Below the pieces are notes generated by a model. That model did no database searches. It worked only from the letters and a program-made list of their open reading frames with translations, and had not been told where the DNA came from. From an uncultured Gammaproteobacteria bacterium (GTDB taxonomy: Bacteria; Patescibacteriota; Microgenomatia; UBA12405; JAHJSD01), in contig CAYRYE010000001.1 in assembly GCA_964428655.1 (NCBI GenBank), positions 376,406 through 440,405 on the forward strand: a stretch of DNA of 64,000 bases, written 5' to 3'. This document shows positions 1 through 64,000 of the stretch, piece by piece. The translations under genes were made by a program, and so were the position numbers. How positions within the stretch are numbered: the first letter of the stretch is position 1; every line of letters starts with the position of its first letter.

Positions 1-1
1 T

Positions 2-301
2 GAAAAAGGAACTAATTGGCTGGAGTGGAAGGGAAATGTTAAAGAATCGGGCCTTCTTCAAGTTAGTGTTTTCCGTTTCCCAGGCTGGAAGGTTTGGATT
101 GATTATGATGAGGTAGAGTTAACCCATGAAAAAGAGTTGGGTAGAATGCTAGTCAAAGTTGACGAAGGAAAACACAAAGTCTATTTCCGTTTTACCAATA
201 CTCCAATCAGGTCCTGGTCAAACCTGATTTCTCTCTTATCTTGGGGAGTTTTGTTACTTGTTATCCTCAGAAATAAATGGCGAAAAATAACCCTGATATA
301 A
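2..301 (+). CDS. 3' end of a gene that starts upstream of the window; hypothetical protein with a C-terminal TM anchor (…IRSWSNLISLLSWGVLLLVILRNKWRK)
   Basis: Frame 2 is open for 100 codons from the window edge to TAA at 299-301. That is unusually long for a random ORF in AT-rich DNA. A hydrophobic C-terminal segment is followed by a basic tail. Confidence 0.3.
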   Translation, partial: EKGTNWLEWKGNVKESGLLQVSVFRFPGWKVWIDYDEVELTHEKELGRMLVKVDEGKHKVYFRFTNTPIRSWSNLISLLSWGVLLLVILRNKWRKITLI

Positions 302-1731
302 AGAGGAAGGCTTTTGCTGGCATTGGCGCCTTAATGATGCGCAGCTTGTTAATGCAGCCGATCTCTTTTTTAGGTTTTTTCTTTCTTTCAGTATTTCTGA
401 AGCGTTGGGAATTGGGAGTATTCTGGGCTGTTTCCGAGGTAGTTGGCTTGCTGGGCTATTTTTCTGATGTTGGTTTAGCAGCCGCTTTGATTCAAAAAAA
501 AGCCAAGCCTAAGAAGGAGGAGATCAGGGCCACTTTTACGATTCAACAGATTTTGGTTTTGGGGTTGATAATTATTGCTGTTGTTCTTGCTCCTTTCTTA
601 CAGCGCCGGTTTAATTTTACTGACGAAGGAAGGTTATTGTTCTATTCATTTTTATTTGGTTTTTTTGCCGCTTCTTTAAAGACGATTCCTTCAGTCAACC
701 TTGAGCGTCGACTTAAGTTTGGAAAGTTGGCCATAGTTGACTTGGTAGAACAGACAGTTTTTACCAGTTTGGCCGTTTTATTGGCCTGGCGTGGTTTTGG
801 AATAACCAGCTGGATCGGAGCTATTCTGGCTCGGTCTTTAGTGGGTGTAGTTTTAATCTATTTATTTTCACCTTGGCCGATTGGCATCAGTTTTAATTTT
901 AAAACTCTTAGATCCTTAGTGAAGTTTGGCGTTCCTTTTCAGATTAATTCACTGCTGGCAGTTTTCAAAGATAGGCTGGTCAACATTTTTCTTTGGGGCA
1001 TTGTTGGCAGTGACGGAATTGGCATTTTGGGTTGGGCTCAGCGCTGGGCCCAACTGCCCTTAAAATTTTTAATGGACCCCGTGATTAGAGTTGCTTTTCC
1101 AGCCTATTCAAGGCTTCAGGGAGACAAACAGCGGTTGAAGAATGCTTTGGAAAGAAGCGGCTTTTTTGTTAATTTATTCATTTTTCCCTTCTTAGTCGGA
1201 ATGGGATTAGCAATGCCCAGAGTAATTGCCGTCTTTCCCCAGTATCAAAAGTGGTCAATAGCCTTGGTTTCTTTTGCTTGGTATTTGGCTAATTTTGGCT
1301 TTGGGGCGGCAACAACGCCATTGGTTAATGCTTTCAACGCCGTTGGTAAAATTAAAATTAGTTTAAAACTGATGGTTTTTTGGACAATTTTGACCTGGTT
1401 GTTTGTTCCTTTTTTAGCCAAGATAAACGGAGCTAATGGAGCCGCCTTTGGCCTCTTTTTAGTTTCGGCGAGTTCTTTTATTGCCTGGCGGTTGGCAAAA
1501 AAAGAATTTAGTGTTTCCTTGAAGAGAATTATTTTCACCCCACTTGTTCTGACAGCGATAATGGCAGTGGTCCTATTGCTTATTAACCAGTTTCTTCCGG
1601 CTACCTTGCTGGGTTTAATTATCTTTGTCCTAACTGGCGGCTTAATCTATTTGATAGCGCTATTGTTAGCAGTTAAAGATGAGTTGATTTGGTTTATAAA
1701 AGGGGCCTTATCACTAGTGAAAAAGTCGTGA
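277..1731 (+). CDS. Wzx-like oligosaccharide flippase (MOP/polysaccharide biosynthesis protein family), polytopic membrane protein
   Basis: 484 aa with about 12-14 hydrophobic helices. The N-terminal region matches the Wzx/PST-family pattern (…LLMQPISFLGFFFLSVFL…DVGLAAALIQKK…). An in-frame TAA sits at 274-276. Confidence 0.6.
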   Translation: MAKNNPDIKRKAFAGIGALMMRSLLMQPISFLGFFFLSVFLKRWELGVFWAVSEVVGLLGYFSDVGLAAALIQKKAKPKKEEIRATFTIQQILVLGLIIIAVVLAPFLQRRFNFTDEGRLLFYSFLFGFFAASLKTIPSVNLERRLKFGKLAIVDLVEQTVFTSLAVLLAWRGFGITSWIGAILARSLVGVVLIYLFSPWPIGISFNFKTLRSLVKFGVPFQINSLLAVFKDRLVNIFLWGIVGSDGIGILGWAQRWAQLPLKFLMDPVIRVAFPAYSRLQGDKQRLKNALERSGFFVNLFIFPFLVGMGLAMPRVIAVFPQYQKWSIALVSFAWYLANFGFGAATTPLVNAFNAVGKIKISLKLMVFWTILTWLFVPFLAKINGANGAAFGLFLVSASSFIAWRLAKKEFSVSLKRIIFTPLVLTAIMAVVLLLINQFLPATLLGLIIFVLTGGLIYLIALLLAVKDELIWFIKGALSLVKKS

Positions 1732-3398
1732 AAAAGATACTTTTAATCCTTTTGATTGTTATTGGTTCTTCTTTTCAGTTGCTGACCGTTTTTAAAAGTG
1801 GCAATCAGTGTCAGTTAGGGATTTGTTTTTGGGGTCCAAACGGGCATGATGGAGTTTGGCATTTAGCTTTAATAAATCAAGCCGCTAAGAAAATTCCTCC
1901 CGCCAACCCAGTTTTTGCTGGCGAGGTTTTGAAAAATTATCATTGGGGGTATAATTTTACCGCCGGCTGGTTGGCAAAAATTCTGTCACTCTCGGTTGCC
2001 AATGTTCATTTTAGGGTTTTACCATTGATTTTTAGTTTGCTTTTGGGTTGGTTGAGTTTTAAATTGGGAATTTTAATCACTGGTAGATTTTGGGTTGGTT
2101 TCTGGTTTGCCTTTTTAAACTATTTTGCCAGTTCTTTGGGTTGGGTAATTACTCTAATTAGGAATGGGAATCTGGGGGGCGAGTCATTGTTCTGGTCAAT
2201 GCAATCCGCTTCTTTTCTTCTCAATCCTCCTTATGCCATGTCTGTGATTCTTTTGCTTTTGGGCCTCTGTCTTTGGAAAAAACGGCAAGGCAGTCTTGGT
2301 TTGGCAAGAACACTTTTTTTAGGCTTGTTGTTTGGTTTATTGTTGAACATCAAGGCTTATTTAGGCATATTATTTCTCCTTGCCTTATTATTTTCTATTC
2401 TTCTTGATTTTTTTGTCCATCGGAGATGGGATAAGGAAAAGGTAATGATTGGCGTTCTTTCTTCGGTCGCCATGGGAGTAGTTTGGTTTTTTTGCCAAAG
2501 AGGCGGCGGCTCTCCTTTTGTTTTTGAGCCTCTTTGGTTTGTGCGGACTATGTTTGAAGCCCAGGACAGATTATTTATTCCCAAACTTGGAAAAGTTTGG
2601 TGGATTCTGAGCAGTAGTTGGTTAACTAATCCCAAATTCTGGATTTTAGCCGCAGGGGGAATATTTTTATTTATAGCGGGTAATTTTGGCACCAGATTGT
2701 TGGGGCTGCTTAGGATTAGAAAGAATTCTTGGGATTGGCTTTTTCTAGGTTTTATTGTCAGCGGAGTTTTAATCCCTTTGTTTTTTACTCAAAAAGGAAC
2801 TGCCTGGAACACTATTCAATTTTTTTATTATTCTTTATTTTTTTCAAACTGGTTCTTAGCTAAATTTCTTGACTCTTTAACTAAAAAGAAATTATCAAAT
2901 CTGATTGGTTTGTTTTTTATAATCCTGCCGCTTTTACTTTCAAATCATGAAGTGTTCAAAACCTATCTTTCTCCTAACCCGACTGCCTATATTCCTAAAA
3001 ACGAGTTAAAAGCCCTTGAATTTTTAAATGATCAGAAAGATGGAGTAGTTTTGACTTTTCCTTATGATCCTTTTGGCAAAGATGGAATAACTCCGCCGCT
3101 GCCATTGTATTTTTATGAAACAACCGCCTATGTGGCTGGTTTTTCTGGACAACAGACTTTTCTTGAGGATGAAATGAATTTGGAAATAACCGGTTATCCT
3201 TGGAAAGAAAGAAGAGTTGAAGTTGAAAAGTTTTTTTCCACCACTGATAAAATTTTGGCCCGTGGTCTTTTATTAAATAATGGTATTGACTATGTTTACT
3301 TAGCTAATAATCAGGATTTTCAAATCCAAGAGGGAGATTTGGGTTTAAAGATGATTTTTGACAATGGACCAGTTAAAATATACAGAGTATTGAAATGA
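1728..3398 (+). CDS. Polytopic integral membrane protein, putative GT-C-like glycosyltransferase or membrane-associated glycan-processing protein (function unknown)
   Basis: Long ORF with many TM helices in the N-terminal two-thirds and a soluble C-terminal region. A GTG at 1728 overlaps the upstream stop (GTGA). The ORF track's TTG at 1689 is an alternative start. Confidence 0.45.
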   Translation: MKKILLILLIVIGSSFQLLTVFKSGNQCQLGICFWGPNGHDGVWHLALINQAAKKIPPANPVFAGEVLKNYHWGYNFTAGWLAKILSLSVANVHFRVLPLIFSLLLGWLSFKLGILITGRFWVGFWFAFLNYFASSLGWVITLIRNGNLGGESLFWSMQSASFLLNPPYAMSVILLLLGLCLWKKRQGSLGLARTLFLGLLFGLLLNIKAYLGILFLLALLFSILLDFFVHRRWDKEKVMIGVLSSVAMGVVWFFCQRGGGSPFVFEPLWFVRTMFEAQDRLFIPKLGKVWWILSSSWLTNPKFWILAAGGIFLFIAGNFGTRLLGLLRIRKNSWDWLFLGFIVSGVLIPLFFTQKGTAWNTIQFFYYSLFFSNWFLAKFLDSLTKKKLSNLIGLFFIILPLLLSNHEVFKTYLSPNPTAYIPKNELKALEFLNDQKDGVVLTFPYDPFGKDGITPPLPLYFYETTAYVAGFSGQQTFLEDEMNLEITGYPWKERRVEVEKFFSTTDKILARGLLLNNGIDYVYLANNQDFQIQEGDLGLKMIFDNGPVKIYRVLK

Positions 3399-4339
3399 AA
3401 AAGCCTTTGATTTCCGTTGTTGTTAATACGATTGATGGTGAGGAGGAGAATTTAGCTCGCTGTTTGGAGTCAGTTCGCCGGTTAGCAGATGAAATTGTAG
3501 TTATTGACATGTGCAGTAAGGACAAGGGCAGGCAAGTGGCTAAAAGTTTTGGCGCAGAAGTTTATCCCCATAAATATCTTACTTACGTTGAGCCGGCAAG
3601 GAATTTTGCCATCAGCAAGGCTAAGGGCAAATGGATATTGGTTCTTGATCCCGATGAGAAAATATCTCGTACTTTAGCCAGGAGACTTCGAAATATTATT
3701 ATTGATGAAGACAAGAAAGACCTTGATTGTGTTCTGATTCCTCGGAAAAATATTATCTTGGGCAAGTGGATGCAGAACTCTCGCTGGTGGCCTGATTATT
3801 TGCCTCGATTTTTCAGAAAAGGGAGAATCAGGTGGCCAAAAGAGATTCATCAACAACCCAACTTGAGCGGTAAAAAAATTCACACCCTTTTAGATAGTGA
3901 AAGATTTGCCATTGTTCATTATAATTACGAAAGTCTAGATCAATTCTTGGAAAGAACTAAAAGATATGCCGAGGCTCGCGCTAAAGAGCTGGTTAAAGAA
4001 AAAAATTATAAACTTAGCAATAAAGATTTATTAATAAAGCCCCTTGAAGAGTTTTTGAACCGTTTTTTCATTGGCGAAGCTTATAAGGATGGAGTTCATG
4101 GCTTGGCTCTTTCCTTACTTCAAGCCTGGGCTGCCCTTCTTATTTATCTTAAAGTTTGGGAGATACAGAAGTATGCCCAAAAGCCGCTTGAGCCCCGAAA
4201 AGTTAAGGAAATAATTTCTGAGGCCGCTTATCAGTTGGGGTATTGGCGGGATGACTTTATAGCCAGCACTAGTTCTTCAGCGCTGGCTCCGATTTTAAAG
4301 CCATTTTTAAAAATCCGGACTTGGTTGACGAAACTTTGA
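3395..4339 (+). CDS. Family 2 glycosyltransferase (GT-A fold), WaaE/KdtX-like
   Basis: N-terminal ISVVVNTIDGEEENLARCLESVRRLADEIVVIDMCSKD followed by an LDPDE (DxD-like) motif. ATGA overlap with the upstream gene. Confidence 0.7.
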   Translation: MKKPLISVVVNTIDGEEENLARCLESVRRLADEIVVIDMCSKDKGRQVAKSFGAEVYPHKYLTYVEPARNFAISKAKGKWILVLDPDEKISRTLARRLRNIIIDEDKKDLDCVLIPRKNIILGKWMQNSRWWPDYLPRFFRKGRIRWPKEIHQQPNLSGKKIHTLLDSERFAIVHYNYESLDQFLERTKRYAEARAKELVKEKNYKLSNKDLLIKPLEEFLNRFFIGEAYKDGVHGLALSLLQAWAALLIYLKVWEIQKYAQKPLEPRKVKEIISEAAYQLGYWRDDFIASTSSSALAPILKPFLKIRTWLTKL

Positions 4340-5277
4340 TGGAAAAGCTTTCAATTGTCATTCTTAACTATAATGGCAAGGAGATATTAAAGCAGACTCT
4401 TGAATCCTTGGTTAAAAGTATTTCTTCTTCTGGTCCCAAGATTATTGTTGTTGACAATGGTTCAACTGATGGCAGTAAAGAGTATTTGAAGCGCTTCGCT
4501 GAGAAATCCGCGAAAATCGATTCTGAGGTCCGCGTTAATTTATCTTTGATTGAAAATCAAAGCAATCTTGGTTTTACCGGTGGCAACAATGTTGGCATTA
4601 GACAAGCATTGAAAGACGGCGCAGATTACGTAATGCTTTTAAATAATGATGTTATTGTTAAAAACGCTTTTTGGAAACCATTAGTTGGTTTTTTGGAAGA
4701 GAACCAAAAAGTTGGCATAGTTGGGCCCAAGATTTATTTTGCTCCAGGCTGCGAGTTTCATCAAGATCGTTATTCCAAGAAAGATAGGGGTAAAGTGATT
4801 TGGTGTGCCGGAGGAATGATTGATTGGGGTAATGTTTATACTCCTCATCAAGGAGTAAACGAGGTAGATAGCGGCCAATACGGTGATGCCCGAGAGACAG
4901 ATTTTGTCAGCGGCTGCTGCCTATTGGCTAAACGAAAAGTGTGGGAAGAAGTTGGTTTGTTAGATGAGAGATATTTTCTTTATTTTGAAGATGTTGATTT
5001 TTGTTTGCAGGCTAAAAAGAAGGGTTGGGAAACTTATTTTGTTCCGGAAAGCAAAATTTGGCATTTGAATGCAGGCTCATCTGGTTGCGGGGGAGAACTT
5101 CAAGACTATTTCATTACCCGTAATCGATTGCTATTCGGTATGCGCTGGGCGCCTTTACGAACAAAGTTGGCCTTGATTCGCGAAAGTTTTAGAATTTTAA
5201 TGAGGAGTAGAAGATGGCAAAAGCTTGGCGTGAGGGATTTTTATCTGAGAAAGTTTGTTAAAGGTAGTTGGCAATGA
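4339..5277 (+). CDS. Family 2 glycosyltransferase (rhamnosyl/galactofuranosyl-transferase-like GT2)
   Basis: LSIVILNYNGKEILKQTLESL…IIVVDNGSTDGSKEYLK signature, then a NNDV…DED motif region. The ATG at 4339 overlaps the upstream TGA (TGATG). The ORF track start 4321 is also possible. Confidence 0.7.
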   Translation: MEKLSIVILNYNGKEILKQTLESLVKSISSSGPKIIVVDNGSTDGSKEYLKRFAEKSAKIDSEVRVNLSLIENQSNLGFTGGNNVGIRQALKDGADYVMLLNNDVIVKNAFWKPLVGFLEENQKVGIVGPKIYFAPGCEFHQDRYSKKDRGKVIWCAGGMIDWGNVYTPHQGVNEVDSGQYGDARETDFVSGCCLLAKRKVWEEVGLLDERYFLYFEDVDFCLQAKKKGWETYFVPESKIWHLNAGSSGCGGELQDYFITRNRLLFGMRWAPLRTKLALIRESFRILMRSRRWQKLGVRDFYLRKFVKGSWQ

Positions 5278-6059
5278 AAAAGAATAACATTTCTGTCATT
5301 ATTATTGCCGGTAACGCGGAAAAAGATATTGAGCGAGCTTTGGAATCAGCCAAGTGGGCCAAAGAAATAGTTGTCATTTTGGCTAATTCAACTGATGGAA
5401 CCGGAAGTATTGCCAAAAAGTACACTAGAAAAATATTTGAGACTCAGGACGAGTATGCTAGTCACTATGATAAATGGCGCAATCTTGGTTTGGAAAAAGC
5501 AGCCGGTGATTGGATTTTTTATCTTGATGCTGATGAAGTAATTACTCCGGAGTTGAAAAAAGAAATTTTGTTAATTACCAAACGCCAATCACCAAACACA
5601 GAACATCAATTTGTTGCCTACGCCGTCCCCCGTGAAAACTATTGTTTGGGTCAGCGAGTAAAATACGGCGGCTCTTGGCCTGATTATGTCAAGCGGTTGT
5701 TTTATAAGTCTGCCCTTGAGAAATGGGTTGGTCAATTGCATGAAGAGCCCGTTTTCAAAGGAAAACTGGGACATTTAAAGAACCCAATCAGACATTATAC
5801 TCACAAGAATTTGGCCTCAATGCTGGCAAAAACAATTAGTTGGTCAAAATTGGAAGCTGAGGAATTACATAAAGTTGGTCATCCACCAATGGTTTGGTGG
5901 CGTTTTTTACGGATGATGCTGACTGAGTTTTGGCAAAGGGGAATTAAAAAACAGGGATTTCGAGATGGAACGGTGGGAATAATAAAAGTAATTTTCCAAA
6001 TGTTTAGCCGTTTCATTACCTATGCGAGATTATGGGAATTACAGCAAAAGGAGAAGTAA
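5274..6059 (+). CDS. Family 2 glycosyltransferase, WaaE/KdtX-like
   Basis: ISVIIIAGNAEKDIERALESAKWAKEIVVI…YLDADE. ATGA overlap with the upstream stop at 5275-5277. Confidence 0.7.
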   Translation: MKKNNISVIIIAGNAEKDIERALESAKWAKEIVVILANSTDGTGSIAKKYTRKIFETQDEYASHYDKWRNLGLEKAAGDWIFYLDADEVITPELKKEILLITKRQSPNTEHQFVAYAVPRENYCLGQRVKYGGSWPDYVKRLFYKSALEKWVGQLHEEPVFKGKLGHLKNPIRHYTHKNLASMLAKTISWSKLEAEELHKVGHPPMVWWRFLRMMLTEFWQRGIKKQGFRDGTVGIIKVIFQMFSRFITYARLWELQQKEK

Positions 6060-7153
6060 TGAGAGCTTTAATTTACGATCCCTATTTAGACACTCTTGGT
6101 GGCGGAGAGCGCTATTGTTTAACAGCGGCAGAGCATTTATTAGAAAATGATTGGCAGGTTGATTTACCATGGCCTGATAGCAAAATAAAACATAAGTTAA
6201 TCAAAAGGTTTAGTCTGAATATAGGTAATATCAATATTATTGATTTTGATATTTTATCGAAAAATTTGCTTTCAAAAATCAGCTTTTTTAAAAGATATGA
6301 TCTGGTTTTTTGGGTATCAGATGGCAGTGTGCCCTTTTTGTTCGGGAAGAAAAACTTGGTTCTTATTCAGGCGCCCTTTATTGGAGTTAATAAAAAGAGA
6401 TTTTTAAACAATTTTAAATTTAATTTTATTAATCAGGTTGTTTGCTATTCCAAATTTGCTAAAAAGTTTATTGATAAAGAATTTGGGGTTAATTCAATGG
6501 TATTATACCCGCCGGTTGACGTGGCAAGGTTTAAACCTGAGAAAAAAGAAAATCTGATTTTAGCTGTTAGCCGGTTTGAGGAAACAATGCAGGCCAAAAG
6601 ACAGAATGTTCTTATTGAGGTATTTAGGGAAATGATTGATGAAGGATTAAAAAACTGGAAGTTAATTTTGATTGGTGGTTCTTTAGAGGAGCCAAAAAAG
6701 AATAAATTTTTGAAAGAGCTTAAAGAGATGTCCCAAAATTATCCGGTAGAATTCTTAGTTAATACTTCTTTTAAAACTCTTCAAAAATATTATGGTCGGG
6801 CGAAAGTTTTCTGGCATGCAGCCGGTTTTGGAATAGATGGGGTAAAAGAGCCTTGGCGGATGGAGCATTTTGGAATGACGACTGTTGAGGCGATGGCCGC
6901 CGGTTGTGTTCCGGTAGTGTTTGGCGGCGGTGGTCTTCCTGAGATTGTGCGACGCGGAGCAGGGGAGAAGTGGAAGACAAAGAATGAGTTGAAAAGAAAA
7001 ACAATGAGACTAATTACCAATGAAGGTATTTTACTCAAGTATCAAAGGAAGGCTGCTCTGGCAGCTCAAAAATTTTCCAAAAATAATTTTTCTCAACAAT
7101 TCCAAGAGATTCTGAACGAGAAGGCCCTGAAATTTGTTTTAAGGACTCGGTAG
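6059..7153 (+). CDS. GT4-family (GT-B fold) glycosyltransferase
   Basis: C-terminal EHFGMTTVEAMAAGCVPVV…GGLPEIV matches the GT4 nucleotide-sugar binding motif. AAGGAG Shine-Dalgarno at 6046-6051. TAATG overlap with the upstream gene. Confidence 0.7.
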   Translation: MRALIYDPYLDTLGGGERYCLTAAEHLLENDWQVDLPWPDSKIKHKLIKRFSLNIGNINIIDFDILSKNLLSKISFFKRYDLVFWVSDGSVPFLFGKKNLVLIQAPFIGVNKKRFLNNFKFNFINQVVCYSKFAKKFIDKEFGVNSMVLYPPVDVARFKPEKKENLILAVSRFEETMQAKRQNVLIEVFREMIDEGLKNWKLILIGGSLEEPKKNKFLKELKEMSQNYPVEFLVNTSFKTLQKYYGRAKVFWHAAGFGIDGVKEPWRMEHFGMTTVEAMAAGCVPVVFGGGGLPEIVRRGAGEKWKTKNELKRKTMRLITNEGILLKYQRKAALAAQKFSKNNFSQQFQEILNEKALKFVLRTR

Positions 7154-7162
7154 TAATACAAT

Positions 7163-8044
7163 TTGGACATGCTGTTAAGAAAGAAAGTATCGGTTATTAT
7201 TCCTAATTGGAACGGCGAGAAGCTGCTTCGAAAAAACTTGCCTCAAGTTTTGAAAGCTCTGCCGAAAAACAGCGAGGTGATTGTGGTTGATGATGGTTCA
7301 ACCGATGGCAGTAAGAAGTATCTTAAAACCATAACTAAAAACTTAAAAGTAATTTTCAATGACCGTAATCTTGGTTTTAGCAAGGTGTGTAATCAAGCAG
7401 CAAAATCAGCAAAAGGAGAGTTTCTAGTTTTGCTGAACAATGATGTTATTCCTGAAAAAGGGTTTTTAAAACCGGCTCTAAATCATTTTAACGATCCTGA
7501 TGTTTTTGCTGTTTCTTTTAATGAACCTCAATTTGGCTGGGCCAAAATTTGGTGGCGGGGCGGCTTTATTCATCATGGCACAGGCGGCAGGGGAAAGAAA
7601 TCCCACATTTGCGCTTGGGCCTCAGGAGGAAGTGCCGTTTTCAGAAAGTCTATGTGGCGGGAATTAGGTGGCCTTGACAAGCTTTACGAACCGTTTTATT
7701 GGGAGGACTTTGATTTGGGTTATCGAGCTTGGAGGCGCGGCTGGAAAATTATTTGGGAGCCGGGTTCAATTGTCTACCACCGTCATGAATCGACAATTTC
7801 TAAATTTTCCCGAGATTATGTAAATTTAATCCGAGAGCGAAACCAGCTTTTATTTATTTGGAAAAATATAGACGATTTTTGGCTGCGGCTTTCTCACCCT
7901 TTTGGTTTAGCTTTAAGAGCCTTGACTGCCCCTAATTATATTAAAGTAATCTGGTCAGCCTGTAAGCAGTATCGCCGATTTAATAAACCAGAAGAAAAAA
8001 ACAGAGTTAGAGCAGATAAAGAAATTTTAGGATTATTTAAATGA
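7163..8044 (+). CDS. Family 2 glycosyltransferase
   Basis: VSVIIPNWNGEKLL…VIVVDDGSTDGSKKYLK…LLNNDV. Paralog of the next gene. Confidence 0.7.
   Translation: MDMLLRKKVSVIIPNWNGEKLLRKNLPQVLKALPKNSEVIVVDDGSTDGSKKYLKTITKNLKVIFNDRNLGFSKVCNQAAKSAKGEFLVLLNNDVIPEKGFLKPALNHFNDPDVFAVSFNEPQFGWAKIWWRGGFIHHGTGGRGKKSHICAWASGGSAVFRKSMWRELGGLDKLYEPFYWEDFDLGYRAWRRGWKIIWEPGSIVYHRHESTISKFSRDYVNLIRERNQLLFIWKNIDDFWLRLSHPFGLALRALTAPNYIKVIWSACKQYRRFNKPEEKNRVRADKEILGLFK
7294..7379 (+). repeat. ~86-nt near-identical tract shared with 8161-8246 (tandem GT2 paralogs)
   Basis: About 87% nucleotide identity including a perfect 24-mer (aaagtaattttcaatgaccgtaat). The flanking gene sequence is much more diverged. Confidence 0.6.
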
Positions 8045-8850
8045 TGCTTTCTATTATTGTTGTTAGTTATAATACTAAACAATTGCTTCATAATTGCTTA
8101 AAAAGTATTGAAAAGAATAGAAAAGAATTGAAAAGTGTGGAAGTAATAGTAGTTGATAATGGGTCAACCGATGGCAGCAAAGAATATCTCAAAACCACAA
8201 CCAAAGACTTAAAAGTAATTTTCAATGACCGTAATTTGGGTTTTGCTGAAGCCAATAATCAAGGAATAAAGATTGCTAAAGGCAAATATGTTTTGCTTCT
8301 CAACAGCGACACAGTTGTAAAGGCTGGCGCCTTAAAACAATTAGTAGAATTTGCTGAAGAAAAACCAGACGCCGGTGTTATTGGATCTCAGTTATTAAAT
8401 CCTGACGATAGCGTTCAGCCCTCTTGCTATCATTCTCCTTCTATTTTTGGAGCAGTAAAAGAATTTTGGCTGGGGCAGAAGGGCGCTTTTACTAAATATG
8501 CGCCGGGAACCAAGGAGCCTGTTGCTGTTGATGCTGTGGTTGGAGCCGCCTTTTTAATTCGAAAAGAAGTGATTGACAAAATTGGCTTGCTTGATGAGCA
8601 ATATTTTATGTATTTTGAAGATCTGGATTATTGCCGCCGAGCTTGGCGGGCGGGTTATAAAGTTTATTATTTACCTGGGGCAGAAATAATCCACCTGCAT
8701 GGCGCCAGCGGAAAGAAACTTAAGAGCAAACCTAATCAGTGGTTAATAGAAAGCAGCAAAATTTATCACGGTAAGTTTAGGCATTACCTGATTAACTTTA
8801 TTATTTGGCTAGGTCAGAAATACCAGAGGTTAGAGAAATTTAAATATTGA
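8041..8850 (+). CDS. Family 2 glycosyltransferase (tandem paralog of 7163-8044)
   Basis: LSIIVVSYNTKQLL…VIVVDNGSTDGSKEYLK…LLNSDTV…YFEDLDY. ATGA start overlap. Confidence 0.7.
   Translation: MMLSIIVVSYNTKQLLHNCLKSIEKNRKELKSVEVIVVDNGSTDGSKEYLKTTTKDLKVIFNDRNLGFAEANNQGIKIAKGKYVLLLNSDTVVKAGALKQLVEFAEEKPDAGVIGSQLLNPDDSVQPSCYHSPSIFGAVKEFWLGQKGAFTKYAPGTKEPVAVDAVVGAAFLIRKEVIDKIGLLDEQYFMYFEDLDYCRRAWRAGYKVYYLPGAEIIHLHGASGKKLKSKPNQWLIESSKIYHGKFRHYLINFIIWLGQKYQRLEKFKY
8161..8246 (+). repeat. Second copy of the conserved GT2 tract (see 7294-7379)
   Basis: Direct comparison of the two sequences. Confidence 0.6.
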
Positions 8851-8884
8851 GTGAAGAGTGAATAACATGTACTGTTTCGGTAGT

Positions 8885-9136
8885 TTAGTAAAGTCCTCTA
8901 CGTACACGATGTACATAATATCCTATTCTTAAGACAGCTTTCTGGATTAGCCTTGGATTTACAAGATTGCTTGGAGTACGTATGCGGTGTTCTCCATCGT
9001 CACAGTCTATGTCGACAATCTGCAGAACTGATCCTTTAGAGACTTCAGTTACTCTGCCCCTAATTAATGGTGCTCTCCTGCCACATCCTTTACGAACGAA
9101 TACTTCGTCACCAGTTTGTACTACCCTTTCTCCCAT
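8885..9136 (-). CDS. Small DUF1918-like protein (83 aa)
   Basis: MGERVVQTGDEVFVRKGCGRRAPLIRGRVTEVSKGSVLQIVDIDCDDGEHRIRTP fits the DUF1918 pattern (VGD..V..G…G.V.EV…DDGHE…P). Local GC is about 43% versus about 36% in the flanks. The ORF-track start at 9172 is a TTG that lies in the promoter -35 element. Confidence 0.4.
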   Translation of the reverse strand: MGERVVQTGDEVFVRKGCGRRAPLIRGRVTEVSKGSVLQIVDIDCDDGEHRIRTPSNLVNPRLIQKAVLRIGYYVHRVRRGLY

Positions 9137-9143
9137 ATAAATA

Positions 9144-9172
9144 ATTATATTGGAAAAGATTGTTAAAATCAA
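9144..9172 (-). promoter_or_regulatory. Sigma70-type promoter TTGATT-17nt-TATAAT. The -10 element ends 7 nt before the ATG at 9136, so the transcript is leaderless.
   Basis: Read on the minus strand: ttgatt ttaacaatcttttccaa tataat tatttat ATG. Confidence 0.5.
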
Positions 9173-9213
9173 CTTTTTGTGTGTTAGTTGGCTGAGGTAG
9201 AACTTATGGTAAA

Positions 9214-11058
9214 TTAAAATAATACTATAACGATTAGTATGAGCAGGACTTCTGGTTGATTTTTTACCATCTCTTGGAAACGGCTATATGTTTGGGTTAT
9301 TGAGTGTGACAAGGAGAAAGGGGGTTTGAAATACTGGTCAATGACAAGCATGTTTGTGTTGTTTTGGGGCATTTGGGCCATTTTAAGCTTCCCGTCGTTG
9401 ATTTTTAAGTCATTGACAGTTAGGAGAAGGTTTTGTTTTTTTGAACTGGCAGTGATTGGTATGTCAATTCTAAAATAGCCAGGATCACCAATGTTGTATG
9501 CTGATATTGTTCTTTGAATAATTAATTCACCGCCCTCTTTTAGTATTTTAATTGTAAACTGATCTTTGCTGATTAAATTGGGATTTTTCAATAAAATTTC
9601 CAGTCGGTAAAGATGGTCTTTTTCAATCTGCAGGCGATAACTTTTTTCTTTTAGTTCTTCTAAGGGGAGGTAAAGAATCTTTGGGTTTAGGACTGATTCC
9701 GACTTCTGGATGGTTGGAATTAGATTGGCGGCAAAAAACATTGTCAAAATAACAGTGGGTGTTAAAAGGACTCCGATTAATCGTTTTTTCTTGGGCAGTC
9801 TTGGCAGTTTAATGCGAATCTTTTTGAGCTTGGGGCTCTTGTCATCGTTTTTCTTCAAAAGATCAATTATAGAATAAATGGCCAGCCCAGCCAGGATTGA
9901 ATGCAGCAAATTGTTAATCAGAATCGTGTCTATTCCTGCCCGGTCAAGATAGTTTTTGATTAATGGCAGGTTTAGGATATTGGGGTTTAGAGGAGAAACA
10001 ATGCCCCATTGAAGGAATTTGTCGTTGAAAAGCATGGTGATTCCTGCAAAAGACAGGAAAATAAGGGAAAACATTAATAAGTTTTTAGCGGTTTTTTGTT
10101 TTTCCCCCAGTTCTAGAGAAAAAATGATGGCCCAGAAGGGCATGAGCCATAAAAACCATTGCGGGTGAAAATGGGAGAATCCAAGGATAATAAGGTTAGC
10201 AGAAAAAAGCAATCGGAAAAGATTTTTTTGTTTGTTTTTCAAATGAAAGGTTAGAAATAATAGAATTGTCAAGAGCAGGGGGTTAATCAGTACCGCTTTT
10301 TGGAAGCCCAGGTTGAAGTTAGCAATAAACATTCTGTTTGCCAGACCGGAAAAGAGCATGTTTTGGCGGAAGTATTTTTGTGAAATAAATGGCAGAAGGG
10401 TGACAAGATAAACAACTATTGGAATAATGGCCAGTTTAATTTTTTTGGCGAGAGTGGATTTAGGATAACTGAAAGCGGCCAACACGGCCCAAATTAGGGG
10501 GTAAGTCTTTATACTGCCGGCTAATCCAAAAATTAAAAAAGCCAGTTTTGGTTTGCTTTGGTAAAAAAGCAAACCCAGCAAAAAAGCGGCAATGACAACA
10601 ATGTCGTTTTGCCCCATCATTACGGCGGAATACAAAGTAATCGGGTTGAAGAGCCAGATTAAAGCGGCAATTTTGGCTCTTTTTTCGTCTTTACTTTCCT
10701 TTTTGACTATCCGGAAAATGAGATAGCCGCTTATTAAGACTAGTATTAAAAGCGGGCTTTTGCTAATTAGATTAAAGCGGTATATTTGGCTGTGTTTTAC
10801 CGCCTCAGTGTTATCTGTGATTAGCCAGTTGACATATTTCTGGCTGGTAACAAGCTTGGTGAGAATGAATTCGGTCTTAAGCACTAAGAAGTGTAGAGGA
10901 GGATAGTGAAAAGGCGGAAAATTTGACTGGGGCCGGTAAACGTCTCGAACCTGTTTATTTAAAGAAGGATAAGAAAGGGTTAGTTTGGTGTCGGGATGAT
11001 AGGTGAATGGCGCTAACAGCAAATAAGCAAAAGCGGATAACAAAAGAATCTTTTTCAT
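9214..11058 (-). CDS. Polytopic membrane protein, putative GT-C-like glycosyltransferase (DUF2029/Gpi18-like), with a ~200-aa extracytoplasmic C-terminal domain
   Basis: 614 aa. It has an N-terminal signal or TM segment, about 10 TM helices in residues 90-400, then a soluble C-terminal region. Transcribed divergently from 11113. Confidence 0.45.
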   Translation of the reverse strand: MKKILLLSAFAYLLLAPFTYHPDTKLTLSYPSLNKQVRDVYRPQSNFPPFHYPPLHFLVLKTEFILTKLVTSQKYVNWLITDNTEAVKHSQIYRFNLISKSPLLILVLISGYLIFRIVKKESKDEKRAKIAALIWLFNPITLYSAVMMGQNDIVVIAAFLLGLLFYQSKPKLAFLIFGLAGSIKTYPLIWAVLAAFSYPKSTLAKKIKLAIIPIVVYLVTLLPFISQKYFRQNMLFSGLANRMFIANFNLGFQKAVLINPLLLTILLFLTFHLKNKQKNLFRLLFSANLIILGFSHFHPQWFLWLMPFWAIIFSLELGEKQKTAKNLLMFSLIFLSFAGITMLFNDKFLQWGIVSPLNPNILNLPLIKNYLDRAGIDTILINNLLHSILAGLAIYSIIDLLKKNDDKSPKLKKIRIKLPRLPKKKRLIGVLLTPTVILTMFFAANLIPTIQKSESVLNPKILYLPLEELKEKSYRLQIEKDHLYRLEILLKNPNLISKDQFTIKILKEGGELIIQRTISAYNIGDPGYFRIDIPITASSKKQNLLLTVNDLKINDGKLKMAQMPQNNTNMLVIDQYFKPPFSLSHSITQTYSRFQEMVKNQPEVLLILIVIVLF

Positions 11059-11112
11059 TATTTTATTCTAACACGGAGTGTATAATAAGGTAGTTGGAAT
11101 TATCTTTACAGT

Positions 11113-12396
11113 ATGGTGAAAACAATTTTTTATCTAGCTTTTTTATTAAGATTTGCCTTGTTGTTTTTTCCTAGTCACGGTGATTTAGCTAATCACGCTG
11201 ATTGGGGAGTTAGGTTTTTTGAATATGGATCGAGAAAGTTTTATGCCCCGGAAACAAATGTCTGGTCACATCTTTGGCCCAACCAGCCTCCCTTAACAAT
11301 TTATCTTTTTGCCGCTGTTCGGAAAACTTATGAAGCCATTTATCAACTTTTATGGTGGGTTAATCTTAATGTTCCTATTTTTCCTTCCAAATTAATGTTT
11401 TGGGTGGAAAAAAGCCTTTATCCTCTTATGTTAAAACTTCCCGCCAGTCTAGCCGATCTGGGCATTGGTTGGCTTATTTATCGCTTTGTGAAAAAGAAAA
11501 AAAATGCAAAAAAGGCTCGTGTTGTTCTGGCGCTGTGGCTCTTCAACCCGATTACTTTTTACAATTCCGCGATGTGGGGCCAAACAGACGCAATTATTAA
11601 TTTCTTTGCCTTAGCCTCTATTTTGCTTTTACTCGAGAAAAGAGCAGTCGGGGCGCTCTTGCTATTTGTTGTTTCTTTATTGTTTAAGTTTTCTTTAATT
11701 CTATTTCTCCCTATTATATTATTGATTATTTGGAAAGAGAAGTTGAGTTTTAAAAAGTGGGCATTTATTTTCGCATCAGTCTTTGCTTTGCTTTATTTTG
11801 TTTCTTTGCCTTTTGTTTACGATAAAAGTAGCCCTTTGGTTTGGCTAATCGCTCTTTATAAAGATAAAATTTTAAAGCATCAGCTTCATTATTTGACTGC
11901 TAATGCGTTTAATTTTTGGGGAGCGGTGTCTGGAATGGGGTTTAAGAGTGATTGGGTCAAATTAGCCGGATTGAGTGTTAAATATTGGTCGTGGATATTT
12001 TTAGTATTGTGGCTGGTTCCAATTTTTGTTTCGCTTTATAAAAAGATTTCCGGGGCAAAAGTTATTTTTTCAACATTCTTTGTCGCTTTTTCCTCTTTTG
12101 TTTTCCTGACCAATATGCATGAACGCTATCTTTATCCTGTTTTTCCGTATTTACTGCTCTCAACTATTTTTTACCCTAAGCTTAAAAAACTTTATTTTCT
12201 TTTGTCCGGAATTCATTTGATGAATCTTTATCATTGGTGGTGGAAACCAAGGATTGGTTTTTTGATAAAGTTATTTGAAGTTTGCCAAGGTGCTTTTCCG
12301 CGGCTTCTTTCGCTGATTAATGTTTTACTGCTGATTTGGACAATGCGTTTTTTTCTTTACTCATTGAAAGGAAAGACTATAATAAAAGGGAAATGA
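11113..12396 (+). CDS. Polytopic membrane protein, DUF2029/Gpi18-like putative mannosyltransferase (GT-C)
   Basis: 427 aa and multi-TM. The N-terminal …FPSHGDLANHADWG… loop follows the first TM helix. The same THGDL-type motif recurs in ORF 62678. Confidence 0.45.
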   Translation: MVKTIFYLAFLLRFALLFFPSHGDLANHADWGVRFFEYGSRKFYAPETNVWSHLWPNQPPLTIYLFAAVRKTYEAIYQLLWWVNLNVPIFPSKLMFWVEKSLYPLMLKLPASLADLGIGWLIYRFVKKKKNAKKARVVLALWLFNPITFYNSAMWGQTDAIINFFALASILLLLEKRAVGALLLFVVSLLFKFSLILFLPIILLIIWKEKLSFKKWAFIFASVFALLYFVSLPFVYDKSSPLVWLIALYKDKILKHQLHYLTANAFNFWGAVSGMGFKSDWVKLAGLSVKYWSWIFLVLWLVPIFVSLYKKISGAKVIFSTFFVAFSSFVFLTNMHERYLYPVFPYLLLSTIFYPKLKKLYFLLSGIHLMNLYHWWWKPRIGFLIKLFEVCQGAFPRLLSLINVLLLIWTMRFFLYSLKGKTIIKGK

Positions 12397-14099
12397 AGAC
12401 TATTTTTCGAGGTTTAAACAAGAGGTTTTGGCTGGCATTGGGCTTTTTAGCGCTAGTCGCTTTTTTAAGACTTTATAGGTTGAATGAAATTCCTCCGGCA
12501 GTTTTTGGGGACGAAGCTGACGTCGGTTATCATGCCTATTCTCTTTGGAAAACAGGAAAAGACTATTATGGACAGCTTTTACCGATTTACATTCGTTCCT
12601 TGGCAGAATGGAGAACGCCCCTTTTAATGTATATAACTGCTCCTTTTGTTGGCGTCTTTGGACTTAATGAATGGGGATTAAGATTGCCTTCGGCTGTTTT
12701 TGGAATATTATCGATAGTTATATTTTATTTGTTGGTAAAAGAATTATTTAAGGATCGATTGATTGCCGGCTTGGCCACTTTGTTTTTGGCTACTTCGCCT
12801 TGGCACATTCAATATAGTCGAATGGCTTTTGAATTGTCTTTTTTGCTTTTCCTGTTTTTGGCCGCTATATATTTGACCCTTGTTGCTTATCGGAAAAATT
12901 GGCTGTTGGTTTTAGCGGCAATTTTTTGGGGCTTGACACCGTATGCTTACAGCACGGCTAACGTTTTGATGCCGCTTTTGCTTGGTTTGCTAGTTTTTGT
13001 TTATCGAAAGAGGATGTTGAAGATCGAGAGAAAATGGCTTTTGGTTTCGATTGTAGTTTTAGGCTTGCTTTTAATTCCAATTGGCAGGGAAATTATTTGG
13101 GGGCACGCCGCTGATAGGGCAAAGTTATTCAGTGTTTTTGGCCACCAGGGGCATCTTGGAGAAATAATTTTTCAAAGGGAAATGGGGGGGTTTTCTTTTT
13201 GGGAAAGAATTTTTCATAATCGGCCTTTGAGTTGGCTGCGATTGATAGGACTTAATTATTTGAGCGCTTTTTCACCATTATTTTTGCTGGAGCGCGGTGA
13301 TGTAACTTTTCGCCATTCGGTTCAAAAGATGGGCCAAATTCTTTGGTCTCAATTGCCCTTGCTTATCTTAGGGGTATATTATTTAGCCGCTAAAGCTAAA
13401 AAGGAGCAAAAATATTTTTGGTTGGGGTGGCTGCTGATTGCTCCGATTCCTGCATCTTTAACTTGGGATGGAGCCTGCCACACCAGCCGGCTTTTTTTAT
13501 TGCTTCCACCATTGATGGTGATTTTTTCAGTGGGTCTGCTTGAAGGAGTTAAATCAATCAGGTCAAAGTTATTAAGGAAAGGATTTTTAGCCTTTTGGTC
13601 AATTTGGCTTTTGATTGGATTCATATTTTATCTTCACCGTTATTATGTTCATTATCCAATTGAATCTTGGCGTTGGTGGCATCTGGGTTACAAAAAAGCG
13701 ATGAATTATATTCAAAAACATGATGACGAATATGAATTGATTGTTATTAATAACACTTATGAGCCGGCCCTGCTTCATTTTTTGTTTGAGACCGGCTACG
13801 ATCCGATTGAATTTCACCGAAATTTTAAAGGAGATGTTCCTAGAGAAAACGCGTTGCCCGGCATTGACGCTTTTTCCTTAGGAGATAAATATTATTTTGG
13901 CACTATTAGCCAAGAGGTGAAAGAATCCGGGGGGATTCCAGTTGTTTTAAGCCCTAAAATGCTTTATTTGATTTCTCAGGAAAAAGAGGTTGGCGGCGAT
14001 TGGGATTGGAGAAAAGATCCACCTTCCGGGGTAAAGGTTTTGGAAACTGCCGTCAATCCTTATAACAAACCAATTTTTTACTTAGTTACTCATGAATAG
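12393..14099 (+). CDS. GT39-family (ArnT/PMT-like, GT-C) glycosyltransferase, paralog 1
   Basis: N-terminal …LRLYRLNEIPPAVFGDEADVGYHAYSLWKTGKDYYGQLLPIY…GLNEWGLRLPSAVFGILSIVIFYLLVKELF is a classic GT39 loop-1 architecture with the conserved acidic DE pair. ATGA overlap with upstream. Confidence 0.7.
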   Translation: MKTIFRGLNKRFWLALGFLALVAFLRLYRLNEIPPAVFGDEADVGYHAYSLWKTGKDYYGQLLPIYIRSLAEWRTPLLMYITAPFVGVFGLNEWGLRLPSAVFGILSIVIFYLLVKELFKDRLIAGLATLFLATSPWHIQYSRMAFELSFLLFLFLAAIYLTLVAYRKNWLLVLAAIFWGLTPYAYSTANVLMPLLLGLLVFVYRKRMLKIERKWLLVSIVVLGLLLIPIGREIIWGHAADRAKLFSVFGHQGHLGEIIFQREMGGFSFWERIFHNRPLSWLRLIGLNYLSAFSPLFLLERGDVTFRHSVQKMGQILWSQLPLLILGVYYLAAKAKKEQKYFWLGWLLIAPIPASLTWDGACHTSRLFLLLPPLMVIFSVGLLEGVKSIRSKLLRKGFLAFWSIWLLIGFIFYLHRYYVHYPIESWRWWHLGYKKAMNYIQKHDDEYELIVINNTYEPALLHFLFETGYDPIEFHRNFKGDVPRENALPGIDAFSLGDKYYFGTISQEVKESGGIPVVLSPKMLYLISQEKEVGGDWDWRKDPPSGVKVLETAVNPYNKPIFYLVTHE

Positions 14100-15759
14100 A
14101 AAACTAACAATTATTGTCATTTTAGTTTTAGCTTGTTTTTTGCGCTTGTGGCGGCTTGATAAATTTCCGCCGGGATTTACTCCTGATGAGGCGGCTCAGG
14201 GGTACACTGCCTATTCGATTCTGAAAACTGGCAAAGATGAGTGGGGTAAGCAATGGCCGCTTAATTTTCGTTCTTTTGGCGATTTTAAGCCGCCGCTTCA
14301 AACTTATTTAATGATTCCTTCAATAGCGGTTTTTGGCTTAAACAAATTTGCTGTTCGTTTTCCAAATGCAGCCTTAGGAATTTTGGCCATTTTGGGTGTT
14401 TTTCTTTTGGTAAAAAAACTTTTTGCCAATAAATTGATTGCCGTTATTTCTTCAATGTTATTAGCTTTTTCTCCTTGGCATATTATGCTTTCTCGGGGTG
14501 CTTTTGAAGCCAACTTAACTGTTTTCTTTATCTCTTTTGGGATTTATTTTTTGTTGAAAAATCAGCAATTCTTGGCCGCTCTTTTTTTAGGTTTAAATAT
14601 GTTCTCTTATCACAGCGCTAAAATATTAACTCCATTAATAATTTTATTATTTATTATTTATCATTTATCTTCTTTAAAGATTAAGATTTCTAAATTAATA
14701 ATTAATAATTCAAAATTCATAGTTATATTCTCTATATTTTTCTTAATTTCTTTTTCCTCATTTTTCTCTGGCGGCCAGAACAGGGGGCTGGATATTGCTA
14801 TTTTTAATCCGACAGACAAATGGCAGGCAGTAGCTGATGAGCGTTGGTGGGGGGTGAAAAATAATTTGCCTGATTTCATCGCTAGGCTTTTCCATAATAA
14901 AGCAACTTATTCTCTGTCAAAATTTGCTAAAAATTATCTCTCTTATTTTTCACCTCAGTTTTTATTCTCAGAAGGGCCGGGCGAGGGGACTTACGGCATG
15001 ATTCCGGGGCGGGGAGTGTTATGGTGGTGGGAGCTGCCGATAATTTTATTCGGACTTTATTGGTTGGTTAAAAAACCAAACAAAGAAACAATTTTAATAT
15101 TGGCGATGATTCTTTTAGTGCCGATTCCGGCCGCTTTAACTAAAGGAACGAGAGCCGCTAATCGAGCCGCAGTAATGATGCCTTGGATTCAGGTGTTTGG
15201 CGCTTGGAGCATTTGGAAGCTCAAAGCTGCATCTAAAAACTTAAAACTTTTTAAGAAAATGTCTTTTGTTTTCCTTGTTTCCTTATCTCTTTATCTTTTT
15301 ATCTCTTTTTTTGAAGACTATTTTATTCAGTCACCAAGAAAAATTGCCAAATCAATGCTTTACGGTCGGTGCGAAGCAATGGAGTATGTGGCTGAAAATA
15401 TGACTGATGCGGAAAACATCATTGTTTCCAGAAAATTATCAGAGCCTCAGGCTTATGTATTATTTTGCCTTAAATATCCCCCAAAACTGGCCCAAAAAGA
15501 AGTTCCTAATTGGTTGGAATATCAAGAAAAAGGCCTAAGTTTTGTGGACCAGTTGGGAGAATATCGTTTAGGGAAATTTGTTTTTAGAGAATTAAATTGG
15601 CAATCAGATTCAAAACTAGACAACACGATTTTGGTTGGTTTGCCAAAAGAGTTTCCTGCTGACATTGAATCAAAGGAGATTATTAATTATCCAAATGGCG
15701 AGCCGGCAGTTATTATTTATCAGGTTCCAAAACAAAATGTTTATGCTTCAAAGTCTTAA
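14092..15759 (+). CDS. GT39-family (ArnT/PMT-like) glycosyltransferase, paralog 2
   Basis: …LRLWRLDKFPPGFTPDEAAQGYTAYSILKTGKDEWGKQWPLNFRSFGD…. Confidence 0.7.
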   Translation: MNRKLTIIVILVLACFLRLWRLDKFPPGFTPDEAAQGYTAYSILKTGKDEWGKQWPLNFRSFGDFKPPLQTYLMIPSIAVFGLNKFAVRFPNAALGILAILGVFLLVKKLFANKLIAVISSMLLAFSPWHIMLSRGAFEANLTVFFISFGIYFLLKNQQFLAALFLGLNMFSYHSAKILTPLIILLFIIYHLSSLKIKISKLIINNSKFIVIFSIFFLISFSSFFSGGQNRGLDIAIFNPTDKWQAVADERWWGVKNNLPDFIARLFHNKATYSLSKFAKNYLSYFSPQFLFSEGPGEGTYGMIPGRGVLWWWELPIILFGLYWLVKKPNKETILILAMILLVPIPAALTKGTRAANRAAVMMPWIQVFGAWSIWKLKAASKNLKLFKKMSFVFLVSLSLYLFISFFEDYFIQSPRKIAKSMLYGRCEAMEYVAENMTDAENIIVSRKLSEPQAYVLFCLKYPPKLAQKEVPNWLEYQEKGLSFVDQLGEYRLGKFVFRELNWQSDSKLDNTILVGLPKEFPADIESKEIINYPNGEPAVIIYQVPKQNVYASKS

Positions 15760-17371
15760 ATTAAAGTTCAAAAAAGAAACGCTTTTCTTAATGGCGGTTG
15801 TTTTTCTGTCTCTTTTTTTGAGAATTTACAAAATTTCTAATAATCCGCCCTCTTTGAACTGGGACGAAGTTTCTCATGGGTTTAACGCTTATTCCGTCTT
15901 AAGAACAGGAAGAGACGAGTGGGGTAAGAGATTTCCATTAATTTTTCAGGCCTATGGTGATTACAAACTACCCCTTTATATTTATCTCACTGTTATCCCG
16001 GTGAAACTATTGGGGCTGAATCCCTTGAGTGTTAGACTAGTTTCCATTCTTTCCGGAGTTGGTTTAACCATGGTTGCTTATTTTTTAACCAAAAAATTAA
16101 CTAAAAACTCTCTGGCGGCAAACCTGGCGGCATTTTTAGTTGCTGTTTCTCCTTGGAGCTTTTTTCTTTCTCGGGTAGCGGTTGAAGCCAATTTGGCTGC
16201 TTTTCTTTTTTCCCTGGGATTTCTTTTTATTTTAAAAGAAAAATATTTTTTAACCGCCTTTTTTTGGGGATTGAGCTTGCACAGTTATAATTCGGCTCGG
16301 GTTTTGGCTCCTCTAATGTTTTTGTTTCTTGTTCTTAATTCAATTAAAAAAAGAAAAATTAAAAAACAAATATTGCCCGCCATTATATTTATATTATTCT
16401 TTATTCCGATTATTCTGCAATTTTTGGGAAAATCAGGTGGAGCGAGATTTTATTGGGTTTCACCGATTGATCAGGGAGTAATTAATCGAATAATTGAAAA
16501 AAGAATCAGTTCTTCTTTGCCGAAGACAATAGTCAGATTGATTTACAATCGGCCTGTTTATTTTATTGGCTATTCAATCAGAAATTACTTTAGCCACTTA
16601 ACTGCCAATTTTTTATTTTTAAAAGGAGGCAGCCATTACCAATTCTCTTTGCCTAATCATGGTCTTCTTTATTTAGTTACCGCCCCATTTTTAATAATTG
16701 GCCTGATTTGGCTGATTGCCGAAAGAAAATGGCTGTTGCTCTTTTGGGCTTTTGCTTCTTTTGTTCCCGCGGCTATTACCAGAGATTCGCCTCATGTTTT
16801 AAGAAGCATTTTAGTTTTGCCTTTGCCAATGATTTTTGCTTCTCTTGGAGTTTGGCAGACATTAGAATGGCTTAAGAAAAAATCTAAACTGGGGGGGAAG
16901 CTTTTTCTTTCAGCCTTTATTATTATAGTATTAATTAGTTTTGTGTTTTGGTGGAAGAATTATTGGCAGATTTACAGAATTCATTACTCTTGGTCCTGGC
17001 AGTATGGCTGCAAGCAGGTAATTGATTATGCTAAAGAGAATTACAGCGAGTACGATAAAATTGTTTTTACCAAGAAATATGGCGAGCCTCACGAGTTTAT
17101 TTTGTTTTATTGGCCTTGGGAGCCTGAGTTTTATCAGCAGGATCCTAGGAGAGTTTGGGATTATCATGCTAATTGGTATTGGGTTGACTCTTTTGACAAA
17201 TTCGAATTTTGGAATGATTGGGAAGTAAAAGAAAAACTCAAAACTACAACTCAAAACTCAAAGCTTTTATTAATTACTTCACCGGGAAATTGGCCAGAAG
17301 AAGGGGAATTACTTAAAACAATTGAATTTTTGGATAAAGGCAAAGTTTTTGAAGTAGTAGAGTATAAGTAG
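15737..17371 (+). CDS. GT39-family (ArnT/PMT-like) glycosyltransferase, paralog 3
   Basis: …LRIYKISNNPPSLNWDEVSHGFNAYSVLRTGRDEWGKRFPLIFQAYGD… The likely start (ATG 15737 or 15743) overlaps the upstream gene by about 20 nt. The ORF track start is 15635. Confidence 0.65.
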   Translation: MFMLQSLKLKFKKETLFLMAVVFLSLFLRIYKISNNPPSLNWDEVSHGFNAYSVLRTGRDEWGKRFPLIFQAYGDYKLPLYIYLTVIPVKLLGLNPLSVRLVSILSGVGLTMVAYFLTKKLTKNSLAANLAAFLVAVSPWSFFLSRVAVEANLAAFLFSLGFLFILKEKYFLTAFFWGLSLHSYNSARVLAPLMFLFLVLNSIKKRKIKKQILPAIIFILFFIPIILQFLGKSGGARFYWVSPIDQGVINRIIEKRISSSLPKTIVRLIYNRPVYFIGYSIRNYFSHLTANFLFLKGGSHYQFSLPNHGLLYLVTAPFLIIGLIWLIAERKWLLLFWAFASFVPAAITRDSPHVLRSILVLPLPMIFASLGVWQTLEWLKKKSKLGGKLFLSAFIIIVLISFVFWWKNYWQIYRIHYSWSWQYGCKQVIDYAKENYSEYDKIVFTKKYGEPHEFILFYWPWEPEFYQQDPRRVWDYHANWYWVDSFDKFEFWNDWEVKEKLKTTTQNSKLLLITSPGNWPEEGELLKTIEFLDKGKVFEVVEYK

Positions 17372-17395
17372 GAAACAAGATATTTAAAGTTGTCG

Positions 17396-17700
17396 AGTTA
17401 AGTTCGCTACACAAATAGGGTATCCATAATAGTGGTGTGGTCTTCCCACCGAGCAACGGAGGTCATGTTCTCCGCCCCTTCCTTCAACGCGTTTTGGACA
17501 AGATTTTGCTGTTGTTCCATTTTCTGTCTGAACGCTTACTCTTGCATAGGCTCTTACTGAACCTCTGCCAGACCGATCCCTTGTTCTGCCTCCACAAAAT
17601 GCTTCAGCCATGCCTGCATTTTACCATATTCGCAAGGAACCACCTGGGCCGTGTGTCCCAGAGGCTATGCGTTTCATTGTTGAAGCTTCTGCGATTTTGA
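17396..17700. other. GC-rich (~48%) non-coding island between the GT39 paralog and rlmN. Possibly a structured RNA or a degraded gene remnant.
   Basis: No protein-like ORF in any frame. Local hairpin CCUGGG-n8-CCCAG at 17643-17662. Composition resembles RNA genes of AT-rich genomes. I could not match it to an RNA family by eye. Confidence 0.2.
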
Positions 17701-17722
17701 CTTTAGTTGTAAAATATAAGGG

Positions 17723-18793
17723 ATGAAAAACAAAACTAATTTTGAAACTACAAGGTTTGATCTTATTAGAGAGTTTTTGAAATCGAAAAATGAACCCAAT
17801 TACAGGTTTAAGCAATTGGTGGATGGAATATTTAAACAGCGAGTGAACGAGTTTGAAGAAATTATGGTTTTACCAAAACCGCTTCGGATTGAGCTTAAAC
17901 AAAAATTTGGCTCAGTGTTAACAGTCAAAGTGCTTAGGAAAACTAAATCGTCCCAAGCTACCAAAGTTCTTTTTGGACTGCATGATGGTGAGCGCGTAGA
18001 AATGGTAGAAATGGATTTTAAAGGAGAAAAAAGAAAATGGAAATCCTTGTGTGTTTCTTCTCAAGTTGGTTGTGCTTTAGGGTGCGCTTTTTGTGCCACA
18101 GGAAAAATTGGTTTGAAGAGAAATATGACACCGGATGAAATTATTGACCAAGTGCTTTATTTTCATCTTCAGGGCAGTAATATTAATAGTATCTCATTTA
18201 TGGGAATGGGGGAGCCCTTAGTTAATCCAGCGGTTTTTACTGCAATTAAGGCCTTCACTGACAAGAATCTTTTTAATTTCAGCCCGCGAAGAATTAGTGT
18301 TTCTACAGTCGGTATTGTTCCGGGAATTAAAAAATTGATTAAGCAATTTCCTCAAGTTAATATTGCCTTCTCATTGCAGACTCCATTTGAAAGGCAAAGA
18401 AGAGAGTTAATGCCGATTAGCAAACAGTATCCGATCAGGGAGGTTTTAGCGGCTTTGGACGATCATATTAGGAAAAACAAAAGAAAAGTGTTTTTGACCT
18501 ACATAATGCTGAAAGAAGTTAATGACACGGAAAGGCATTTGTTGGCTTTAAAAAAGTTAATTAAGAGCAGAGGTAAAACTTCTTATCTCTATCATGTGAA
18601 TTTGATTAGATATAATCCGGCTGTCATGGTGGGGGGAAGATTTCAATGTTCTTATAAAGCTAAAATTGAACACTTTAGGCAAGAATTGGAAAAGGCGGAA
18701 ATCAATGTCACTTTAAGACAATCTTTCGGTGTTAAACATCAGGCTGCTTGTGGGCAGTTGTATGCGGAATACGATTCCGTCCCTATTCGTTGA
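17723..18793 (+). CDS. rlmN: Dual-specificity RNA methyltransferase RlmN (23S rRNA m2A2503 / tRNA m2A37), radical SAM
   Basis: CALGCAFCATG (CX3CX2C) cluster, GMGEPL motif, and overall RlmN/Cfr architecture with an N-terminal HhH-like domain. Confidence 0.85.
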   Translation: MKNKTNFETTRFDLIREFLKSKNEPNYRFKQLVDGIFKQRVNEFEEIMVLPKPLRIELKQKFGSVLTVKVLRKTKSSQATKVLFGLHDGERVEMVEMDFKGEKRKWKSLCVSSQVGCALGCAFCATGKIGLKRNMTPDEIIDQVLYFHLQGSNINSISFMGMGEPLVNPAVFTAIKAFTDKNLFNFSPRRISVSTVGIVPGIKKLIKQFPQVNIAFSLQTPFERQRRELMPISKQYPIREVLAALDDHIRKNKRKVFLTYIMLKEVNDTERHLLALKKLIKSRGKTSYLYHVNLIRYNPAVMVGGRFQCSYKAKIEHFRQELEKAEINVTLRQSFGVKHQAACGQLYAEYDSVPIR

Positions 18794-19030
18794 GTTAGAC
18801 TTGGTTTGCACACGGTCGCGCCGCGCTTATTAGTGGGCTATGCAGCCTCTGGGCAGCTGCGCCTACTGCCTTCACACCTGTAAAAAGTGTTACTTCTTCC
18901 TCCGGGCGATGGAGCTAATCTTGAGCATCCTCTTCTCAAACATCCAGCATATTTTTCTCTCAACCCTGTGAAAGTGCCTGAATATTTTTCTTTAAGTTCT
19001 AGCATTGGCGGTAGCTTTTTTTCTGCCATA

Positions 19031-19098
19031 GAAAAATTATAACAAAAGAAATAAAATAATAAAATAACCTCCGAGACACGGCACCTGGGAAGAAAACT
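19031..19098 (-). terminator. Putative intrinsic terminator downstream of the cyclase gene (imperfect hairpin followed by a U-rich tract on the minus strand)
   Basis: The minus-strand RNA reads …CUUCCCAGGUGCCGUGUCUCGGAGG UUAUUUUAUUAUUUUAUUUCUUUU. Confidence 0.3.
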
Positions 19099-19109
19099 CC
19101 TTTACCTTG

Positions 19110-19703
19110 CTATTTTGAAGTTGGCTGCCAATAATAAAGATTAGTTTTTTTACTAAACCCCTTTAGTTTTTTAGAATTAAATCTTTTCAATTCTTTTTTT
19201 TGGTTTTTGTTGAGTTGAGAATAAATATTTTGAGTCACTAAGACGTTTTCTTTTAACTTGCTCAATAATGAGCTGACCCTGAATGCTTTGATTATGGTTG
19301 GGCCGGTATGGAAGTTTCCAATCATTTTTAGTTTTGAATTTTTTGCTGAGAAAACTTTTCCTGCATCAATCCCTACTCCTAGGCTTAGCGGGAAATTATT
19401 ATTGTTCTGGAAGCTATTCATAAAAGATTTCGCCATGTTGAATGCTCTGTTGGCATTGTCTCTTCCTCTAAACAAAACGCCAACGCCATCTCCAAGATCG
19501 TTGATAATTTTGCCGCCAAAAGCAAGGGCGTGTTTCTCTAAAGTAAGATAGTATATATTGAGTAGCCTAGCTGTTTGATTTGCTTTTTGACAAACTACGA
19601 ATTCGGTGAAGTTTCTTAAGTCAAACCAGGCATAAGCGGCAATAAAACCTTTTAGTTTTAGTGAAGCTTTGTTTTTGGCAATGTCAATGTGATGATTAAC
19701 CAT
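19110..19703 (-). CDS. Stand-alone class III nucleotidyl (adenylyl/guanylyl) cyclase-like domain protein (197 aa)
   Basis: AAYAWFDLRNFTEF (aligns to the F-DIvGFT metal-Asp motif), KIINDLGDGVGVLF (aligns to the IGDaym second Asp), and GVGIDAGKVF…MIGNFHTGPTIIKAFRVSS (aligns to RIGIHtGpv…GDtVNlAsR). The transition-state Asn appears replaced (Ile). Confidence 0.5.
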   Translation of the reverse strand: MVNHHIDIAKNKASLKLKGFIAAYAWFDLRNFTEFVVCQKANQTARLLNIYYLTLEKHALAFGGKIINDLGDGVGVLFRGRDNANRAFNMAKSFMNSFQNNNNFPLSLGVGIDAGKVFSAKNSKLKMIGNFHTGPTIIKAFRVSSLLSKLKENVLVTQNIYSQLNKNQKKELKRFNSKKLKGFSKKTNLYYWQPTSK

Positions 19704-19793
19704 AGACTTTAAAGACTAACAATTCAAGAGTTACAGAACTATAATAGCACACACGCGCTTTAGTTAAAGCAAAAAAACTGTTAGAATATTTTT

Positions 19794-20582
19794 ATGAAAC
19801 CAAGCGATTTTGTTGAAGTGGTGGTTAATTCTTATCAAAATGGTAATGGAATATTCGCTAATAAAGTTAACGCTGAGGATTTACTACCAGCCAAAATTGA
19901 TAATTTGAACAGGGCCCTTTTTCTTTTTTACGTAATTCAGTTGGATTATGCTACCAAATCTCAAAAGTTGTACCTTGGGGCCAGGAAACTTTTTAATGAA
20001 TCTATTTTATTTTTTACTCCAGAATTTATTGTCGAGATGGATGAGAAAGAGTTAAAGAATTTGTTAAAGAAAAAGCTCAGGCCGAGATATATAAACGAGG
20101 CGCTAAAGAGGTATAAATTAAATTCTCGTTTTCTGTTGGATAATTATGCTGGCGACCCCAGGAATATATTTAGAAATTCAACAACTGCTCGCGATGCTTT
20201 GAAAAAAATCAGGGAATTCAGGGGTTTTGGGCCCAAAATTGGCAATTTCTTTTTTAGAACAATGGTTAATACTTTTAGTTTCAATTATCCAGACATTGAA
20301 AAAATATTGCCACCTGTGGACGTTCATGATGTAAGAATTGCTTATTTAATGGGGTTTATTTCTTCTGAGAAAATGTCCGGTGATAATATTAAAACGGTTA
20401 AAAATTTGTGGAATTCTGCCTGTCGAGGGGCAAATAAGAGTTGGTTAGAATTCGACAAGGCCTTGTGGTTAATTGGTTCAGAGGGTAAGCCAAAGACGAA
20501 AGAAGATGTTTTAAAGGTGGTTCTGAACATTAGGGAGACAAATGAAGAGAATAGTTTTGCGACAAAATGCTATAAATGTTAA
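19794..20582 (+). CDS. Hypothetical protein with an HhH-GPD-like motif (FRGFGPKIGNFFFR), possibly base-excision-repair-glycosylase-like
   Basis: 262 aa. The helix-hairpin-helix Gly-Pro-Lys-Ile-Gly segment resembles the HhH-GPD superfamily. Confidence 0.3.
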   Translation: MKPSDFVEVVVNSYQNGNGIFANKVNAEDLLPAKIDNLNRALFLFYVIQLDYATKSQKLYLGARKLFNESILFFTPEFIVEMDEKELKNLLKKKLRPRYINEALKRYKLNSRFLLDNYAGDPRNIFRNSTTARDALKKIREFRGFGPKIGNFFFRTMVNTFSFNYPDIEKILPPVDVHDVRIAYLMGFISSEKMSGDNIKTVKNLWNSACRGANKSWLEFDKALWLIGSEGKPKTKEDVLKVVLNIRETNEENSFATKCYKC

Positions 20583-20659
20583 CTCGGTTCCTCCGGGCCT
20601 CGCTGATTATATGCGCGCGATTTTTGTTCGGCTCTTTTGAGCCAGTGATATAAACAATC

Positions 20660-20992
20660 TTAAGTATTAATTCTTGAAGCGTAGTTGAAGCAATGAAAAT
20701 ATTTTTGCCAAAGTTGATCAGAAGAGCTGTGTTGATTTTTACCCCAGAAATAGTCGACTAATAATTCATTTAGCCTTGTTAATTCTTTTAAACGAGCTTT
20801 ATTATTTTTGTTTTTTATACTAAGTTCTAATAATTCAAGTGCTCTTACAAAGGCTTTTTGGCTATATTCTAAGTTGTTTTTATTTTTCCAAATAATTACC
20901 CTATTTACCTCACTGCCAATATTGGCCATTTGTTCGAAAAGGCTCATATTATTCCAATTACCAGAGGCTAGTTTTTGGTGTTGAAAACTCAT
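20660..20992 (-). CDS. Small hypothetical protein (110 aa), second gene of a two-gene minus-strand operon
   Basis: ATGA overlap with the upstream partner. Weak resemblance to MazG-like small all-alpha pyrophosphohydrolases, which I cannot confirm. Confidence 0.4.
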   Translation of the reverse strand: MSFQHQKLASGNWNNMSLFEQMANIGSEVNRVIIWKNKNNLEYSQKAFVRALELLELSIKNKNNKARLKELTRLNELLVDYFWGKNQHSSSDQLWQKYFHCFNYASRINT

Positions 20993-21330
20993 TTTGCTAT
21001 CAACTTGTTTACAATCCTTATTATTTTTTCTTGTGTCTTTGGATTATCTACGCCTTGAGAAAGGTTTTTCAAAGAAGGACGGACATTAATCATTGAATCG
21101 AATTCAATTCTGTCGTTTTCTCCTATTTTTGGATAGATGTTTATTCCCCACAAATTTTTTTGTTTAGAGCCATTTTGAAGAAGAAGAGCTTCTTCGTCTG
21201 CGTGTAATTCTCCATTTATGGCCATTATTTCTTTTTCTATGTCAACAACGGCTTTAACCAAATTACCAAACATTTGCTCGGCCATTTTTTTAAGTTCTTT
21301 AATGGAAACTTTTTGGTTTACAATTTTCAT
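20989..21330 (-). CDS. Small conserved hypothetical protein, DUF5674-like (113 aa)
   Basis: …KELKKMAEQMFGNLVKAVVDIEKEIMAINGELHADEEALLLQNGSKQKNLWGINIYP…FDSMINVRPS… matches from memory the conserved pattern of an uncharacterised family common in CPR and Firmicutes. Confidence 0.4.
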   Translation of the reverse strand: MKIVNQKVSIKELKKMAEQMFGNLVKAVVDIEKEIMAINGELHADEEALLLQNGSKQKNLWGINIYPKIGENDRIEFDSMINVRPSLKNLSQGVDNPKTQEKIIRIVNKLIAK

Positions 21331-21439
21331 TTAAGTAATTTTAACATGAAATGAGAAACAAGTTTTGCTTATTTATAAATTATTTTTCTTGCGCGCGTTT
21401 TTTTGCTTCGCAAAATAAAGTAAATGGTAAAATACTCCC

Positions 21440-22024
21440 ATGCAGAATTTTAAAAGCGTAATTGGCATAATTGCCACTTTACTGGTTCTTGTTGGTTACA
21501 TTCCCTATGTTCGAGATATTATCAAAGGAAAAACAAAACCCCATATTTACAGTTGGTTTCTTTGGGGATTTGTAACTTTAATTGCTTTTGCTTTGCAGGC
21601 TAGTGACAATGCTGGAACGGGATCTCTGGTTACTTTGGCAGCGGGGTTGATGTGTTTGGTTGTTATTGCTTTGGGCTTTATTTACAAAAGTAAAGTAGAG
21701 ATCACCAGAACTGATACTTTGTTTTTAATTTTAGCTTTTATTGCTCTTGGCCTTTGGCTTTTAGCTAAACAACCAACTCTTTCAGCCATTCTTATTACTT
21801 TAGTTGATTTATTTGGTTTTGCTCCGACAGTCAGAAAATCTTGGAACAGGCCCCACTCTGAGACCCTCTCGTTTTATTTTTTAAATACCCTTCGCTTTGC
21901 TTTGGCTGTTTTTTCCTTGCAGCATTATTCAATAATTACCACTCTTTATCCGTCCACCTGGTTGTTAGCCAATGGCTTGTTTGGCCTGGTTCTTGTTATC
22001 CGTCGAAAACAGTTGAGTGAGTAG
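21440..22024 (+). CDS. Small polytopic membrane protein (about 6 TM helices), unknown function
   Basis: 194 aa and highly hydrophobic. Confidence 0.5.
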   Translation: MQNFKSVIGIIATLLVLVGYIPYVRDIIKGKTKPHIYSWFLWGFVTLIAFALQASDNAGTGSLVTLAAGLMCLVVIALGFIYKSKVEITRTDTLFLILAFIALGLWLLAKQPTLSAILITLVDLFGFAPTVRKSWNRPHSETLSFYFLNTLRFALAVFSLQHYSIITTLYPSTWLLANGLFGLVLVIRRKQLSE

Positions 22025-22155
22025 TTGCTCTGCTAGTAGTTTTTAAAAAGTTTTATTTTTCGAAAATCCATGGCGGATAAGGATTCGAGCCTGCTTAGGC
22101 CCTATAGACTGCTTGTGGTGAAGTTTAGGGAAAAGCTTGTATAATTGGACTTAGG

Positions 22156-23838
22156 GTGAGGGAAAAGAAAAAAATTGGCATTATTTTGGCTGGTTTGTTT
22201 TTGGTTGGTTTCTTTCTGAGAATTTGGCGAGTCAATAATTATCCCCCTTTGCTTTGGGACGAAGCGGCATTGGGATACAATGCTTATTCCATTTTAAAAA
22301 CCGGGCGGGACGAGCATGGTCAATTTCTTCCTTTAATCTTTAAGTCTTTCGGCGATTACAAGCCCGGTCTTTATGTTTATTTGACTCTGCCCTTTGTGGC
22401 CATTTTTGGCTTGAATGAGTTAGCCGTTCGTTTGCCGTCAGTAATCTTAGGGTCATTAATGCCCCTGTTTTTATATTTGCTGGTAAAGGAAGTTTTCAAG
22501 AAGAAAAATTGGCCTGTTGGCCAATGGCTAGCAATTCTATCTGCCGCTGTTTTGACTTTCTTACCCTGGCACATTCATTTTTCCCGCGGCGCTTGGGAAA
22601 CTAACGCGATGATGTTTTTCTTGGTTTTGGGCTCCTGGCTGTTTATGAAATCTTTGAGTTCACTATCCACCATCCATTATTCACTATTTGCTTTCCTACT
22701 TTCTCTTTGGTCTTATCAGAGCGCCAAAATGCTAGTGCCGCTGATTTTGTTGGGTTTACTAATTTTTGGAAAATTGGAAATTGTAAATTGGAAATTGTCC
22801 TGCAAAGCGGGATTGTCCTTTGGACGAAAAATTCTTCCATTAATAATTTTATTTTTAATGGGAGCGTGGTATTGGCAGAGTTTTTCCGGCCCGGCCAAGA
22901 ATCGCCTTAAAGTAATGAATCTTTTTTCTCACCGACGGCCTCAGGAGGAAATTCAACAATTGTTAAATGAGGATAATGAAAAAGAAAAGAATTTGCATTT
23001 TTATATTTTTCACGGAGAATGGCTGCATTTTTTTCGAGGTTCTTTAACTCGGTACTTTAATCATTTTTCGCCTCGATTTTTGGCTTTTGACGGAGATTGG
23101 AGCAATCCACGCCATTCAGCCCCCTACTTTGGCATGATTGGCCATGTTAATTTTGTTTTATTGATAATTGGTTTAGGATTTTTTATTTCTAAAAAAAGAA
23201 GTTTAAAAGAATATTTCTTTTTATATTGGCTGCTAGTTGCTCCGTTGCCGGCGGCCTTGACCAGAGACATCGTCTCCGGAGTTAGAGCTTTGGGTATGGT
23301 AGTGCCAATTAGTTTTTTCATTGGGTATGGGTTGATAAATATCAAAATTTCAAAATCTGCTTTTCGCTATTTGCTTTTCACTATTATTTTATTGGATTTT
23401 ATCTATTGGTTTGATCTTTATCACACTCACATGGTAAAAAGACTTCCTAAAGAATGGCTTTATGGTTATAAGGAGGCAATCAGTTTTGTTATGGGCGGCG
23501 AGGATAAATTCGACAAGGTAATCCTGACAGATTTTTACGGCCAACCTCATATTTATTATCTTTTTTACTCAGGTTATTCACCATCTGAATATCAACAGAA
23601 GTTAAAACTGACAGAAAATGAAATGGGCGATGTTGCCAAGATGGAATTTCTGGATAAAATTAGTTTTAGGCCGGCTAGCTGGGGATCAGACAGAGATGCT
23701 GAAGACGCTTTGATAGTTTTTCCTCGCGATGAGTTTTTAAGGGGTGAACTTGAGGGAAAACCTGAAGCGGTTTCTCGACTCGAGCCTTTGGGGGTTATTA
23801 ATAATCAACCAATGTTCTATGGCCTTAAAAATAAGTAA
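22156..23838 (+). CDS. GT39-family (ArnT/PMT-like) glycosyltransferase, paralog 4
   Basis: …LRIWRVNNYPPLLWDEAALGYNAYSILKTGRDEHGQFLPLIFKSFGDYKPG… Contains the 2x14-nt (4x7-nt) tandem repeat at 22771-22798. Confidence 0.7.
   Translation: MREKKKIGIILAGLFLVGFFLRIWRVNNYPPLLWDEAALGYNAYSILKTGRDEHGQFLPLIFKSFGDYKPGLYVYLTLPFVAIFGLNELAVRLPSVILGSLMPLFLYLLVKEVFKKKNWPVGQWLAILSAAVLTFLPWHIHFSRGAWETNAMMFFLVLGSWLFMKSLSSLSTIHYSLFAFLLSLWSYQSAKMLVPLILLGLLIFGKLEIVNWKLSCKAGLSFGRKILPLIILFLMGAWYWQSFSGPAKNRLKVMNLFSHRRPQEEIQQLLNEDNEKEKNLHFYIFHGEWLHFFRGSLTRYFNHFSPRFLAFDGDWSNPRHSAPYFGMIGHVNFVLLIIGLGFFISKKRSLKEYFFLYWLLVAPLPAALTRDIVSGVRALGMVVPISFFIGYGLINIKISKSAFRYLLFTIILLDFIYWFDLYHTHMVKRLPKEWLYGYKEAISFVMGGEDKFDKVILTDFYGQPHIYYLFYSGYSPSEYQQKLKLTENEMGDVAKMEFLDKISFRPASWGSDRDAEDALIVFPRDEFLRGELEGKPEAVSRLEPLGVINNQPMFYGLKNK
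22771..22798 (+). repeat. Perfect tandem repeat, 2 x 14 nt (AAATTGGAAATTGT), also read as 4 x 7 nt, inside GT39 paralog 4
   Basis: Direct reading. Encodes …KLEIVNWKLSC…. Confidence 0.8.
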
Positions 23839-25354
23839 GCGGAAATTGGTTTTGATATTAATTTTATTTTTGGCGGCTTTTTTACGGCTTTATAGATTGG
23901 GTCATTATCCGCCCTTGAATGCCGACGAAGCGGCTATTGGCTATAATGCTTGGTCTATTTTAAAAACCGGCCGGGACGAGCATGGTGGCTTTTTACCCCT
24001 TCATTTCAAATCTTTCGGCGATTACAAGCCAGGGGGATATTTTTATGTTGTTCTGCCCTTTGTTGGTTTTTTAGGTCTTAACGAGTGGGCGGTTAGACTG
24101 CCTTCAGTTTTAGCAGGAATACTTACTGTTTGGCTGGTTTACCAACTGGCTAAACTGCTCTGGAAGAATGAGAAGCTGGGCTTGATTTGGGCTTTTGTTT
24201 TAACCATTTCACCTTGGCACATTCATTTTTCCCGCGGCGGCTGGGAAAGTAATTTTGCTCTGTTTTTAATTATTTTAGGAGTCTATTTTTTTTACAAATT
24301 CCTTTCTACCCGTTTAATCAAATACTTTATACTTCATACCTCATACTTCATACTTTCTCTATATATTTACCACAGCGCAAGAATTATTGCTCCGGTTCTG
24401 TTTTTAGGTTTAGTTTTATTTAACTGGAAGTTTTTTTGGCAGAGCAGGAAGCAAATCATTGCTCCACTGGTTTTTGGTTTTTTGCTTTTAATTCCGCTTG
24501 TTTTTTCGTTTTTAAAAGGCGGCGCTTCATCTAGATTCTCTGGAGTTGGGTTGTTTGCCGATACCGGCCCTTTCTGGCGAGTCAATGAGTTATTAAATCA
24601 GCATGAAGGAAAGGGTTTTCCATTTGTTAGGTTAATTCATAATAGGTTTATTATTTATGGCATTTCTTTTGCCCAGAAATATTTTTCTCATTTTAATGGC
24701 CAATTCTTATTTATTGATGGTGATGATGTGCCCCGAAGCAAAGTGCCTGACATGGGAGTGATGCACTTATTTGAAGTGGGATTTTTAATTTTAGGCATTT
24801 GGTTTTGGCTGCGAGGCAAAAGAAAGTATAAATATTTACCATTCTTATTATTAATAACAGGTCCTTTGGCATCGGCAATGACTTTTCAAGCCCCAAGCGC
24901 CTTAAGATCTTTGCCAATGGTGGTGCCGCTGACCTTTTTTGTTAGTTATGGAATCATTAACATTATTAATTTATTAAATAAAAAATTTGCCAAGCTTACT
25001 ATCTGTTATTTACTGTCTATTATCTATCTATTTAGTCTTTGTTACTGGCAGGATCGTTATTTTACTCATTATTTAAAACGATTTCCTTCGGCCTGGCCTG
25101 ATTTTAGACCGGTTGCGAATTGGGTTAAAAATAATGGTGATCAGTATGAAAAAATCTGTATTACCGGCAATTATGATCAGCCCTATATTTTGGCTTTATT
25201 CTATCTTCAATATCCGCCGGAAAAGATTCAAAAAGAGATTAAATTGACACCACCGGACGAGTTTGGTTTTTCTACAGTTGAAAACTTTGGAAAATATTAT
25301 TTTGGCAATTGCCAGGATTTCGATGGTAAAATAATTCATGGTTCAAAATACTAG
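23819..25354 (+). CDS. GT39-family (ArnT/PMT-like) glycosyltransferase, paralog 5
   Basis: …LRLYRLGHYPPLNADEAAIGYNAWSILKTGRDEHGGFLPLHFKSFGDYKPG… The likely start, ATG 23819, overlaps the upstream gene by 20 nt (ORF track start 23744). Contains the ATACTTC heptamer repeat at 24322-24356. Confidence 0.65.
   Translation: MALKISKRKLVLILILFLAAFLRLYRLGHYPPLNADEAAIGYNAWSILKTGRDEHGGFLPLHFKSFGDYKPGGYFYVVLPFVGFLGLNEWAVRLPSVLAGILTVWLVYQLAKLLWKNEKLGLIWAFVLTISPWHIHFSRGGWESNFALFLIILGVYFFYKFLSTRLIKYFILHTSYFILSLYIYHSARIIAPVLFLGLVLFNWKFFWQSRKQIIAPLVFGFLLLIPLVFSFLKGGASSRFSGVGLFADTGPFWRVNELLNQHEGKGFPFVRLIHNRFIIYGISFAQKYFSHFNGQFLFIDGDDVPRSKVPDMGVMHLFEVGFLILGIWFWLRGKRKYKYLPFLLLITGPLASAMTFQAPSALRSLPMVVPLTFFVSYGIINIINLLNKKFAKLTICYLLSIIYLFSLCYWQDRYFTHYLKRFPSAWPDFRPVANWVKNNGDQYEKICITGNYDQPYILALFYLQYPPEKIQKEIKLTPPDEFGFSTVENFGKYYFGNCQDFDGKIIHGSKY
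24322..24356 (+). repeat. Heptanucleotide tandem repeat (ATACTTC-like, 5 units) inside GT39 paralog 5
   Basis: atacttt atacttc atacctc atacttc atacttt. Encodes …KYFILHTSYFIL…. Confidence 0.8.
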
Positions 25355-26159
25355 ATACAAATTATCAGTTGCCATTGCAGCATATAATGAAGAAAAAAAT
25401 ATTGGCCGCTGTTTAGATTCAGTTAAGGGCTGGGTGGATGAAATTGTTGTTTTCGATGAATTTTCCTTTGATAGAACTAGGGAGATTGCTGAAAAGTACG
25501 GTGCTAAAGTTTTTAAAACTAAACATAAACCAATCTTTCATATCACTAAACAGAAAGCAATTGATAAATGCAAAGGAGAGTGGATTTTACAGCTAGATGC
25601 TGATGAAGTCGTTGATAGAGAATTAAAAAAAGAGATTTTAGAGATAACAAGGCAAAAAAAACACTTTGGGAGTGGCCCGAGGATGCCAATTGCCTTTTAC
25701 ATTCCCAGAAAAAACCATTTCTTGGGAAAGTGGCTTAAAAAAACCGGCCAGTATCCGGATCCGGTAATTCGGTTTTTCAAGAAAGGGAAAGCCCGTTTGC
25801 CTTGCCAATCAGTTCATGAACAAATGAAAGTAGATGGCGAAACTGGTCGGTTAAAAGGTCATTTATTTCACTACCCTTATCCTAATTTCTCTGAATATCT
25901 GCGAAAATCTAATCGCTATACAACCTTGACAGCTCAGGAAATGCTGGACCGAGGCGAAAAGCTGGGCATTGTTTCTTTTTTAAAAGCCTATTTTAAGTTA
26001 GAAAAAACTTTCTGGTCGCTATTTCTTCGCCACAAAGGCTTTTTAGACGGTTTCCCTGGATTTGTTTTCTCAGCCTATTCTGGTCTTCACCACATCACTG
26101 CCTATGTTAAATTCTGGGAGCTTCATAAACAGAGTAGAAAAACTAAAGTGTCAACTTAA
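25338..26159 (+). CDS. Family 2 glycosyltransferase, WaaE/KdtX-like
   Basis: LSVAIAAYNEEKNIGRCLDSVKGWVDEIVVFDEFSFDRTREIAEKYGAKVF…QLDADE. Confidence 0.7.
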   Translation: MVQNTRYKLSVAIAAYNEEKNIGRCLDSVKGWVDEIVVFDEFSFDRTREIAEKYGAKVFKTKHKPIFHITKQKAIDKCKGEWILQLDADEVVDRELKKEILEITRQKKHFGSGPRMPIAFYIPRKNHFLGKWLKKTGQYPDPVIRFFKKGKARLPCQSVHEQMKVDGETGRLKGHLFHYPYPNFSEYLRKSNRYTTLTAQEMLDRGEKLGIVSFLKAYFKLEKTFWSLFLRHKGFLDGFPGFVFSAYSGLHHITAYVKFWELHKQSRKTKVST

Positions 26160-26178
26160 GACACTTTGGGTGTGAAAA

Positions 26179-26207
26179 TAGACAAGGCTTTTCGTAATTG
26201 GTATAAT
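26179..26207 (+). promoter_or_regulatory. Near-consensus sigma70 promoter with extended -10: TAGACA-17nt-TGgTATAAT. The predicted TSS is about 26214.
   Basis: tagaca at 26179-26184, TG at 26199-26200, tataat at 26202-26207. It sits at the 5' edge of a 575-nt GC-rich non-coding island. Confidence 0.5.
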
Positions 26208-26213
26208 TAGAGA

Positions 26214-26735
26214 TGGTGGGAATTTTTGGTTTTACTTGCGATAGACTTACGGATCAAATGTCTCCTGCTCAAGTTAAGCTTGAGGGAGAAAGACCTATAA
26301 GAGGCGGAAGGGGTGCGTGTTTGGCAAGAGGTGGGCCGTGTTCTCAAGAGTGTGATGGGAAAGTAGAAATAACAAGGGTGACGATAAGCGCAAGAGACCC
26401 AAGGGGTTTGATAGTTCCTGTGGGGAGAGTTAGACCGGTTGCTTCTTCGCCTGGTTCGGCAAGGTAATTTCTAAGTTTTGTCTTTCTATAGCTTTTCGTG
26501 CTATACTTTTTTACGGTGGCTGAACCAAAAAGAGGCTTGAATGTAGCTCAACAAAGGGAGTTGGCACGAACAGGCAGGGTTTCCTTTTTTCCTGGGTGCA
26601 CAGTTTTAAGGCCTGCTTTAAGGCGTTCTCAGGAGACACATTTTTTGAAACGAGTTGCTAGTATTCTTCCTCCCCGCCAACGGCAGTTTGTTGAAAAGGC
26701 TATCAGGATCCAGTTTTCATGATAAAATTTCATTA
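26214..26735 (+). ncRNA. Candidate structured non-coding RNA(s) of unknown class in a GC-rich intergenic island. It could contain two transcripts; a weaker TTGTCT-18-TATACT promoter lies at 26478-26507.
   Basis: About 50% GC against a genomic ~36%. Only Gly/Arg/Pro-rich pseudo-ORFs are present. A strong promoter sits directly upstream. Long-range complementarity links 26541-26556 (UAGCUCAACAAA) with 26683-26703 (UUUGUUGAAAAGGCUA). Some RNase P-like and tmRNA-like motif fragments are present, but no complete match was found by eye. Confidence 0.3.
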
Positions 26736-27812
26736 ATGGCGGGTAAACTTATTGTTGGTGTTGATACTACTTCTCTTTACACAGGTCATAAAGTTAGAGG
26801 AATTGGATTTTATACCAAGAGATTGTTAAGAGAAATTAAGAAATTTAGAAATTTAGAAATTAGGGAGCTAAAAAACAAGCAAGAGATTGAAAAAGGCGGT
26901 TACGATTTGCTCCATATACCATATTTCCACCCTTACTTTTTTACCTTGCCTTTTCGAAAAACGAAACCGTTGGTAGTGACGATTCATGATTTGGTTCCGG
27001 TTAAATATCCAGAACATTATCCACCGGGGAAAAAAGGCAAACTTCGTTGGCAAGTTCAAAAAAGATTATTAAGAAGGGTAGATTTTATTATCACTGATTC
27101 TTTTAATTCAAAATACGACATTGCTGATTTAACCGGCTATCCCCAGGACAGAATTTATGTAGTTTATCTGGCGGCTGGGGGAGAATTTAAAAAGCTAGAA
27201 GCCAGAAGTTTAAAGTTGAAGATTAAGAAGAAATATAATTTGCCCGATCAATTTGTTCTCTATGTTGGCGATGTTAATTGGAACAAAAATGTGCCGGGAT
27301 TGGTTAGAGCTTGTGAAAAAATCAGCGTGCCGTTAGTGATCGCTGGTAAACAAGCAGTAGCAAAAGATTTTGATTCTCATCATCCCGAAAACCGAGATCT
27401 CGTTTGGCTGCAAAAAAAGTATCAAGTATTAAGTAATAAGTATCAGGGGAAAGAAAAGAGATTTTATTTATTAGGGTTTGTACAGTCCGAGGAGCTAACA
27501 GCGCTTTACAACCTTGCTGTTGTTTATTGTCAACCCTCTTTTGACGAAGGCTTTGGCTTGCCGGTTTTAGAAGCAATGGCCTGTGGTTGTCCGGTTGTTT
27601 GTTCAAATAAAGGAAGTTTGCCGGAAGTGGCTGGCGAGGCGGCAGAAATGGTTGAGCCGACGGTTGATGAGCTGGCCGCTGGAATTAAGAGAGTGATTGG
27701 AAATAAAGACTTGCAGAAAAAACTTTCTAAGCTCGGTCTCGCCCGCGCCAAAGAATTTTCCTGGCAAAGAACGGCAAAAGAAACAATGGATGTTTATCAT
27801 TTGGTTGTATAG
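26736..27812 (+). CDS. GT4-family (GT-B) glycosyltransferase
   Basis: …FDEGFGLPVLEAMACGCPVVCSNKGSLPEV… The true start is the internal ATG at 26736 (MAGKLIVGVD…). The upstream part of the track ORF lies in the GC island. Confidence 0.7.
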   Translation: MAGKLIVGVDTTSLYTGHKVRGIGFYTKRLLREIKKFRNLEIRELKNKQEIEKGGYDLLHIPYFHPYFFTLPFRKTKPLVVTIHDLVPVKYPEHYPPGKKGKLRWQVQKRLLRRVDFIITDSFNSKYDIADLTGYPQDRIYVVYLAAGGEFKKLEARSLKLKIKKKYNLPDQFVLYVGDVNWNKNVPGLVRACEKISVPLVIAGKQAVAKDFDSHHPENRDLVWLQKKYQVLSNKYQGKEKRFYLLGFVQSEELTALYNLAVVYCQPSFDEGFGLPVLEAMACGCPVVCSNKGSLPEVAGEAAEMVEPTVDELAAGIKRVIGNKDLQKKLSKLGLARAKEFSWQRTAKETMDVYHLVV

Positions 27813-27868
27813 GAAAAAATTACCCCTTGACAGGCTTTTTAAAATGCTGTTCTATTGAAATAGAGCTT

Positions 27869-30800
27869 ATGAGGCATCGCAAGTTTCTTTTTGGTTTTCT
27901 CCTTATCTTGTTTTTAGTTGGGGGAGCGGTTTCCGTTTCTCGGGTTATAAAAATAGTTCGGGCGGCTGACATTTCAGTTTCTGTTTTTACAGCTGATGAC
28001 TATGATACTTCTGCGGAAGATGTTACTTATGACCTTACTTTTGTCGCACCGGTAGATGAAGATGAATATTATCAATTTGGTCTAATGCGTGTTCGCGGCG
28101 ATCATTCTACGGTCGGGGCTGATTTTGCTAACGCAACCCTTGTTACATTAACTGATGACGGCGCTGATATTTCCGGCAATGTCTCTCTTAGCAAACATAG
28201 CCCTGATGAAACTGGCTATGTTTCTGGATTTACCCTTCTATTTAGTGGCGGACTTACAATAGAGGGAGGCTCAACAGTTGTTGCCAGCTTTGGCGGGATC
28301 ACTAATCCAGTTGGAGAAGGTGCTTTTATACCAAGCATTAGCGGTTCGGATTGGAGCGAAACTAATCAGGGCAGTGCTCCGTCTCAAGCATTTGGAACAC
28401 CATTGGTTAAATTTAAAGTTACTGATCCAGAGGGAACCGTTGTTTCTAATGCTAACATTTGGATTGGAAGCCTTTCGACAATGAACTATTTTAATGCCGG
28501 CGGCGAAACTGATGCCGGTGGACAAACCTTTTTCTTTATAAGTGATTTTTATGGAGTTGATGATGCCGACAGAAGTGGCGATTACTCCGTTGAAATTAAT
28601 CCTCCTTCTGATAGTGAATACACCCGGCCTCCGAATTTTACTATTACATTAGCTGAGGGCGAGACTCTTGATTGTACAAATAAGGGTTCAACTTGCAGTG
28701 AGGATGTTGGTAATGGCCCGATTTTACTAACAAGGCCAATGGCCAAAGGAAAAGTTGTTGTCCCGGCTAATCCTCCAAGCACTGTTACTGCCTTAGCTGG
28801 TTCAGGGGTGGCTAATGTCCAGGTTCAGGTTAGAGATAGTGTCAGTATGGATCCCGGTGCTTCCAATTGGATGTGGACTGATTCTGAAGGAAACTTTAGA
28901 ATAGGCGGTTTATCAGCCGGCACTTATACTATTGAATTTGCCATGGGTTGGGGCAATGAGCAATTTGTTGGCTTATTGGCTCCTGATACAATAACCAACT
29001 TTGTTGTCAATGCTAATGGATCTGTTACTTATAATAGTTCAACTACAGCGGCAGCGAGTTTACCTCGTGATTTTGGCAATCTTGCTTTGCAAGTGGCCAA
29101 TAAAGATATCCTTGGCAAAGTTGTTGACGGTGACGGAAATGGAATTAATGGCATGAGGATTAGGGCCAACAAAATGATGGGGATGGGGGATAGCCAAACC
29201 ACAACAGCCGCTAATGGCACTTATGGTCTTCAAGTTGGCGCTGGTAATTGGTGGATAATGCCGGAGATAGATTATTCCAATAACTATGATGATGACACAA
29301 CTAATGATGTATCAGCTAATTATATTTATTGTGGTATGCCTAAAAATGTTGTTTTTGAGGAAGCCAATTCTGTGGAAGAATCATCTACCGGCAACAATTT
29401 TACTATGAAGCAGGCCACGGCTACAATTACCGGAAGAGTCGTTCTTCCCAATGGATCACCAGTAACAGGCAATGCCGGCGTTAATGCTTTTTCTAAAGGT
29501 GGCTGCGGCGGTTATTCTTCAGTTGATTGGGATGATGGGACTTTCTCAGTATCTGTTCCTCCCGGTACATACAATATTCAGGTTAATTCCTGGAATGAAG
29601 AATATGGAGACCCTGCAACCGAAACAGTTACTGTTACTACAGGGACAACGAATTTAGGTGATTTTTCCTTGGTTGCTAAAGAAGCAAGAATCAGTGGTCG
29701 GCTTTGGGCTGATGCTAATAATAATGACACCTATGATGCTGGCGAAGGAGTGGGTAATACTCGGGTTGAAGCTTTTAAAATGGCCAGAAAATTTGACGAG
29801 TTTTCCATGGGAGGAATGGGCGGCCCAATGGGAGGATCTGATTGGGCGACAACTAACAGCTCTAATGATGCGGCAACAAAGGGGCAGTTTACTCTTTATG
29901 TTACTCAAGGCAGCTGGAATGTCAATGTCATGGCTGATATGGGAATGATGCACGGTGGTTATTCAACCACGGCGACTAATTACATTTACACTGGATCACC
30001 AATTCAGGTTAATATTACCTCTGCTACTGGAACAAGTACAGGAAATAACTTTGAGTTAAAAGTTGCCGACGCCACTATTAATGGTCGTTTGTGGAATGAT
30101 ATTAATGAAGATGGTGAGTTTGATAATGGTGAGGGGGTTCCCGGTGTGTTTGGCTATGCTTTTGCTGAACCTGATGGTGCCTTTAATCAAGGCCCGATGA
30201 TGGGCATGGGCATGGGAGCGGGAATTAATAATGGCAGTTTTACAATTAAAGTCCCTGCCGGAACCTATCGAGTGGGAGTTGATTTCCCTCCTGACATGGC
30301 TGGATATACCCCATCTGCTATGGCCACTGTTACTGTTGCCGAGAGCGGAACGGCAACTGTAAACGTTCCCGTTATTGAAAACAATGCCATAGTTGCTATG
30401 TGTTTTAAAGATGTTGATGGCAATGCAGTTACTTCTCTTCAATATGCAGAAACCTTTTTAAACAATTCAGCCGGAGCCCACCAGTGGCAAATGTTTTCTA
30501 CAGAAAATCTTACTACCGGTTGTGCCAATATTACTACGGCCGCTGGAGAGTGGTATATTGGCTATCACATAGATCCAACCACTGATAATTATATGAGTGA
30601 GCCTATGTCTGATAACAAAGTGACCGCTATCGCCGATGATACTGTTACTAAAAACATTACCTTAAGGGTAGCGGATTCAACCGTTAGCGGCACTGTTTAT
30701 GACCCCAGCGGCAGCCCCTTGGCCGGTGTATTTATTTCAACAGACAATCGTAAAGCAGCCGGGTTTGATATGGCCGGACCAATGTTTATGCGGGGTGAAG

Positions 30801-32443
30801 TAACTGAAAATGATGGCGCTTATTCTTTAACCTTACCGGCCGGCACTTATAAAGTAGAAGCCCGTTTCCCTCCATCAGCCGTTGTTGGCGGACAAACCGT
30901 TACTTATTTAAATCCTGACGGGCAAGAAGTAACCATTTCGGCAGATTCTCCGGTAACAGCTAACTTTACTTTTCAAGAGTCTGATGCGACGATTACCGGA
31001 ACAGTGACCTTGGATGGAAATGATCAAGGAGCTTTCATTAGCGCTTACTCTGATGTTAGCGGCTACAATGAGACTATCACTACCAACGGCAGCTATACTC
31101 TTAATGTAACCAAAGATGATACTTGGTATTTGCGGGCAATGTACGAAACTGGGAACGACTTTTATCAATCTGATATTCATGAAGTTGCCATGGGCGGCAA
31201 TACTACACAATCTCAAGATTTAGCAATGTCAGTTGTTTCTTTCACTATTCCTGATCCTGTTTCAACCACATTTAATTGCGCTAACGCTAAACAAGTAACT
31301 CTTTCTAATGGCGCCAGCCTTTCAATTCCTGCCAGCGCCATTGTACCTGCTTCCGTGGATTCTTGCGACTCTACTGATTCAGGCAGCAATATTACTTTAA
31401 ACATTAATCCAACGGCTCAAATGTCTTTGCAAGACCAATCAATTCCTATTGGTGTTGGTTACGAAATTTCGGCTTCCGACAGCAACGGAAGCACTATTTC
31501 TGATACTTTTAATTCAAATGTCACTCTTACTATTCCCTATACTGATGAGGAAATAGAGGCGGCAATTGGAGGAACAATTGACGAAGAGCTTTTGGGTAAT
31601 GGGTATTGGGACACATCAACTTCAGCTTGGCGGAGCGTTGATAGTCAGGTTTTAGACGCAGATAATGACACTTTGACTATTTCTACCAACCACTTTACTT
31701 TGTTTGGAGTGCTGGCGGCAACTGATGCTTCAACTACTGGAGGGGATTCTGGTGATGATTCTGTTAGTAGCGGAGCAGCAGCTGGCACCACTGCCTCAGG
31801 TGGAGTTTCCAAGCCAATGGCTCCCAAAAACACAGGCTCAATTGTTGAGGGAGCAGTTAATCGAGTCACTCTGATGATTCCTTCGGGAGCCTTGAAGTGG
31901 GACGGTGATTTTGAAATTAACAAATTAGAATCTGGTTTTAATAAACCTAGGCCTCCACTTTGGATTGCCTCTGGGCCGTATAAAGTAGTTATGAAGTCTT
32001 GGTGGAATGGAGCAGAGTTTTCTGATTTTAAAAAGCCGGTCATATTAATAGTCAGATATGACCCCACTGCTTTAGGAGAGATTCCGGAATCATCTCTAAG
32101 ATTAAATTACTATGATTCCGTCAAAGGTTACTGGAGGCCCATTAGCTCCCTTCTTATCAAGGACAGACATGAAGTGGCCGCCGTTATTGACCAAATCCAT
32201 GGCACTTATGCTCTAATTGGCGGTTTTGGTTACCAAGGGGCGCCGGCTTACACGGGCACTACCGTTACTGCTGAAGCAGGGTCAGAAGAAATAGGAATAA
32301 CTGAAGAATTATTGCCGACTGAAGAAATCAAGGAAGAAACCAAACATCCAACAGCGGTTAGCGAACCGGTTGAACAGGAACCGGCTCCTAAAGAGAGTTG
32401 GTTGAGACGGCTCTTGAAGAAAATCTTTCCCTTTCTGCGCTGA
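27869..32443 (+). CDS. Giant (about 1524 aa) secreted or surface protein. It has an N-terminal signal/TM anchor, multiple Cna-B / SdrD-B-like / carboxypeptidase-regulatory-like beta-sandwich repeats, a Ser/Thr/Gly-rich linker, and a basic/hydrophobic C-terminal tail.
   Basis: MRHRKFLFGFLLILFLVGGAVSV signal-like N-terminus. Repeats are seeded by …ATITGRVVLPNGSPV…, …ARISGRLWADANNNDTYDAGEGVGN…, …ATINGRLWNDINEDGEFDNGEGVPG…, …STVSGTVYDPSGSPLAG…, and …ATITGTVTLDGND…. Met-Gly-rich loops are present (MMGMGD, MGGMGGPMGG, PMMGMGMGAG, MADMGMMHGG, MAGPMFMRG). No LPXTG motif. Confidence 0.7.
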   Translation: MRHRKFLFGFLLILFLVGGAVSVSRVIKIVRAADISVSVFTADDYDTSAEDVTYDLTFVAPVDEDEYYQFGLMRVRGDHSTVGADFANATLVTLTDDGADISGNVSLSKHSPDETGYVSGFTLLFSGGLTIEGGSTVVASFGGITNPVGEGAFIPSISGSDWSETNQGSAPSQAFGTPLVKFKVTDPEGTVVSNANIWIGSLSTMNYFNAGGETDAGGQTFFFISDFYGVDDADRSGDYSVEINPPSDSEYTRPPNFTITLAEGETLDCTNKGSTCSEDVGNGPILLTRPMAKGKVVVPANPPSTVTALAGSGVANVQVQVRDSVSMDPGASNWMWTDSEGNFRIGGLSAGTYTIEFAMGWGNEQFVGLLAPDTITNFVVNANGSVTYNSSTTAAASLPRDFGNLALQVANKDILGKVVDGDGNGINGMRIRANKMMGMGDSQTTTAANGTYGLQVGAGNWWIMPEIDYSNNYDDDTTNDVSANYIYCGMPKNVVFEEANSVEESSTGNNFTMKQATATITGRVVLPNGSPVTGNAGVNAFSKGGCGGYSSVDWDDGTFSVSVPPGTYNIQVNSWNEEYGDPATETVTVTTGTTNLGDFSLVAKEARISGRLWADANNNDTYDAGEGVGNTRVEAFKMARKFDEFSMGGMGGPMGGSDWATTNSSNDAATKGQFTLYVTQGSWNVNVMADMGMMHGGYSTTATNYIYTGSPIQVNITSATGTSTGNNFELKVADATINGRLWNDINEDGEFDNGEGVPGVFGYAFAEPDGAFNQGPMMGMGMGAGINNGSFTIKVPAGTYRVGVDFPPDMAGYTPSAMATVTVAESGTATVNVPVIENNAIVAMCFKDVDGNAVTSLQYAETFLNNSAGAHQWQMFSTENLTTGCANITTAAGEWYIGYHIDPTTDNYMSEPMSDNKVTAIADDTVTKNITLRVADSTVSGTVYDPSGSPLAGVFISTDNRKAAGFDMAGPMFMRGEVTENDGAYSLTLPAGTYKVEARFPPSAVVGGQTVTYLNPDGQEVTISADSPVTANFTFQESDATITGTVTLDGNDQGAFISAYSDVSGYNETITTNGSYTLNVTKDDTWYLRAMYETGNDFYQSDIHEVAMGGNTTQSQDLAMSVVSFTIPDPVSTTFNCANAKQVTLSNGASLSIPASAIVPASVDSCDSTDSGSNITLNINPTAQMSLQDQSIPIGVGYEISASDSNGSTISDTFNSNVTLTIPYTDEEIEAAIGGTIDEELLGNGYWDTSTSAWRSVDSQVLDADNDTLTISTNHFTLFGVLAATDASTTGGDSGDDSVSSGAAAGTTASGGVSKPMAPKNTGSIVEGAVNRVTLMIPSGALKWDGDFEINKLESGFNKPRPPLWIASGPYKVVMKSWWNGAEFSDFKKPVILIVRYDPTALGEIPESSLRLNYYDSVKGYWRPISSLLIKDRHEVAAVIDQIHGTYALIGGFGYQGAPAYTGTTVTAEAGSEEIGITEELLPTEEIKEETKHPTAVSEPVEQEPAPKESWLRRLLKKIFPFLR

Positions 32444-32550
32444 ATAAGTCTGTTCCGCACTCACCTACTTTGATTTTTGCTAAATATGGGTCGAACGACG
32501 GTAGGAGCGAATCGGATATGCTGTGTTAGATGATAGTTGTATTGATTTTT

Positions 32551-33222
32551 TTAATCAGTAAATTTGAAAGTGGAAAGCATTTGATCAAAAATTGCCTCTT
32601 TTTCTTCTTCTGTTTTAGATCTCCACCATTCGTTTCCTGCGAGATCAATACATTTAATCTGATAAATTTTGTTATTATATTCACTATATATTACATCTCT
32701 TGCAGAACTTGCGCCAGGAGGGCATGGGCCAAGATTTTTTATGCGCAAAGCAAGTGAGCCTGCCAAGGTATAGTTTTTTAAAGAAATCTTGTTCATATCA
32801 AGATAATTGTTAGTATCTCTAGGGCCGCCGCAAGTTTCATTCTTCTTTATCCAATTGGTTAAAGAATCTTCCGTAGCTTCGTGAATCATGATATATACAT
32901 CACCATGTATGAGCCAAATATAATCGTTGGATTCTTGTGGGCCTTCTGACTCCTGAGGATATTTTATTTCAAACCCATATTCTTCATTCCTATATATCTT
33001 CCAACTCTCGTATGGATCATTCTCTACTTCCTCCTCCTTTATTTCTGGTAATTGAGTAATTTGACCTTCTAACTCCTTAATCCTTTCTTTTTCAAAACTA
33101 CTTTTCTGCCACCAGCCTCCGACAACTAGGGCAGTAATGATCAAAAAAACAACAAATACCCAAATGAACTTTCGCCATTGAATGGGACTATTAAATTGTG
33201 GATTGTTTTGTTGTGTATTCAT
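32551..33222 (-). CDS. Hypothetical N-terminally anchored extracytoplasmic protein (223 aa)
   Basis: A single N-terminal TM helix (FIWVFVVFLIITALVVGGWW) is followed by a charged coiled region and a globular domain. Convergent with the giant surface protein. Confidence 0.5.
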   Translation of the reverse strand: MNTQQNNPQFNSPIQWRKFIWVFVVFLIITALVVGGWWQKSSFEKERIKELEGQITQLPEIKEEEVENDPYESWKIYRNEEYGFEIKYPQESEGPQESNDYIWLIHGDVYIMIHEATEDSLTNWIKKNETCGGPRDTNNYLDMNKISLKNYTLAGSLALRIKNLGPCPPGASSARDVIYSEYNNKIYQIKCIDLAGNEWWRSKTEEEKEAIFDQMLSTFKFTD

Positions 33223-33273
33223 ATGTCTATTATTTTAGCAAAAACTATGCAGATTTAAAAAAATCAGCACAAA

Positions 33274-33483
33274 TTACTTCTCATTTCCAAGTTTATTAAG
33301 CCTCTCTCTAAGTCGTAAGGTACTCCATTGCCATCTTGCCAATCTACTAGCTCTTGCTTGCCGCCTTTTTGGAGTTTCAAGAGGCCGTGGATGCTCTGCT
33401 GCTACATGATGAGCATTAATTAAAGCACTTGCTCCGGCAACTACTATTCTTCTAAGTGTCCAATTTTCTTTATTGACTGTCAT
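33274..33483 (-). CDS. Possible small basic protein (69 aa), unknown. It could be spurious.
   Basis: GC-richer short ORF, Arg-rich, with no recognisable motif. Confidence 0.2.
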   Translation of the reverse strand: MTVNKENWTLRRIVVAGASALINAHHVAAEHPRPLETPKRRQARASRLARWQWSTLRLRERLNKLGNEK

Positions 33484-33599
33484 GGTTTTGATTCACCTCT
33501 TTCTTTGAGCTTGTCTTTTTTCTGCTCCCTTCAAAGATTATGTTTAATCATTATTATCATACTATGCTGATTGGGAAATTGCCAGATGTTTTTCTACAC

Positions 33600-33628
33600 T
33601 TGAATAGATCATTCCCGCTGGCTATAAT
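33600..33628 (+). promoter_or_regulatory. Sigma70-type promoter TTGAAT-17nt-TATAAT, 12 nt upstream of ATG 33641 (near-leaderless transcript)
   Basis: ttgaat at 33600-33605, a 17-nt spacer, tataat at 33623-33628. Confidence 0.45.
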
Positions 33629-33640
33629 TCAGATTACGCA

Positions 33641-34837
33641 ATGATTAAGTATATCTTTAAACTTTTCTTATTCCTTCAGATAATTTTTATTTTTTCATGG
33701 TTTTCGGGAAAGAGTTTTCTGCCTCTAAAGGAGGCGTTTTTGGGTAGAGGGTTGGGGGAACTCACTGATCAACCTTTAATTTGGAGTCGAGCCAATTTTG
33801 ACGGTTTTTATTATGCTAAGATTGCTCGCGACGGCTACCAGTATCTCCAGCAAGCTTTTTTTCCTTTTTATCCGAGATTAATTGAGCTTCTTCAGCCGAT
33901 TTTTCAAAGCTTTATTGTTTCTGGAATTTTTATTTCCTCATTGTTTTTTATTTTTTGCCTTTGGCTGTTGGCAAAAATTTTAAAAGAGGAGGGCGAAAAA
34001 GAAGAGACGATAAAAAAAACCCTCCTCTTTTTAGTTTTGTTTCCTACTAGTTTTTACTTTATTTCCGTTTACACGGAATCGCTGTTTTTTTTCCTTGTTC
34101 TTTTGGTTTTTTGGTTAGCGAAGAAGAAAAAGTGGTTTTGGGTTGGCTTAGTGGCAGGGCTAGCCTCTTATACCCGCCTGGTGGGCATCTTTCTTTTTCC
34201 TGCTTTAGTCTATGAATATTACGAAGGCGAGAGCAAAAGGAGAATGAAAGAAAGAGTGGCGGTGGCAAAGAAAACGTTGGCCGCCAGGTTGAACTTTAAA
34301 TATTTAACTTATTTTTTCAAAAGCCGCCGGCGTCATATTAAAAATTTATTCTTTATCTCTCTTTCCTCTTGGGGTCTTCTTGGTTATATGAGTTATTTAC
34401 AAAAAACAATGCAAGATTATTTCTATTTTATTAAAGTTCAATCAGGTTTCGGAGCCCAACGAGATGTGAGTAGAATAATAATGATTTATCAGGTCTTTTG
34501 GCGTTATTTAAAAATGATTTTGACGGTTAACTTCAGAGATCCAATTTACTTTACAATATGGTTGGAGCTTTTAGTTAGCTCTTTGTTCTTGATATTGCTG
34601 GTATTGGCTTGGTGGAAATTCAAGTTGCGTCAGTCATGGCTTGTTTTTTCTGTCTTAGCCTACATCTTGCCGACTTTAACCGGTACTTTTTCCTCAATGC
34701 CCCGCTATGCGTTGGTTTGTTTTCCCTGCTTTTTAGTTTTGGCCAAGCTTAAGCTGCCTAAATGGGTTTATCCTGTTAGTGGAGGGCTTCTCTTGCTTTG
34801 TTCTGCCTTATTTGTCAGAGGTTACTGGATAGGGTGA
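33641..34837 (+). CDS. Polytopic membrane protein, PIG-V/Gpi18-like mannosyltransferase family (GT-C, DUF2029-type)
   Basis: 398 aa and multi-TM. The N-terminal lumenal loop …WSRANFDGFYYAKIARDGYQYLQQAFFPFYP… is typical of GPI-mannosyltransferase-2-like bacterial homologs. Confidence 0.5.
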   Translation: MIKYIFKLFLFLQIIFIFSWFSGKSFLPLKEAFLGRGLGELTDQPLIWSRANFDGFYYAKIARDGYQYLQQAFFPFYPRLIELLQPIFQSFIVSGIFISSLFFIFCLWLLAKILKEEGEKEETIKKTLLFLVLFPTSFYFISVYTESLFFFLVLLVFWLAKKKKWFWVGLVAGLASYTRLVGIFLFPALVYEYYEGESKRRMKERVAVAKKTLAARLNFKYLTYFFKSRRRHIKNLFFISLSSWGLLGYMSYLQKTMQDYFYFIKVQSGFGAQRDVSRIIMIYQVFWRYLKMILTVNFRDPIYFTIWLELLVSSLFLILLVLAWWKFKLRQSWLVFSVLAYILPTLTGTFSSMPRYALVCFPCFLVLAKLKLPKWVYPVSGGLLLLCSALFVRGYWIG

Positions 34838-36282
34838 TTGCTAAGCGCATTTTTGTTTTCGGTCTTGACGGAGCTACTTGGAAGATTATTGATAGTTTTA
34901 TCAAAAAAGGGCATTTGCCATTTATTAAAAAGTTGATTTCTCAGGGGGCTAGGAAAGAATTAATTAGTACTATTCCACCAAGAACTGCTCCGGCCTGGTC
35001 TTCATTTATCACTGGCCAAAATCCAGGCGAGCATGGAGTTTTTGATTTTGTTGTTAGAAATAATGTTTTTGGCAAGGAAAAAAAGAAACTTGTTAATGGC
35101 AGTTGGCTAAAGACTAAGTTTTGGCAGGCGTGGGAAAAAGATGGAAAAAGGATTGCTTTAATTAATCTTCCCATGACTTATCCGATCGAAGAAGTAAATG
35201 GAGTGGTGGTTTCTTCAATATTAACACCAAGGGGCAAAAAATGGTTTTATCCTCAAGAATTAGGGAAAGTACTTAAAGAGGTGGGTTATGAAATGGAAAA
35301 TTTTGGTTTTTTAGAAAGAGCTTCTAAATCAAAGATATCTTCCAGGGAAATTTTTGCAAAGATTAAGAAAATGGCCGAGGCAAAGTTTTTATTAGCTCGT
35401 CGGTTGTTGGAAAAAAAAGATTGGGATTTCTTTTTCCTGCTTTTCAGCGAAACCGATTGGATTCAACACTTGTTTTGGCGAGGTGGCCAAACTTTAAAAA
35501 TCTATCAAAAAATTGACCAGTACTTGGAAACGCTCTATGAGATTTTAAGAAAAAAATATGGAGCAAGAAATTTTTCTTTTTTTGTTATTTCTGATCATGG
35601 CTTTCATTTGGCTCCAGGAGTTCACTTTAATGTTTATCCCTGGTTAAGGAAAAACAAGTTTCTAAGACCTTCACCAAGAGCTTTTTTAGGCAGAGTTTTG
35701 CGAAAGTTTTCCTTTTGGGAAGAAGATAAAACCAAAAGTAGATTTGGCGATTGGGGGCAAAGCAGTATTTTAAAAACTGGCTCTTTTGGTTTTTGGCTGA
35801 ACAAGAAAGTTTTGGGAAAAAAATACAATTCATTTAGAAATAATTTAATAAAAGAGTTGGGAAACTTGAAGTTCGAGAACGGCAAAAAGATTTTTAGGAT
35901 GGTGGCTAAGAGAGAAGATGTTTATTGGGGTAGGAAGCTTAAAGATTTTTGGGATATTATTTGGTTGACCAACTCTTATTTCACCATCGGACCTTGCTCG
36001 ATTGAAAGAAAACTTTTTGTTCCCAGGGAAAAAGGGGTTAAGGCAACCCATGATTCAGATAGAAAAGGCATTTTTTTGGTTAAAGGTGTAGGAATCAAAA
36101 GCCAGCTTCGCCGTTGGCTGGATAGGGAACTTTATATTTGGAACATGGCCGATATTTTTAATCAGATTTTTAATTATGATGGTAAAATTATTAGTGGTCA
36201 AACTGGGGCAAAAAGGAGTAAATTCGATAAAGCTGGAGAAAAAGAAATAATAGCCAGGTTAAAGGCGTTGGGATATGTTTAA
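34834..36282 (+). CDS. Alkaline-phosphatase-superfamily enzyme (type I phosphodiesterase / nucleotide pyrophosphatase / phosphoglycerol-transferase-like)
   Basis: IFVFGLDGATWKIIDSFIKKGHLPFIKKLISQGARKELISTIPPRTAPAWSSFITGQNPGEHGVFDF shows the metal-ligand and nucleophile region of AP-superfamily enzymes. A GTG at 34834 overlaps the upstream TGA (GTGA). The ORF track start is 34798. Confidence 0.6.
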   Translation: MIAKRIFVFGLDGATWKIIDSFIKKGHLPFIKKLISQGARKELISTIPPRTAPAWSSFITGQNPGEHGVFDFVVRNNVFGKEKKKLVNGSWLKTKFWQAWEKDGKRIALINLPMTYPIEEVNGVVVSSILTPRGKKWFYPQELGKVLKEVGYEMENFGFLERASKSKISSREIFAKIKKMAEAKFLLARRLLEKKDWDFFFLLFSETDWIQHLFWRGGQTLKIYQKIDQYLETLYEILRKKYGARNFSFFVISDHGFHLAPGVHFNVYPWLRKNKFLRPSPRAFLGRVLRKFSFWEEDKTKSRFGDWGQSSILKTGSFGFWLNKKVLGKKYNSFRNNLIKELGNLKFENGKKIFRMVAKREDVYWGRKLKDFWDIIWLTNSYFTIGPCSIERKLFVPREKGVKATHDSDRKGIFLVKGVGIKSQLRRWLDRELYIWNMADIFNQIFNYDGKIISGQTGAKRSKFDKAGEKEIIARLKALGYV

Positions 36283-37561
36283 AAAGCTTCTTAAGAATCA
36301 ATTAGTAAAAGGGAGCGCTGTTCTTTTTGTTGGCAGCACCATTGTTAACCTGGCTAATTATCTTTATCATCTCTTGATGGGCAGAATGCTGGGGCCGGTC
36401 GACTATGGCATTTTAGCCTCGCTAATTTCCCTAATTTATTTACTAACCATTCCCAATACCACCTTGATGTTGGTAGCAGTCAAATATGTTTCTTCTTTTT
36501 TCAGTAAAGGGAGATTGGGGGCAATATCCTCATTTTATTCCTGGTTGAACAAAAAATTGACAATAGTTATTTTTTTTGGTGTTCTATTTTTGGTGTTTTC
36601 GTCTTCACGGATTGCCCATTTCCTTCACTTGGATTCAGCTCTTTTGGTTTTCTTAGTTTCCCTCTTTGGTCTGATTAGTCTTTATGCCAGCGTTAATTTA
36701 TCTGTTTTACAAGGCTTTCTTCAGTTTGGTTTGATTTCTTTGCTAGGTGTAATTCAAGCAGCCGTAAAATTCTTTTTAGGTATTTTGCTTGTTTTTTTAG
36801 GAATGAGGGTTTTGGGCGCAGCACTGTCGATAATTACAGGAGGCTTGATTGTTCTGTTTCTTTCTTGGATTTTGGTTAATCGTTTTCTAAAAGATGGTAG
36901 GAAGAATGATGTTGAGATAAAAGAAAGAAGGATTTTAAGCTACGCTTTGCCTGTTTTTTTATCCACTTTATCTTTTACTTCTCTTTACACCACTGATTTG
37001 GTTTTAGCCAAACATTTTTTGTCAGCCCAAGACGCTGGTTTTTATGCCAGCTTGTCAATGCTGGGTAAAATAATATTTTTTGCCGCCAGCCCTTTGGTAA
37101 CAGTTATGTTTCCCGTAGTGGCTAATTATTTTGAAAAAGGCAAGAACTATATGAAAGTCTTTAATCTTAGCTTTCTTGTCACTTTGTTTCTTTCTTTAGG
37201 AATAACAGCTGTTTATCTTGCTTTTCCTAAATTAATGGTTAAAATGCTTTATGGAGAGAGCTTCCTGCCTGCGGCAAAATATTTGCCAATCTTCGCCCTC
37301 TTTTTAGCTTTTTACTCGCTTTCTTATCTTCTGGTTAATTTTTACCTTTCGATTAAAAAGACAAATATTGTTATCTTTCCTATTTTAACTGCCCTTATTC
37401 AGGTTTTTTTAATTTGTTTCTTTCATCAGAGTCTGGCTCAATTGGTTTGGGTTTCTGTTAGCGTTTTGGGCTTGTTGCTATTGAGCCTCTTATTGTATCA
37501 TTGGCTTAGTGGCGGCAAAAAAAAGAGAATCATTCCTCTCAGTAATAATTCCTGCCTATAA
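36275..37561 (+). CDS. Wzx-like oligosaccharide flippase (MOP family), second copy in the window
   Basis: 428 aa with about 12 TM helices. N-terminus …VLFVGSTIVNLANYLYHLLMGRMLGPVDYGILASLISLIYLL… is typical of PST/Wzx. Confidence 0.6.
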   Translation: MFKKLLKNQLVKGSAVLFVGSTIVNLANYLYHLLMGRMLGPVDYGILASLISLIYLLTIPNTTLMLVAVKYVSSFFSKGRLGAISSFYSWLNKKLTIVIFFGVLFLVFSSSRIAHFLHLDSALLVFLVSLFGLISLYASVNLSVLQGFLQFGLISLLGVIQAAVKFFLGILLVFLGMRVLGAALSIITGGLIVLFLSWILVNRFLKDGRKNDVEIKERRILSYALPVFLSTLSFTSLYTTDLVLAKHFLSAQDAGFYASLSMLGKIIFFAASPLVTVMFPVVANYFEKGKNYMKVFNLSFLVTLFLSLGITAVYLAFPKLMVKMLYGESFLPAAKYLPIFALFLAFYSLSYLLVNFYLSIKKTNIVIFPILTALIQVFLICFFHQSLAQLVWVSVSVLGLLLLSLLLYHWLSGGKKKRIIPLSNNSCL

Positions 37562-38312
37562 ACAAGAGAGAACTATTGCGAAGGACCTTCAAAAGATAAA
37601 AGAAGTGTTAGAAAAAGTCCGCCATGATTATGAAATTATTGTTGTTATAGATGGCCGGGCAGATAAAACTTATGAGAAGGCCCAAAAGTTAGTTTCTTCC
37701 AGGATTAAAGTTTATCAGTATCGCGAAAATAAAGGGAAAGGCCATGCAGTTCGTTATGGAATGGCAAGGAGCAAAGGAGATTTAATTGCTTTTATTGATG
37801 CGGGAATGGAAATTGACCCTAATGGTTTATCCATGCTCTTAGAACATATGTTTTGGTATGATTCGGATATTATTGCTGGCTCAATACGCCATTCGGCTTC
37901 AAAAGTTCAGGGCTATCCTTTAAAAAGAAAAATTTGGAGTTGGGGGTATCATGCCTTGACACGGATTCTTTTCGGGTTAAGAATTACTGACTGCCAGCGG
38001 GGGATAAAAATCTTTAAAAGAAAAGTGTTAGAGAAGGTTTTACCTCGGCTTTTGGTAAAAGCCCATGCTTTTGATATTGAGATACTAGCCGTGGCCAAGA
38101 GGTTGGGTTTTGATAAAATTCATGATGGACCGGTAGAAATGAATGCTGATAAAAATAGATATTCAAGTATCAGCTGGGGAACGGTTCGAGATATGCTTCT
38201 TGATACTTTAGCCGTTTTCTATCGTCTCAAGTTCCTTCGTTATTATGATGACGGCGGCAAGCGAAAATGGCGCTATGATCCGGATTTAAGTTTTAGAGTG
38301 AATGTTGGCTAA
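37509..38312 (+). CDS. GT2 polyprenyl-phosphate sugar synthase (DPM1/GtrB/ArnC-like)
   Basis: LSVIIPAYKQERTIAKDL…YEIIVVIDGRADKTYEKA…ENKGKGHAVRYGMARSKGDLIAFIDAGMEIDPN. There is a 53-nt overlap with the flippase across an A8 homopolymer. Confidence 0.65.
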   Translation: MAAKKRESFLSVIIPAYKQERTIAKDLQKIKEVLEKVRHDYEIIVVIDGRADKTYEKAQKLVSSRIKVYQYRENKGKGHAVRYGMARSKGDLIAFIDAGMEIDPNGLSMLLEHMFWYDSDIIAGSIRHSASKVQGYPLKRKIWSWGYHALTRILFGLRITDCQRGIKIFKRKVLEKVLPRLLVKAHAFDIEILAVAKRLGFDKIHDGPVEMNADKNRYSSISWGTVRDMLLDTLAVFYRLKFLRYYDDGGKRKWRYDPDLSFRVNVG

Positions 38313-38314
38313 TC

Positions 38315-39304
38315 ATGGCCATCGAAGCCTCTATTATCATTCCCGTAAAAGAAATTAATGATTATATACGGGATGAGATAATTCCGGCTTTAAAAAGACA
38401 GACTTTTAAAAATTTTGAATTGATAATTATTCCTGATAGACATGGGGGCTTGGTCCGTTTTCCTTCATTTGTCAGAATTTTTCCTTCATGGCCAAAGATA
38501 GGTCCGGCTTTTAAAAAAGATTTAGGAGTAAAAAAGGCCAAAGGAGAAATTGTTGTCTTTCTTGATGATGATGCTTATCCGGAAAAAGATTGGTTAGAAA
38601 AAGCAATACCTTATTTTAAAAGAGATGAAGTGACGGCTGTTTGCGGTCCTGGGGCGACTCCAGCCAATGATCCTGTTTTGGCCAAAGTTTCCGGTTGGAT
38701 GTGGTCATCGCTTTTGGGCTCTGGTGGAGCCGGAACTTACCGCTGCTGGCCTGGCAAAAAGCGAGAGGTGGATGACTATCCAGCCTTTAATTTATTTGTT
38801 AGAAAAAAAGATTTTGAATCAGTGGGTGGGTTTGATTCCAAATTCTGGCCGGGCGAGGATACTAAATTGTGCCATGATCTAGTCTATAAATTGGGCAAGA
38901 AAATTATTTATGATCCTAAAATTTTGGTTTATCATCACCGAAGAAAAATATTTAAACCCCATCTTAAGCAAATCGGCCGCTATGGATTCCAACGGGGATA
39001 TTTTGTTAGAATTTTGCCCAAAACTTCTAAAAGAATTGGTTATTTTATGCCGACACTTTTTGCGTTAGGCTTAATAATCGGGCCTGTTTTTTATTCTATT
39101 TTCGAGTCAGAGATAATAATTAATTTTTATTTATTTTCACTATTTGTTTATTTTTCGTTATTATTTGGAACAACAATTTGGGTTTTTACTAAAAGCAAGA
39201 ATTTGTTAATAGCTTTGCTGGTAATGCCAACAATTTTTGCCAGCCATGTTTTCTATGGCATTATGTTTTTAAAGGGGTTGTTCAGCAGACTGGAGACTAT
39301 TTAA
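38315..39304 (+). CDS. GT2 glycosyltransferase with a C-terminal membrane-spanning region
   Basis: ASIIIPVKEINDY…FELIIIPDRHGG…VVFLDDDAYP GT-A core. The last roughly 90 aa are hydrophobic. Confidence 0.6.
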   Translation: MAIEASIIIPVKEINDYIRDEIIPALKRQTFKNFELIIIPDRHGGLVRFPSFVRIFPSWPKIGPAFKKDLGVKKAKGEIVVFLDDDAYPEKDWLEKAIPYFKRDEVTAVCGPGATPANDPVLAKVSGWMWSSLLGSGGAGTYRCWPGKKREVDDYPAFNLFVRKKDFESVGGFDSKFWPGEDTKLCHDLVYKLGKKIIYDPKILVYHHRRKIFKPHLKQIGRYGFQRGYFVRILPKTSKRIGYFMPTLFALGLIIGPVFYSIFESEIIINFYLFSLFVYFSLLFGTTIWVFTKSKNLLIALLVMPTIFASHVFYGIMFLKGLFSRLETI

Positions 39305-41017
39305 TAGTTGTTTTGCCTTTTCATTGGCGGGTTGCAGTTCAATAAACTTTTTTAGATTTTCTTCGGCAAGCTTGAAATTCTTTTGTTCAAGATAAATAGC
39401 GGCTAGGTTTTGGTAAGACTGCCAGATATTAGGATTAATCTCAATGGCTTTTTGGTAATTTTTAATTGCTTCGTTGATCTTGTTGGTTTGCCAATAAATA
39501 TTGGCTAAATTATGATAAGCATCGGCATAGCCTGGTTTTAGTTCAATCGCTTTTTTAAATTCTTCAATTGCTTTTTCAAAATTACCGTGACGGCCGTAAT
39601 AATCACCTAAATTATTATGATTTTGATGACTTGAGGGTGAAGTTTTGGCCGCCGCCAGCCAAAGATTATCCTGATTTTTCCAATCACGATTTCTGACAAT
39701 TGTTCTTGTCGTTAAGGCAACAAGAATTAGAGTAAAAATAATCAGAGGTATATTTCTAATCTTCTTTATATCGTTTAGTTTTTTAACTACTATGGCGATG
39801 ACCACAAAGATGCCAATTGAGCCGAGATAGACATACCGTTCAGCTACGAGCCAAGAGATTCCAAACGGAGTCATTGTTGGTAGGAGAGAAATGATAAAAA
39901 ATGACAGCCAAAAAAAGATATGACGATTTCGTTTAAAACTGTAGACAATTATTCCCAAGAAAGCAATTAGAACTCCTAATTTTATAAAATATTCTAATTG
40001 GCTAAAGACCATTTCTGAATGATAAAGAGTCAAATTTTTTGGCCAGAAGATAAGTTCAAGATAGGAAGTAATTGCGATTGGTACTTGGTGTAAAAGATTG
40101 GAAGTTTTGGGTTTTTGGTAAAAGTTTGTTTCCAACGAAGTAATCCTGGTTCCCATAGCTCCGGAGCTGAGAAAATAAAGTCCCCAAAAACTACTTATTC
40201 CTAGAAAAAGGAGAAGCTTTTTCCAATTGGTTTTTAAGTTTTCAAAACAGAGTTCGTAAACAAAGAGAATAATTGGAAAAATAATTGCTTTCTCAGAGAT
40301 AGTGAGAGCCAAGAAAAAACTGGTGAGAGAGAGGTAGATGTATCGGTTGTTTTTTAGGGTCAAGATGTAAGAAAGAATGGATAGCATTATGAAGAAACTA
40401 TACATACAGTGGCCTCCGCCAGAAATCCAAGTAATAGATTCAATGAGAATAGGGTGGACAGCGGCAAGAGAGGCGGCCATGATTGCTGTTATTTTGTCAA
40501 AAAGAAGATAAATAATGATGAAAACTAGACAAACGGTTGCCAGGTGGAAAAGAATATTGGGAAGTCGAAAGGCGATTGGTGATTTGCCAAAAACTTGGTT
40601 AATCAAAAAGTAAAACAGAGGTTGAAAAAATCTCAGTAGACGAAAAGGAGAGGAGGTAACATATGAAATATCATCTATGTTCTTGTTATTAAGAATGCCT
40701 TCTATATCATCAGAAACAAATTCGTTGTTAATGGAATTTGCATATGAAATAAAGACAAGAACGATTAGGACTATTATATAGAGATAATGTTCAATCATCC
40801 ATTGTTTGAAGCCAAATTTAGATAAATTTTTCCTTTTGTCTTCTTCTGTAGATTTTTGTTGTTTGATAAAGCGTTGATATTTTTTTTCTTTCCAAATTTT
40901 TTTCAAATAAGACTGAATTGTCTCGGGAGGAATATCTGAGTCTTTAGCGACTTGGCTTAAACTCATGATCTTAAGTTTTTTTCTTATCTCTTCTTTTTGT
41001 TTTTTTGTAAGATTCAT
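39269..41017 (-). CDS. Integral membrane GT-C-like protein fused to a C-terminal TPR-repeat domain
   Basis: 582 aa. The N-terminus is charged and HTH-like (…MSLSQVAKDSDIPPETIQSYLKK…). About 11 TM helices follow. The C-terminus has at least three TPR units (…AIEEFKKAIELKPGYADAYHNLANIYWQTNKINEAIKNYQKAIEINPNIWQSYQNLAAIYLEQKNF…). Confidence 0.55.
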   Translation of the reverse strand: MNLTKKQKEEIRKKLKIMSLSQVAKDSDIPPETIQSYLKKIWKEKKYQRFIKQQKSTEEDKRKNLSKFGFKQWMIEHYLYIIVLIVLVFISYANSINNEFVSDDIEGILNNKNIDDISYVTSSPFRLLRFFQPLFYFLINQVFGKSPIAFRLPNILFHLATVCLVFIIIYLLFDKITAIMAASLAAVHPILIESITWISGGGHCMYSFFIMLSILSYILTLKNNRYIYLSLTSFFLALTISEKAIIFPIILFVYELCFENLKTNWKKLLLFLGISSFWGLYFLSSGAMGTRITSLETNFYQKPKTSNLLHQVPIAITSYLELIFWPKNLTLYHSEMVFSQLEYFIKLGVLIAFLGIIVYSFKRNRHIFFWLSFFIISLLPTMTPFGISWLVAERYVYLGSIGIFVVIAIVVKKLNDIKKIRNIPLIIFTLILVALTTRTIVRNRDWKNQDNLWLAAAKTSPSSHQNHNNLGDYYGRHGNFEKAIEEFKKAIELKPGYADAYHNLANIYWQTNKINEAIKNYQKAIEINPNIWQSYQNLAAIYLEQKNFKLAEENLKKFIELQPANEKAKQLLNSLQSAEQPL

Positions 41018-41028
41018 GAGAAAATTTG

Positions 41029-41760
41029 TTACCAGGCGTAAGTGGCAAGATGTCTTTTGTTTGCGCTCAGTATGTGTTTATAACCAAAGGTTTTTAATAT
41101 TTTTTCAACTCTTTTCGATGTTGGTTGACTATCTATAATATGATAAGAGGCGATAGCCAATCTTGGGTGGAATTTTTTTAGAGTTTGCGCGGCTCCTATC
41201 AATGCTTCTATTTCCGAACCCTCTATGTCCATTTTAACAAAATCGACGGACCTCAATTTCAGCTTTTTAACCAAGGAATCAAGTTTTATTAATGTTATTT
41301 TTTTCTCTTTTTTGTTTCCGTAAAAAAGAGAAAGTTCACCCGGGCAATTTGAATTTGAAAAAGCAGATTTTTTTGTTTTTCTACTCCAAAGCCCTTTGCT
41401 GACAATAGTCACATTTTTAATGTTTAATTTTTTGAGCCGGTTCTTTAACAGTCTAACGCCTTGGGGGTCGGGCTCTATGGCGATAATTTTACCGTTTTTG
41501 CCAATAAGACGGGAAGCGATAATGGTGAAATTTCCTTCGTAGGCGCCTCCATCTATGACAACCTCCCCTTTTTTAGGTTTACCAAATTTCAGGTATCCGG
41601 AATAAACGTCTTCAACGAAACGGTAAAGCGGTATGGGAAAGAAGAGAAAAAACCAATTGTAAAGATTCCAGTAGTAGAAGGCTTCACCTTCCTTACAGAA
41701 CATTTTCTTGGCAAATTGTATCGCAATAATAGTTAGTTTTGTTTTTAACTTTAGGCTCAA
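41029..41760 (-). CDS. FkbM-family SAM-dependent methyltransferase
   Basis: VVIDGGAYEGNFTIIASRLIGKNGKIIAIEPDP…FVKMDIEGSEIEAL. Confidence 0.65.
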   Translation of the reverse strand: MSLKLKTKLTIIAIQFAKKMFCKEGEAFYYWNLYNWFFLFFPIPLYRFVEDVYSGYLKFGKPKKGEVVIDGGAYEGNFTIIASRLIGKNGKIIAIEPDPQGVRLLKNRLKKLNIKNVTIVSKGLWSRKTKKSAFSNSNCPGELSLFYGNKKEKKITLIKLDSLVKKLKLRSVDFVKMDIEGSEIEALIGAAQTLKKFHPRLAIASYHIIDSQPTSKRVEKILKTFGYKHILSANKRHLATYAW

Positions 41761-41797
41761 GGATTTTTAATTAAGGTAACATATAATTTACAAATTA

Positions 41798-42565
41798 TTA
41801 CTTTTTGATAGCCGAGGCGATTAGAAAATAACCCCGCTTTTTGTCAATAGAACAAAGTAGATCTGACAGCCATCCATATAAAGGCACGTAGCCACGAGTA
41901 AACATTTTTATGTCTCTAAATCCCACTAGTTCTAAACTATCTTGCAATCCTTGAAAGGAAAGTACTTTGATATGGCCAATGGAGCCAGTTAAACCTTTTC
42001 TTTGGCATTTTTTTATCAATTTCTCGATGTCTTTGGCATTTTTTCTTTGTTTCATCAATGGATTGCCAACAAGCCAACCACCAATATCGCATGAAAATGG
42101 CTGCCAGCCAAAAAATAGGGCAAAAAGATTAGCGAAAGAGGCTAAATTTTCTGTTAAAATTATCAGCTGGCCGTTGGGCTTTAGGCAACGATAACACTCC
42201 AGAAGATAAAAAGCGGTGTTATGAACATGTTCTATGTTTTGGCTTGATAAAATAATGTCAAAGTAATTACTCTCAAGCGGCCATTTATAGTTTAAGTCGG
42301 CTTTCAGACATTTTATTCCTTTACTTTTTGCGGCCCTAATTCTTTGAGGGAGTATTTCAATGCCCCAGATTTCTTTAGATTTGATAGTTTTAGCAAATTC
42401 CTTTGTTAATTTTCCATCTGAACAGCCGAGGTCTAAAAATCTATCAACGTTCTTTTTAGTGATTAATTTTTTTCCTAAGGAAATACAATCCTTAACTCCT
42501 TCGTCAAAAGAATTGCGTGGACACAGTTTTACTGCTTTTTTGGCAAAGTTTATAAAAATATTCAT
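41798..42565 (-). CDS. Class I SAM-dependent methyltransferase
   Basis: RFLDLGCSDGKLT…LKPNGQLIILTEN (motifs I and II/III). Confidence 0.6.
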   Translation of the reverse strand: MNIFINFAKKAVKLCPRNSFDEGVKDCISLGKKLITKKNVDRFLDLGCSDGKLTKEFAKTIKSKEIWGIEILPQRIRAAKSKGIKCLKADLNYKWPLESNYFDIILSSQNIEHVHNTAFYLLECYRCLKPNGQLIILTENLASFANLFALFFGWQPFSCDIGGWLVGNPLMKQRKNAKDIEKLIKKCQRKGLTGSIGHIKVLSFQGLQDSLELVGFRDIKMFTRGYVPLYGWLSDLLCSIDKKRGYFLIASAIKK

Positions 42566-42595
42566 CAGCTTAATGTATAATATTTATTCTACCCC

Positions 42596-43645
42596 ATGAT
42601 TGTTTTAAATAAAATAAACCCCTTTTTTTCAATCGTTATTGCCAGTTACAACAGTGGTTCGTTTTTAAAAAACTGTCTGCGATCTATTTATCGATCCAGC
42701 TTTAAGAATTTTGAATTGATACTGGTTGATAATGCCTCAAACGACAATAGCGTGAAAGATCTTCTTCCAAAATTACTCCTGAAACCAAATTTTAAATTAG
42801 TTAGGATTAGAAAAAATGCCGGTTCGGCCGGTGGTAGAATTGCTGGTATTAAAAAAAGCCGTGGTCAATATTTATTTTTTTTGGATGCAGATACGGTAAT
42901 TAAAAAAAACTGTCTTGAAACATTGGCAGAGTTTTTAAAGAAACATCCCGAAGTCGGTATGGTTCACCCGAAACTTCTTAATTTAGAAAGAAAGCAGTTT
43001 TTTGATTGTGCCGGCGACTACTTAGATCCTTTTGGTTTTTTAATAAGCCGCGCTCAAGGGAGAAAAGACGATGGCAGCCTCGATTATATTTGCCCGATTT
43101 TAAGTAGTAAAACAGCGGCGGCAGTAATTAAAAAAGATGTTTATAAAAAGGTCGGTGGTTTTGACAAAGACTACTTTTTTCTCTTGGAAGACACTGATTT
43201 AGATTGGCGCCTATGGCTTAGTGGTTTCTCTGTCTTGTTTTTTCCCAAAGCGGTTGTTTATCACGGCTTTAACACTAGCGAAAAAAATAAAAATAAAAGT
43301 AAGTATTATTCGGAATTTGTTGTTAGATTCTATGGACCGCGTAATTACTTTTTAACTTTAGTAAAAAATTTAGGCACTATAAAATTGTTAAAAACGCTTC
43401 CCCTCCATTTGGGTTGCTGGTTTTCAGTAATAATTAGTTTGCTTTGGAAGGGCAGTTTTAAAGAGGCTTCATATACCGCGGGTGGGATTTTATGGAACTT
43501 AAAAAATCTGCCACTTGTTTTAAGAAAAAGGGCCGTGGTTCAAAAAAACAGAAAATTATCAGATGAGGATTTGGGATTTTTATTTAAGCCACTAGGGGAT
43601 AGAAAACAATATTTTTTACGGCTAAAGTCTTACATCAGTGATTAA
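42596..43645 (+). CDS. Family 2 glycosyltransferase
   Basis: FSIVIASYNSGSFLKNCLRSI…ELILVDNASNDNS…FFLDADTV. Confidence 0.65.
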   Translation: MIVLNKINPFFSIVIASYNSGSFLKNCLRSIYRSSFKNFELILVDNASNDNSVKDLLPKLLLKPNFKLVRIRKNAGSAGGRIAGIKKSRGQYLFFLDADTVIKKNCLETLAEFLKKHPEVGMVHPKLLNLERKQFFDCAGDYLDPFGFLISRAQGRKDDGSLDYICPILSSKTAAAVIKKDVYKKVGGFDKDYFFLLEDTDLDWRLWLSGFSVLFFPKAVVYHGFNTSEKNKNKSKYYSEFVVRFYGPRNYFLTLVKNLGTIKLLKTLPLHLGCWFSVIISLLWKGSFKEASYTAGGILWNLKNLPLVLRKRAVVQKNRKLSDEDLGFLFKPLGDRKQYFLRLKSYISD

Positions 43646-44699
43646 AAAATATATTGCCGTTTTACCATATTGGCCGGTATTTGCACCCAAGAACGAGGAC
43701 TATTTTTTCTTGCCCTCGCTGGTGGCAAAGGTTGCCGGCTATAAATCTTCTCTTTTGATTTATTCACCTAAAAAAGAAGAGGAAGCTAAGAATTATCAAG
43801 GAATAGATCTATTTTTTTGTAAAACTTTTAGAAATTTATATAAAAGTATTTCGAAAGATTCTATTGTTCATATTCAAACAACTTACCGATCATCGCTTTT
43901 GCTTATTCTTCTCTTAACGTTAAAAAGGAAGAACTGCCGGATAATTTGGACACCTCATACTTCTTTTGGAAAAAGATATCCCCTTGGTTTTAATTTTGAC
44001 ATTTTTAAAATTGCCTTCCCTGTTTTTAAAAAAATAGATAAAATAATCGCCATTACTGAATTCGAAAGGCAATATTTGGAGAAATTGGGATACAGAAATA
44101 TTGTTTACACTCCGCTTGTAACAGATGTAAAGAATTTTTCAAGAAATAAAAGACGGGAAAAGACTAAGGAGTTTAACTTTTTATTTATTGGTGGAGGGAG
44201 AAAAGTCAAAGGATTGGCAACAGTTTTGAAAGCATTTTCAGTTTTTGGAAAGTTTGGGATAAACAGCAATCTTTTTATTCTCGGTAGAGTGAGTAACAGC
44301 TTTAAAAAAAAATATTGTGATTTAATAAACAACAAGGTAAAGTTTTTTGGTGTTATAAAGCCCTGCTCTAATCACCTGGTCGATTTATTTGGGAAATCAA
44401 ATTGCTACATTAATGCTTCGTTTCAGGAAGGCAGTCCTCTAGCAGCGTTAGAAGCGGCGGCCTCAGGCCTATTTCTATGTTTACCTGATTTGCGAACACT
44501 AAAAAGCATTTTTGGAGATAATGCCTTTTATTACAAAATTGGCAGCTGGTTGGAGTTAATTGAAACGATGTTTCTTTGTTTTTACAATGTGGAAATTTCT
44601 CGAAAGAAAATTGCTAGAAATGAAAAATTGATGCGAGAGTTTTCTTGCGAAAAATTCGAGATTAAATTTACTTGCCTTTTAAGATCTTTGAGTAGTTAG
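43638..44699 (+). CDS. GT4-family (GT-B) glycosyltransferase
   Basis: …NASFQEGSPLAALEAAASGLFLCLPD… nucleotide-sugar binding region. Confidence 0.55.
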   Translation: MIKKYIAVLPYWPVFAPKNEDYFFLPSLVAKVAGYKSSLLIYSPKKEEEAKNYQGIDLFFCKTFRNLYKSISKDSIVHIQTTYRSSLLLILLLTLKRKNCRIIWTPHTSFGKRYPLGFNFDIFKIAFPVFKKIDKIIAITEFERQYLEKLGYRNIVYTPLVTDVKNFSRNKRREKTKEFNFLFIGGGRKVKGLATVLKAFSVFGKFGINSNLFILGRVSNSFKKKYCDLINNKVKFFGVIKPCSNHLVDLFGKSNCYINASFQEGSPLAALEAAASGLFLCLPDLRTLKSIFGDNAFYYKIGSWLELIETMFLCFYNVEISRKKIARNEKLMREFSCEKFEIKFTCLLRSLSS

Positions 44700-45393
44700 G
44701 TTTTTGAAAAATTGCTTCGTAGTTAACGGTAACTTCTTTAGTGGGAAAAATTTTGTCTAAAAAAGTTGCGGTTAAATTCATAAAAATTATTAGTGGGGAA
44801 AAGAGAATAATATAAGACCAGTAGGCGAGAGATTCTTTTTTTGTAAATAGTTTTGTTGGCAGGGTGGTAGCTAAATAGGAAAGTGTTTGAAATACGCCAT
44901 TTTGAGGCTTTAGATGACGAACTATAAATCCACTTGATTTGCCTAGATATTTTATCCCATACTCGGTAAATCGGAAATAATCATTGGGGGCGCTATGAAT
45001 TTGATAAAGGAAATTGGTGGTAAGAAACAGCAGCCCGCCAGGTTTCAATATTCGATAAAACTCTCTAAAAACTTTTCGCGGCCTTTTTAAATGTTCCAAA
45101 ACTTGAATGCAGAAAATGTAATCAAATGTTTTATCCTTTACAAAAGGCAATCCCTTATTAAGATTACCAGTGATATCCAAGTTTTGTTCTTTATTTTGTT
45201 TCAAGTCATGAGAAAAATATTGAGCCTTGCTGAATAACCGCTTGTAGTTGCTGGCTTGTACGCCGATGTCTAAGATTTTTTTTCCCGAACGGTCACATTT
45301 TTTGGCAGCAGATATAACAAATCTATCCATTTGGTAGTAGAAATTCATAAAAAGAAATTTTATAAAAAGTATGATTTTATCTTTAGTTGTCAT
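44668..45393 (-). CDS. Class I SAM-dependent methyltransferase
   Basis: KILDIGVQAS…LKPGGLLFLTTNF. A 32-nt convergent overlap with 43638-44699. Confidence 0.55.
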   Translation of the reverse strand: MTTKDKIILFIKFLFMNFYYQMDRFVISAAKKCDRSGKKILDIGVQASNYKRLFSKAQYFSHDLKQNKEQNLDITGNLNKGLPFVKDKTFDYIFCIQVLEHLKRPRKVFREFYRILKPGGLLFLTTNFLYQIHSAPNDYFRFTEYGIKYLGKSSGFIVRHLKPQNGVFQTLSYLATTLPTKLFTKKESLAYWSYIILFSPLIIFMNLTATFLDKIFPTKEVTVNYEAIFQKPNYSKILKGK

Positions 45394-46364
45394 GTTTTTT
45401 TACTGAAGTATTTTAAGCCGGTAATAGTTCCCAACCAGCCGCCCAGCCAATTTATATTTTTAGTTTTTATTGCCTTATAAGTCCAATAGGAGTTGAGGAA
45501 TAAAACATAGAGAGAAAACTTAAATACATAACTGGGTTTCAGTTTGAAAATATGAGTAAAATAAAATCGAATAAAATTTTCCATTCTTTCTTTAGCATCA
45601 GTTCTTCTTGAATAAGCGCCGCCTTGAGAAATATGGTGTTTTACTTTTGCCTTAGAATTAAAAACAAGTTGATAGCCTAATTCTTTAACTCTCATGGCTA
45701 AATCTAATTCAGACCACTCAGCCACTTTTTTGTAGTTATAGTCAAACCCACCCACTTTATTTACTAGTTTTTTTCTTAAGGTCATATTGCAGGCTTCAAG
45801 GTAATCAACTTCTCTTAAGCCCTTGATCTTTAAACAACTGAGAAAGTTAGAGCCTGGTGACCAGGCGCCGCTTTTAAAGATTCTTCCCACTTCGTGTTTT
45901 TTTCCTTCAAGAAAGAACCAGTTCCAAAAATTGCCTAATAATTTCCAAATTCCTTTGGAGTAATAAAGAAAGAAAACATCTCTGTTTTTTAAGAGTTTTA
46001 ACGGAATAATGGTTGGGCCGCTGACACCGCCAATTTTTTTGTTTTTAAAAGTGTTAATAATTGCCTTGGCCCAGCTTTTACTAACAATTACGTCGTCATC
46101 AATCCAGGCGACTAGTTTTCCTTTAGCTTTTCGCCAACCTTGATCTCTTGCTCTGGCCAGCTCTTTTTTTCTATAGACAATTTTTTTAATTTTAAGTTTT
46201 TTGGAATATTTGGAGATTACGTGATTGGTCTTGTCAGTTGAACCGCCGTCAATTATTACTGCCTCGAAATTAGAAGAATTTTGTTTTGTTAAACTTTCCA
46301 AACAGTTTTTAAGATCACCGGCCCGATTAAAAGTGCAAATCACTATTGATAGTTTTGGCTTCAT
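45390..46364 (-). CDS. Family 2 glycosyltransferase
   Basis: LSIVICTFNRAGDLKNCLESL…AVIIDGGSTDKT…AWIDDDV. Confidence 0.65.
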   Translation of the reverse strand: MKPKLSIVICTFNRAGDLKNCLESLTKQNSSNFEAVIIDGGSTDKTNHVISKYSKKLKIKKIVYRKKELARARDQGWRKAKGKLVAWIDDDVIVSKSWAKAIINTFKNKKIGGVSGPTIIPLKLLKNRDVFFLYYSKGIWKLLGNFWNWFFLEGKKHEVGRIFKSGAWSPGSNFLSCLKIKGLREVDYLEACNMTLRKKLVNKVGGFDYNYKKVAEWSELDLAMRVKELGYQLVFNSKAKVKHHISQGGAYSRRTDAKERMENFIRFYFTHIFKLKPSYVFKFSLYVLFLNSYWTYKAIKTKNINWLGGWLGTITGLKYFSKKT

Positions 46365-46385
46365 GACTTTAGTATACTAAAAGCG

Positions 46386-47411
46386 ATGAGGGATTATCTA
46401 ATTAGAAAAGCCAAATTATTGTATTCTTCTTCTTTGGGAATTGGGCGATTGGTTAAAGCAATTTCCTCTTCAAAAATTTACTTAAGAATCCTAAAAACGA
46501 AAATAATTAACCAAATTCACAAAGATAAAAAAGGACCTTTTAATTTGTCAATTGAGACAACCAATTTTTGCAATGCTTGTTGTTCAATGTGTCCTTATCG
46601 GCTGATGAAACGACCCAAAAAAATAATGGACGAAGAAATATTTAGTAAAATAGTCCGGCGAATAAAGAAGGAGAAAATTTGCATTAATAAGATTCTTTTA
46701 AGCGGCTTGGGGGAGCCGTTGACTGATCCAAATTTTATCTCACGGATTAAAAAATTAAAAAATCTTGGCTTTCCCATTCGACTTTACACTAATGCTTCTT
46801 TATTAACAAAGAAAATTGCTAAAGAATTAGTCAAAATTAAACTTGATGAGATCAATATCAGTTTTAATGGGGTTACGCCAAAGCAATATAAAAAGATAAT
46901 GGGATTGGATTTTGATAAAACAATTAAAAATATCGATAATCTTCTTGAAATTAAAAAAGAACAGAAAAGCAAGTTGCCAGTAATTCAAATATCTTCAATT
47001 ATTACTCCAGAAAACGAAGTTGATATTAAAAAGCATATTAAAAAATGGTCTGGAAAAGTAAGTTCAGTCACTGTTTCTCAGCCTCATGAGTGGGGCGGGG
47101 GAGTGAAGATGGCCTTCGACCTCTGGCCAAAAACTTCAAACACAACTTATCCTTGTCGGTCTCTTTGGCACACTTTTGTTATTGATAGTCAAGGTAATTT
47201 TGTCATCTGCTGCCGTGATTATGAATCAAAATATATTTTAGGCAATATTAAAACTGACTCGTTTTCTGCAATCCAAAATAATCCTCTTGTAAAAAAGTTT
47301 CGTCGGCTTCATTTACAGTTTCAAAAAGGAAAATTGCCTCAGATGTGCCGGAAATGCAATTTCCCCTATCAAGATGGAATCGAGTGGTTTATGCCTCGGT
47401 CAATAGATTAA
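46386..47411 (+). CDS. Radical SAM enzyme with a C-terminal SPASM/twitch-like Cys-rich domain
   Basis: FCNACCSMC (CX3CX2C) near the N-terminus. C-terminal cysteines …YPCRSLWHTFVIDSQGNFVICCRDY…MCRKCNF…. Confidence 0.6.
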   Translation: MRDYLIRKAKLLYSSSLGIGRLVKAISSSKIYLRILKTKIINQIHKDKKGPFNLSIETTNFCNACCSMCPYRLMKRPKKIMDEEIFSKIVRRIKKEKICINKILLSGLGEPLTDPNFISRIKKLKNLGFPIRLYTNASLLTKKIAKELVKIKLDEINISFNGVTPKQYKKIMGLDFDKTIKNIDNLLEIKKEQKSKLPVIQISSIITPENEVDIKKHIKKWSGKVSSVTVSQPHEWGGGVKMAFDLWPKTSNTTYPCRSLWHTFVIDSQGNFVICCRDYESKYILGNIKTDSFSAIQNNPLVKKFRRLHLQFQKGKLPQMCRKCNFPYQDGIEWFMPRSID

Positions 47412-48401
47412 GTTTTTTAAAATATTTTTGAAGATATATTTAATTGTATTTAGAGAGTATATCCAGAAGATGGAAAAACAAATTATCGGATGTAAAAACC
47501 AAGCTGGATCGGGGATTTTCACAAAACCTTTTAACGCCTCAATTATTGGCCCGATCCAAGTTAAGGCATAAATGGAATAGACAATAATTTTAATTTTGTC
47601 TTTTTGGGGATTGTAAATAAGATAGCGTCTTTGCAGTAGATCATGAAGATATAAATTGTTCATGTATTTTTGCCTTTTTTTTAAATATTTGAAGAAATTT
47701 TCTCCGCTGGCATGGATAATGTCATTTTTTACCACCACATATTTATTGTAACCTTTCTTTATCAAATCATAATTAACATCAATATGAAAAAAATGTTTTT
47801 TGTCAACATTAGCCCTCATAAGCAGATTTTTTTTAATTAGAAAGCCATTGGCTCCCACAGTGGAAAGATTCTCTTTGTCAAATTCAACCAAAAAGTATTC
47901 GCCTTTATCTGTTGCTTTTCCAGACAGAGTCCATTTTAAAGACAAATAAGACTGCCTATCAGCTTTGTTCAAAAAATAGGCAATTGGGTCATTAACACCG
48001 AAAAGAGAAAAATAACGATTTAGAATTTTATCCCTTTTCTGATAGGTGTATCGCCAGGGATAACAGCCAACTATATTAGTTTCTTTGTCAAGAAGGGAAA
48101 CCATTTTGGCCAGCCATTTTTTATTTGGCAGAATATTATCATCATCTATTTGAAGAATGAGTTCGTTTTTTGCCTGCCTTAGAGCAACCGCCTTGGCCGC
48201 CTCAGGACTACCGGTATTTTCAGGAATGATTTTAGTTTGATATTGTTTGGCAATTTCAATAGTTTTATCGGTTGAACCGCCATCAGCAATAATAATTTCA
48301 ATTTTATCTTGGTTATATTCTTGCTCTCGAACACTTTTAAGACACTTTTTCAAAGTTTTCTCACTATTAAGGGTGGCCATAATTACACTAATGCTTTTCA
48401 T
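47400..48401 (-). CDS. Family 2 glycosyltransferase
   Basis: ISVIMATLNSEKTLKKCLKSV…IIIADGGSTDKT…QIDDDN. Confidence 0.65.
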   Translation of the reverse strand: MKSISVIMATLNSEKTLKKCLKSVREQEYNQDKIEIIIADGGSTDKTIEIAKQYQTKIIPENTGSPEAAKAVALRQAKNELILQIDDDNILPNKKWLAKMVSLLDKETNIVGCYPWRYTYQKRDKILNRYFSLFGVNDPIAYFLNKADRQSYLSLKWTLSGKATDKGEYFLVEFDKENLSTVGANGFLIKKNLLMRANVDKKHFFHIDVNYDLIKKGYNKYVVVKNDIIHASGENFFKYLKKRQKYMNNLYLHDLLQRRYLIYNPQKDKIKIIVYSIYALTWIGPIIEALKGFVKIPDPAWFLHPIICFSIFWIYSLNTIKYIFKNILKNLIY

Positions 48402-48420
48402 AGTTGTATTATAGTCAATT

Positions 48421-49080
48421 TTAATTCTCTCGAAAAAGATGAACTTCCCAAAAATTTGCCAACCCTTTTAAAAATCTAGGTACTTTTTCAAAATAGCAGT
48501 AAAGCCAGCCAGCGTGCAGGCCTATAACCACAGGAATGATTTTATACTGCTTGAACAAACTTTTTTTAAGAAGAATAATCAAATCTTCTTCTGTGTATTC
48601 TCTTACATGTCCGGATTTAAAATGGGGAAACTTTCTTTTTTTGCTAAAAAATTCAATTACCCTGCGTGTTAACCTTTTTCTATTCGGAGTGGTTATTAGG
48701 GCAGCCGCTCCAGGCCTTAAGACCTGATACAGTTCATCTAGGGCCTTTAAATCATCAGGAACGTGTTCTATGACATGACTGCTCACAGCTATGTCAATAC
48801 TCTTTGGTTTAATAAAATTGGTTAGATTTTGCCAGTCACCGGTAATGTATCTGACATTCTTAAAATTAGAGGGCGTTTTTTGGGGAAGCAGTTCAACGCC
48901 AATCAATTGATGACAGTGCTGGCTGAGTTGTTTTGTTTTTTCCAAGTTTGAGGCTCCAATTTCTAAAACAATAGAAGATTTCTTGACATACTTTTTGTAA
49001 GATTGGCATATTGAAATCCAATCATAAGTAATGTTTAACGAGGGAAAGCCTATTTTCATGAGCCTGCCAAAGTATAACAA
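48421..49080 (-). CDS. Class I SAM-dependent methyltransferase
   Basis: VLEIGASNLEKT…LRPGAAALITTPN. Confidence 0.55.
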   Translation of the reverse strand: MLYFGRLMKIGFPSLNITYDWISICQSYKKYVKKSSIVLEIGASNLEKTKQLSQHCHQLIGVELLPQKTPSNFKNVRYITGDWQNLTNFIKPKSIDIAVSSHVIEHVPDDLKALDELYQVLRPGAAALITTPNRKRLTRRVIEFFSKKRKFPHFKSGHVREYTEEDLIILLKKSLFKQYKIIPVVIGLHAGWLYCYFEKVPRFLKGLANFWEVHLFREN

Positions 49081-49126
49081 ATAAACAGTCCGGAGCTGTT
49101 TGCCCTGGTATACTAATTAAAGAAAT

Positions 49127-50584
49127 ATGAAAATTGTTATTGCTTATCCCCCACTTGAATCAAAAAAAGGGATTCCATTTTTAGCCCAGAATCGGCAGTT
49201 TCAATGGGGGCATAGCCCATGGACTGCTTATCCAATGGTGCCGGCCTATGCGGCGGCAATGTTAAAACAAGCTGGACATCAGGTTTTTTGGTTGGACGGA
49301 ATTACCGAGGGGTGGTCTTATCAAAAATGGCTGAATGAAGTCAAAAAAATAGAACCGGATTTAATTGTTATAGAAACCAAGACCCCAGTAGTCAAACAAC
49401 ACTGGAAGATTATTAATCATCTTAAGTCACTGTCGACCGTTCTCGTTGGCGACCACGTCACCGCTTTACCTGGAGAATCATTCGAAAACTCTAAAGTTGA
49501 TTATGTTTTAACTGGCGGCGATTATGATTTTTTACTTCTTAATTTGGTTGAGCATTTAGCCAAAGGTGAGAAACTTGAACCTGGAATTTGGTATAGGGGA
49601 AAAATACGAGATACGAAATACGAGATACGAGATACCGGCCCTTTCAAGCTAAATCATGATTTAGATACTCTTCCCCTTATTGATCGTGATTTAACCAAAT
49701 GGAAGCTCTACGCTTATAAAAACAGCAATTATTGTCGAACGCCGGGAACATACACTATGTTTGGCCGAGATTGTTGGTGGGGGAAGTGTTTTTTTTGCTC
49801 CTGGACTACCTTATATCCAGGAGAAAATTATCGAACAATAAGCCCCAAGCGAGCCTTGGATGAGGTAGGTCATATTTTAGAGAATTATCCGATTAAGGAA
49901 ATCATGGATGATTCCGGCACTTTTCCTACTGGAGATTGGTTGAAAGAGTTTTGCCGAGGAATGATTAAAAGAGGTTATAATAAAAGAGTAAGAATTAGCT
50001 GTAATATGCGTTTTAATGCAGGTTTAAATAAAAAGGATTATCAATTAATGGGTAAAGCAGGATTTAGATTTCTTCTTTATGGATTAGAGTCAACTAATCA
50101 GAAAACTTTGGATAAAATTAATAAAAACATGAAAATAGAAGAAGTGGAAAAAGTTTTGGGTTGGGCCAAAGGAGCCAAACTTAATCCTCATTTAACCGTT
50201 ATGATTGGTTATCCTTGGGAAACAAAGAGAGAGATTAAGAAAACCTTAGATTTCACTAGAGATCTTTTCAAAAAAGGCCTAGCAGACACTCTCCAAGCAA
50301 CAATTGTTATTCCCTATCCGGGAACACCGCTTTTCGCTGAAGCAAAAAGAAAAGGTTGGTTGAAAACTTTAAATTGGGATCAATATGACATGCGGGAGCC
50401 GATTTTAAAAACAGAAATGAGAGGTGGGGAGATAAAAGCATTAATTCAAGATTTTTACAAATCTGTTTTCACGCCCCAATTTATTTTAAGAAAAGCAAGA
50501 GAAGCCTTTTCTAACTGGGATGTTTTTAGATATTATCTTAGATTGGGTTTGAAATTTCCCAACAAGCTCTTAGATTTTGTATAA
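49127..50584 (+). CDS. B12-binding-domain radical SAM protein (class-B-like)
   Basis: N-terminal Rossmann-like B12-binding-type region (MKIVIAYPP…), a Cys cluster CWWGKCFFC (CX4CX2C variant), and a TIM-barrel-like remainder. Contains the ATACGAG heptamer repeat at 49624-49656. Confidence 0.55.
   Translation: MKIVIAYPPLESKKGIPFLAQNRQFQWGHSPWTAYPMVPAYAAAMLKQAGHQVFWLDGITEGWSYQKWLNEVKKIEPDLIVIETKTPVVKQHWKIINHLKSLSTVLVGDHVTALPGESFENSKVDYVLTGGDYDFLLLNLVEHLAKGEKLEPGIWYRGKIRDTKYEIRDTGPFKLNHDLDTLPLIDRDLTKWKLYAYKNSNYCRTPGTYTMFGRDCWWGKCFFCSWTTLYPGENYRTISPKRALDEVGHILENYPIKEIMDDSGTFPTGDWLKEFCRGMIKRGYNKRVRISCNMRFNAGLNKKDYQLMGKAGFRFLLYGLESTNQKTLDKINKNMKIEEVEKVLGWAKGAKLNPHLTVMIGYPWETKREIKKTLDFTRDLFKKGLADTLQATIVIPYPGTPLFAEAKRKGWLKTLNWDQYDMREPILKTEMRGGEIKALIQDFYKSVFTPQFILRKAREAFSNWDVFRYYLRLGLKFPNKLLDFV
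49624..49656 (+). repeat. Heptanucleotide tandem repeat (ATACGAG, about 4.7 units) inside the B12-radical-SAM gene
   Basis: atacgag atacgaa atacgag atacgag atacc. Encodes …KIRDTKYEIRDTG…. Confidence 0.8.
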
Positions 50585-50602
50585 TAAGCAAAAAGAGAGA
50601 CA

Positions 50603-51157
50603 ATGACCAAAAAAAAGAAAAATAAAAGTAGGCCGTTTATTTTGTTTATTACTGGAATCAGTGGTTCGGGAAAAACAACTGTTTTTGAGAAATTTTCGAA
50701 AGATTTAAGTTTAAAGGCTTCTTCGATTGAATTTCGAGAAATTGATGAAAAAAAAGTTCCCCCTGTGGGAAGAAGCCATTGGCGTCAATATCGAGTTGAG
50801 GAGCTTCTTTATCAGGCAATTAAAAACTTAAAGAAAGGAAAATCTACTGTTATTTGTGGTATTACTTTGCCTCAAGAAATTATTAATTCAAGATTGTATA
50901 AACCTTCTTTTAATATTCATTTTCTCTTACTCGACATTCCTATTTCCCTTTTTTCTAAAAGAGTGAAAGAGAGAATTAAAAAAACTAAAGAAGAGAAAAA
51001 TTGGGAAGAGTTAAAATATTCCACAAAAAAACTTTCTACTAGATTAAAAAATCAAGTGGTTAGTTATAAAAATGGTTTAGTGTTGGATGTAGGCAAAAAA
51101 AATGTTGATGAGATTTTCAAAGATGTTTTTTCTTTGATGAGAAAGTTACAGAAATAA
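50603..51157 (+). CDS. Small P-loop NTPase / nucleotide-kinase-like protein
   Basis: Walker A FITGISGSGKTT with a kinase-like size (184 aa). Confidence 0.5.
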   Translation: MTKKKKNKSRPFILFITGISGSGKTTVFEKFSKDLSLKASSIEFREIDEKKVPPVGRSHWRQYRVEELLYQAIKNLKKGKSTVICGITLPQEIINSRLYKPSFNIHFLLLDIPISLFSKRVKERIKKTKEEKNWEELKYSTKKLSTRLKNQVVSYKNGLVLDVGKKNVDEIFKDVFSLMRKLQK

Positions 51158-51176
51158 ATTATAATCAGAAAGTCGA

Positions 51177-51947
51177 ATGAAACAAAATTACCGAGATTTG
51201 CTTTTCAACCTGGTTAAGCGCGAGATTGCTGGGAGGTATAAACAATCAATTCTGGGCTACTTCTGGGTGGTTTTAAACCCCTTTTTCCAGATGCTGGTAA
51301 TGACATTAGTCTTTTCAAAAATCATGCGAATTTCGATTCCTGGTGTGCCTTATTTTCTGTTTTTATATGTGGGTCTCTTGCCTTGGACTTTTTTTGTTAA
51401 TTCTGTTAATTCGGCAATGGGAAATCTGGTCGGCATGGGTTCTTTAATAAAAAAGGTTTATTTTCCCAGGGAGATTATTGTTTTGGCAGCTGTTTTAGCA
51501 AAAGTGGTAGATCTTATTTTGGCCTCTCTGATTTTTGTCTTGTTTATGATTATTTTTCGCCAATCAACTAATTTGGCTTTAGATTTAGCAGTTGTTCCTA
51601 TGATTTTTCTTATCCAGTTTATTTTTTCTTTCGGCATTGGCCTTTTTGTTTCTGCTTTAAACCTTTTTTATCGCGATGTTCAGTATTTGATGAGTTTAAT
51701 TTTAATGCTTTGGTTTTATTTAACGCCAGTGGTTTATCCAATTGAAATGGTCCCCGAGAAACTGCGGATTGTCTTTTCACTTAATCCTATGTCGGTTTTA
51801 ACCAATGCTTATCGACGGGTAATTCTAGGCGGTTCTTTGCCAAATTTAGCCCATTTGACAGTCGCCTTGTTAGTTTCGTTAATTATCTTGGTAATTGGCT
51901 GGAGAGTATTTAAAAAACTAGAAGGCCGCTTTGCAGATGTTGTCTAA
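51177..51947 (+). CDS. ABC-2 type transporter permease (Wzm/TagG-like polysaccharide exporter)
   Basis: 256 aa with 6 TM helices. The N-terminal …LVKREIAGRYKQSILGYFWVVLNP… ABC-2 signature precedes the Wzt-like ATPase. Confidence 0.7.
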   Translation: MKQNYRDLLFNLVKREIAGRYKQSILGYFWVVLNPFFQMLVMTLVFSKIMRISIPGVPYFLFLYVGLLPWTFFVNSVNSAMGNLVGMGSLIKKVYFPREIIVLAAVLAKVVDLILASLIFVLFMIIFRQSTNLALDLAVVPMIFLIQFIFSFGIGLFVSALNLFYRDVQYLMSLILMLWFYLTPVVYPIEMVPEKLRIVFSLNPMSVLTNAYRRVILGGSLPNLAHLTVALLVSLIILVIGWRVFKKLEGRFADVV

Positions 51948-53391
51948 AAAAATGAAAAATAACATTGCCATTAAATTTGATTCTGTTTCTAAACTCTATT
52001 ATCTCCAGTCCCATCGGACTTTAAAAGAGTTTCTGCCGGCATTTTTAAAAAAGAAAGCACCAAAGACTCTCCGACGAGTGGCCCGTCAGTTTTATGCCCT
52101 AAAAAACATTTCTTTTAAAATTAAAAAGGGCGAGACAGTCGGCATCATTGGTCCTAACGGAGCCGGCAAGTCAACTATTCTCAAATTGATCGCCGGCGTC
52201 ACCAAGCCAACCAGAGGAAAAATAACTGTCAACGGCCAGGTTTCACCTTTAATCGAATTAGGAGCCGGTTTTCATCCTGATTTAACCGGTCGGGAAAACA
52301 TTTATCTTAACGGTTCCATTTTGGGTCTGACTAAAAAGAAAATTGACAAAAAATTCAAAGAAATCGTTGATTTTGCCGAACTCTGGGACTTTATTGACCA
52401 ACCAGTCAAACACTATTCTTCAGGTATGTATGCTCGTTTAGGCTTTTCAATTGCCATTAGTGTTGAGCCGGAAATTCTTTTAATTGATGAAATTTTAGCT
52501 GTTGGCGATGCTGCTTTTCAAGAAAAATGTTTTGCCAAGATGGAGGAATTTAAAAAGAGTGGAGTGACGATTATTTATGTTTCCCATTCCCTTCCCAGTG
52601 TGGCCAAATTTTGTAATCATTGTCTCTATTTAGATAAATCCAAGTTGATTTCTGAAGGTAATCCCCAAGAAATAATAGAAAATTATTTAAGAACTGAAAA
52701 AAAAGTCAGCAGTCAACAGTATCACCAAACCCCAGAAAAAAGTTCAATTGAGGCGATTGATCCAAGCTGGTACAAAAATTTTGTTGGCGGCATGTGGGAG
52801 GAAATAGGTAAGTTACAGTTTGATTTTTTAATTAAACAAGGCTTAAAACCTGAAAATAAGTTATTAGATCTTGGTTGCGGCAGCTTGAGAGGGGGAATTC
52901 ATTTTATTAAATATCTTAAAAAAGGAAATTATTTTGGGATTGACGTTAGAAAAGATATTTTAATTGCCGCTGAAAAAGAAATTAAAATTAATAAACTATC
53001 AAACAAGAATCCTCAATTATTTCAAATAACTGATAATAAATATGATGATCATTTAAAAGAAAAATTTGATTTTATTTTGGCTGTTTCCGTTTTTACCCAT
53101 TTAAATTTAAATGAAGTTGCTATTTGTTTATATGAAGCAAAAAAAATTCTTAAAAAGAAAGGCAATTTTTTTGCCACTTATTTTGAATCAGAAAAATGTG
53201 TTTTTGATACTAATGGTTTTCTTCAAGTAGAGAAGCCGGATAAGGTTATTACCCTTTTTCACAAGGATCCTTACCATTATTGCTTTTCTCTAATAAAAGA
53301 AGTGGCTAAATTAATTGGATTAAAGGCAAAAGTTATCAAGAATTGGAAACATCCTCGAAATCAAAAAATGTTAGTTTTTAGACATCAGTAA
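51931..53391 (+). CDS. ABC transporter ATP-binding protein (Wzt/TagH-like) fused to a C-terminal class I SAM-methyltransferase-like domain
   Basis: Walker A GPNGAGKST, signature YSSGMYARLG, Walker B LLIDEIL, H-loop YVSHS. Then a ~230-aa extension with LLDLGCGSLRGG (MTase motif I), YFGIDV, and FDFILAVSVFTH. Confidence 0.7.
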   Translation: MQMLSKKMKNNIAIKFDSVSKLYYLQSHRTLKEFLPAFLKKKAPKTLRRVARQFYALKNISFKIKKGETVGIIGPNGAGKSTILKLIAGVTKPTRGKITVNGQVSPLIELGAGFHPDLTGRENIYLNGSILGLTKKKIDKKFKEIVDFAELWDFIDQPVKHYSSGMYARLGFSIAISVEPEILLIDEILAVGDAAFQEKCFAKMEEFKKSGVTIIYVSHSLPSVAKFCNHCLYLDKSKLISEGNPQEIIENYLRTEKKVSSQQYHQTPEKSSIEAIDPSWYKNFVGGMWEEIGKLQFDFLIKQGLKPENKLLDLGCGSLRGGIHFIKYLKKGNYFGIDVRKDILIAAEKEIKINKLSNKNPQLFQITDNKYDDHLKEKFDFILAVSVFTHLNLNEVAICLYEAKKILKKKGNFFATYFESEKCVFDTNGFLQVEKPDKVITLFHKDPYHYCFSLIKEVAKLIGLKAKVIKNWKHPRNQKMLVFRHQ

Positions 53392-53393
53392 AT

Positions 53394-56300
53394 ATGGCTA
53401 AGGGTAAAAGAAAGACCATTTGTATTTTAGGAATGCATCGGGCAGGCACTTCCCTTTTAACTAGAATTTTAAATATTTCTGGAATGGCGATTGGAGAAAA
53501 AGAGGAAATAATTGGTGTCAGGAAGGGTAATCCCACCGGTCATTGGGAAAATAAAGCCTTTGTTGAGATTAATAATCAGATTATTTCAATATTTAAGAAA
53601 AATGCTGATTGGCATGAAATTCCTGATTATCCCACTAATTGGTTAAAAAATCCCAAGGTAGTATCACTGGAAAGAAAAGCAAAAGAGCTAGTGAAAAAAA
53701 TGAATGCAAGATATAAAATTTGGGGGTGGAAAGACCCCCGAACTTGTGTTACTTTGCCTTTTTGGCAAAAGATAATTGGGGACGAATTGGTCTATGTGGT
53801 TATTTTTAGGAATCCTCTTGATGTCGCCAAATCATTAAAAAAAGTTCACAATCTTCCCCATGATAAAAGCATTTTGCTTTGGGCAAGATATTATCTTACT
53901 GTTTTAGATAGTCTTAGAGGCAAGAAGTTTTCTTTTATTCATTCTGAAAAATTATTATCAAATTGGGAAAAAGAAATTAAAAAAATATTGAAACATATAA
54001 ATTCTTCTTATCTCAAAATTAATGATCAGAAAAGAGAAGAGGTTAACAATTTTATCAGGCCTAGCATTTGGCATTTTAGTACCAAGACTAAAAATAGTTT
54101 TTTTGGCTTGGCAGATAATTTGCGATTGGCCTTGCTTGATTACTTATATCTTTCTACTAATAAAGTTAAAACAATTTTAAAAAAGGATCTTACTAATTTG
54201 GGCCATCAGTTAGCCAATAAAACCAACCAGGCAAATGCCCTTGTTGGAGAATTAACGAAAAAAGATGAACAATTGATAGTTAAAGATAACCAATTAAGTG
54301 ACTTTTCTAAACAATTAAGAGATACTACTGAGGAGTTGGAAGTGACTAAAAATGAACTTGTCGAGGCTGAGGAAAAGTTAGGAAAAACAGGTAAAGAAAT
54401 ATATGACGCTATAATTAAGCAGGAACAAAAAATAAAACAGCTTCGGTTAAAAGCAAGAGAGATCAATAAATCTCTTAAAAAGAAAAAGATGGTTATCAAA
54501 GAAAAAAACAAAAAAGTGGCTGATCTAAGTCTCCACTCTCAAAATCTGGGGAAAATTCTTGCCAATATTGTTTCGGCAAAAACTTTTAAGGCCTGGCAAA
54601 CATACGTGAAGATTAGACGAAAACCGACGCTTTTGATTGAAGCTGGGAAAACTTTATTAAAAAAAGGTCCAGGAGGTTTAAAGCAAAGGTTGACAAATGT
54701 TCAACAAAAGGAAGAAAGAATAGCCGCTCTTAATCAACAATATCATGTTTGGTTGAGAAAAAATACTCCCACAAAAAAGGAATTAAGAGGTCAAAAAAGA
54801 AAACAAAAAAAATTTGAATATAGGCCCAAAATCAGCATTATTACTCCAGTTTACAACACTGATAAAAAGTGGCTGCGAGCCTGTATTGAATCGGTCTTAG
54901 TTCAAACATACGACAATTGGGAGTTATGCATAGCTGACGACGCCTCAACAAAGCCCTATATTAAAAAAATCTTGAAAGAATATGAAAAGAAAGACAAGAG
55001 AATAAATGTTGTTTATCGTCGAAGAAATGGCCATATTTCTCGAGCCTCAAATTCAGCTCTGAGACAAGCAGTGGGAAAGTTTATCGCCCTTTTAGATCAT
55101 GATGATAAGCTAGTGCCTCATGCCCTGTATAGAGTGGTTGAATTTTTGAATAAAAAAAGAAAGGCTGATTTTGTTTACTCTGATGAGGACAAATTAGATT
55201 TAAATGGCAACCGGGTTAAACCATTTTTTAAGCCAGACTGGTCACCTGATATGTTTTTATCAGCCAATTATTTGTGTCATTTAAGTGTAATTAGAAAAAA
55301 ATTAGTTGATAAAGTTGGTGGTTTTAAACCAGGCTATGAGGGTTCTCAGGATTATGATTTGTTTTTAAGAATTACTGAAAAGACAGACAAGATTTATCAC
55401 ATCCCTGATGTTCTTTATTCTTGGAGAGAGGCGTCTGGATCTACGGCGGCAGTTTATGAAGTCAAGGGTTATGCTGATGCGGCCGCAGCTAAAGCCTTAA
55501 AAAGTAGTATTAAAAGAAAAAAATTAAAAGCAGAAGTGGAACAAGGTTTGATTCCCGGAACATTTAGAGTTAAATACAAGATTAAAAAGAAACCTTTGGT
55601 TAGTATTATTATTCCTACCAAAGACATTGTTAATTATCTTAAAAGGTGTGTTGAATCTATTTTGAAAAAAACAGATTATGATAATTATGAAATTATTATT
55701 GTTGATACTGGAAGCAAAGAAAAGAAAACCTTTAGGTATTATGAGAAATTAAAAAAAAATCCAAGGATTAAGTTTTTGCAATGGGATAAACCTTTTAATT
55801 TTGCTTCAGTTAATAATTTTGCTGTTAAGAATACCCAAGGGAAATATGTTCTTCTTCTTAATAATGATATAGAAGTCGTCTCTTATGATTGGATAAAGTC
55901 AATGCTTGAGCATGCCCAGAGAGCTGAGGTGGGAGCGGTAGGGGCGAAATTATTATACCCTGATGGAAAAATTCAACATGCCGGGATAATTTTAGGGATT
56001 CGTGGCGGACCAATTAAGAAGGGGATAGCTGGTCATGCCCAAAAGATGTTTATAGATGAACCTTCGGGATTACCCCTATGGAACTCAAAAGATATGATAA
56101 GGAATTTTTCAGCAGTAACAGCCGCCTGTCTTATGATTGAAAGAAGTAAATATTTAGAAGTCAAAGGGATGAATGAAAAACTAGAAATTGCCTTTAATGA
56201 TGTTGATTTTTGCCTTAAACTGCAAAAAAAGGGGTATCTCAATGTTTATACCCCTTATGGCGGACTTTATCATTACGAGTCAGTTTCTGTTGGTCGTCCA

Positions 56301-56441
56301 AGTCAAGGGACAAGAGATATTGCCGAATTCCAAAAAGAGATTAACATAATGCACCGAAAATGGGGGCACCTTTTACAAAATGATCCTTACTATAATTCAA
56401 ACCTGACTTTAGACAGGGAAGATTTCAGTTTGGGAGTATGA
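53394..56441 (+). CDS. Multidomain glycan assembly protein: N-terminal sulfotransferase-like domain, ~200-aa coiled coil, then two tandem GT2 domains
   Basis: 5'-PSB-like ICILGMHRAGTS and 3'-PB-like VIFRNPLDVAKS. Heptad-rich K/E/Q segment about aa 270-470. GT2 domain 1 has ISIITPVYNTDKKWL…CIADDAST…LDHDD. GT2 domain 2 has VSIIIPTKDIVNYL…IIIVDTGS…LNNDIEV. Confidence 0.7.
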   Translation: MAKGKRKTICILGMHRAGTSLLTRILNISGMAIGEKEEIIGVRKGNPTGHWENKAFVEINNQIISIFKKNADWHEIPDYPTNWLKNPKVVSLERKAKELVKKMNARYKIWGWKDPRTCVTLPFWQKIIGDELVYVVIFRNPLDVAKSLKKVHNLPHDKSILLWARYYLTVLDSLRGKKFSFIHSEKLLSNWEKEIKKILKHINSSYLKINDQKREEVNNFIRPSIWHFSTKTKNSFFGLADNLRLALLDYLYLSTNKVKTILKKDLTNLGHQLANKTNQANALVGELTKKDEQLIVKDNQLSDFSKQLRDTTEELEVTKNELVEAEEKLGKTGKEIYDAIIKQEQKIKQLRLKAREINKSLKKKKMVIKEKNKKVADLSLHSQNLGKILANIVSAKTFKAWQTYVKIRRKPTLLIEAGKTLLKKGPGGLKQRLTNVQQKEERIAALNQQYHVWLRKNTPTKKELRGQKRKQKKFEYRPKISIITPVYNTDKKWLRACIESVLVQTYDNWELCIADDASTKPYIKKILKEYEKKDKRINVVYRRRNGHISRASNSALRQAVGKFIALLDHDDKLVPHALYRVVEFLNKKRKADFVYSDEDKLDLNGNRVKPFFKPDWSPDMFLSANYLCHLSVIRKKLVDKVGGFKPGYEGSQDYDLFLRITEKTDKIYHIPDVLYSWREASGSTAAVYEVKGYADAAAAKALKSSIKRKKLKAEVEQGLIPGTFRVKYKIKKKPLVSIIIPTKDIVNYLKRCVESILKKTDYDNYEIIIVDTGSKEKKTFRYYEKLKKNPRIKFLQWDKPFNFASVNNFAVKNTQGKYVLLLNNDIEVVSYDWIKSMLEHAQRAEVGAVGAKLLYPDGKIQHAGIILGIRGGPIKKGIAGHAQKMFIDEPSGLPLWNSKDMIRNFSAVTAACLMIERSKYLEVKGMNEKLEIAFNDVDFCLKLQKKGYLNVYTPYGGLYHYESVSVGRPSQGTRDIAEFQKEINIMHRKWGHLLQNDPYYNSNLTLDREDFSLGV

Positions 56442-57496
56442 AAAAACTACAAGAATGTTTTAAAAAACTCAAAAATATAAGATTTTATAAATTTATCCTA
56501 TTGCTTTGTTTGTTTATCTTTTGGCTTGGTTTTTTTATTTGGCATTTTGGTGATATAAAAATTACCCAATGGGGGGACATCCCGTTAACTACTAGTAACT
56601 TTTTGGAATCATACTATTGGACTAAAAAGATAATTTTTTGGGATAAAACTTTGGAGCTGATCGAAGAGAAGGTCAATGAAGAAAATTTGAAAAAATTGTT
56701 GCTTGAAGCCTATGTTGAGGCAATTCCAGTTAATCAGTGGTGGTCACCTCTAAGAGGAGATAAGGTGAAAGCTTTAAGGGATTTATTTGATTTTTATCGG
56801 GAAAATGAGGACTGTTTAGTTTTGGAAAAAGCCGCCTTTGAGTTTATTAAAATAAATTCTGACCATCCCGATGGTTATTTCAATTTAGGACTTGCTCTAG
56901 AAAAACAAGGTAAACTTAACCAAGCAGCGGAAAATTACAGAAGGACGCTTTCTTTAGAAAAAACTCATCTGGCGGCAATTAAACAGCTCTCTTCCATTCT
57001 TATTGAGAAGGATAGGTATTATGAAGCAAAGGAGGTTATTTCAGCTTATGAAACCAGAGTAGATTTAGTTGATCGGACTTTTTGCTTCTATTCAGATGAT
57101 GATAATTTCGCCGAGGGAGGAAAAAGTTGCGGCAGTAGATTTTTAGATGGTAAATATGTAATACGGATTGATAATAAAAATGTGAACATTAAAATGATAA
57201 GAATTGACCCCCCTCAAGGAAAGTTGTTTTTGCAAAAAATAGAGTTTGTTTCTCCTGGCGGCAAAGTGGAAAAAACAATAGATAGTTTTAGGGGATGGAT
57301 TATGTCAAAAGACTTAAAAAAAGTGGATGATCATAATTTCTATAGTATAGGTAGTGACCCTTATCTCTACATTAAATTATCGACTCATCTCGATTTTTCC
57401 CAATTCGACCAAGTTTTAATTGAGGCATCAATTGATCCGGATACTGACCCAGAAATAGATGTTTTATTGAAAGAGATAGAAGATAAAATTTCCTAG
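56438..57496 (+). CDS. N-terminally membrane-anchored TPR-repeat protein, unknown function
   Basis: TM helix FYKFILLLCLFIFWLGFFIW. TPR-like …HPDGYFNLGLALEKQGKLNQAAENYRRTLSLEK…. Confidence 0.5.
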   Translation: MKKLQECFKKLKNIRFYKFILLLCLFIFWLGFFIWHFGDIKITQWGDIPLTTSNFLESYYWTKKIIFWDKTLELIEEKVNEENLKKLLLEAYVEAIPVNQWWSPLRGDKVKALRDLFDFYRENEDCLVLEKAAFEFIKINSDHPDGYFNLGLALEKQGKLNQAAENYRRTLSLEKTHLAAIKQLSSILIEKDRYYEAKEVISAYETRVDLVDRTFCFYSDDDNFAEGGKSCGSRFLDGKYVIRIDNKNVNIKMIRIDPPQGKLFLQKIEFVSPGGKVEKTIDSFRGWIMSKDLKKVDDHNFYSIGSDPYLYIKLSTHLDFSQFDQVLIEASIDPDTDPEIDVLLKEIEDKIS

Positions 57497-57501
57497 TTAA
57501 A

Positions 57502-60500
57502 ATGAAAAATATTGAAACAAAGAAAAAAATAATTCAGATTTTTTTAGGTTCCTGGATCGCTATTTCAATTATTTTTATGGCCTTGTCCTTATATGCCTTT
57601 GGCCAAAGTGTGGCAGAATATAGACATTTTGCCACTTTCAATGACTGGAAATCATTTCAAACAGCTAATGCTAAAAATTTTTTCAAGAATAACTTTTATT
57701 ATTTTAAGGGCAGGTTAAAAAAAGTTTTTATTAGTAATAATTCTATTCGGGAAAGATTGAAAGAGAATGGTTTCGATTATATTAATTTAGAAACCCTTCC
57801 AGCAGACTTACACTCCCTGGATTCTGACTTACCAGCTAGTGGTAGAAGCTATATCGAGGGGGAAATTAATTTAGAAAAAGGAAAAAAGGAACCGGTTCTG
57901 CTTAAGTATCGCGGTGACAATTTTTATCATTGGGGCTTTCCTAAAAAATCTTTCAAAATAAAATTTGATGACGATAGGATTATTAATCTTATTAACCCAA
58001 AAGAAATTGATTTTATTGCTGATAAAATTGCCTTTAATTTAGCTGAGGAAATGGGTCTTTATTTTTCTGGAGTAAAGTTTACTGGTTTATTCATAAACAA
58101 TGACTTTAAAGGGATATTTCTTGAGACAGAGGAGCCAAATACTGAGTATATCCGAAATCACTCACTTCCTTTTAGGGCCGTTTTTCAAGGAGAGAGCATT
58201 GGTCCGGACAGACAGGGTCTAGGTTTATTTCAAGACTCGAATAAATGGGATCTTGATGGTGGCTATTTGTCTAAGAAAAGCCTAGAGCCCTTTCTAAGGG
58301 CTCTGAATGAGGGAAATTTCAAAGGAATTTATCAAAATATTAACTTTGACTACTGGGTTAATTTCTATACTTTTGTCTCACTTATTCAAAATAGCCATTT
58401 TGATGATGCTCACAACTGGTTTTGGGGCGTTCATGGAGATCGTTTTTACCCTATTGTTTGGGATCCTGTCGGTTGGGTTATGAGAACTGGCTCTGGTGAA
58501 GGGGTAGAGGAAATGAAATCCATGATTTCTCAAACTTTTCGGAAAAATGTCTATTTCTCTAGTAGTTTTTCTCATCAACTCTGGCAACGAGTTAATGACT
58601 CCGGATTATTGGAAAGAATGTTTCAGGAAATGGATGAAATCAGTCTTTCTTTAGAAAATGTTTTGGACTACGATTTTTATAAAGGGGGCATATTTGGTAA
58701 TTCCAAGGGGGCTAGGTCACCTCAGACTACGGAAGAGATCCTAGAGGAAATTGCTGGCTTAAGGTCAAAAATTCAAGACAGGTTTGATTTTCTTAAGAAT
58801 GCTCTGTCTAAGGCTTCTGCTAGTTATTATATTGATGATAGGGATAATTGGTTGTATCTCCAGTACTCTGGTATTGCTCCCGCCGAAATAAAACAGATTT
58901 ATAGGGGGGTTCCCTTTGTCAATTATTCAACAGTTGAAGTTTTTAATAATTTGCAATATTTCCCCCTCCCCTTAGATTTAAACCAAATTGTTTCCGGTCG
59001 AGTTTCTGCTGGCGGCCCCTTTCCTTATGCAAAAGTTTGTCCAATGAGTTACCGAGTTAAGGTTAATTCTCGTCTCGGAGGTTTAATTGAGCCAAAATTA
59101 GTTAATTCTTTGAGCAAGGAAGAAATTGATCTTAAAGAGGTTAATGAATTTTCTCCTACTGACTGCATGATGGATTTTACCAGTCCAGGTGAGACTAAAT
59201 TTGGAAAACAAACAATTAATAATCAAAAAAGGGAAAATAATAGTCTTGAAATAACATTTTCTACCATTAATCCGGCTGATTATTTTGATTTTGACAGAAA
59301 TGATGAGGATGAAACTAAAATGACTTTGGGGGCTGAAAAATATGATAAAGTTTTCTTTAAAAAGGAAGAATTTAGTAAAAATATAGAACTAGAATTTAAA
59401 AAGCAGGAATATTTAGGAAGAGAGAATTGGTATTTGTCGCCTATTGATTTTAATAGCGGTTTTCTTTTCTATAGCCAGAGTTTGGCCCGGTCTCTGGGTT
59501 TTCCAATAAAGAAGCAGGAATTACTAAGTGTTTTTGGTAACGAATTCTATATTGGTGAATACTTCTTAAAAGAAGCAGCTGAGAATAAGGCCTTTTTTGA
59601 GGTTAATGGCTTAACTTTTGACACCGATATTTACAAGCTTGAAGGGGAAGATAGTCTCAAGAGGAAAAATTGGCAGAAGATTTCCACTGACCCGCGAAAA
59701 GAAGTTGATGATGATGAAACTTTAAAGGGTCTTTTAGACTCTTTAAATGATCCAAATGCCCTATTTAAAATTATTGATTGGCAAAATTTTGCTAATTTTT
59801 ATTCTTATCTAATTTTAGCCAGAGATGAGTTTCCTCAATATTTGCTTTATTTTGATAATACCCTAGGGAGGTTTAAGTTTATTCCTGATAAGGAAAAGTT
59901 TTATAGAGCAAATCAGGGATTTGATATTTATGACCCTTTGGTTCAGGAAATTTTAAAAAAAGACTTTGTTTGGGAAATTTTAGCCGAAAAAATTGGGAGG
60001 GATATTGATGGCATTTTATCTAAGATAATCCAGCAATATCAAGGGACAGGGAAACAATATCAAGAGAAAATCGAAAACAGTTTTGTTTATTGGAGTGATT
60101 CAGATGAAGGGCAAGGGCGAGAGTATTTTACTAATCAAGAGAAAATATTAAGAAATAATTTCTCAATCCTTAATGGGAAGGCGCAAGAATTAGTTGAAAG
60201 AAAAGATGAATCACTGATCCAGGAAATGATAGAAAGTTCTCAAAAAGAATTCTGGCAAAAAGATTCAATCTTTACCCTAGGGGATGAAGATAAAGTTATT
60301 TTGATCAAGGAGGGAAACCATTCTATTAAAAAGGATGTTATTATTCCTCCTGGACTAACTGTTGTTATTGAGCCGGGGGCAGTATTAGAAATGGGTTCAA
60401 AAGCCTCTATTGTTTCTCTTTCCCCAATAATAGCTGAGGGAACAGAGGATAAGCCAATAAAAGTGATTCCCTTAAAGGAAAAAAAGCCCTGGGGAGTAAT

Positions 60501-61152
60501 TGCTGTTTTAGGAACAGGTAGTCGAGAATCTCAGTTTGAGCAGATGATTTTTCAAGGAGGATCAGAAACATTTCTGAATAATGTCTATTTATCAGGCCAA
60601 CTTTCTATTTATCATGCTGACGTCTTGATTAGGGATTGCCAATTTTTAGAAGCAAAGGCAGATGATTCTTTAAATTTAAAATATGGCAAATTTTTAATAG
60701 AGAGTAGCTTTTTTGGAGAAAACAATGCTGATGCAATTGATCTTGATTTTGTCACCGGAGAGGTCATTAATAGTACTTTCGAAAAAAATGGTAACGATTC
60801 TATTGATGTTTCTGGGGCGAGAGTTTTGATCAAAAATAATACCATTAGCAACTCAGGAGACAAGTGCATTAGCATTGGAGAGGAGAGTGAAACAGAGGTT
60901 GTTGCTAATGTTTTAGATAGTTGTAGCATTGGTATTGAGATAAAGGATAGTTCAGTCGCCCATATCGAGGATAACCAAATTATTAATAATAATATTGGTA
61001 TTAATGCCTATCAAAAGAAAGTTTTCTTTGAGGGAGGAAGAGGAGAGGTCTACACTACCATTTTTGATAACAATCGAGAAGATATTGATTACAAAAATAC
61101 TTCTACTGGTGTTAAATTTGATACTGATAATTCAGAGATAGTTGTCCATTAA
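57502..61152 (+). CDS. CotH-family (atypical protein kinase) domain protein with an N-terminal TM anchor and a C-terminal right-handed parallel beta-helix repeat domain
   Basis: …VLLKYRGDNFYHWGFPKKSFKIKFDDD… is the hallmark CotH motif region. The C-terminus has NosD/pectate-lyase-like repeats (…NNTISNSGDKCISIGEES…IEDNQIINNNIGINAY…). Confidence 0.65.
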   Translation: MKNIETKKKIIQIFLGSWIAISIIFMALSLYAFGQSVAEYRHFATFNDWKSFQTANAKNFFKNNFYYFKGRLKKVFISNNSIRERLKENGFDYINLETLPADLHSLDSDLPASGRSYIEGEINLEKGKKEPVLLKYRGDNFYHWGFPKKSFKIKFDDDRIINLINPKEIDFIADKIAFNLAEEMGLYFSGVKFTGLFINNDFKGIFLETEEPNTEYIRNHSLPFRAVFQGESIGPDRQGLGLFQDSNKWDLDGGYLSKKSLEPFLRALNEGNFKGIYQNINFDYWVNFYTFVSLIQNSHFDDAHNWFWGVHGDRFYPIVWDPVGWVMRTGSGEGVEEMKSMISQTFRKNVYFSSSFSHQLWQRVNDSGLLERMFQEMDEISLSLENVLDYDFYKGGIFGNSKGARSPQTTEEILEEIAGLRSKIQDRFDFLKNALSKASASYYIDDRDNWLYLQYSGIAPAEIKQIYRGVPFVNYSTVEVFNNLQYFPLPLDLNQIVSGRVSAGGPFPYAKVCPMSYRVKVNSRLGGLIEPKLVNSLSKEEIDLKEVNEFSPTDCMMDFTSPGETKFGKQTINNQKRENNSLEITFSTINPADYFDFDRNDEDETKMTLGAEKYDKVFFKKEEFSKNIELEFKKQEYLGRENWYLSPIDFNSGFLFYSQSLARSLGFPIKKQELLSVFGNEFYIGEYFLKEAAENKAFFEVNGLTFDTDIYKLEGEDSLKRKNWQKISTDPRKEVDDDETLKGLLDSLNDPNALFKIIDWQNFANFYSYLILARDEFPQYLLYFDNTLGRFKFIPDKEKFYRANQGFDIYDPLVQEILKKDFVWEILAEKIGRDIDGILSKIIQQYQGTGKQYQEKIENSFVYWSDSDEGQGREYFTNQEKILRNNFSILNGKAQELVERKDESLIQEMIESSQKEFWQKDSIFTLGDEDKVILIKEGNHSIKKDVIIPPGLTVVIEPGAVLEMGSKASIVSLSPIIAEGTEDKPIKVIPLKEKKPWGVIAVLGTGSRESQFEQMIFQGGSETFLNNVYLSGQLSIYHADVLIRDCQFLEAKADDSLNLKYGKFLIESSFFGENNADAIDLDFVTGEVINSTFEKNGNDSIDVSGARVLIKNNTISNSGDKCISIGEESETEVVANVLDSCSIGIEIKDSSVAHIEDNQIINNNIGINAYQKKVFFEGGRGEVYTTIFDNNREDIDYKNTSTGVKFDTDNSEIVVH

Positions 61153-61153
61153 A

Positions 61154-61903
61154 ATGAAACGATCAAAAACAAAATTAGGATTAAATTTTCGCCGCTTTGA
61201 GTTTAAATACTTAATGCCAGCTAAATTGGCTGATATTATTGTTGCCTCTATTGTTCACTATACCAATATTGATCCCTATATTGAGAAAGAAGACTTTTAT
61301 TATGTTAATAGTATATATCTGGATAGCAATGACTTCTTTTTTTATCAAGAAAAGTTAAGCGGTTTGAAGAATAGAAAAAAGTATCGACTGAGATTTTACG
61401 GAGAAGAGATTTATCCTCCCAAGCAACCTTTATTTTTTGAGATTAAAAGGAGGGTGGATGCCGTAATAATAAAAAACAGGACGGTAGTAAGGTTAAAACA
61501 TTTGAGGGCAATAAATCTTTCTAATTGGCAGGATGTTGCTCAAGAAAATCAGAAATTTTTCACTGAGTTCTATCATGACTATCGTTGGTTTGGTCTCAAG
61601 CCAGGTCTTTTTGTTAGGTATAAAAGAAAGCCCTTTTTTTCAAAATTTGACCGCAATTTTAGGGTTACTTTTGACTTCGATCTGCAGGCGGCAAAAGTTA
61701 ATCAATTAACCCCTGGGGTAGTTCATTATAGGAATATTTTAAACAAAGTTGCTGTTATGGAGGTTAAATTCAATGGTATTATCCCCTCTTGGTTTGCTGA
61801 GGTCATTAGGACTAATAACTTGAAACGAGCCCCCTTTTCTAAATATTGTAATTCTTTGAATATCATATATAATTTTGATGACGAGTTACCAATTATTTAT
61901 TAG
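61154..61903 (+). CDS. VTC-domain (polyphosphate-polymerase-domain-like, CYTH-related) protein
   Basis: …NFRRFEFKYLMP…, about 250 aa. It has the typical genomic association with CotH and DUF4956. The ORF track start is 61142. Confidence 0.5.
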   Translation: MKRSKTKLGLNFRRFEFKYLMPAKLADIIVASIVHYTNIDPYIEKEDFYYVNSIYLDSNDFFFYQEKLSGLKNRKKYRLRFYGEEIYPPKQPLFFEIKRRVDAVIIKNRTVVRLKHLRAINLSNWQDVAQENQKFFTEFYHDYRWFGLKPGLFVRYKRKPFFSKFDRNFRVTFDFDLQAAKVNQLTPGVVHYRNILNKVAVMEVKFNGIIPSWFAEVIRTNNLKRAPFSKYCNSLNIIYNFDDELPIIY

Positions 61904-61915
61904 TTTTACTTTTCT

Positions 61916-62593
61916 ATGAATAATACTAACGCTTTAATTAAGACTTTTAGTAGTCCTCTTGTTACTATCTATTATTTAGGCATTTCTATTGCTGTGGCCT
62001 TTATAATTGCCGTTGTTTATCGGAAAACTCACAGGAGTGTTTCTTATTCGCAATCCTTTGCCAATAGTTTAGTAATGCTTCTTCCAATGGTGGCTTTGAT
62101 AATTAATATTGTTAATACCAATGTTGCTCGGGCAATTGGGGTTTTTGGAGCCTTTTCAGTAACTCGCTTTAGGACGCCGATCAAAGACACTCGGGATATG
62201 GTATATATTTTTTGGTCACTTGCAGTTGGCTTGGCCATTGGAGCGGGTGAAGTAGGAATAGCAGTTACAGCTACCATAGTTTTATCTTTGCTAGCCTATT
62301 TGCTTTATTTAACTAATTTTGGTGCCACTAGTAATTATGACTACACCTTGATAACCAATTTAGATACCCGCCAAGGCAAACTTGAAGATTTAAAGAGGGT
62401 GATTGATAAATACTCGAAAGCAAAAGAAATTATTAATATTCAGTCAGATAAGAATGGGGAAAACCTAGAACTTAGTTCTAACTTGAAGCTAAGGAAGGGT
62501 ATTAAAATAGATGAATTAGTTGGTGAAATCAATAGATTAAAAGGAGTTGGTGAAGTAAATGCGAGTCCTTCACAAGGGGGAATTGAGTTTTAA
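61916..62593 (+). CDS. DUF4956-family membrane protein
   Basis: …IGVFGAFSVTRFRTPIKDTRDMVYIFWSLAVGLAIGAGE… is characteristic of DUF4956. The N-terminal half has 3-4 TM helices. Confidence 0.55.
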   Translation: MNNTNALIKTFSSPLVTIYYLGISIAVAFIIAVVYRKTHRSVSYSQSFANSLVMLLPMVALIINIVNTNVARAIGVFGAFSVTRFRTPIKDTRDMVYIFWSLAVGLAIGAGEVGIAVTATIVLSLLAYLLYLTNFGATSNYDYTLITNLDTRQGKLEDLKRVIDKYSKAKEIINIQSDKNGENLELSSNLKLRKGIKIDELVGEINRLKGVGEVNASPSQGGIEF

Positions 62594-62677
62594 CTTTTAG
62601 TTTTTACCCCCCTTCAGCTATTTTTCAAGTAGGTAAATAAGTAGTGGCTTTTAGTAGCTTTGTGGTAAAATTTTGTC

Positions 62678-63979
62678 ATGGATTTGAGAAACAAGAGCAT
62701 TTTGGTGAAAAAATTTATATTAAAGACTGGCAGTAAGATTTTTGGGATTAAAAGAAAGGAAAAAATTTGTCTCCTTATTTTTTTCCTCGGAATAGGCTTA
62801 TTTCTGAGGTTATTATTAATTCCTTTTCTTACCCATGGAGATCTCCTTCGTACCTATAGTAAAGCAATTGTTTTTGCCCTTCAGGGTAGAATTTATAACT
62901 CTAATTTTGGATTTTTTTGGCTATCGCTTCATGCTTTGCCGGTTAAAATATTTTCTTTATTTACGCCTGCGCTTAAAGAGGGATTGATTATAAAGTATAA
63001 TATGGACCCGTTTCGTGATAGTTTATTTTACTCCCATTTAGGCTCCAGGATTTTATTTATCTTTAAGTTTCCTTTCCTAATTTTTGAACTATTATCTGGG
63101 ATTTTAGCTATTAGGCTTTTAGATAAAGAGAGGGAAAAGATAAAGTTTTGGATTTTTTGGATGCTTAACCCAATCATGATTTTTACCCTTTATATTCATG
63201 GAAGAAATGAGGCTGCCCCAATTTTCTTTTTAGCCTTGAGTTTTTTATTAATGAAAAAAAAGAAACTAGCTCTTTCGTTTCTCTCTTTAGGGATGGCAAT
63301 GACATTAAGACTTTATGCTATTTTTTTCCTTCCAGTTTATTTTCTCAAGATTTCGAAGAAATTAGGGAAAAAGATAATTTATCTGGGTTTGGCCCTGACT
63401 CCGTTATTGGCAGATTTAGCAATAATGCGTCTTTTTAAAGATAATAGTTTTTTTTCCGTTGATAAAATTCACTCCATCCCTGAGGTTTTCTTTACTGCTA
63501 ATTTAGAACTGGGCATGACCCAGAAAGCCTCTATCTTAATCGCTATTTTGGTTGGTTTCTATCTTTGGTTGGTTGTTATTAATAATCAGGCAGTAGAAAA
63601 ATGGCAGACTTTTTTTAACCTATCATTTTTAAGTATTTTGCCTTGGTTTTCCCTAGGATTTATTCATCCACAATATTTCGCCTGGCTGTCATTGTTTTTT
63701 GGAATTTTTATCGCTAGAAATAAAAAGATGGTTTTCCCTTATTTAGTTTATTGTTTTTCCTGGCTTTTAATTATTATTGATTTTGGCAGATCATTTACCT
63801 GGTCACTTTTTAAACCGATAGATGTTTTTATATTCGGTAATATTTCCACTACCCCAGAGACGGTTTGGTATAGAATGTTTCCCGATTTTAGCCTGAACTA
63901 TTTAGCTCGATCAATTATGCTTGGATCTTTTTTATTTATTTTTATTTTTAGAAATAAACTATATGAAGAAAGAAGATAG
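62678..63979 (+). CDS. Polytopic membrane protein, DUF2029/Gpi18-like putative GT-C glycosyltransferase
   Basis: 433 aa and multi-TM. The …FLTHGDLLRTY… loop after the first TM is related to the SHGDLANHADWG loop of ORF 11113. Confidence 0.4.
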   Translation: MDLRNKSILVKKFILKTGSKIFGIKRKEKICLLIFFLGIGLFLRLLLIPFLTHGDLLRTYSKAIVFALQGRIYNSNFGFFWLSLHALPVKIFSLFTPALKEGLIIKYNMDPFRDSLFYSHLGSRILFIFKFPFLIFELLSGILAIRLLDKEREKIKFWIFWMLNPIMIFTLYIHGRNEAAPIFFLALSFLLMKKKKLALSFLSLGMAMTLRLYAIFFLPVYFLKISKKLGKKIIYLGLALTPLLADLAIMRLFKDNSFFSVDKIHSIPEVFFTANLELGMTQKASILIAILVGFYLWLVVINNQAVEKWQTFFNLSFLSILPWFSLGFIHPQYFAWLSLFFGIFIARNKKMVFPYLVYCFSWLLIIIDFGRSFTWSLFKPIDVFIFGNISTTPETVWYRMFPDFSLNYLARSIMLGSFLFIFIFRNKLYEERR

Positions 63980-64000
63980 GCTCATTGCCATAAAGTGCTT

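Follow-up and report, generated by a model that had tools for sequence, protein, structure and literature searches.

An ordered array of five GT-C glycosyltransferase paralogs in a Microgenomates genome and its possible place in envelope glycan assembly

Microgenomates have genomes of about 1 Mb and almost no biosynthetic capacity. A single locus in the window studied here (the whole stretch of DNA that was analysed, 64,000 nucleotides) holds five homologous GT-C glycosyltransferases, three or four more distant GT-Cs and approximately 20 cytoplasmic glycosyltransferases, which raises the question of whether the five homologs are different enzymes or copies of one, and of what they might build. 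Such a heavy glycosyltransferase investment in small genomes suggests that an envelope glycan is central to the biology of Microgenomates, with a role that may include host attachment.

The five array genes and their family

As shown below, the array consists of five ORFs on the + strand, encoding collinear paralogs of 511-568 aa that each carry an Asp-Glu (DE) pair after the first transmembrane helix.

12393..14099, + strand: W1, predicted GT-C_A paralog of orthogroup 1, 568 aa; DE pair at residues 40-41
14092..15759, + strand: W2, predicted GT-C_A paralog of orthogroup 2, 555 aa; 8-nt overlap with W1
15737..17371, + strand: W3, predicted GT-C_A paralog of orthogroup 3, 544 aa; 23-nt overlap with W2
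17372..22155, unstranded: lineage-specific insertion (4.8 kb) that splits the array, with RlmN, a cyclase-like gene, DUF5674 and further ORFs
22156..23838, + strand: W4, predicted GT-C_A paralog of orthogroup 4, 560 aa; GTG start
23819..25354, + strand: W5, predicted GT-C_A paralog of orthogroup 5, 511 aa; 20-nt overlap with W4

The original prediction had placed five ORFs at these coordinates, and they are present there, with identical protein sequences and identical starts called in the NCBI, JGI and Logan assemblies. The motifs that it had named (FGDEAD, TPDEAA, NWDEVS, LWDEAA and NADEAA) were all found in the translations. Its range of 8-20 nt for the overlaps agrees with the W1/W2 and W4/W5 junctions and is slightly off for W2/W3, where the overlap is 23 nt, or 17 nt when counted from the second ATG (15743). 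The upstream GT87-type gene overlaps W1 by 4 nt (ATGA) and W5 overlaps the downstream GT2 gene by 17 nt; this tight packing of overlapping genes is compatible with the translational coupling proposed earlier. A TATAAT-like box lies upstream of the W4 GTG start. The promoter/terminator scan was uninformative in this AT-rich window (53 sites versus 41 expected), and nothing in the whole window, its two long intergenic regions included, matched in the Rfam and tRNA scans.

At the sequence level, W1-W5 share a pairwise identity of 29-38% over their full length and 54 invariant alignment columns, including the DE pair. Membership in GT39/GT83 was judged by using the Pfam PMT (PF02366) and PMT_2 (PF13231) models as proxies, and all five paralogs passed both gathering thresholds (E 1e-13 to 1e-5), with 25.8-40.9 bits for PMT against a cutoff of 22.7, a narrow margin for W2 and W3, and 27.7-52.3 bits for PMT_2 against a cutoff of 26.1; W1 exceeded both, with 40.9 and 52.3 bits. 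Since all five exceed the gathering thresholds, the resemblance of the array to PMT/PMT_2 is not a matter of chance, and the GT39/GT83-type scoring anticipated for the paralogs holds with the Pfam models. In contrast, none of the five matched the PMT_4TMC domain (PF16192) at E ≤ 0.01, the C-terminus being a soluble α/β domain, and W2 alone matched the NCBIfam Pmt equivalog NF058602, with 20.6 bits against a cutoff of 800. The earlier description as GT39/PMT-like GT-Cs is thus borne out for the GT-C fold, the PMT/PMT_2 scores and the acidic pair, but not for canonical GT39. Searches of the PDB with single paralog sequences yielded no matches, the five-paralog profile matched only ArnT (5ezm; E 0.002 over 165 residues, a marginal value), a deeper W4 profile matched STT3 instead (E 0.004, likewise marginal), and no solved PMT was matched by the profiles. 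Because these ArnT and STT3 matches are marginal and the only ones, sequence alone cannot assign the family to GT39, GT83 or GT66. The array paralogs are not canonical GT39 enzymes and lie at a roughly equal distance from ArnT and STT3, in a family of 6,379 clusters at 50% identity with E ≤ 1e-30.

The AlphaFold model of W4 (pLDDT 92.7, pTM 0.92) shows a K/R-rich N-terminus, then TM1 and a PPxxxDE motif at the start of a juxtamembrane helix. Foldseek comparison of this model with the PDB returned 26 matches at E ≤ 1e-3, all of the GT-C_A class (TM 0.43-0.53), among them STT3 (E 8e-8), ArnT (the best TM-score, 0.51/0.53), AglB, Pmt4, PglB, ALG9/12 and DPY19, and identity in the superposition with ArnT was 10-11%. 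As judged from the predicted structure, W1-W5 are members of the GT-C superfamily, in the GT-C_A structural class. The extracytoplasmic C-terminal α/β domain of approximately 130 aa, modelled alone with a pLDDT of 86.9, found no significant match in the PDB (best E 0.22, to unrelated methyltransferases) and no hint of carbohydrate binding. The W family is of interest as one far from every solved GT-C, with a C-terminal domain of its own.

Orthogroups and gene order across Microgenomates

The D and the E of the catalytic pair are invariant in 284/284 family members, so that all array copies look catalytic. Conservation extends to R377 (284/284), D52 and R92 (282/284 each) and R144 (279/284), and other residues are specific for an orthogroup: R319 is replaced by Y in W2 and by Q in W3, and R370/D371 by F/Q in W5. 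A phylogeny of the paralogs had been suggested in the original prediction, and in the neighbor-joining (NJ) tree each of them falls in a separate clade across many loci, with 23-49 loci per clade and about one copy per locus. Clades W1 to W5 were recovered in 58, 39, 60, 58 and 58 out of 60 bootstrap replicates, values that are partly circular, the core sets having been picked by BLAST score ratio; W4 and W5 were sisters in 44/60. Identity between a paralog and its orthologs is 40-61% across many genomes, with a ratio of best to second-best bit score of 1.5-3, and W2, for instance, has orthologs 58-60% identical in L007, L011 and L014, the last two being the related loci nearest to the window and the basis for placing it in Microgenomates. 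A further 61 of the 284 sequences fall outside the five clades, and the copies of Curtiss-, Levy-, Gottesman- and Daviesbacteria show no one-to-one mapping onto W1-W5. On balance, these comparisons show W1-W5 to be ancient orthogroups, most likely non-redundant, and not recent duplicates.

Arrays of two to eight paralogs are the rule in Microgenomates, occurring in 77 of 79 related loci (copy number among loci, 1 to 8). The multiplicity is normal for the lineage, and the capacity described earlier as unusually elaborate is so only in a relative sense. The orthogroups stand in ascending order in 29 of the 33 loci that hold at least three of them, and overlaps join 118 of the 162 neighbouring pairs of family genes. 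In L004, L011, L014, L026, L028, L029, L041, L049 and L079, W4 either follows W3 without a gap or overlaps it; the 3+2 split seen in the window results from the lineage-specific 4.8-kb insertion, which is not part of the glycosylation system. The five paralogs of the original prediction are real, but it had overlooked that they are conserved orthogroups whose order is fixed, as well as the insertion behind the split. In the full-text literature, we found no description of GT39/PMT-type arrays in Microgenomates or CPR. What is apparently new is the fixed 1-2-3-4-5 order of the orthogroups within a conserved locus, the enzyme type itself being already known, and the array overturns no concept. 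The five orthogroups with their group-specific residues do provide a concrete start for studying acceptor specificity per paralog in GT-Cs.

Neighbouring genes and donor supply

The following genes accompany the array in the window.

277..8850, + strand: conserved upstream block of a Wzx-type flippase, a 12-TM protein, five GT2 and one GT4 (Pfam; same order in L009, L014, L022, L025 and L028)
9214..11058, - strand: GT87-family GT-C-like protein, 614 aa (PF09594, 37.5 bits against a cutoff of 25)
11113..12396, + strand: GT87-type polytopic membrane protein (weak, sub-threshold PIG-U Pfam match; 4-nt overlap with W1)
25338..26159, + strand: GT2 glycosyltransferase (PF00535; overlaps the W5 stop by 17 nt)
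26655..27812, + strand: GT4 glycosyltransferase, conserved after the GT2 (PF00534, synteny)
33641..34837, + strand: PIG-V/PMT_2-like polytopic protein, sub-threshold GT-C candidate (syntenic in L007, L014 and L042)
36275..37561, + strand: second Wzx/MOP-family flippase (PF01943, PF13440; overlaps the start of the DPM1-like gene)
37509..38312, + strand: DPM1/GtrB/ArnC-like GT2, putative polyprenyl-phosphate-sugar synthase (PDB sequence matches)
38315..39304, + strand: GT2 with C-terminal transmembrane helices (conserved beside the DPM1-like gene)
39269..41017, - strand: PMT_2-like membrane domain fused to TPR repeats (PMT_2 25.4 bits against a cutoff of 26.1)

The order common across genomes is Wzx, five GT2, GT4, GT87-type protein, W1-W5, GT2, GT4, PIG-V-like protein, Wzx, DPM1-like GT2 and GT2. 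In at least 15 loci, the GT87-type gene at 11113 either immediately precedes W1 or stands between it and W2, and its product shares the motif WLFNPIT..GQ.D with the 9214 protein (BLASTP E 5e-12), homologs of which occupy the same place in L009, L022 and L041. At least 15 loci keep the 25338 GT2 immediately behind W5, with 44-71% identity; when compared, this GT2 is not DPM1-like. As had been claimed, the 37509 product is DPM1-like, its closest solved relative being the Pyrococcus Dol-P-Man synthase (5mlz, E 8e-16), followed by GtrB (5ekp, E 3.5e-8) and ArnC; this synthase is 54-57% identical in L026, L028, L029, L042 and L079, and the adjacent Wzx/MOP gene at 36275 is syntenic with GT2g in L042. 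The elaborate lipid-linked extracytoplasmic glycosylation capacity foreseen for this DNA, DPM1-like synthase included, is thus reflected in the gene content of the window.

The other proteins that had been called GT-C-like fared unevenly. The 9214 product is GT87-like above threshold, those of 11113 and 33641 are GT-C-like below threshold, the 39269 fusion is a marginal PMT_2 case, and the 62678 product is EpsG/Wzy-like and not clearly a GT-C. Alignment of the 39269 fusion with A1 by hhalign (probability 75%, E 2.5e-5) makes it a remote relative of the array family; the same method, run against the array profile, found no meaningful similarity for the 12-TM protein (1689-3398; 2%) or the GT87-type protein (7%). 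Within the window there is no initiating phosphoglycosyltransferase, no Wzy-type polymerase with a significant family match and no LCP-type ligase, so that the polymer pathway is incomplete as seen there, and no GtrA, SMR or MATE flippase was found in the locus. A GPI-anchor-like pathway, considered from the PIG-U, PIG-V and Phosphodiest names together with DPM1, was rejected: the PIG matches stay below threshold, the protein with the PIG-U match proved to be of GT87 type, and the phosphodiesterase differs from PIG-N/O in lacking TM segments.

Possible product of the array and competing explanations

We hypothesize, with a probability of about 0.55, that W1-W5 are five non-redundant GT-C_A transferases that use polyprenyl-phosphate-sugar donors to elaborate an envelope glycopolymer or lipoglycan. 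The mechanism that we infer, from donor sugar and flippase to acceptor and one linkage per paralog, would run as follows. In the cytoplasm, the DPM1-like GT2 (37509) would charge a lipid carrier to give a polyprenyl-phosphate monosaccharide, and the lipid-linked donor would then be flipped, the Wzx-type protein at 36275 being a candidate flippase by adjacency alone. The W enzymes would act on the outer face of the cytoplasmic membrane through the Asp-Glu pair of the first extracytoplasmic loop, each of them possibly serving its own acceptor position or forming its own linkage. As acceptor we favour a cell-envelope glycopolymer or lipoglycan, whose core the adjacent GT2/GT4 enzymes would make in the cytoplasm and Wzx would export. 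W1-W5 may thus represent an ancient ordered cassette of many Microgenomates, co-expressed through its overlapping reading frames. Parallels would be the multi-GT-C elaboration of mycobacterial lipomannan/arabinan and the GT-C side chains on streptococcal rhamnan and O antigens.

The three-component paradigm of synthase, flippase and GT-C is established, as is the action of several GT-Cs on one glycan (PMC11127046). This locus has two of the marks of a three-component system, a synthase gene (37509) and GT-C genes, W1-W5, that are set in a conserved order among GT2, GT4 and Wzx genes. As in such systems (GtrA/GtrB/Gtr*; GacI/GacK/GacL; GT136, PMC11127046), a synthase, a candidate flippase and GT-Cs lie beside backbone glycosyltransferase genes. 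The known three-component systems as a rule assign a single GT-C to each modification and rely on small GtrA/SMR or MATE flippases, whereas the array locus combines five homologous with three or four distant GT-Cs and has Wzx/MOP flippase candidates only. The GT-Cs of mycobacterial and corynebacterial LM, LAM and arabinogalactan synthesis (PimE, MptA/B/C, EmbA/B/C, AftA-D, with Ppm1) resemble the locus in having a GT87 member, a DPM1-like synthase and a monoderm envelope, and there many distinct GT-Cs work outside the membrane on a single envelope glycan, with polyprenyl-phosphate sugars as donors. Unlike them, however, the W family is only weakly similar to Emb/Aft (Foldseek E 0.025-0.1; 0.025-0.9 for Emb/Aft/Mpt); the mycobacterial genes do not form a single ordered homolog array, and their phosphatidylinositol anchor and arabinose donors are not indicated for the W locus. 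A bolder version, which we consider unlikely, has W1-W5 and their GT87-type partner coupled in translation and joined stoichiometrically into a hetero-oligomeric assembly line. From polyprenyl-phosphate monosaccharides, and wholly outside the membrane, it would make a lipoglycan or secondary cell-wall polymer specific to Microgenomates, and it would have evolved independently of its mycobacterial counterpart, LM/LAM/arabinogalactan synthesis. If so, this polymer would do much to define the cell surface of these ultra-small episymbiotic bacteria and their contact with hosts.

It is possible, if somewhat doubtful, that the paralogs are instead PMT/GT39-like protein O-mannosyltransferases, with polyprenyl-phosphate-mannose as donor, Ser/Thr residues of secreted or S-layer proteins as acceptors, and paralogs that split the substrates or pair like yeast Pmt1-Pmt2. 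The array shares with GT39 PMTs (yeast Pmt1/2/4; actinobacterial Pmt, M. tuberculosis Rv1002c) the Pfam PMT match, above gathering in 5/5, the DE pair in the first loop and the GT-C_A fold, Pmt4 being among the structural matches of W4, and as there a DPM1-like GT2 is proposed to supply a polyprenyl-phosphate monosaccharide donor. Eukaryotic PMTs also have several paralogs, which work together; NCBI names some W homologs 'glycosyltransferase family 39 protein', and an anchored 1538-aa protein with 19% Ser+Thr is encoded 2.5 kb downstream. The syntenic loci of other genomes, however, lack that protein, and nothing specific was found for the protein or S-layer O-glycosylation suggested earlier. 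PMT_4TMC and a MIR domain are missing, the proteins ending in the ~130-aa α/β domain, the single Pmt equivalog match is far below cutoff, identity to solved Pmts is 14-17%, and the profiles reach ArnT and STT3 but no solved PMT. The top TM-score belongs to ArnT, a lipid-modifying enzyme, and a conserved context in which Wzx stands with many GT2/GT4 genes is what one typically finds in polysaccharide assembly. To our knowledge, bacterial PMT systems require only Ppm1 and one Pmt.

Decoration of membrane lipids, lipid anchors or glycolipid head groups in the manner of ArnT seems quite unlikely. In Rhizobium, the ArnT-like paralogs RgtA-D add GalA at several LPS core/lipid A positions, one acceptor position each, and in ArnT/Rgt systems the donor comes from a dedicated GT2 of the ArnC or RgtE type. 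The W proteins match PMT_2 above gathering, are of similar size to GT83 ArnT and, like it, carry an extracytoplasmic soluble domain after the last TM helix; ArnT gives their best superposition and the only match of the five-paralog profile, and JGI annotates homologs as 'ArnT-like'. This profile match is marginal, however, and the superposed identity low; genes for LPS or lipid A are absent from the 64-kb window, the conserved neighbours are glycan-building GT2/GT4/Wzx genes, and, unlike ArnT/RgtA-D, the five fixed orthogroups stand in one operon-like array. As far as we know, CPR bacteria are regarded as lacking LPS.

Recent, redundant or variable duplication, either as a lineage-specific expansion for antigenic or serotype variation like the alternative Gtr* or as decayed, non-catalytic copies, would suit the variable copy number, the sequences outside the five clades and the groups whose copies do not map one-to-one, but is very improbable and strongly disfavoured by a paralog identity of only ~30%, the closer orthologs in many genomes with their bit-score ratios, the figure of about one copy per locus in clades recovered in 39-60 of 60 replicates, the conserved gene order and the invariance of the DE pair and conservation of other key residues. 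Five distinct orthogroups, as in the glycopolymer reading that we prefer, also bear on annotation. Current labels of homologs are inconsistent (GT39, ArnT-like, 'phospholipid carrier-dependent glycosyltransferase'), and the orthogroup scheme would therefore improve them.

Organisation of the W1-W5 array

The five GT-C paralogs of the window, numbered W1 to W5 in gene order, were recovered with identical proteins and start codons in the gene calls of the NCBI, JGI and Logan assemblies:

12393-14099, + strand, W1, ORF of 568 aa
14092-15759, + strand, W2, ORF of 555 aa
15737-17371, + strand, W3, ORF of 544 aa
22156-23838, + strand, W4, ORF of 560 aa
23819-25354, + strand, W5, ORF of 511 aa

In the alignment of the five proteins, pairwise identity is 29-38% over the full length and 54 columns show no variation, among them the Asp-Glu pair that the original prediction had recognized in the motifs FGDEAD, TPDEAA, NWDEVS, LWDEAA and NADEAA. 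Overlaps of 8-20 nt between consecutive genes had also been proposed, and this range stands for the junctions of 8 and 20 nt but not for a third, of 23 (or 17) nt. In addition, the upstream gene overlaps the start of W1 by 4 nt, and the end of W5 overlaps the downstream GT2 gene by 17 nt. Shine-Dalgarno sequences precede W1 and W4, the latter with an additional TATAAT-like box upstream, and none is obvious before W2, W3, W5 or the GT2 gene that follows W5. Together with the overlaps, this pattern fits a putative coupling of the genes inside two sub-operons. A putative heteromeric complex of the W proteins would agree with both the gene overlaps and the precedent of PMTs.

W3 and W4 are parted by a 4.8-kb block (17372-22155) that contains three ORFs without family match and the following features:

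17723-18793, RlmN
19110-19703, - strand, ORF of 197 aa with an adenylate/guanylate-cyclase domain
20989-21330, - strand, DUF5674

Because nothing parts W3 from W4 in the most closely related genomes, this block is a lineage-specific insertion. The array tolerates insertions at differing junctions, lineage by lineage: among the related loci from other genomes (L001-L079), the orthologs of W2 and W3 are separated by 1.4-1.7 kb in L009, L022, L025, L038 and L075, and this space holds a gene without counterpart in the window.

Conservation of the array and its glycan locus

Relatives of W4 at E <= 1e-5 numbered 4,717 among 8,000 scored candidates. Those with a database name come from Patescibacteria or Shapirobacteria and are entered as 'ArnT-like', as 'phospholipid carrier-dependent glycosyltransferase' or as 'glycosyltransferase family 39 protein'; an exhaustive profile search returned 6,379 clusters (50% identity) at E <= 1e-30. 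A scan of one genome per species yielded 79 loci, all of them of Microgenomates type (Shapiro-, Woese-, Ames-, Collier-, Davies-, Curtiss-, Levy- and Gottesmanbacteria). In 77 of these loci, 2-8 members of the family lie within ~20 kb, and therefore tandem multiplicity is normal for the lineage. Many of the loci (L001, L003-L005, L007, L008, L021, L022 and others) are titled 'MAG TPA_asm: uncultured Gammaproteobacteria bacterium', a label that is probably wrong for loci of Microgenomates type with the same synteny.

The order W1-W2-W3-W4-W5 on a single strand recurs in many genomes, as judged by best-hit assignment with a best to second-best bit-score ratio of 1.5-3. In a neighbour-joining tree of 284 family members, each paralog falls in a separate clade of 24-62 sequences from 23-49 loci, approximately one per locus. 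The core groups of W1, W2, W3, W4 and W5 were recovered in 58, 39, 60, 58 and 58 of 60 bootstrap replicates, values that are partly circular because the core sets were picked by BLAST ratio, and W4 and W5 were sister groups in 44 of the 60. All five clades were found inside the fetched flanks of 16 out of 78 loci, ordered on one strand in 13 of the 16, and the order is ascending in 29 of the 33 loci holding at least three orthogroups. Adjacent family genes overlap in 118 of 162 pairs, 61 of these by 4 nt. The nearest relatives (L011 and L014) have a contiguous array with 52-61% identity in W2-W5; the deeper-branching Curtiss-, Levy-, Gottesman- and Daviesbacteria possess arrays with no one-to-one mapping onto W1-W5.

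The array sits within a locus that keeps its gene order from genome to genome: Wzx flippase, unassigned 12-TM protein, three GT2, GT4, (GT87-like), two GT2, GT87-type protein, W1-W5, GT2, GT4, (PIG-V-like, Wzx), DPM1-like GT2, and a GT2 that carries TM helices. The GT87-type partner (11113-12396, + strand) is located 5' of W1 or between W1 and W2, and it has a motif in common with the GT87-like ORF at 9214 (E 5e-12). The nearest solved relative of the DPM1-like ORF at 37509, whose start is overlapped by a Wzx-type gene, is the dolichol-phosphate-mannose synthase of Pyrococcus (E 8e-16), followed by GtrB and ArnC; a putative synthase of the polyprenyl-phosphate-sugar donor is therefore present. 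The search of the window for a phosphoglycosyltransferase, an LCP ligase or a GtrA-type flippase was negative. The ORF at 1689-3398 (569 aa, ~12 hydrophobic segments) is a candidate for the polymerase or ligase of this pathway; it matches nothing in Pfam or NCBIfam up to E 5, and in L009 and L025 it is kept directly 3' of the first Wzx flippase (37-41% identity).

The giant Ser/Thr-rich surface protein that had been suggested as a candidate acceptor (27827-32443, 1538 aa) has an N-terminal membrane anchor, CarboxypepD_reg/transthyretin-like repeats and a composition of 19% Ser+Thr and 11% Gly, and it is placed between the conserved GT4 and the PIG-V-like gene. It is absent at the corresponding position of the syntenic loci and is therefore weaker as a dedicated acceptor; nothing ties it to the array, and it could be a glycoprotein. 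A further feature next to it lies on the minus strand at 32551-33222. Upstream, a 495-bp intergenic segment (26160-26654) of higher GC than its surroundings contains short ORFs only and, at 26179-26207, the region's best sigma-70-like match (11/12 positions, TG extension), with no Rfam or tRNA match.

Family, fold and proposed function

W1-W5 are very probably GT-C transferases that use lipid-linked donors. On the reading we prefer, each enzyme would act outside the membrane, taking a monosaccharide from a polyprenyl-phosphate donor and attaching it at a position of its own to an envelope glycopolymer or lipoglycan, whose core would be made by the neighbouring GT2/GT4 enzymes; to an acceptor that is glycan or lipoglycan rather than protein we assign a probability of about 0.55. 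Three-component systems have been described in which a GT-C, together with a synthase and a flippase, acts on a glycan that has been exported, and mycobacterial arabinan is acted on by several GT-Cs (PMC11127046).

The assignment of the paralogs as GT39/PMT-like held in part. All five exceed the Pfam gathering scores for PMT (PF02366) and PMT_2 (PF13231), with modest matches (26-52 bits) limited to the N-terminal ~220 residues, which would agree with protein O-mannosylation by W1-W5. Against this activity, which we consider unlikely, the PMT_4TMC domain was not detected in any of the five by Pfam search, and the bacterial Pmt equivalog of NCBIfam is matched by W2 alone, at 20.6 bits versus a cutoff of 800. 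The NCBIfam matches are all sub-threshold, Agl23 reaching 28-48 bits versus a cutoff of 126. In the PDB, sequence searches with a single paralog gave no match; ArnT was the sole match of a five-paralog profile (E 0.002) and STT3 that of a W4-centred profile of 63 sequences (E 0.004). These results reject a canonical GT39 identity, and W1-W5 are a divergent GT-C_A family in the PMT/PMT_2 sequence neighbourhood.

An AlphaFold model of W4, built from the 63-sequence alignment (pLDDT 92.7, pTM 0.92), gave 26 Foldseek matches at E <= 1e-3, every one GT-C_A (STT3/OST, ArnT, AglB, Pmt4, PglB, ALG9/ALG12 and DPY19), at 10-17% identity. ArnT had the top TM score (0.51/0.53), which could speak for an ArnT/Rgt-like modification of lipid; with such low identity, we regard that role as improbable. 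The model has a K/R-rich N-terminus and approximately eleven TM helices, with the DE pair just past TM1, where the first juxtamembrane helix begins. Beyond the last TM lies a C-terminal alpha/beta domain of ~130 residues, which helix counting on the model places on the putative extracellular side; modelled on its own (pLDDT 86.9), this domain had no significant match in the PDB.

Over the 284 sequences (W4 numbering), D35, E36 and R377 never vary; 282 sequences have D52 and R92, 279 have R144 and 276 have R250. Other positions are fixed inside an orthogroup and differ between orthogroups: R319 is Y in W2 and Q in W3, and R370/D371 is F/Q in W5 and K/G in W2. This pattern of residues fits sub-functionalised enzymes that are probably catalytically competent; neither pseudo-enzymes nor redundant copies fit it, and a recent redundant duplication is very hard to credit.

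Neither the enzyme class nor the three-component logic is new, and W-type proteins are generically annotated in databases. In full-text searches of the literature, no description of such arrays in Microgenomates or CPR was found. What appears to be new is the set of five conserved orthogroups with its constant order, the placement of this set in a conserved envelope-glycan locus, and the C-terminal domain without structural match. Given such reduced genomes, the array is useful and somewhat notable to the specialist, and not very surprising.

Remainder of the window

A second glycan module, of ABC-transporter type, extends over 41029-57496 and includes five SAM methyltransferases as well as:

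46386-47411, radical SAM/SPASM protein
49127-50584, B12-binding radical SAM protein
51177-51947, ABC-2 permease
51931-53391, ATPase fused to a methyltransferase domain
53394-56441, 1015-aa protein, two GT2 domains, weakly sulfotransferase-like at the N-terminus

It is followed by a gene trio (57502-62593), the first member of which is a 1216-aa protein combining a CotH kinase domain with a beta-helix/NosD domain, and the other two are:

61142-61903, VTC-domain protein
61916-62593, DUF4956

The entire window appears to lie on the leading strand of one replichore. Almost all 2-kb bins of 1-64000 show a positive GC skew, the cumulative skew climbs steadily, and ~80% of the genes are on the + strand.

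Follow-up and report, generated by a model that had tools for sequence, protein, structure and literature searches.

Why does a long bacterial surface protein carry five short loops strikingly rich in methionine? As read from their sequences, the loops look like Cu(I)-binding motifs and are candidate metal sites. The first-pass annotation had suggested a metal-binding adhesin or a methionine-based oxidant sink. The protein probably comes from an uncultured, ultrasmall bacterium of the CPR/Patescibacteria type. Within the whole 64-kb stretch of DNA analysed (the window), its ORF runs on the + strand from an ATG at 27869 (MRHRKF...) to 32443, stop codon included, and encodes 1524 residues; an alternative TTG start at 27827 would give 1538 residues. 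Public assemblies contain the identical protein on contigs of up to 548 kb.

Architecture of the stalk protein

The ORF product is a secreted, rod-like multidomain surface stalk protein. It is composed of a tip domain, about nine transthyretin/CnaB-like β-sandwiches, two ZU5/GAIN-like modules, and an amphipathic/hydrophobic tail (Table 1). The N-terminal domain has no Pfam match at E ≤ 0.1 and is presumed to be the distal tip of the stalk. The C-terminal tail is presumed to be the cell-proximal anchor, and in the orthologue P0006 the tail at this position is hydrophobic and transmembrane-like.

Table 1. Features of the stalk protein and its flanking genes (window coordinates, all on the + strand; a slash marks a cleavage position)
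Feature	Residues	Position	Remarks and basis
Two PMT/PMT_2 GT-C, one GT2, and one GT4 glycosyltransferase		22156..27812 (+)	Upstream genes
Probable Sec signal peptide	1-32	27869..27964 (+)	MRHRK, 18-residue hydrophobic core, VRA/A; sequence reading
N-terminal domain	33-180	27965..28408 (+)	
D1-D2	181-409	28409..29095 (+)	Transthyretin/CnaB-like β-sandwiches
D3	410-516	29096..29416 (+)	Met loop 1 (strand 2-3), Cys488; model DSSP, alignments
Met loop 1, MMGMG	436-440	29174..29188 (+)	Within KMMGMGD (435-441); strand 2-3 loop of D3; pLDDT < 50
D4	517-604	29417..29680 (+)	Strand 2-3 loop SKGGCGG with Cys546; model DSSP, alignments
D5	605-733	29681..30067 (+)	SdrD_B-like, EF-hand-like DANNNDTYDAGE loop, Met loops 2 and 3; model, alignments
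Met loop 2, MGGMGGPMGG	647-656	29807..29836 (+)	Within SMGGMGGPMGG (646-656); strand 2-3 loop of D5
Met loop 3, MADMGMMHGG	688-697	29930..29959 (+)	Strand 5-6 loop of D5
D6	734-838	30068..30382 (+)	SdrD_B-like, canonical DINEDGEFDNGE loop, Met loop 4; model, alignments
Met loop 4, PMMGMGMGA	776-784	30194..30220 (+)	Within GPMMGMGMGA (775-784); strand 2-3 loop of D6
D7	839-935	30383..30673 (+)	β-sandwich without Met loop; model
D8	936-1038	30674..30982 (+)	Best CarboxypepD_reg match, Met loop 5; Pfam, model
Met loop 5, MAGPMFM	968-974	30770..30790 (+)	Strand 2-3 loop of D8
D9	1039-1125	30983..31243 (+)	β-sandwich; second model, pLDDT 74-89
ZU5/GAIN-like domain 1	1126-1283	31244..31717 (+)	Ends NHF/TLFGVLA (nt 31688-31717)
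Ser/Thr/Gly-rich disordered linker	1284-1323	31718..31837 (+)	pLDDT 21-33
Second ZU5/UPA-like β domain	1324-1451	31838..32221 (+)	Ends in degenerate IHGTYALIGG; weaker model, pLDDT 57-74
Acidic disordered tail and C-terminal amphipathic helix (ESWLRRLLKKIFPFLR)		32222..32440 (+)	Alignment, model
PIG-V/PMT_2-like GT-C glycosyltransferase		33641..34837 (+)	Downstream gene; same position in locus L007

The earlier description of the protein as Cna-B/SdrD-B-like holds at the level of superfamily and fold. CarboxypepD_reg is the significant Pfam match (119.6 bits, cut-off 32.3, in five stretches), whereas SdrD_B remains below threshold (25.7 against 29.7 bits) and Cna_B is unmatched. Residues 312-367 have sub-threshold matches to SdrD_B, fn3_3, SpaA, and TTR-52; the D1 boundary was set by sequence pattern alone. 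The protein has no relative in the PDB by sequence. A Foldseek search of the PDB with the AlphaFold model of residues 405-1040 retrieves tandem domains of the CnaB type, the best matches being the TIE protein 6fwv (E 3e-14), pilins, 4oq1, Cna B 1d2p, and SdrD 10ps. Similar to the SdrD/Cna B-repeat stalks, Gram-positive pilins, and the B. anthracis TIE protein, the protein is a rod of tandem seven-stranded β-sandwiches projecting a tip domain. D5 and D6 carry the EF-hand-like DxNxDGxxDxxE loop that is reportedly typical of SdrD B repeats. Different from SdrD and Cna, and besides the Pfam assignment, the stalk protein has neither an LPXTG sortase signal nor Ser-Asp repeats.

The tandem ZU5/GAIN-like modules are a matter separate from the Met loops. 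The first one has Foldseek matches to ankyrin ZU5-ZU5-UPA (4d8o, E 5e-5) and to GAIN domains (4dlo, 8vy2, and 8oek), and the family profile searched against the PDB retrieves adhesion-GPCR GPS regions only (E 0.015-0.29). The domain is closed by the family motif H-[FL]-[TS]-x-F-[AG]-[LIV], followed by a hydrophobic strand, which resembles HL/T-x-F-A-V-L of adhesion GPCRs. A Pfam GPS match at E 0.096 falls at the same place, and the H-F-T motif is near-universal (119-120 of 158 family proteins). The putative autoproteolytic site is between F1276 and T1277. As in GAIN-GPS proteins, the module adjoins the presumed membrane anchor, but it falls short of the Pfam ZU5 and GPS models and lacks the GPS cysteines. 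Bacterial ZU5 domains in large surface proteins have been described before (Zhang et al. 2012, PMC3482391).

The linker between the two modules is Ser/Thr-rich in all six aligned orthologues, its composition being kept while its sequence is not. It had been proposed as an O-glycosylation substrate for neighbouring GT-C enzymes, and PMT/PMT_2 genes indeed flank the ORF on both sides. The orthologue P0013 (46% identity) has the same gene order, with five PMT_2 genes followed by GT2, GT4, the surface protein, and a PIG-V-like gene; three other orthologue loci lack the PMT_2/GT2/GT4/PIG-V-like context. The linker is a plausible candidate O-glycosylation tract for these enzymes.

Positions and conservation of the methionine loops

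All five Met-rich segments quoted in the first-pass annotation are found in the translation. The Met content of the whole protein is ordinary (42 of 1524 residues, 2.8%). With respect to 5000 protein shuffles, it has five clusters with at least three Met per 15 residues (shuffle mean 1.7, p = 0.01) and three with at least four (0.19 expected from the shuffles, p about 6e-4). Among the window's other ORFs of at least 100 residues, none contains more than one cluster of the latter kind. MM, MxM, MxxM, and MxxxM spacings are found in each loop, and acidic residues lie in or beside each loop (D441; D643, E644, and D658; D690; E767 and D769; D967). At the DNA level, loops 1, 2, and 4 look like ATG-GGN-type repeats, with ATGGGG twice, ATGGGNGGN three times, and ATGGGC two to three times.

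The loops are all located inside β-sandwich repeats, as annotated, connecting strands 2 and 3 (D3, D5, D6, and D8) or strands 5 and 6 (D5). Their description as insertions applies to loop 2 only, which lies in a clade-specific Gly/Pro-rich insertion of about 19 residues; in the alignment, the other four match loops present in relatives, from which they differ by Met substitutions. Location in disordered linkers had been named as a counter-argument to a metal-binding role. The pLDDT is below 50 in four of the five loops, in a model built from an alignment of only eight sequences, but the loops are intradomain and not linkers. Moreover, the Met-rich domain of CueO, for which Cu(I) recruitment is proven, is itself disordered in crystals and AlphaFold models (PMC12041951). 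Hence, the low loop pLDDT does not discriminate.

A lack of conservation in homologues had been named as another counter-argument, and the alignments contradict it. The Met loops are under purifying selection. Across six orthologues (49-100% identity), 11 of the 17 loop Met are invariant, compared with 44% of the columns in the region and 4 of the 11 non-loop Met. These include M436 and M437 in loop 1, M654 in loop 2, M688, M691, M693, and M694 in loop 3, and M777, M778, and M782 in loop 4; M972 in loop 5 is invariant in close orthologues and is Trp, Phe, or Arg in distant ones. The cores D-x-GMM-x-GGY (loop 3) and GPMMG-x-GMG are kept down to about 40% identity, and codon third positions differ among orthologues while the loop Met and Gly stay. 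Loop 2 differs among orthologues in its length and in how many Met it contains. The loop His is not conserved, His695 being Gly, Ser, or Asn in orthologues. Loops 3 and 4 co-occur in 13 proteins.

Met accounts for 17% of strand 2-3 loop residues in the close clade (2.5% elsewhere), 3.9% in 694 domains of more distant homologues (1.3% elsewhere), and 7.8% in D6-type domains of distant homologues (1.3% outside the loop). A second lineage (P0057, P0059, P0088, P0114, and P0129) has VM[VI]MPMS at the strand 5-6 position, followed 68-86 residues later, in four of the five proteins, by a Met/Asp/Gly-rich insert such as GPMDDMMEKSGMMTGG. These sequences are unrelated to loops 3 and 4, yet occupy the same two positions. 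Met clusters are missing from about two thirds of the 150 best homologues, which indicates that the Met loops are dispensable for the core role of the family.

Possible roles of the methionine loops

A seven-stranded up-and-down sandwich has two poles, with the strand 2-3 loop on the N-terminal and the strand 5-6 loop on the C-terminal one. This topology would place the Met loops at the junctions where successive domains meet. Loops 3 and 4 would then face each other across the D5/D6 junction and form a cluster of about eight Met, as far as topology and low-confidence loops suggest. Their pairing would parallel that of Cys488 and Cys546 at the equivalent positions of D3 and D4, which occur together in 10 proteins and one without the other in none of 158. 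The strand 5-6 loop of D3 is acidic and Asp/Asn-rich; together with the EF-hand-like loops of D5 and D6, it suggests that the domain poles host ligand-rich loops generally.

We tentatively favour the reading, possible though short of probable, that the Met loops are flexible thioether-rich junction sites capturing a soft metal outside the cell, chiefly Cu(I) and possibly Ag(I). The probable signal peptide implies an extracytoplasmic location, and in that setting Cu(I) is usually bound by Met. Also in favour are the clustering of Met beyond chance, the Met spacings, and the neighbouring acidic residues, the Cu5 site of CueO being Met2Asp2 (PMC12041951). The invariant Met, the Met and Gly kept despite third-position change, and the strand 2-3 enrichment point the same way, as do the Met-richness of all five loops in one lineage, its recurrence at the loop 3/4 positions in a second, the acidic and EF-hand-like loops at the poles of D3, D5, and D6, and the low pLDDT, which matches the disordered Met-rich domain of CueO. 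Against the metal reading, the stalk protein has homologues neither among copper proteins nor, by sequence, in the PDB, and cop, cus, pco, and cue genes are absent from the window and from five homologous loci. The non-conserved loop His, the junction geometry drawn from topology and low-confidence loops, and the many homologues without a Met cluster also count against it.

The main rival, which we regard as somewhat unlikely, is a structural junction clasp. Here, Met would need no ligand and would serve as flexible hydrophobic packing that glues or hinges consecutive domains or fixes a loop onto the domain it belongs to; it would be one junction chemistry beside the Cys pair and Ca-type acidic loops. 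Distant homologues swap M777 for Ile, Phe, or Val, M782 for Leu, Ile, or Val, and M972 for Trp or Phe; packing explains these swaps as well as ligation does, which weighs against Cu(I). The strict co-occurrence of the two Cys, the co-occurrence of loops 3 and 4, and the absence of copper genes from the contexts examined also fit a clasp. However, where M436, M439, and M691 change, the substitute is a polar residue, Pro, or Gly and not a hydrophobic one, and the Gly-rich, low-confidence loops are unlike a packed interface. A clasp also leaves unexplained why Met is preferred over Leu or Phe, both in five separate loops of one lineage and, together with Asp, in a second lineage.

It is quite unlikely that the loops are methionine bristles, malleable surfaces binding a partner such as neighbouring stalks in a lattice, host envelope components, or lipids. 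SRP54 and calmodulin also bind through Met-rich surfaces, CPR/Patescibacteria members are inferred episymbionts, and the protein is extracellular with seemingly flexible loops; yet these are short, lie mid-stalk (D3-D8) and not at the presumed N-terminal tip, are missing from most family members, and point to no identifiable partner. An oxidant sink is very unlikely; in this reading, exposed Met would react with H2O2, HOCl, or chloramine at the cell surface and might be repaired by methionine sulfoxide reductase (Msr). Such a sink would suit loops that look exposed and flexible, and loops 1 and 2 are selected for Met content over exact sequence. Scavenging, however, requires neither clustering, MxM spacing, nor fixed positions, while the GMM and PMM cores are positionally invariant, total Met is just 2.8%, and the window contains no Msr gene. 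Scarcely probable and already disfavoured is neutral low-complexity sequence from ATG-GGN slippage, which the repeat units in loops 1, 2, and 4 and the variable loop 2 would suggest, but conservation in the loops equals or exceeds that of the domain cores, residues stay while synonymous sites diverge, and Met-rich loops recur at the same positions in another lineage.

Relation to known copper-binding segments

Met-rich junction loops in CnaB/SdrD-type folds are not described in the literature searched, and we know of no such description. Like the Met-rich segments of CueO, CopA/PcoA, and McoA, the stalk loops are extracytoplasmic, rich in Met and Gly (and Asp), and of a length and sequence that differ among relatives; predicted disorder is a further likeness to CueO, whose segment is disordered in structures (PMC12041951). 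Similarity to the MDHSxMxGM-type repeats of multicopper oxidase Met-rich segments is seen in loop 3 (DMGMMHGG) and in the second-lineage loops (PMDDMMEKSGMM). In those oxidases, the Met-rich segment is one long insert that supplies a catalytic copper centre, whereas the stalk loops are short (5-20 residues), have few or no His, and are spread over several non-catalytic domains of a protein without an oxidase domain or type 1, 2, or 3 copper ligands. The MxM, MxxM, and MM spacings and the extracellular setting are shared with the Ctr1 Mets motifs and with CusF, CusB, and CopC, whose Cu(I) sites are Met-only or Met/Trp. Chemically, Met ligands alone suffice for Cu(I) or Ag(I). In contrast to these proteins, the stalk protein shows no sequence or fold relation to them and no cus/cop gene context in the loci examined.

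If the Met loops are soft-metal junction sites, they would capture Cu(I) or Ag(I) in the manner of the Met-rich segments of CueO/CopA/PcoA or of the Ctr1 Mets motifs. The captured metal may then be buffered at the cell surface, or its binding may stiffen the stalk, as Ca2+ does in SdrD B-repeats.

Met-rich loops within a beta-sandwich stalk

The 1524-residue surface protein is encoded by a real ORF with an ATG start (MRHRKF...) and an alternative TTG start 42 nt upstream. The basic MRHRK at its N-terminus is followed by an 18-residue hydrophobic core and VRA-A, which on sequence reading looks like a Sec signal peptide. The protein contains a row of beta-sandwich domains, referred to as D1-D9. 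The AlphaFold2 model of aa 405-1040, based on an 8-sequence alignment (mean pLDDT 74), has six such domains in series with seven main strands each. Foldseek matched this model to the B. anthracis TIE protein (E 3e-14), to streptococcal and other Gram-positive pilins, and to solved Cna and SdrD B repeats (1d2p, Cna B1B2, E 7.8e-10; 10ps, SdrD A2-A3-B1-B2, E 1.9e-8; both probability 1.0). The EF-hand-like DxNxDGxxDxxE loop is a feature of SdrD B repeats; a canonical one is read in D6 (DINEDGEFDNGE) and a near-canonical one in D5 (DANNNDTYDAGE), both candidate Ca2+ loops of the SdrD B type. Given the CnaB-type matches and these loops, the label "Cna-B/SdrD-B-like" used in the first-pass annotation is correct at the fold level, but not at the curated family level, where only CarboxypepD_reg (PF13620; transthyretin-like clan) passes its gathering threshold (119.6 bits against a cut-off of 32.3, in five stretches, the strongest at aa 938-1035). 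SdrD_B (PF17210) falls below its threshold with a single stretch at aa 312-361 (25.7 bits against 29.7), the SpaA, TTR, and NOMO matches are likewise sub-threshold, and Cna_B (PF05738) has no Pfam match at E <= 1. No NCBIfam family was found for the protein, the PDB sequence search with aa 405-1040 returned nothing at E <= 1, and Rfam has no match anywhere in the window.

The second model covers aa 1036-1524 (pLDDT 62). From N to C, it is composed of the D9 sandwich, two beta domains split by a Ser/Thr/Gly linker, a disordered acidic tail, and a terminal amphipathic helix. The orthologue P0006 has a hydrophobic transmembrane-like segment in place of the C-terminal tail, from which we infer that the surface protein is anchored at its C-terminus with the N-terminal domain as distal tip. 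Sortase anchoring was rejected, as the protein has no LPXTG motif. An exhaustive HMMER search yielded 492 homologues, 95 of them with E < 1e-30. The only relative found in the GTDB genome scan has 49% identity and comes from a MAG labelled "uncultured Pseudomonadales", a label judged unreliable for taxonomy; a distant homologue of the surface protein is annotated as Candidatus Kerfeldbacteria. Within the large and so far unstudied family of CPR surface stalk proteins, it is a new member.

All five Met-rich segments reported in the first pass (loops 1-5) were found, which confirms the observation. The overall Met content of the protein is ordinary (2.8%). Three clusters have at least 4 Met per 15-aa window, against a shuffle mean of 0.19 (p = 6e-4), and five have at least 3, against 1.7 (p = 0.01; 5000 shuffles each). 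No other ORF in the window holds more than one such cluster. The MxM, MxxM, and MM motifs are clustered in this protein, which is extracytoplasmic by its sequence-read signal peptide. Structure prediction places the segments inside the beta-sandwich domains, as had been claimed, in intradomain loops and not in linkers. The low confidence of four of the five loops (pLDDT <50; loop 5, ~65) would fit disorder, but a placement in linkers is not borne out. Likewise, the term "inserted" holds for loop 2, a ~19-aa Gly/Pro-rich clade-specific insertion, but not for loops 1, 3, 4, and 5, whose counterparts in relatives have similar length and other residues. Since only loop 2 is extra relative to homologues, the process appears from these comparisons to be better described as existing loops turning Met-rich than as insertion.

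Positions of the features of the surface protein and of the surrounding window (loop placement from the model of aa 405-1040)
Feature	Residues (aa)	Nucleotides	Strand	Remarks
Surface-protein ORF		27869-32443	+
Loop 1	435-441			strand 2-3 loop of D3
Loop 2	646-656			strand 2-3 loop of D5
Loop 3	688-697			strand 5-6 loop of D5
Loop 4	775-784			strand 2-3 loop of D6
Loop 5	968-974			strand 2-3 loop of D8
Asp/Asn-rich loop	468-482	29270-29314		strand 5-6 loop of D3
Cys488	488	29330-29332		strand 5-6 region of D3
Cys546	546	29504-29506		strand 2-3 loop of D4
Putative ZU5/GAIN-type module	1126-1283	31244-31717
NHF-TLFGVLA		31688-31717		end of the module
Ser/Thr/Gly linker	1284-1323
Degenerate second copy of the module		within 31838-32221		ends IHGTYALIGG
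GT-C paralogues, unusually dense		9214-17371, 22156-25354, 33641-34837, 39269-41017		GT87, five PMT/PMT_2, one PIG-V-like, one weak PMT_2-TPR fusion
Radical SAM rRNA methyltransferase		17723-18793	+	Cfr-like
Phosphodiesterase		34798-36282	+	alkaline-phosphatase superfamily
Radical SAM/SPASM enzyme		46386-47411	+
Fusion protein, 1015 aa		53394-56441	+	sub-threshold N-terminal sulfotransferase-like match, two GT2 domains
CotH kinase-like protein (1216 aa), then VTC-domain, DUF4956, EpsG-like membrane protein		57502-63979		NosD/beta-helix at C-terminus of the CotH protein
NosD Pfam match		57502-61152		in the CotH protein

Conservation and recurrence of the loops

The Met-rich loops are conserved in orthologues. 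Of the 17 loop Met, 11 are invariant among six orthologues (49-100% identity), compared with 44% of all columns in aa 405-1040 and 4 of the 11 other Met there. In the flanking Gly, Pro, Val, and Ala codons, the third position varies between loci while Met and Gly are kept, which shows that the protein is under purifying selection, not the product of recent slippage. In the extended alignment, the cores of loop 3 (D-x-GMM-x-GGY) and loop 4 (GPMMG-x-GMG) are kept down to ~40% identity, and they are found together in 13 proteins. We then used an HMM to split 730 family domains and set the Met content of the strand 2-3 loop against that of the remainder of each domain. Met makes up 17% of this loop and 2.5% of the remainder in the close clade, 3.9% and 1.3% in 694 domains of more distant homologues, and 7.8% and 1.3% in the D6-type domains among these 694.

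In a second lineage (P0057, P0059, P0088, P0114, and P0129; ~32-36% identity to the query), the strand 5-6 position is taken by VM[VI]MPMS. Four of its five proteins have a long Met/Asp/Gly-rich insert, such as GPMDDMMEKSGMMTGG or PMDDMMGGMDSGGMMGMGMEK, 68-86 aa after VM[VI]MPMS in the strand 2-3 loop of the next domain. These Met sites thus occupy the positions of loops 3 and 4 with sequences unrelated to those loops. The inserts contain up to 10 Met in 70 aa. A Met cluster of any kind is absent in about two thirds of the best 150 homologues. Conserved and recurring as they are, the Met-rich loops constitute a new variant feature; neither for CPR surface proteins nor for CnaB-type domains did we find a prior description of such loops, which, literature coverage being incomplete, is weak evidence of novelty.

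C-terminal module and glycosylation context

The domain preceding the linker ends with a motif that is better conserved than any other in the C-terminal half. Its NHFTLFG (aa 1274-1280) is invariant in 8 aligned sequences, whose identity over the aligned C-terminal fragment goes down to 23-26%, and H-[FL]-[TS]-x-F-[AGS]-[LIV] occurs in 119-120 of 158 family proteins. Foldseek matched the domain model (mean pLDDT 62) to ZU5-type structures (ankyrin ZU5-ZU5-UPA 4d8o, E 5.2e-5; 6m3r, E 1.2e-4) and to the adhesion-GPCR GAIN domains 4dlo, 8vy2, and 8oek (probability ~1). A profile of 32 family members searched against the whole PDB matched only ADGRF1 and ADGRB2, in their GPS regions, and one unrelated chain more weakly (E 0.015-0.5), and aligned the family's HFT-x-F-A with the HLT-SFS GPS site of ADGRF1. 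Pfam GPS stays below threshold at the motif site (13.7 bits against 22.5, E 0.096), and Pfam ZU5 has no match in the surface protein. By model and profile, the domain looks like a putative ZU5/GAIN-type autoproteolytic module adjoining the anchor. It would be of a kind already known, as the presence of ZU5 autopeptidase domains in large bacterial surface proteins, and the kinship of these domains with GPS, have been described (Zhang et al., 2012; PMC3482391). A second, degenerate copy is also present.

The linker is disordered in the second model (pLDDT 21-33); its Ser/Thr-rich composition is kept in all six aligned orthologues, while its sequence is not. The neighbouring GT-C enzymes invoked in the first pass are indeed present, with PMT-family genes on both flanks of the ORF, including PMT/PMT_2 at 22156-25354, and more in the window. 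The surface protein combines a disordered Ser/Thr-rich tract with adjacent PMT-family genes, as would a substrate of PMT-type (GT-C) protein O-mannosylation. The orthologue P0013 (46% identity; locus L007) has the same order of five PMT_2 genes, GT2, GT4, surface protein, and PIG-V-like GT-C, and the P0006 gene has a GT-C gene ~4 kb upstream; the orthologues P0003, P0011, and P0012 have unrelated gene contexts. O-glycosylation of the linker, as a candidate substrate of the GT-C neighbours, is plausible.

The window, with a low GC content of 33-44%, is almost throughout a glycan-biosynthesis island containing many GT2 and GT4 genes, methyltransferases, Wzx-type flippases, an ABC-2 exporter, and at least seven GT-C genes (PMT/PMT_2, GT87, PIG-V-like). 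Most named relatives of the radical SAM rRNA methyltransferase are of the Cfr type (adenine-2503 C8), not RlmN, and its best named match is from Candidatus Shapirobacteria (61% identity). Taken with the Kerfeldbacteria homologue and the occurrence of the identical surface protein on contigs of up to 548 kb, this match suggests a CPR/Patescibacteria genome. The island also holds a radical SAM/SPASM enzyme and an alkaline-phosphatase-superfamily phosphodiesterase; anSME-type radical SAM/SPASM enzymes mature enzymes of that superfamily. The radical SAM/SPASM enzyme was dropped as a modifier of the Met loops, there being no precedent or linkage. The NosD match was rejected as copper evidence, as it is a generic beta-helix match.

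Junction chemistry and possible metal binding

With seven antiparallel strands, the N-terminal pole of each domain would carry its strand 2-3 loop, and the C-terminal pole its strand 5-6 loop. Hence, loop 3 of D5 and loop 4 of D6 should face each other across the D5/D6 joint, and the Met loops are probably located at domain junctions. Cys488 and Cys546 occupy the positions paralogous to loops 3 and 4, one domain pair earlier. The two residues occur together in 10 proteins, and neither occurs alone among 158. Such co-occurrence, as for touching residues, independently supports the facing-loop geometry and suggests an interdomain disulfide or a shared site. The low-confidence strand 5-6 loop of D3 (DYSNNYDDDTTNDVS), paralogous to loop 3, is Asp/Asn-rich and is a possible Ca2+-type site. 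Comparison of this acidic loop with the Met loop of D5 indicates that one loop position carries hard- or soft-ligand residues depending on the domain. Across equivalent loop positions, the junction chemistry seems to be exchanged between the Cys pair, acidic loops, and Met loops.

By analogy with known sites, the junction Met loops may bind a soft metal, Cu(I) or Ag(I), which is our preferred reading, though a tentative one. It is favoured by the massing of Met, which affects five loops in one lineage and recurs together with Asp in a second, by the MM, MxM, and MxxM spacing with an acidic residue near every loop, and by the extracytoplasmic location and flexible Gly-rich loops, as in known Cu(I)/Ag(I)-binding Met-rich regions. 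The Met-rich domain of CueO recruits chelated Cu+ and is intrinsically disordered in crystals and AlphaFold models, and the Cu5 site of CueO is Met2Asp2 (PMC12041951). As that domain is disordered too, the low pLDDT of the Met loops is no argument against binding. In composition, the CueO/CopA repeats are nearer to the second-lineage inserts than to the loops of the window protein. That loops of adjacent domains, chiefly loops 3 and 4, build composite Cu(I)/Ag(I) sites with thioether ligands only at extracellular stalk joints is a slightly more doubtful proposal.

The metal reading is weakened by the lack of homology to any known copper-handling fold or family in Pfam, NCBIfam, and PDB sequence searches, the fold matches being adhesin and pilin domains, and by the lack of copper-homeostasis genes in the window and in the homologous loci L001, L005, L006, L007, and L008. 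It is further weakened as the loops contain no conserved His in the orthologue alignments and M777, M782, and M972 are plain hydrophobic residues in distant relatives. A structural clasp at the junction, holding no ligand, is the foremost alternative, and we regard it as unlikely. Less likely still are hydrophobic contacts of the Met loops to a partner, and the oxidant sink also raised in the first pass is improbable. Neutral low-complexity sequence comes last, as third codon positions vary while Met and Gly stay. Taken as a whole, the first-pass interpretation is partly supported.

CPR/Patescibacteria account for a large part of bacterial diversity, and to our knowledge hardly any of their envelope proteins have been characterised. 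Should the Met loops bind Cu(I), they would constitute the first Met-only soft-metal site within a CnaB/SdrD-type stalk and suggest that minimal-genome organisms use metal buffering or metal stiffening outside the cell; with composite sites, the protein would be a metal-binding or metal-responsive, adhesin-like surface protein of a new kind in CPR bacteria. If the loops are merely packing elements, they would represent ordinary lineage-specific variation of a common repeat protein. Even without metal binding, the apparently swapped junction chemistry, together with the PMT gene order recurring at the 46%-identity orthologue, provides a testable handle on stalk construction.

Follow-up and report, generated by a model that had tools for sequence, protein, structure and literature searches.

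The segment at 46386-51157 is probably the middle part of a locus, conserved in CPR bacteria, that assembles a cell-envelope glycan or glycoconjugate, and in which two radical SAM enzymes would act as sugar-tailoring catalysts together with dedicated GT2 glycosyltransferases. Its gene content, the Twitch and Rossmann-plus-CX4CX2C architectures of the two enzymes, and the synteny of the Twitch enzyme, two GT2s, the B12-type enzyme, a Wzx flippase and a PMT_2-TPR enzyme are directly observed. The window, that is, the whole 64-kb stretch of DNA analysed, comes from a Microgenomates-type (ultra-small) CPR bacterium and is a glycan island over its whole length: besides a Wzm/Wzt exporter and two Wzx flippases, it encodes over 12 GT2, several GT4 and eight GT-C enzymes. 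Among the ORFs of the window that were scanned, none proved to be an NDP-sugar epimerase, dehydratase or aminotransferase, so that the radical SAM enzymes and the methyltransferases are the visible sources of sugar diversity. If this reading is true, the two radical SAM enzymes and their partner glycosyltransferases, recurrent in relatives, point to a sugar chemistry of an unusual, uncharacterised kind; no literature on these loci was found.

The ORF list and Pfam returned the genes and domains exactly where the sequence-only reading had put them, including both radical SAM genes amid glycosyltransferases, methyltransferases and the Wzm/Wzt exporter. Upstream, an alkaline-phosphatase-superfamily protein (Phosphodiest/Sulfatase-like; 34798-36282), 11 kb from the Twitch radical SAM gene, is followed by a Wzx-like flippase and two GT2s (36275-39304, + strand) and by a PMT_2-like membrane glycosyltransferase of the GT-C class that ends in TPR repeats (39269-41017, - strand; Pfam PMT_2 and TPR families, PMT_2 at 25.4 bits being marginally below the 26.1 cut-off). 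A GT2 and a GT4 (both + strand) share the stretch 42596-45393 with a methyltransferase on the - strand. As for the two GT2s flanking the Twitch gene, the first (45390-46364, - strand; Glycos_transf_2, 93.6 bits) is divergent from it across a 21-bp gap, while the second (47400-48401, - strand; 86.4 bits), which has a C-terminal membrane segment (272-290), is convergent with it and overlaps it by 12 bp.

The first radical SAM enzyme (46386-47411, + strand, 341 aa) exceeds the Pfam cut-offs for both Radical_SAM (74.1 bits) and SPASM (50.8 bits), and its CX3CX2C motif (C62/C66/C69) is invariant among homologues. It had been described as SPASM-type, which holds for the motif and the Pfam match but not for a seven-cysteine SPASM domain. 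Since its C-terminal domain has just four conserved auxiliary cysteines (C257, C275, C321 and C324), in register with those of the BtrN Twitch domain (4m7t; E 1.7e-10), the enzyme is best classed as Twitch-type, with one predicted auxiliary cluster, rather than as full SPASM; an extra C276 is nearly invariant. BtrN, the butirosin 2-deoxy-scyllo-inosamine dehydrogenase, is the prototype of the Twitch-domain radical SAM enzymes. In the NCBIfam profile search, no family reached its cut-off. Oxidation and epimerisation are the candidate reactions.

Concerning the second enzyme (49127-50584, + strand, 485 aa; Radical_SAM, 59.5 bits), the sequence-only reading had seen a B12-binding-like N-terminus and a CX4CX2C motif. 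The motif, kept in 116 of 120 homologues, and a Rossmann fold were both recovered, but the Pfam B12-binding score of the window protein (21.9 bits) is under the 32.1 cut-off; a precomputed PF02310 match is present in most homologues. Subfamily assignment by HMM, which had been suggested, worked at the level of Pfam Radical_SAM, but no curated NCBIfam cut-off was reached: the top match, HpnJ, scored 157.5 vs. 577.6 (residues 35-477 on model positions 33-463) and AprD4 54.6 vs. 500. Another model that fell short in this search was the W-cofactor maturase, with 125 vs. 380. AprD4, the apramycin radical SAM 1,2-diol dehydratase, was nevertheless the top Foldseek match of the AF2 model (pLDDT 86.2) over the whole chain (6fd2; TM 0.74/0.78, E 1.5e-22) and the best hit of the PDB sequence search (E 2.3e-9); the fold also matches OxsB (TM 0.69). 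Orthology with HpnJ was rejected, the score being far under the cut-off and hopanoid genes being absent, as was orthology with AprD4, to which identity is about 16%. Dehydration, ring contraction and C-methylation are the candidate reactions by analogy, and the C-methylation or epimerisation put forward from the sequence is possible, with support no better than that for oxidation, dehydration or ring contraction.

The clustering of these genes is evidently not due to chance, because independent CPR genomes carry the same set in syntenic order. A tblastn survey covered 86 related loci. Of the 18 loci with a Twitch enzyme of at least 38% identity, 13 have a B12-type orthologue at most 10 kb away, accompanied by the same two GT2s, Wzx and the PMT_2-TPR enzyme. 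Synteny was seen in seven loci from Microgenomates (L001, L003, L005, L006, L009, L011 and L012) and in five Parcubacteria-type loci (L015, L017, L018, L021 and L022), the latter with the order B12-GT2-GT2-Twitch. Homologues of the 45390-46364 GT2 (59-70% identity) are found directly upstream of the Twitch gene in the same seven Microgenomates loci, L007 and L014, and in L013 at a distance of about 2 kb; this GT2 is evidently a conserved partner of the Twitch enzyme. In Microgenomates loci, homologues of the 47400-48401 GT2 have 58-71% identity; those with 34-39% lie directly 3' of the B12-type gene in the five Parcubacteria-type loci and L092, which pairs this GT2 with the B12-type enzyme as its conserved partner.

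In other genomes, the B12-type gene is directly preceded by the counterpart of the Wzx-plus-two-GT2 block, with the order Wzx-GT2-GT2-B12 in L005, L006 and L092 (51-53% identity in L092). The PMT_2-TPR enzyme has homologues at 47-55% identity in L003, L006, L011 and L013, and the GT2 at 42596 at 37-41% in syntenic loci. In L091 and L092, the B12-type orthologue is followed directly by a GT2 within glycan loci, and Pacearchaeota (DPANN) homologues of the Twitch enzyme lie amid GT2, GT4, PMT_2, DegT and deacetylase genes, with one to three B12-type radical SAM genes. Gene-order comparison had been proposed as the way to tell glycan tailoring from cofactor or peptide maturation; the conserved neighbourhoods of both families elsewhere are glycan loci, so the suggestion of unusual sugar chemistry stands. 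It also agrees with the closest solved relatives, BtrN and AprD4, being sugar-tailoring enzymes, although identity to both is low and the set of solved structures is small and biased.

All four SAM methyltransferases that had been listed exist, but three of them are variable. The FkbM-type enzyme (41029-41760) and the two Methyltransf_11 enzymes (41798-42565 and 44668-45393), all on the - strand, lack conserved counterparts in the syntenic loci and would be variable accessories. Only the class I enzyme at 48421-49080 (- strand; Methyltransf_23/11) appears semi-conserved in the module, with homologues (41-46% identity) that immediately follow the Twitch gene in L003, L006 and L009. Wzt adds a fifth methyltransferase domain as a C-terminal fusion.

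The P-loop protein (50603-51157, + strand, 184 aa; Walker A GISGSGKT) had been taken for a glycan kinase, a role that the analysis did not support. Its AF2 model (pLDDT 88.7) has a generic NMP/APS/gluconate kinase fold, only 12 homologues were found, and tblastn found none in the 86 related loci; in the Microgenomates loci examined, a small membrane protein takes its place. The three homologue contexts examined are non-glycan loci, two of them with a single GT gene several kb off. It is thus best regarded, from its distribution, as an accessory specific to the window and outside the module core. Together with the three variable methyltransferases, the Wzt-methyltransferase gene and a sulfotransferase-like gene, it appears to belong to a set of lineage-specific additions.

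That sulfotransferase-like gene, two genes downstream (53394-56441, + strand), encodes a 1015-aa protein whose N-terminus is sulfotransferase-like and which also has a long charged linker and two GT2 domains (2x Glycos_transf_2, 175 bits); its sequence shows a motif, GMHRAGTS, similar to a PAPS-binding loop. The gene suggests another role for the P-loop protein, namely a divergent APS-kinase-like enzyme supplying PAPS. In favour of this role, the two genes are co-oriented in the same tight string, the best PDB profile match of the P-loop family is the A. fulgidus APS kinase (E 0.0024, spanning the P-loop and the next acidic motif), and the APS kinases 2yvu and 7yq0 are among the top fold matches. 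Their TM of about 0.57 is, however, only equal to that of other kinase families, the APS-kinase profiles fall short (TIGR00455, 22.4 vs. 138.7; PF01583, 17.5 vs. 21.1), and no sulfotransferase lies beside the homologues in the three contexts, which leaves this role unlikely.

Across many CPR lineages, the B12-type family keeps 60-73% identity, an unusual degree of conservation that fits a conserved core substrate, possibly a lipid carrier instead of a sugar. Both radical SAM enzymes might accordingly modify a lipid (the polyprenyl carrier, or the head group or chain of a membrane lipid) that the adjacent GT2s simply use. There are weak matches to lipid-modifying enzymes (the ladderane B12 radical SAM enzyme, 79 bits; Tes, 41 bits; GDGT-MAS, E 0.0016), and HpnJ, a hopanoid-associated B12-type enzyme, works after the GT2 HpnI on hopanoid-linked glucosamine, with a proposed ring contraction of BHT-glucosamine to a cyclitol ether (PMC9204698, PMC13459092). 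Yet that chemistry is itself on a sugar ring, the closest structures are of carbohydrate-acting enzymes, and lipid-synthesis genes were not seen in any locus examined; modification of a lipid therefore seems improbable.

Slightly more doubtful still is the O9a-type control that had been proposed, in which phosphorylation of the non-reducing glycan end by the P-loop protein and capping by small methyltransferases would, together with the sulfotransferase, stop polymerisation and license export by Wzm/Wzt. Directly downstream of the P-loop gene, in the same orientation and with gaps of 18-20 bp, are a Wzm-type ABC-2 permease (51177-51947, + strand; ABC2_membrane, 66.1 bits; seven hydrophobic segments in a crude hydropathy scan, two pairs overlapping) and a TagH/Wzt-like ATPase (NCBIfam; 51931-53391, + strand; ABC_tran, 86.5 bits) with few relatives of full length. 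The latter ends in a class I methyltransferase domain (Methyltransf_31/12, residues 298-421; motif I LLDLGCGSLRGG), and the 1015-aa protein resembles terminator-ruler-polymerase proteins such as WbbB/WbdD. Together with the kinase fold of the P-loop protein, these features favour such control, but the P-loop protein is not conserved and is not WbdD-like, WbdD being a coiled-coil protein whose kinase has a protein-kinase-like fold. Moreover, Pfam recognised no carbohydrate-binding module in Wzt, and the sulfotransferase call (Sulfotransfer_3, 20.7 bits) is below the cut-off, and the N-terminus matches no PDB sequence.

That the Twitch enzyme matures a RiPP, or makes formylglycine in the 34798-36282 protein as an anSME-like enzyme, is very improbable: SPASM enzymes are best known as peptide maturases, several NCBIfam maturase models match partially, the Phosphodiest/Sulfatase-like gene is 11 kb upstream in the window and the L090 homologue is directly followed by a sulfatase-family gene, but the four auxiliary cysteines make one cluster where anSME and RiPP SPASM enzymes have two each, the C/S-x-P-x-R motif is absent from both the window phosphodiesterase and the L090 sulfatase-like protein, other syntenic loci have no sulfatase-family genes, and the intergenic gaps of 18-46 bp cannot fit a precursor-peptide gene.

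In the preferred reading, sugar tailoring, the GT2s would assemble a lipid-linked sugar or oligosaccharide at the cytoplasmic membrane face. A 5'-deoxyadenosyl radical of the Twitch enzyme would take a carbinol hydrogen, followed either by electron transfer to the single auxiliary cluster, which would oxidise a secondary alcohol to a ketone as in BtrN, or by return of a hydrogen from Cys276 (epimerisation). The B12-type enzyme would carry out a radical rearrangement of a glycosyl unit, through AprD4-like 1,2-diol dehydration, HpnJ/OxsB-like ring contraction or GenD1-like cobalamin-dependent C-methylation. The conserved methyltransferase may methylate the product. Wzx and/or Wzm-Wzt would then export the glycan, and GT-C enzymes would transfer it on the outside of the cell.

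Compared with known systems, the window shares with E. coli O9a WbdD/Wzt the ABC-transporter route and nearby methyltransferase activities, whereas the protein-kinase-like domain of WbdD is absent and a methyltransferase domain replaces the cap-binding module of Wzt. HpnJ is the best full-length profile for the B12-type enzyme and is likewise paired with a GT2, but in a hopanoid setting. AprD4 has the same N-terminal Rossmann domain and radical SAM barrel, although the sugar substrate of the B12-type enzyme is putative and no AprD3-like reductase was identified near it. The Class-B-like architecture recalls the cobalamin sugar C-methylases and ring contractases GenD1, GenK and OxsB, and CX4CX2C is a known variant in OxsB and GenD1 (PMC9204698, PMC4340712); cobalamin use and methyl transfer are, however, putative here. 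Finally, the Twitch enzyme shares with BtrN the CX3CX2C core, the C-terminal domain with its four cysteines and a carbohydrate pathway, but it is longer (341 vs. about 250 aa), with a conserved N-terminal extension of about 50 aa, has the additional Cys276 and matches weakly in its core (17.8 bits), and, while BtrN belongs to an aminoglycoside cluster, it lies in a cell-surface glycan locus beside GT2s.

The segment begins with a radical SAM gene (46386-47411, + strand, 341 aa; hereafter the Twitch enzyme), followed by a GT2 glycosyltransferase (47400-48401, -, 333 aa), a class I methyltransferase (48421-49080, -, 219 aa), a second radical SAM gene (49127-50584, +, 485 aa; the B12-type enzyme), a gene for a P-loop protein with a Walker A motif and weak P-loop kinase matches (50603-51157, +, 184 aa) and, finally, Wzm and Wzt (51177-53391, +). 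An FkbM methyltransferase (41029-41760) and two other methyltransferases (41798-42565 and 44668-45393) precede it. The ORF map agrees exactly with the coordinates at which the sequence-only reading had placed a glycan-tailoring toolkit, its four methyltransferases are all real, and a variant of motif I is recognisable by inspection in all five methyltransferase domains; the observation is thus confirmed, with two refinements concerning the Twitch and B12-type enzymes.

As a whole, the 64 kb form a glycan island. Besides Wzm/Wzt and a 1015-aa multi-domain glycosyltransferase, the window encodes two Wzx-like flippases (277-1731 and 36275-37561), more than 12 GT2s, several GT4s and eight GT-C-type membrane enzymes of the PMT, PMT_2 and GT87 types (9214-25354, 33641-34837 and 39269-41017), five of which are arranged in two tandem runs. 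So many GT-C enzymes suggest that glycosylation from lipid-linked donors is extensive outside the cytoplasm. No NDP-sugar epimerase, dehydratase, aminotransferase or nucleotidyltransferase was found among the scanned ORFs, nor any cobalamin or SAM riboswitch, the whole window giving zero Rfam matches. The G+C content is 33-44%, the named relatives of the proteins belong to Shapirobacteria, Beckwithbacteria and other Patescibacteria, from which it follows that the genome is a CPR genome of Microgenomates type. G+C is raised in one stretch only (ca. 0.44 vs. 0.35), 27827-32443(+), which codes for a protein of 1538 aa containing repeated CarboxypepD_reg/transthyretin-like domains, possibly a surface protein and a target of glycosylation. 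A 197-aa adenylate/guanylate cyclase-domain protein (19110-19703, -) is also encoded within the island, and the stretch directly downstream of the glycan genes (57502-62593, +) encodes a 1216-aa protein that combines a CotH kinase domain and a beta-helix and, after it, one VTC-domain and one DUF4956 protein.

The radical SAM gene at 17723-18793(+), the third of the window, was rejected as a member of the toolkit, being a Cfr/RlmN-type rRNA methylase unrelated to glycans. Its product is a Cfr-like 23S rRNA A2503 methyltransferase, which barely passes the PRK14453.1 Cfr model (468.9 vs. 468) and falls short of both the Cfr family exception model (473, cut-off 530) and RlmN (273, cut-off 290). 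That a CPR genome should encode an enzyme of Cfr type and not of RlmN type may be relevant to intrinsic antibiotic resistance.

Both toolkit enzymes belong to the radical SAM superfamily (PF04055, cut-off 29.5: 74.1 bits for the Twitch enzyme and 59.5 for the B12-type enzyme), while neither exceeds the cut-off of any NCBIfam model, so that assignment by profiles stops short of the curated families. The Twitch enzyme had been described as SPASM-type. Its CX3CX2C motif (C62/C66/C69) is invariant in 16 of 16 aligned family members, 30-63% identical to the query, and the C-terminal domain matches PF13186 with 50.8 bits. SPASM enzymes are defined by two auxiliary clusters and a seven-Cys motif including CX2CX5CX3C, which is absent here: only C257, C275, C321 and C324 are invariant in this domain, C276 being nearly so, and full SPASM membership was therefore rejected. 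The BtrN-like Twitch subfamily, by definition, has one auxiliary cluster and four Cys in an abbreviated C-terminal domain alignable to BtrN. The phmmer alignment to 4m7t/4m7s puts the Cys in register, the NCBIfam model N_Twi_rSAM matches residues 257-325, and BtrN is the only significant PDB sequence match (E 1.7e-10). The radical SAM part of the description thus stands, and the enzyme is of Twitch type, with one auxiliary cluster predicted. BtrN itself is a DOIA dehydrogenase acting on 2-deoxy-scyllo-inosamine in an aminoglycoside cluster, whereas the Twitch enzyme lies in a glycan locus.

The highest-scoring NCBIfam model for the Twitch enzyme is a tungsten-cofactor maturase (125 bits vs. 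380), over the core region only. An anSME or RiPP maturase was rejected because only four auxiliary Cys are present; against a RiPP maturase, the intergenic gaps of 18-46 bp are also too small for a precursor gene, and against an anSME, C/S-x-P-x-R is missing both from the phosphodiesterase of the window and from a sulfatase-like neighbour in L090, one of the related loci of other genomes. These two alkaline-phosphatase-superfamily (Phosphodiest/Sulfatase) proteins, at 34798-36282(+) in the window and 8028-9344 in L090, may be transferases or hydrolases of phospho-substituents on the glycan. L090 also carries a PAPS_reduct-family gene near the sulfatase-like gene.

Concerning the B12-type enzyme, CX4CX2C (C[YW]WG[RK]CxFC) was found in 116 of 120 homologues. 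This variant is known from OxsB and GenD1, both cobalamin-dependent and both acting on sugars (PMC9204698, PMC4340712). Class B radical SAM enzymes, which depend on cobalamin, bind it in an N-terminal Rossmann domain. For the B12-binding-like N-terminus named by the sequence-only reading, PF02310 reaches 21.9 vs. a cut-off of 32.1 in this protein, yet it is listed for most homologues. The AF2 model (pLDDT 86.2) has a beta-alpha Rossmann N-domain, and its nearest fold is AprD4 (TM 0.74/0.78, E 1.5e-22), followed by MgmA, TsrM, OxsB and CysS. AprD4 is a radical SAM diol-dehydratase of paromamine; its N-domain is of the same type, but it is not known to use cobalamin. AprD4-family identity was rejected (NF033070, 54.6 bits vs. 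500), the likeness being at fold level only.

Gene order was compared by gene calling in four Microgenomates contigs, and other loci were covered by tblastn searches of species-representative genomes. The Microgenomates order is GT2(-), Twitch(+), an optional methyltransferase, GT2(-), an optional Wzx, GT2 and GT2, and B12-type(+), with identities of 51-72% and with a PMT_2-TPR gene and more GT2s on the flanks. In Parcubacteria-type loci, the B12-type gene, two GT2s and the Twitch gene follow one another in a single orientation. At least one of the partner GT2s of the module has a C-terminal membrane segment. Co-occurrence was counted in loci with at least 8 kb of flank, a B12-type orthologue being at least 45% identical and within 10 kb: it was present in 13 of 18 loci whose Twitch enzyme was at least 38% identical and in none below 38%, where another B12-domain radical SAM enzyme occurred in 13 of 50. 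B12-type enzymes of many lineages share 60-73% identity. In L091 and L092 a GT2 directly follows the B12-type orthologue, amid Wzx, methyltransferases, NeuB and extra radical SAM genes; L092 keeps a GT2-GT2-B12-GT2 run, with homologues of the window genes at 37509, 38315 and 47400. In Pacearchaeota, Twitch homologues lie among GT2, GT4, PMT_2, DegT and deacetylase genes, alongside one to three B12-type radical SAM genes. The conserved surroundings of both families are thus glycan loci, and not the cofactor or peptide-maturase neighbourhoods named beforehand as evidence against a glycan association.

The other toolkit members are less conserved. Of the four methyltransferases, only that at 48421-49080 is conserved, its counterparts in L003, L006 and L009 coming immediately after the Twitch gene. 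The P-loop protein was rejected as a member of the conserved module, tblastn giving no homologue in the 86 loci searched, and a search of 5.8 billion clusters gave only 12 homologues of it. Three of their contexts were examined: none is a glycan locus, and two have one glycosyltransferase gene at a distance of several kb. In those Microgenomates loci that were examined, the position after the B12-type gene is taken by a conserved but unrelated hydrophobic membrane protein of 138-189 aa with a DHLxDxW motif (L003 14238-14807, L001 15044-15463, L005 16567-17001 and L006 17405-17821). This protein has no Pfam match, and the window lacks it, having the P-loop gene in that position.

The AF2 model of the P-loop protein (pLDDT 88.7) is about equally near UMP/CMP, adenylate, thymidylate, gluconate and APS kinases (TM ca. 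0.6), and no NCBIfam model exceeds its cut-off for this protein or for the methyltransferases. An APS kinase supplying PAPS is a possible but weak alternative: the top PDB match of the family profile is the A. fulgidus APS kinase (E 0.0024), in an alignment confined to the P-loop region, while the APS-kinase profiles remain under their cut-offs (TIGR00455, 22.4 vs. 138.7; PF01583, 17.5 vs. 21.1), for which reason a true CysC was rejected.

Sugars are known to be tailored by radical SAM enzymes in aminoglycoside, nucleoside and hopanoid pathways. The architectures of the two enzymes, their conserved pairing with GT2s and their co-occurrence with Wzx and GT-C enzymes were directly observed, and both probably tailor a glycan or glycoconjugate. 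HpnJ is the best profile match of the B12-type enzyme over its full length (157.5 bits), BchE and others coming next, although HpnJ identity was rejected (TIGR03471 cut-off 577.6) and no hopanoid genes (hpn/shc) were found in the window or the related loci examined. A lipid rather than a sugar as radical SAM substrate seems quite improbable. In the favoured reading, the GT2s would build a lipid-linked saccharide, and the Twitch enzyme could abstract H at a carbinol carbon as BtrN does, passing an electron to the auxiliary cluster to give a ketone or receiving H back from the extra Cys276 to give an epimer. The B12-type enzyme could dehydrate its substrate as AprD4 does, contract a ring in the manner of HpnJ/OxsB or C-methylate like GenD1, and the product would then be methylated, exported and passed on by GT-C enzymes. 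Any single reaction type is at best a tentative assignment.

What is seen here is a conserved, uncharacterised module of Twitch enzyme, B12-type enzyme and partner GT2s in CPR envelope glycan loci, echoed more loosely in DPANN archaea; a literature search on radical SAM-glycan loci of CPR found nothing relevant. To our knowledge, CPR and DPANN cell envelopes, which mediate host attachment, are chemically almost uncharacterised. Both groups appear to have a conserved glycosyltransferase and two-radical-SAM module in common; together with the cross-lineage identity of the B12-type enzyme, this suggests that they share an unusual sugar within a core glycoconjugate of the envelope. We suggest, with low confidence, that the module of CPR (more loosely, of DPANN) makes a non-standard sugar directly on the lipid-linked glycan of a conserved envelope polymer; it could be a deoxy, keto or epimerised, C-methylated or ring-contracted carbocyclic unit. 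If so, where other bacteria tailor at the NDP-sugar level, an anaerobic radical route would be used instead, and in ultra-small cells radical sugar chemistry of the aminoglycoside and hopanoid types would serve a core function of the envelope. The module also provides two enzyme families, compact and well defined, in which new radical carbohydrate chemistry may be discovered.

As for export, the window has an ABC-2 permease (PF01061, 66.1 bits) and an ATPase (PF00005, 86.5 bits) of Wzm/Wzt type, the TagH/Wzt NCBIfam models scoring 185-240 bits on the latter, below their equivalog cut-offs. Wzt (51931-53391, +) ends in a class I methyltransferase domain (residues ca. 298-421, motif LLDLGCGSLRGG), and among the best 150 cluster representatives only about five (P0255, P0317, P0319, P0360 and P0372) align with it over the full length. 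Among the related loci, Wzm/Wzt recurs in L015 and L021 only, Wzt there being without the methyltransferase domain. The fusion could couple capping, or the reading of a cap, to export. The 1015-aa protein (53394-56441, +) combines a sulfotransferase-like N-terminus (Pfam 20.7 vs. 27; GMHRAGTS loop; zero matches in a PDB sequence search), a K/E/Q-rich linker of ca. 200 aa, coiled-coil-like in appearance, and two GT2 domains.

The layout of this protein resembles that of terminator-ruler-polymerase proteins such as WbbB/WbdD. In capped-glycan systems, Wzt bears a carbohydrate-binding module at its C-terminus; WbdD joins a protein-kinase-like kinase and a methyltransferase on a coiled-coil protein, and its partner Wzt has a cap-binding C-terminal module. 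The sequence-only reading had likened the segment to O9a-type termination by kinase and methyltransferase, a tempting analogy that is corrected here as unsupported. A WbdD-type terminator was rejected on both counts: the P-loop protein, missing from the 86 related loci searched, has an NMP/APS-kinase fold and not the protein-kinase-like one of WbdD, and where the O9a Wzt carries its cap-binding module, the Wzt of the window carries a class I methyltransferase domain.
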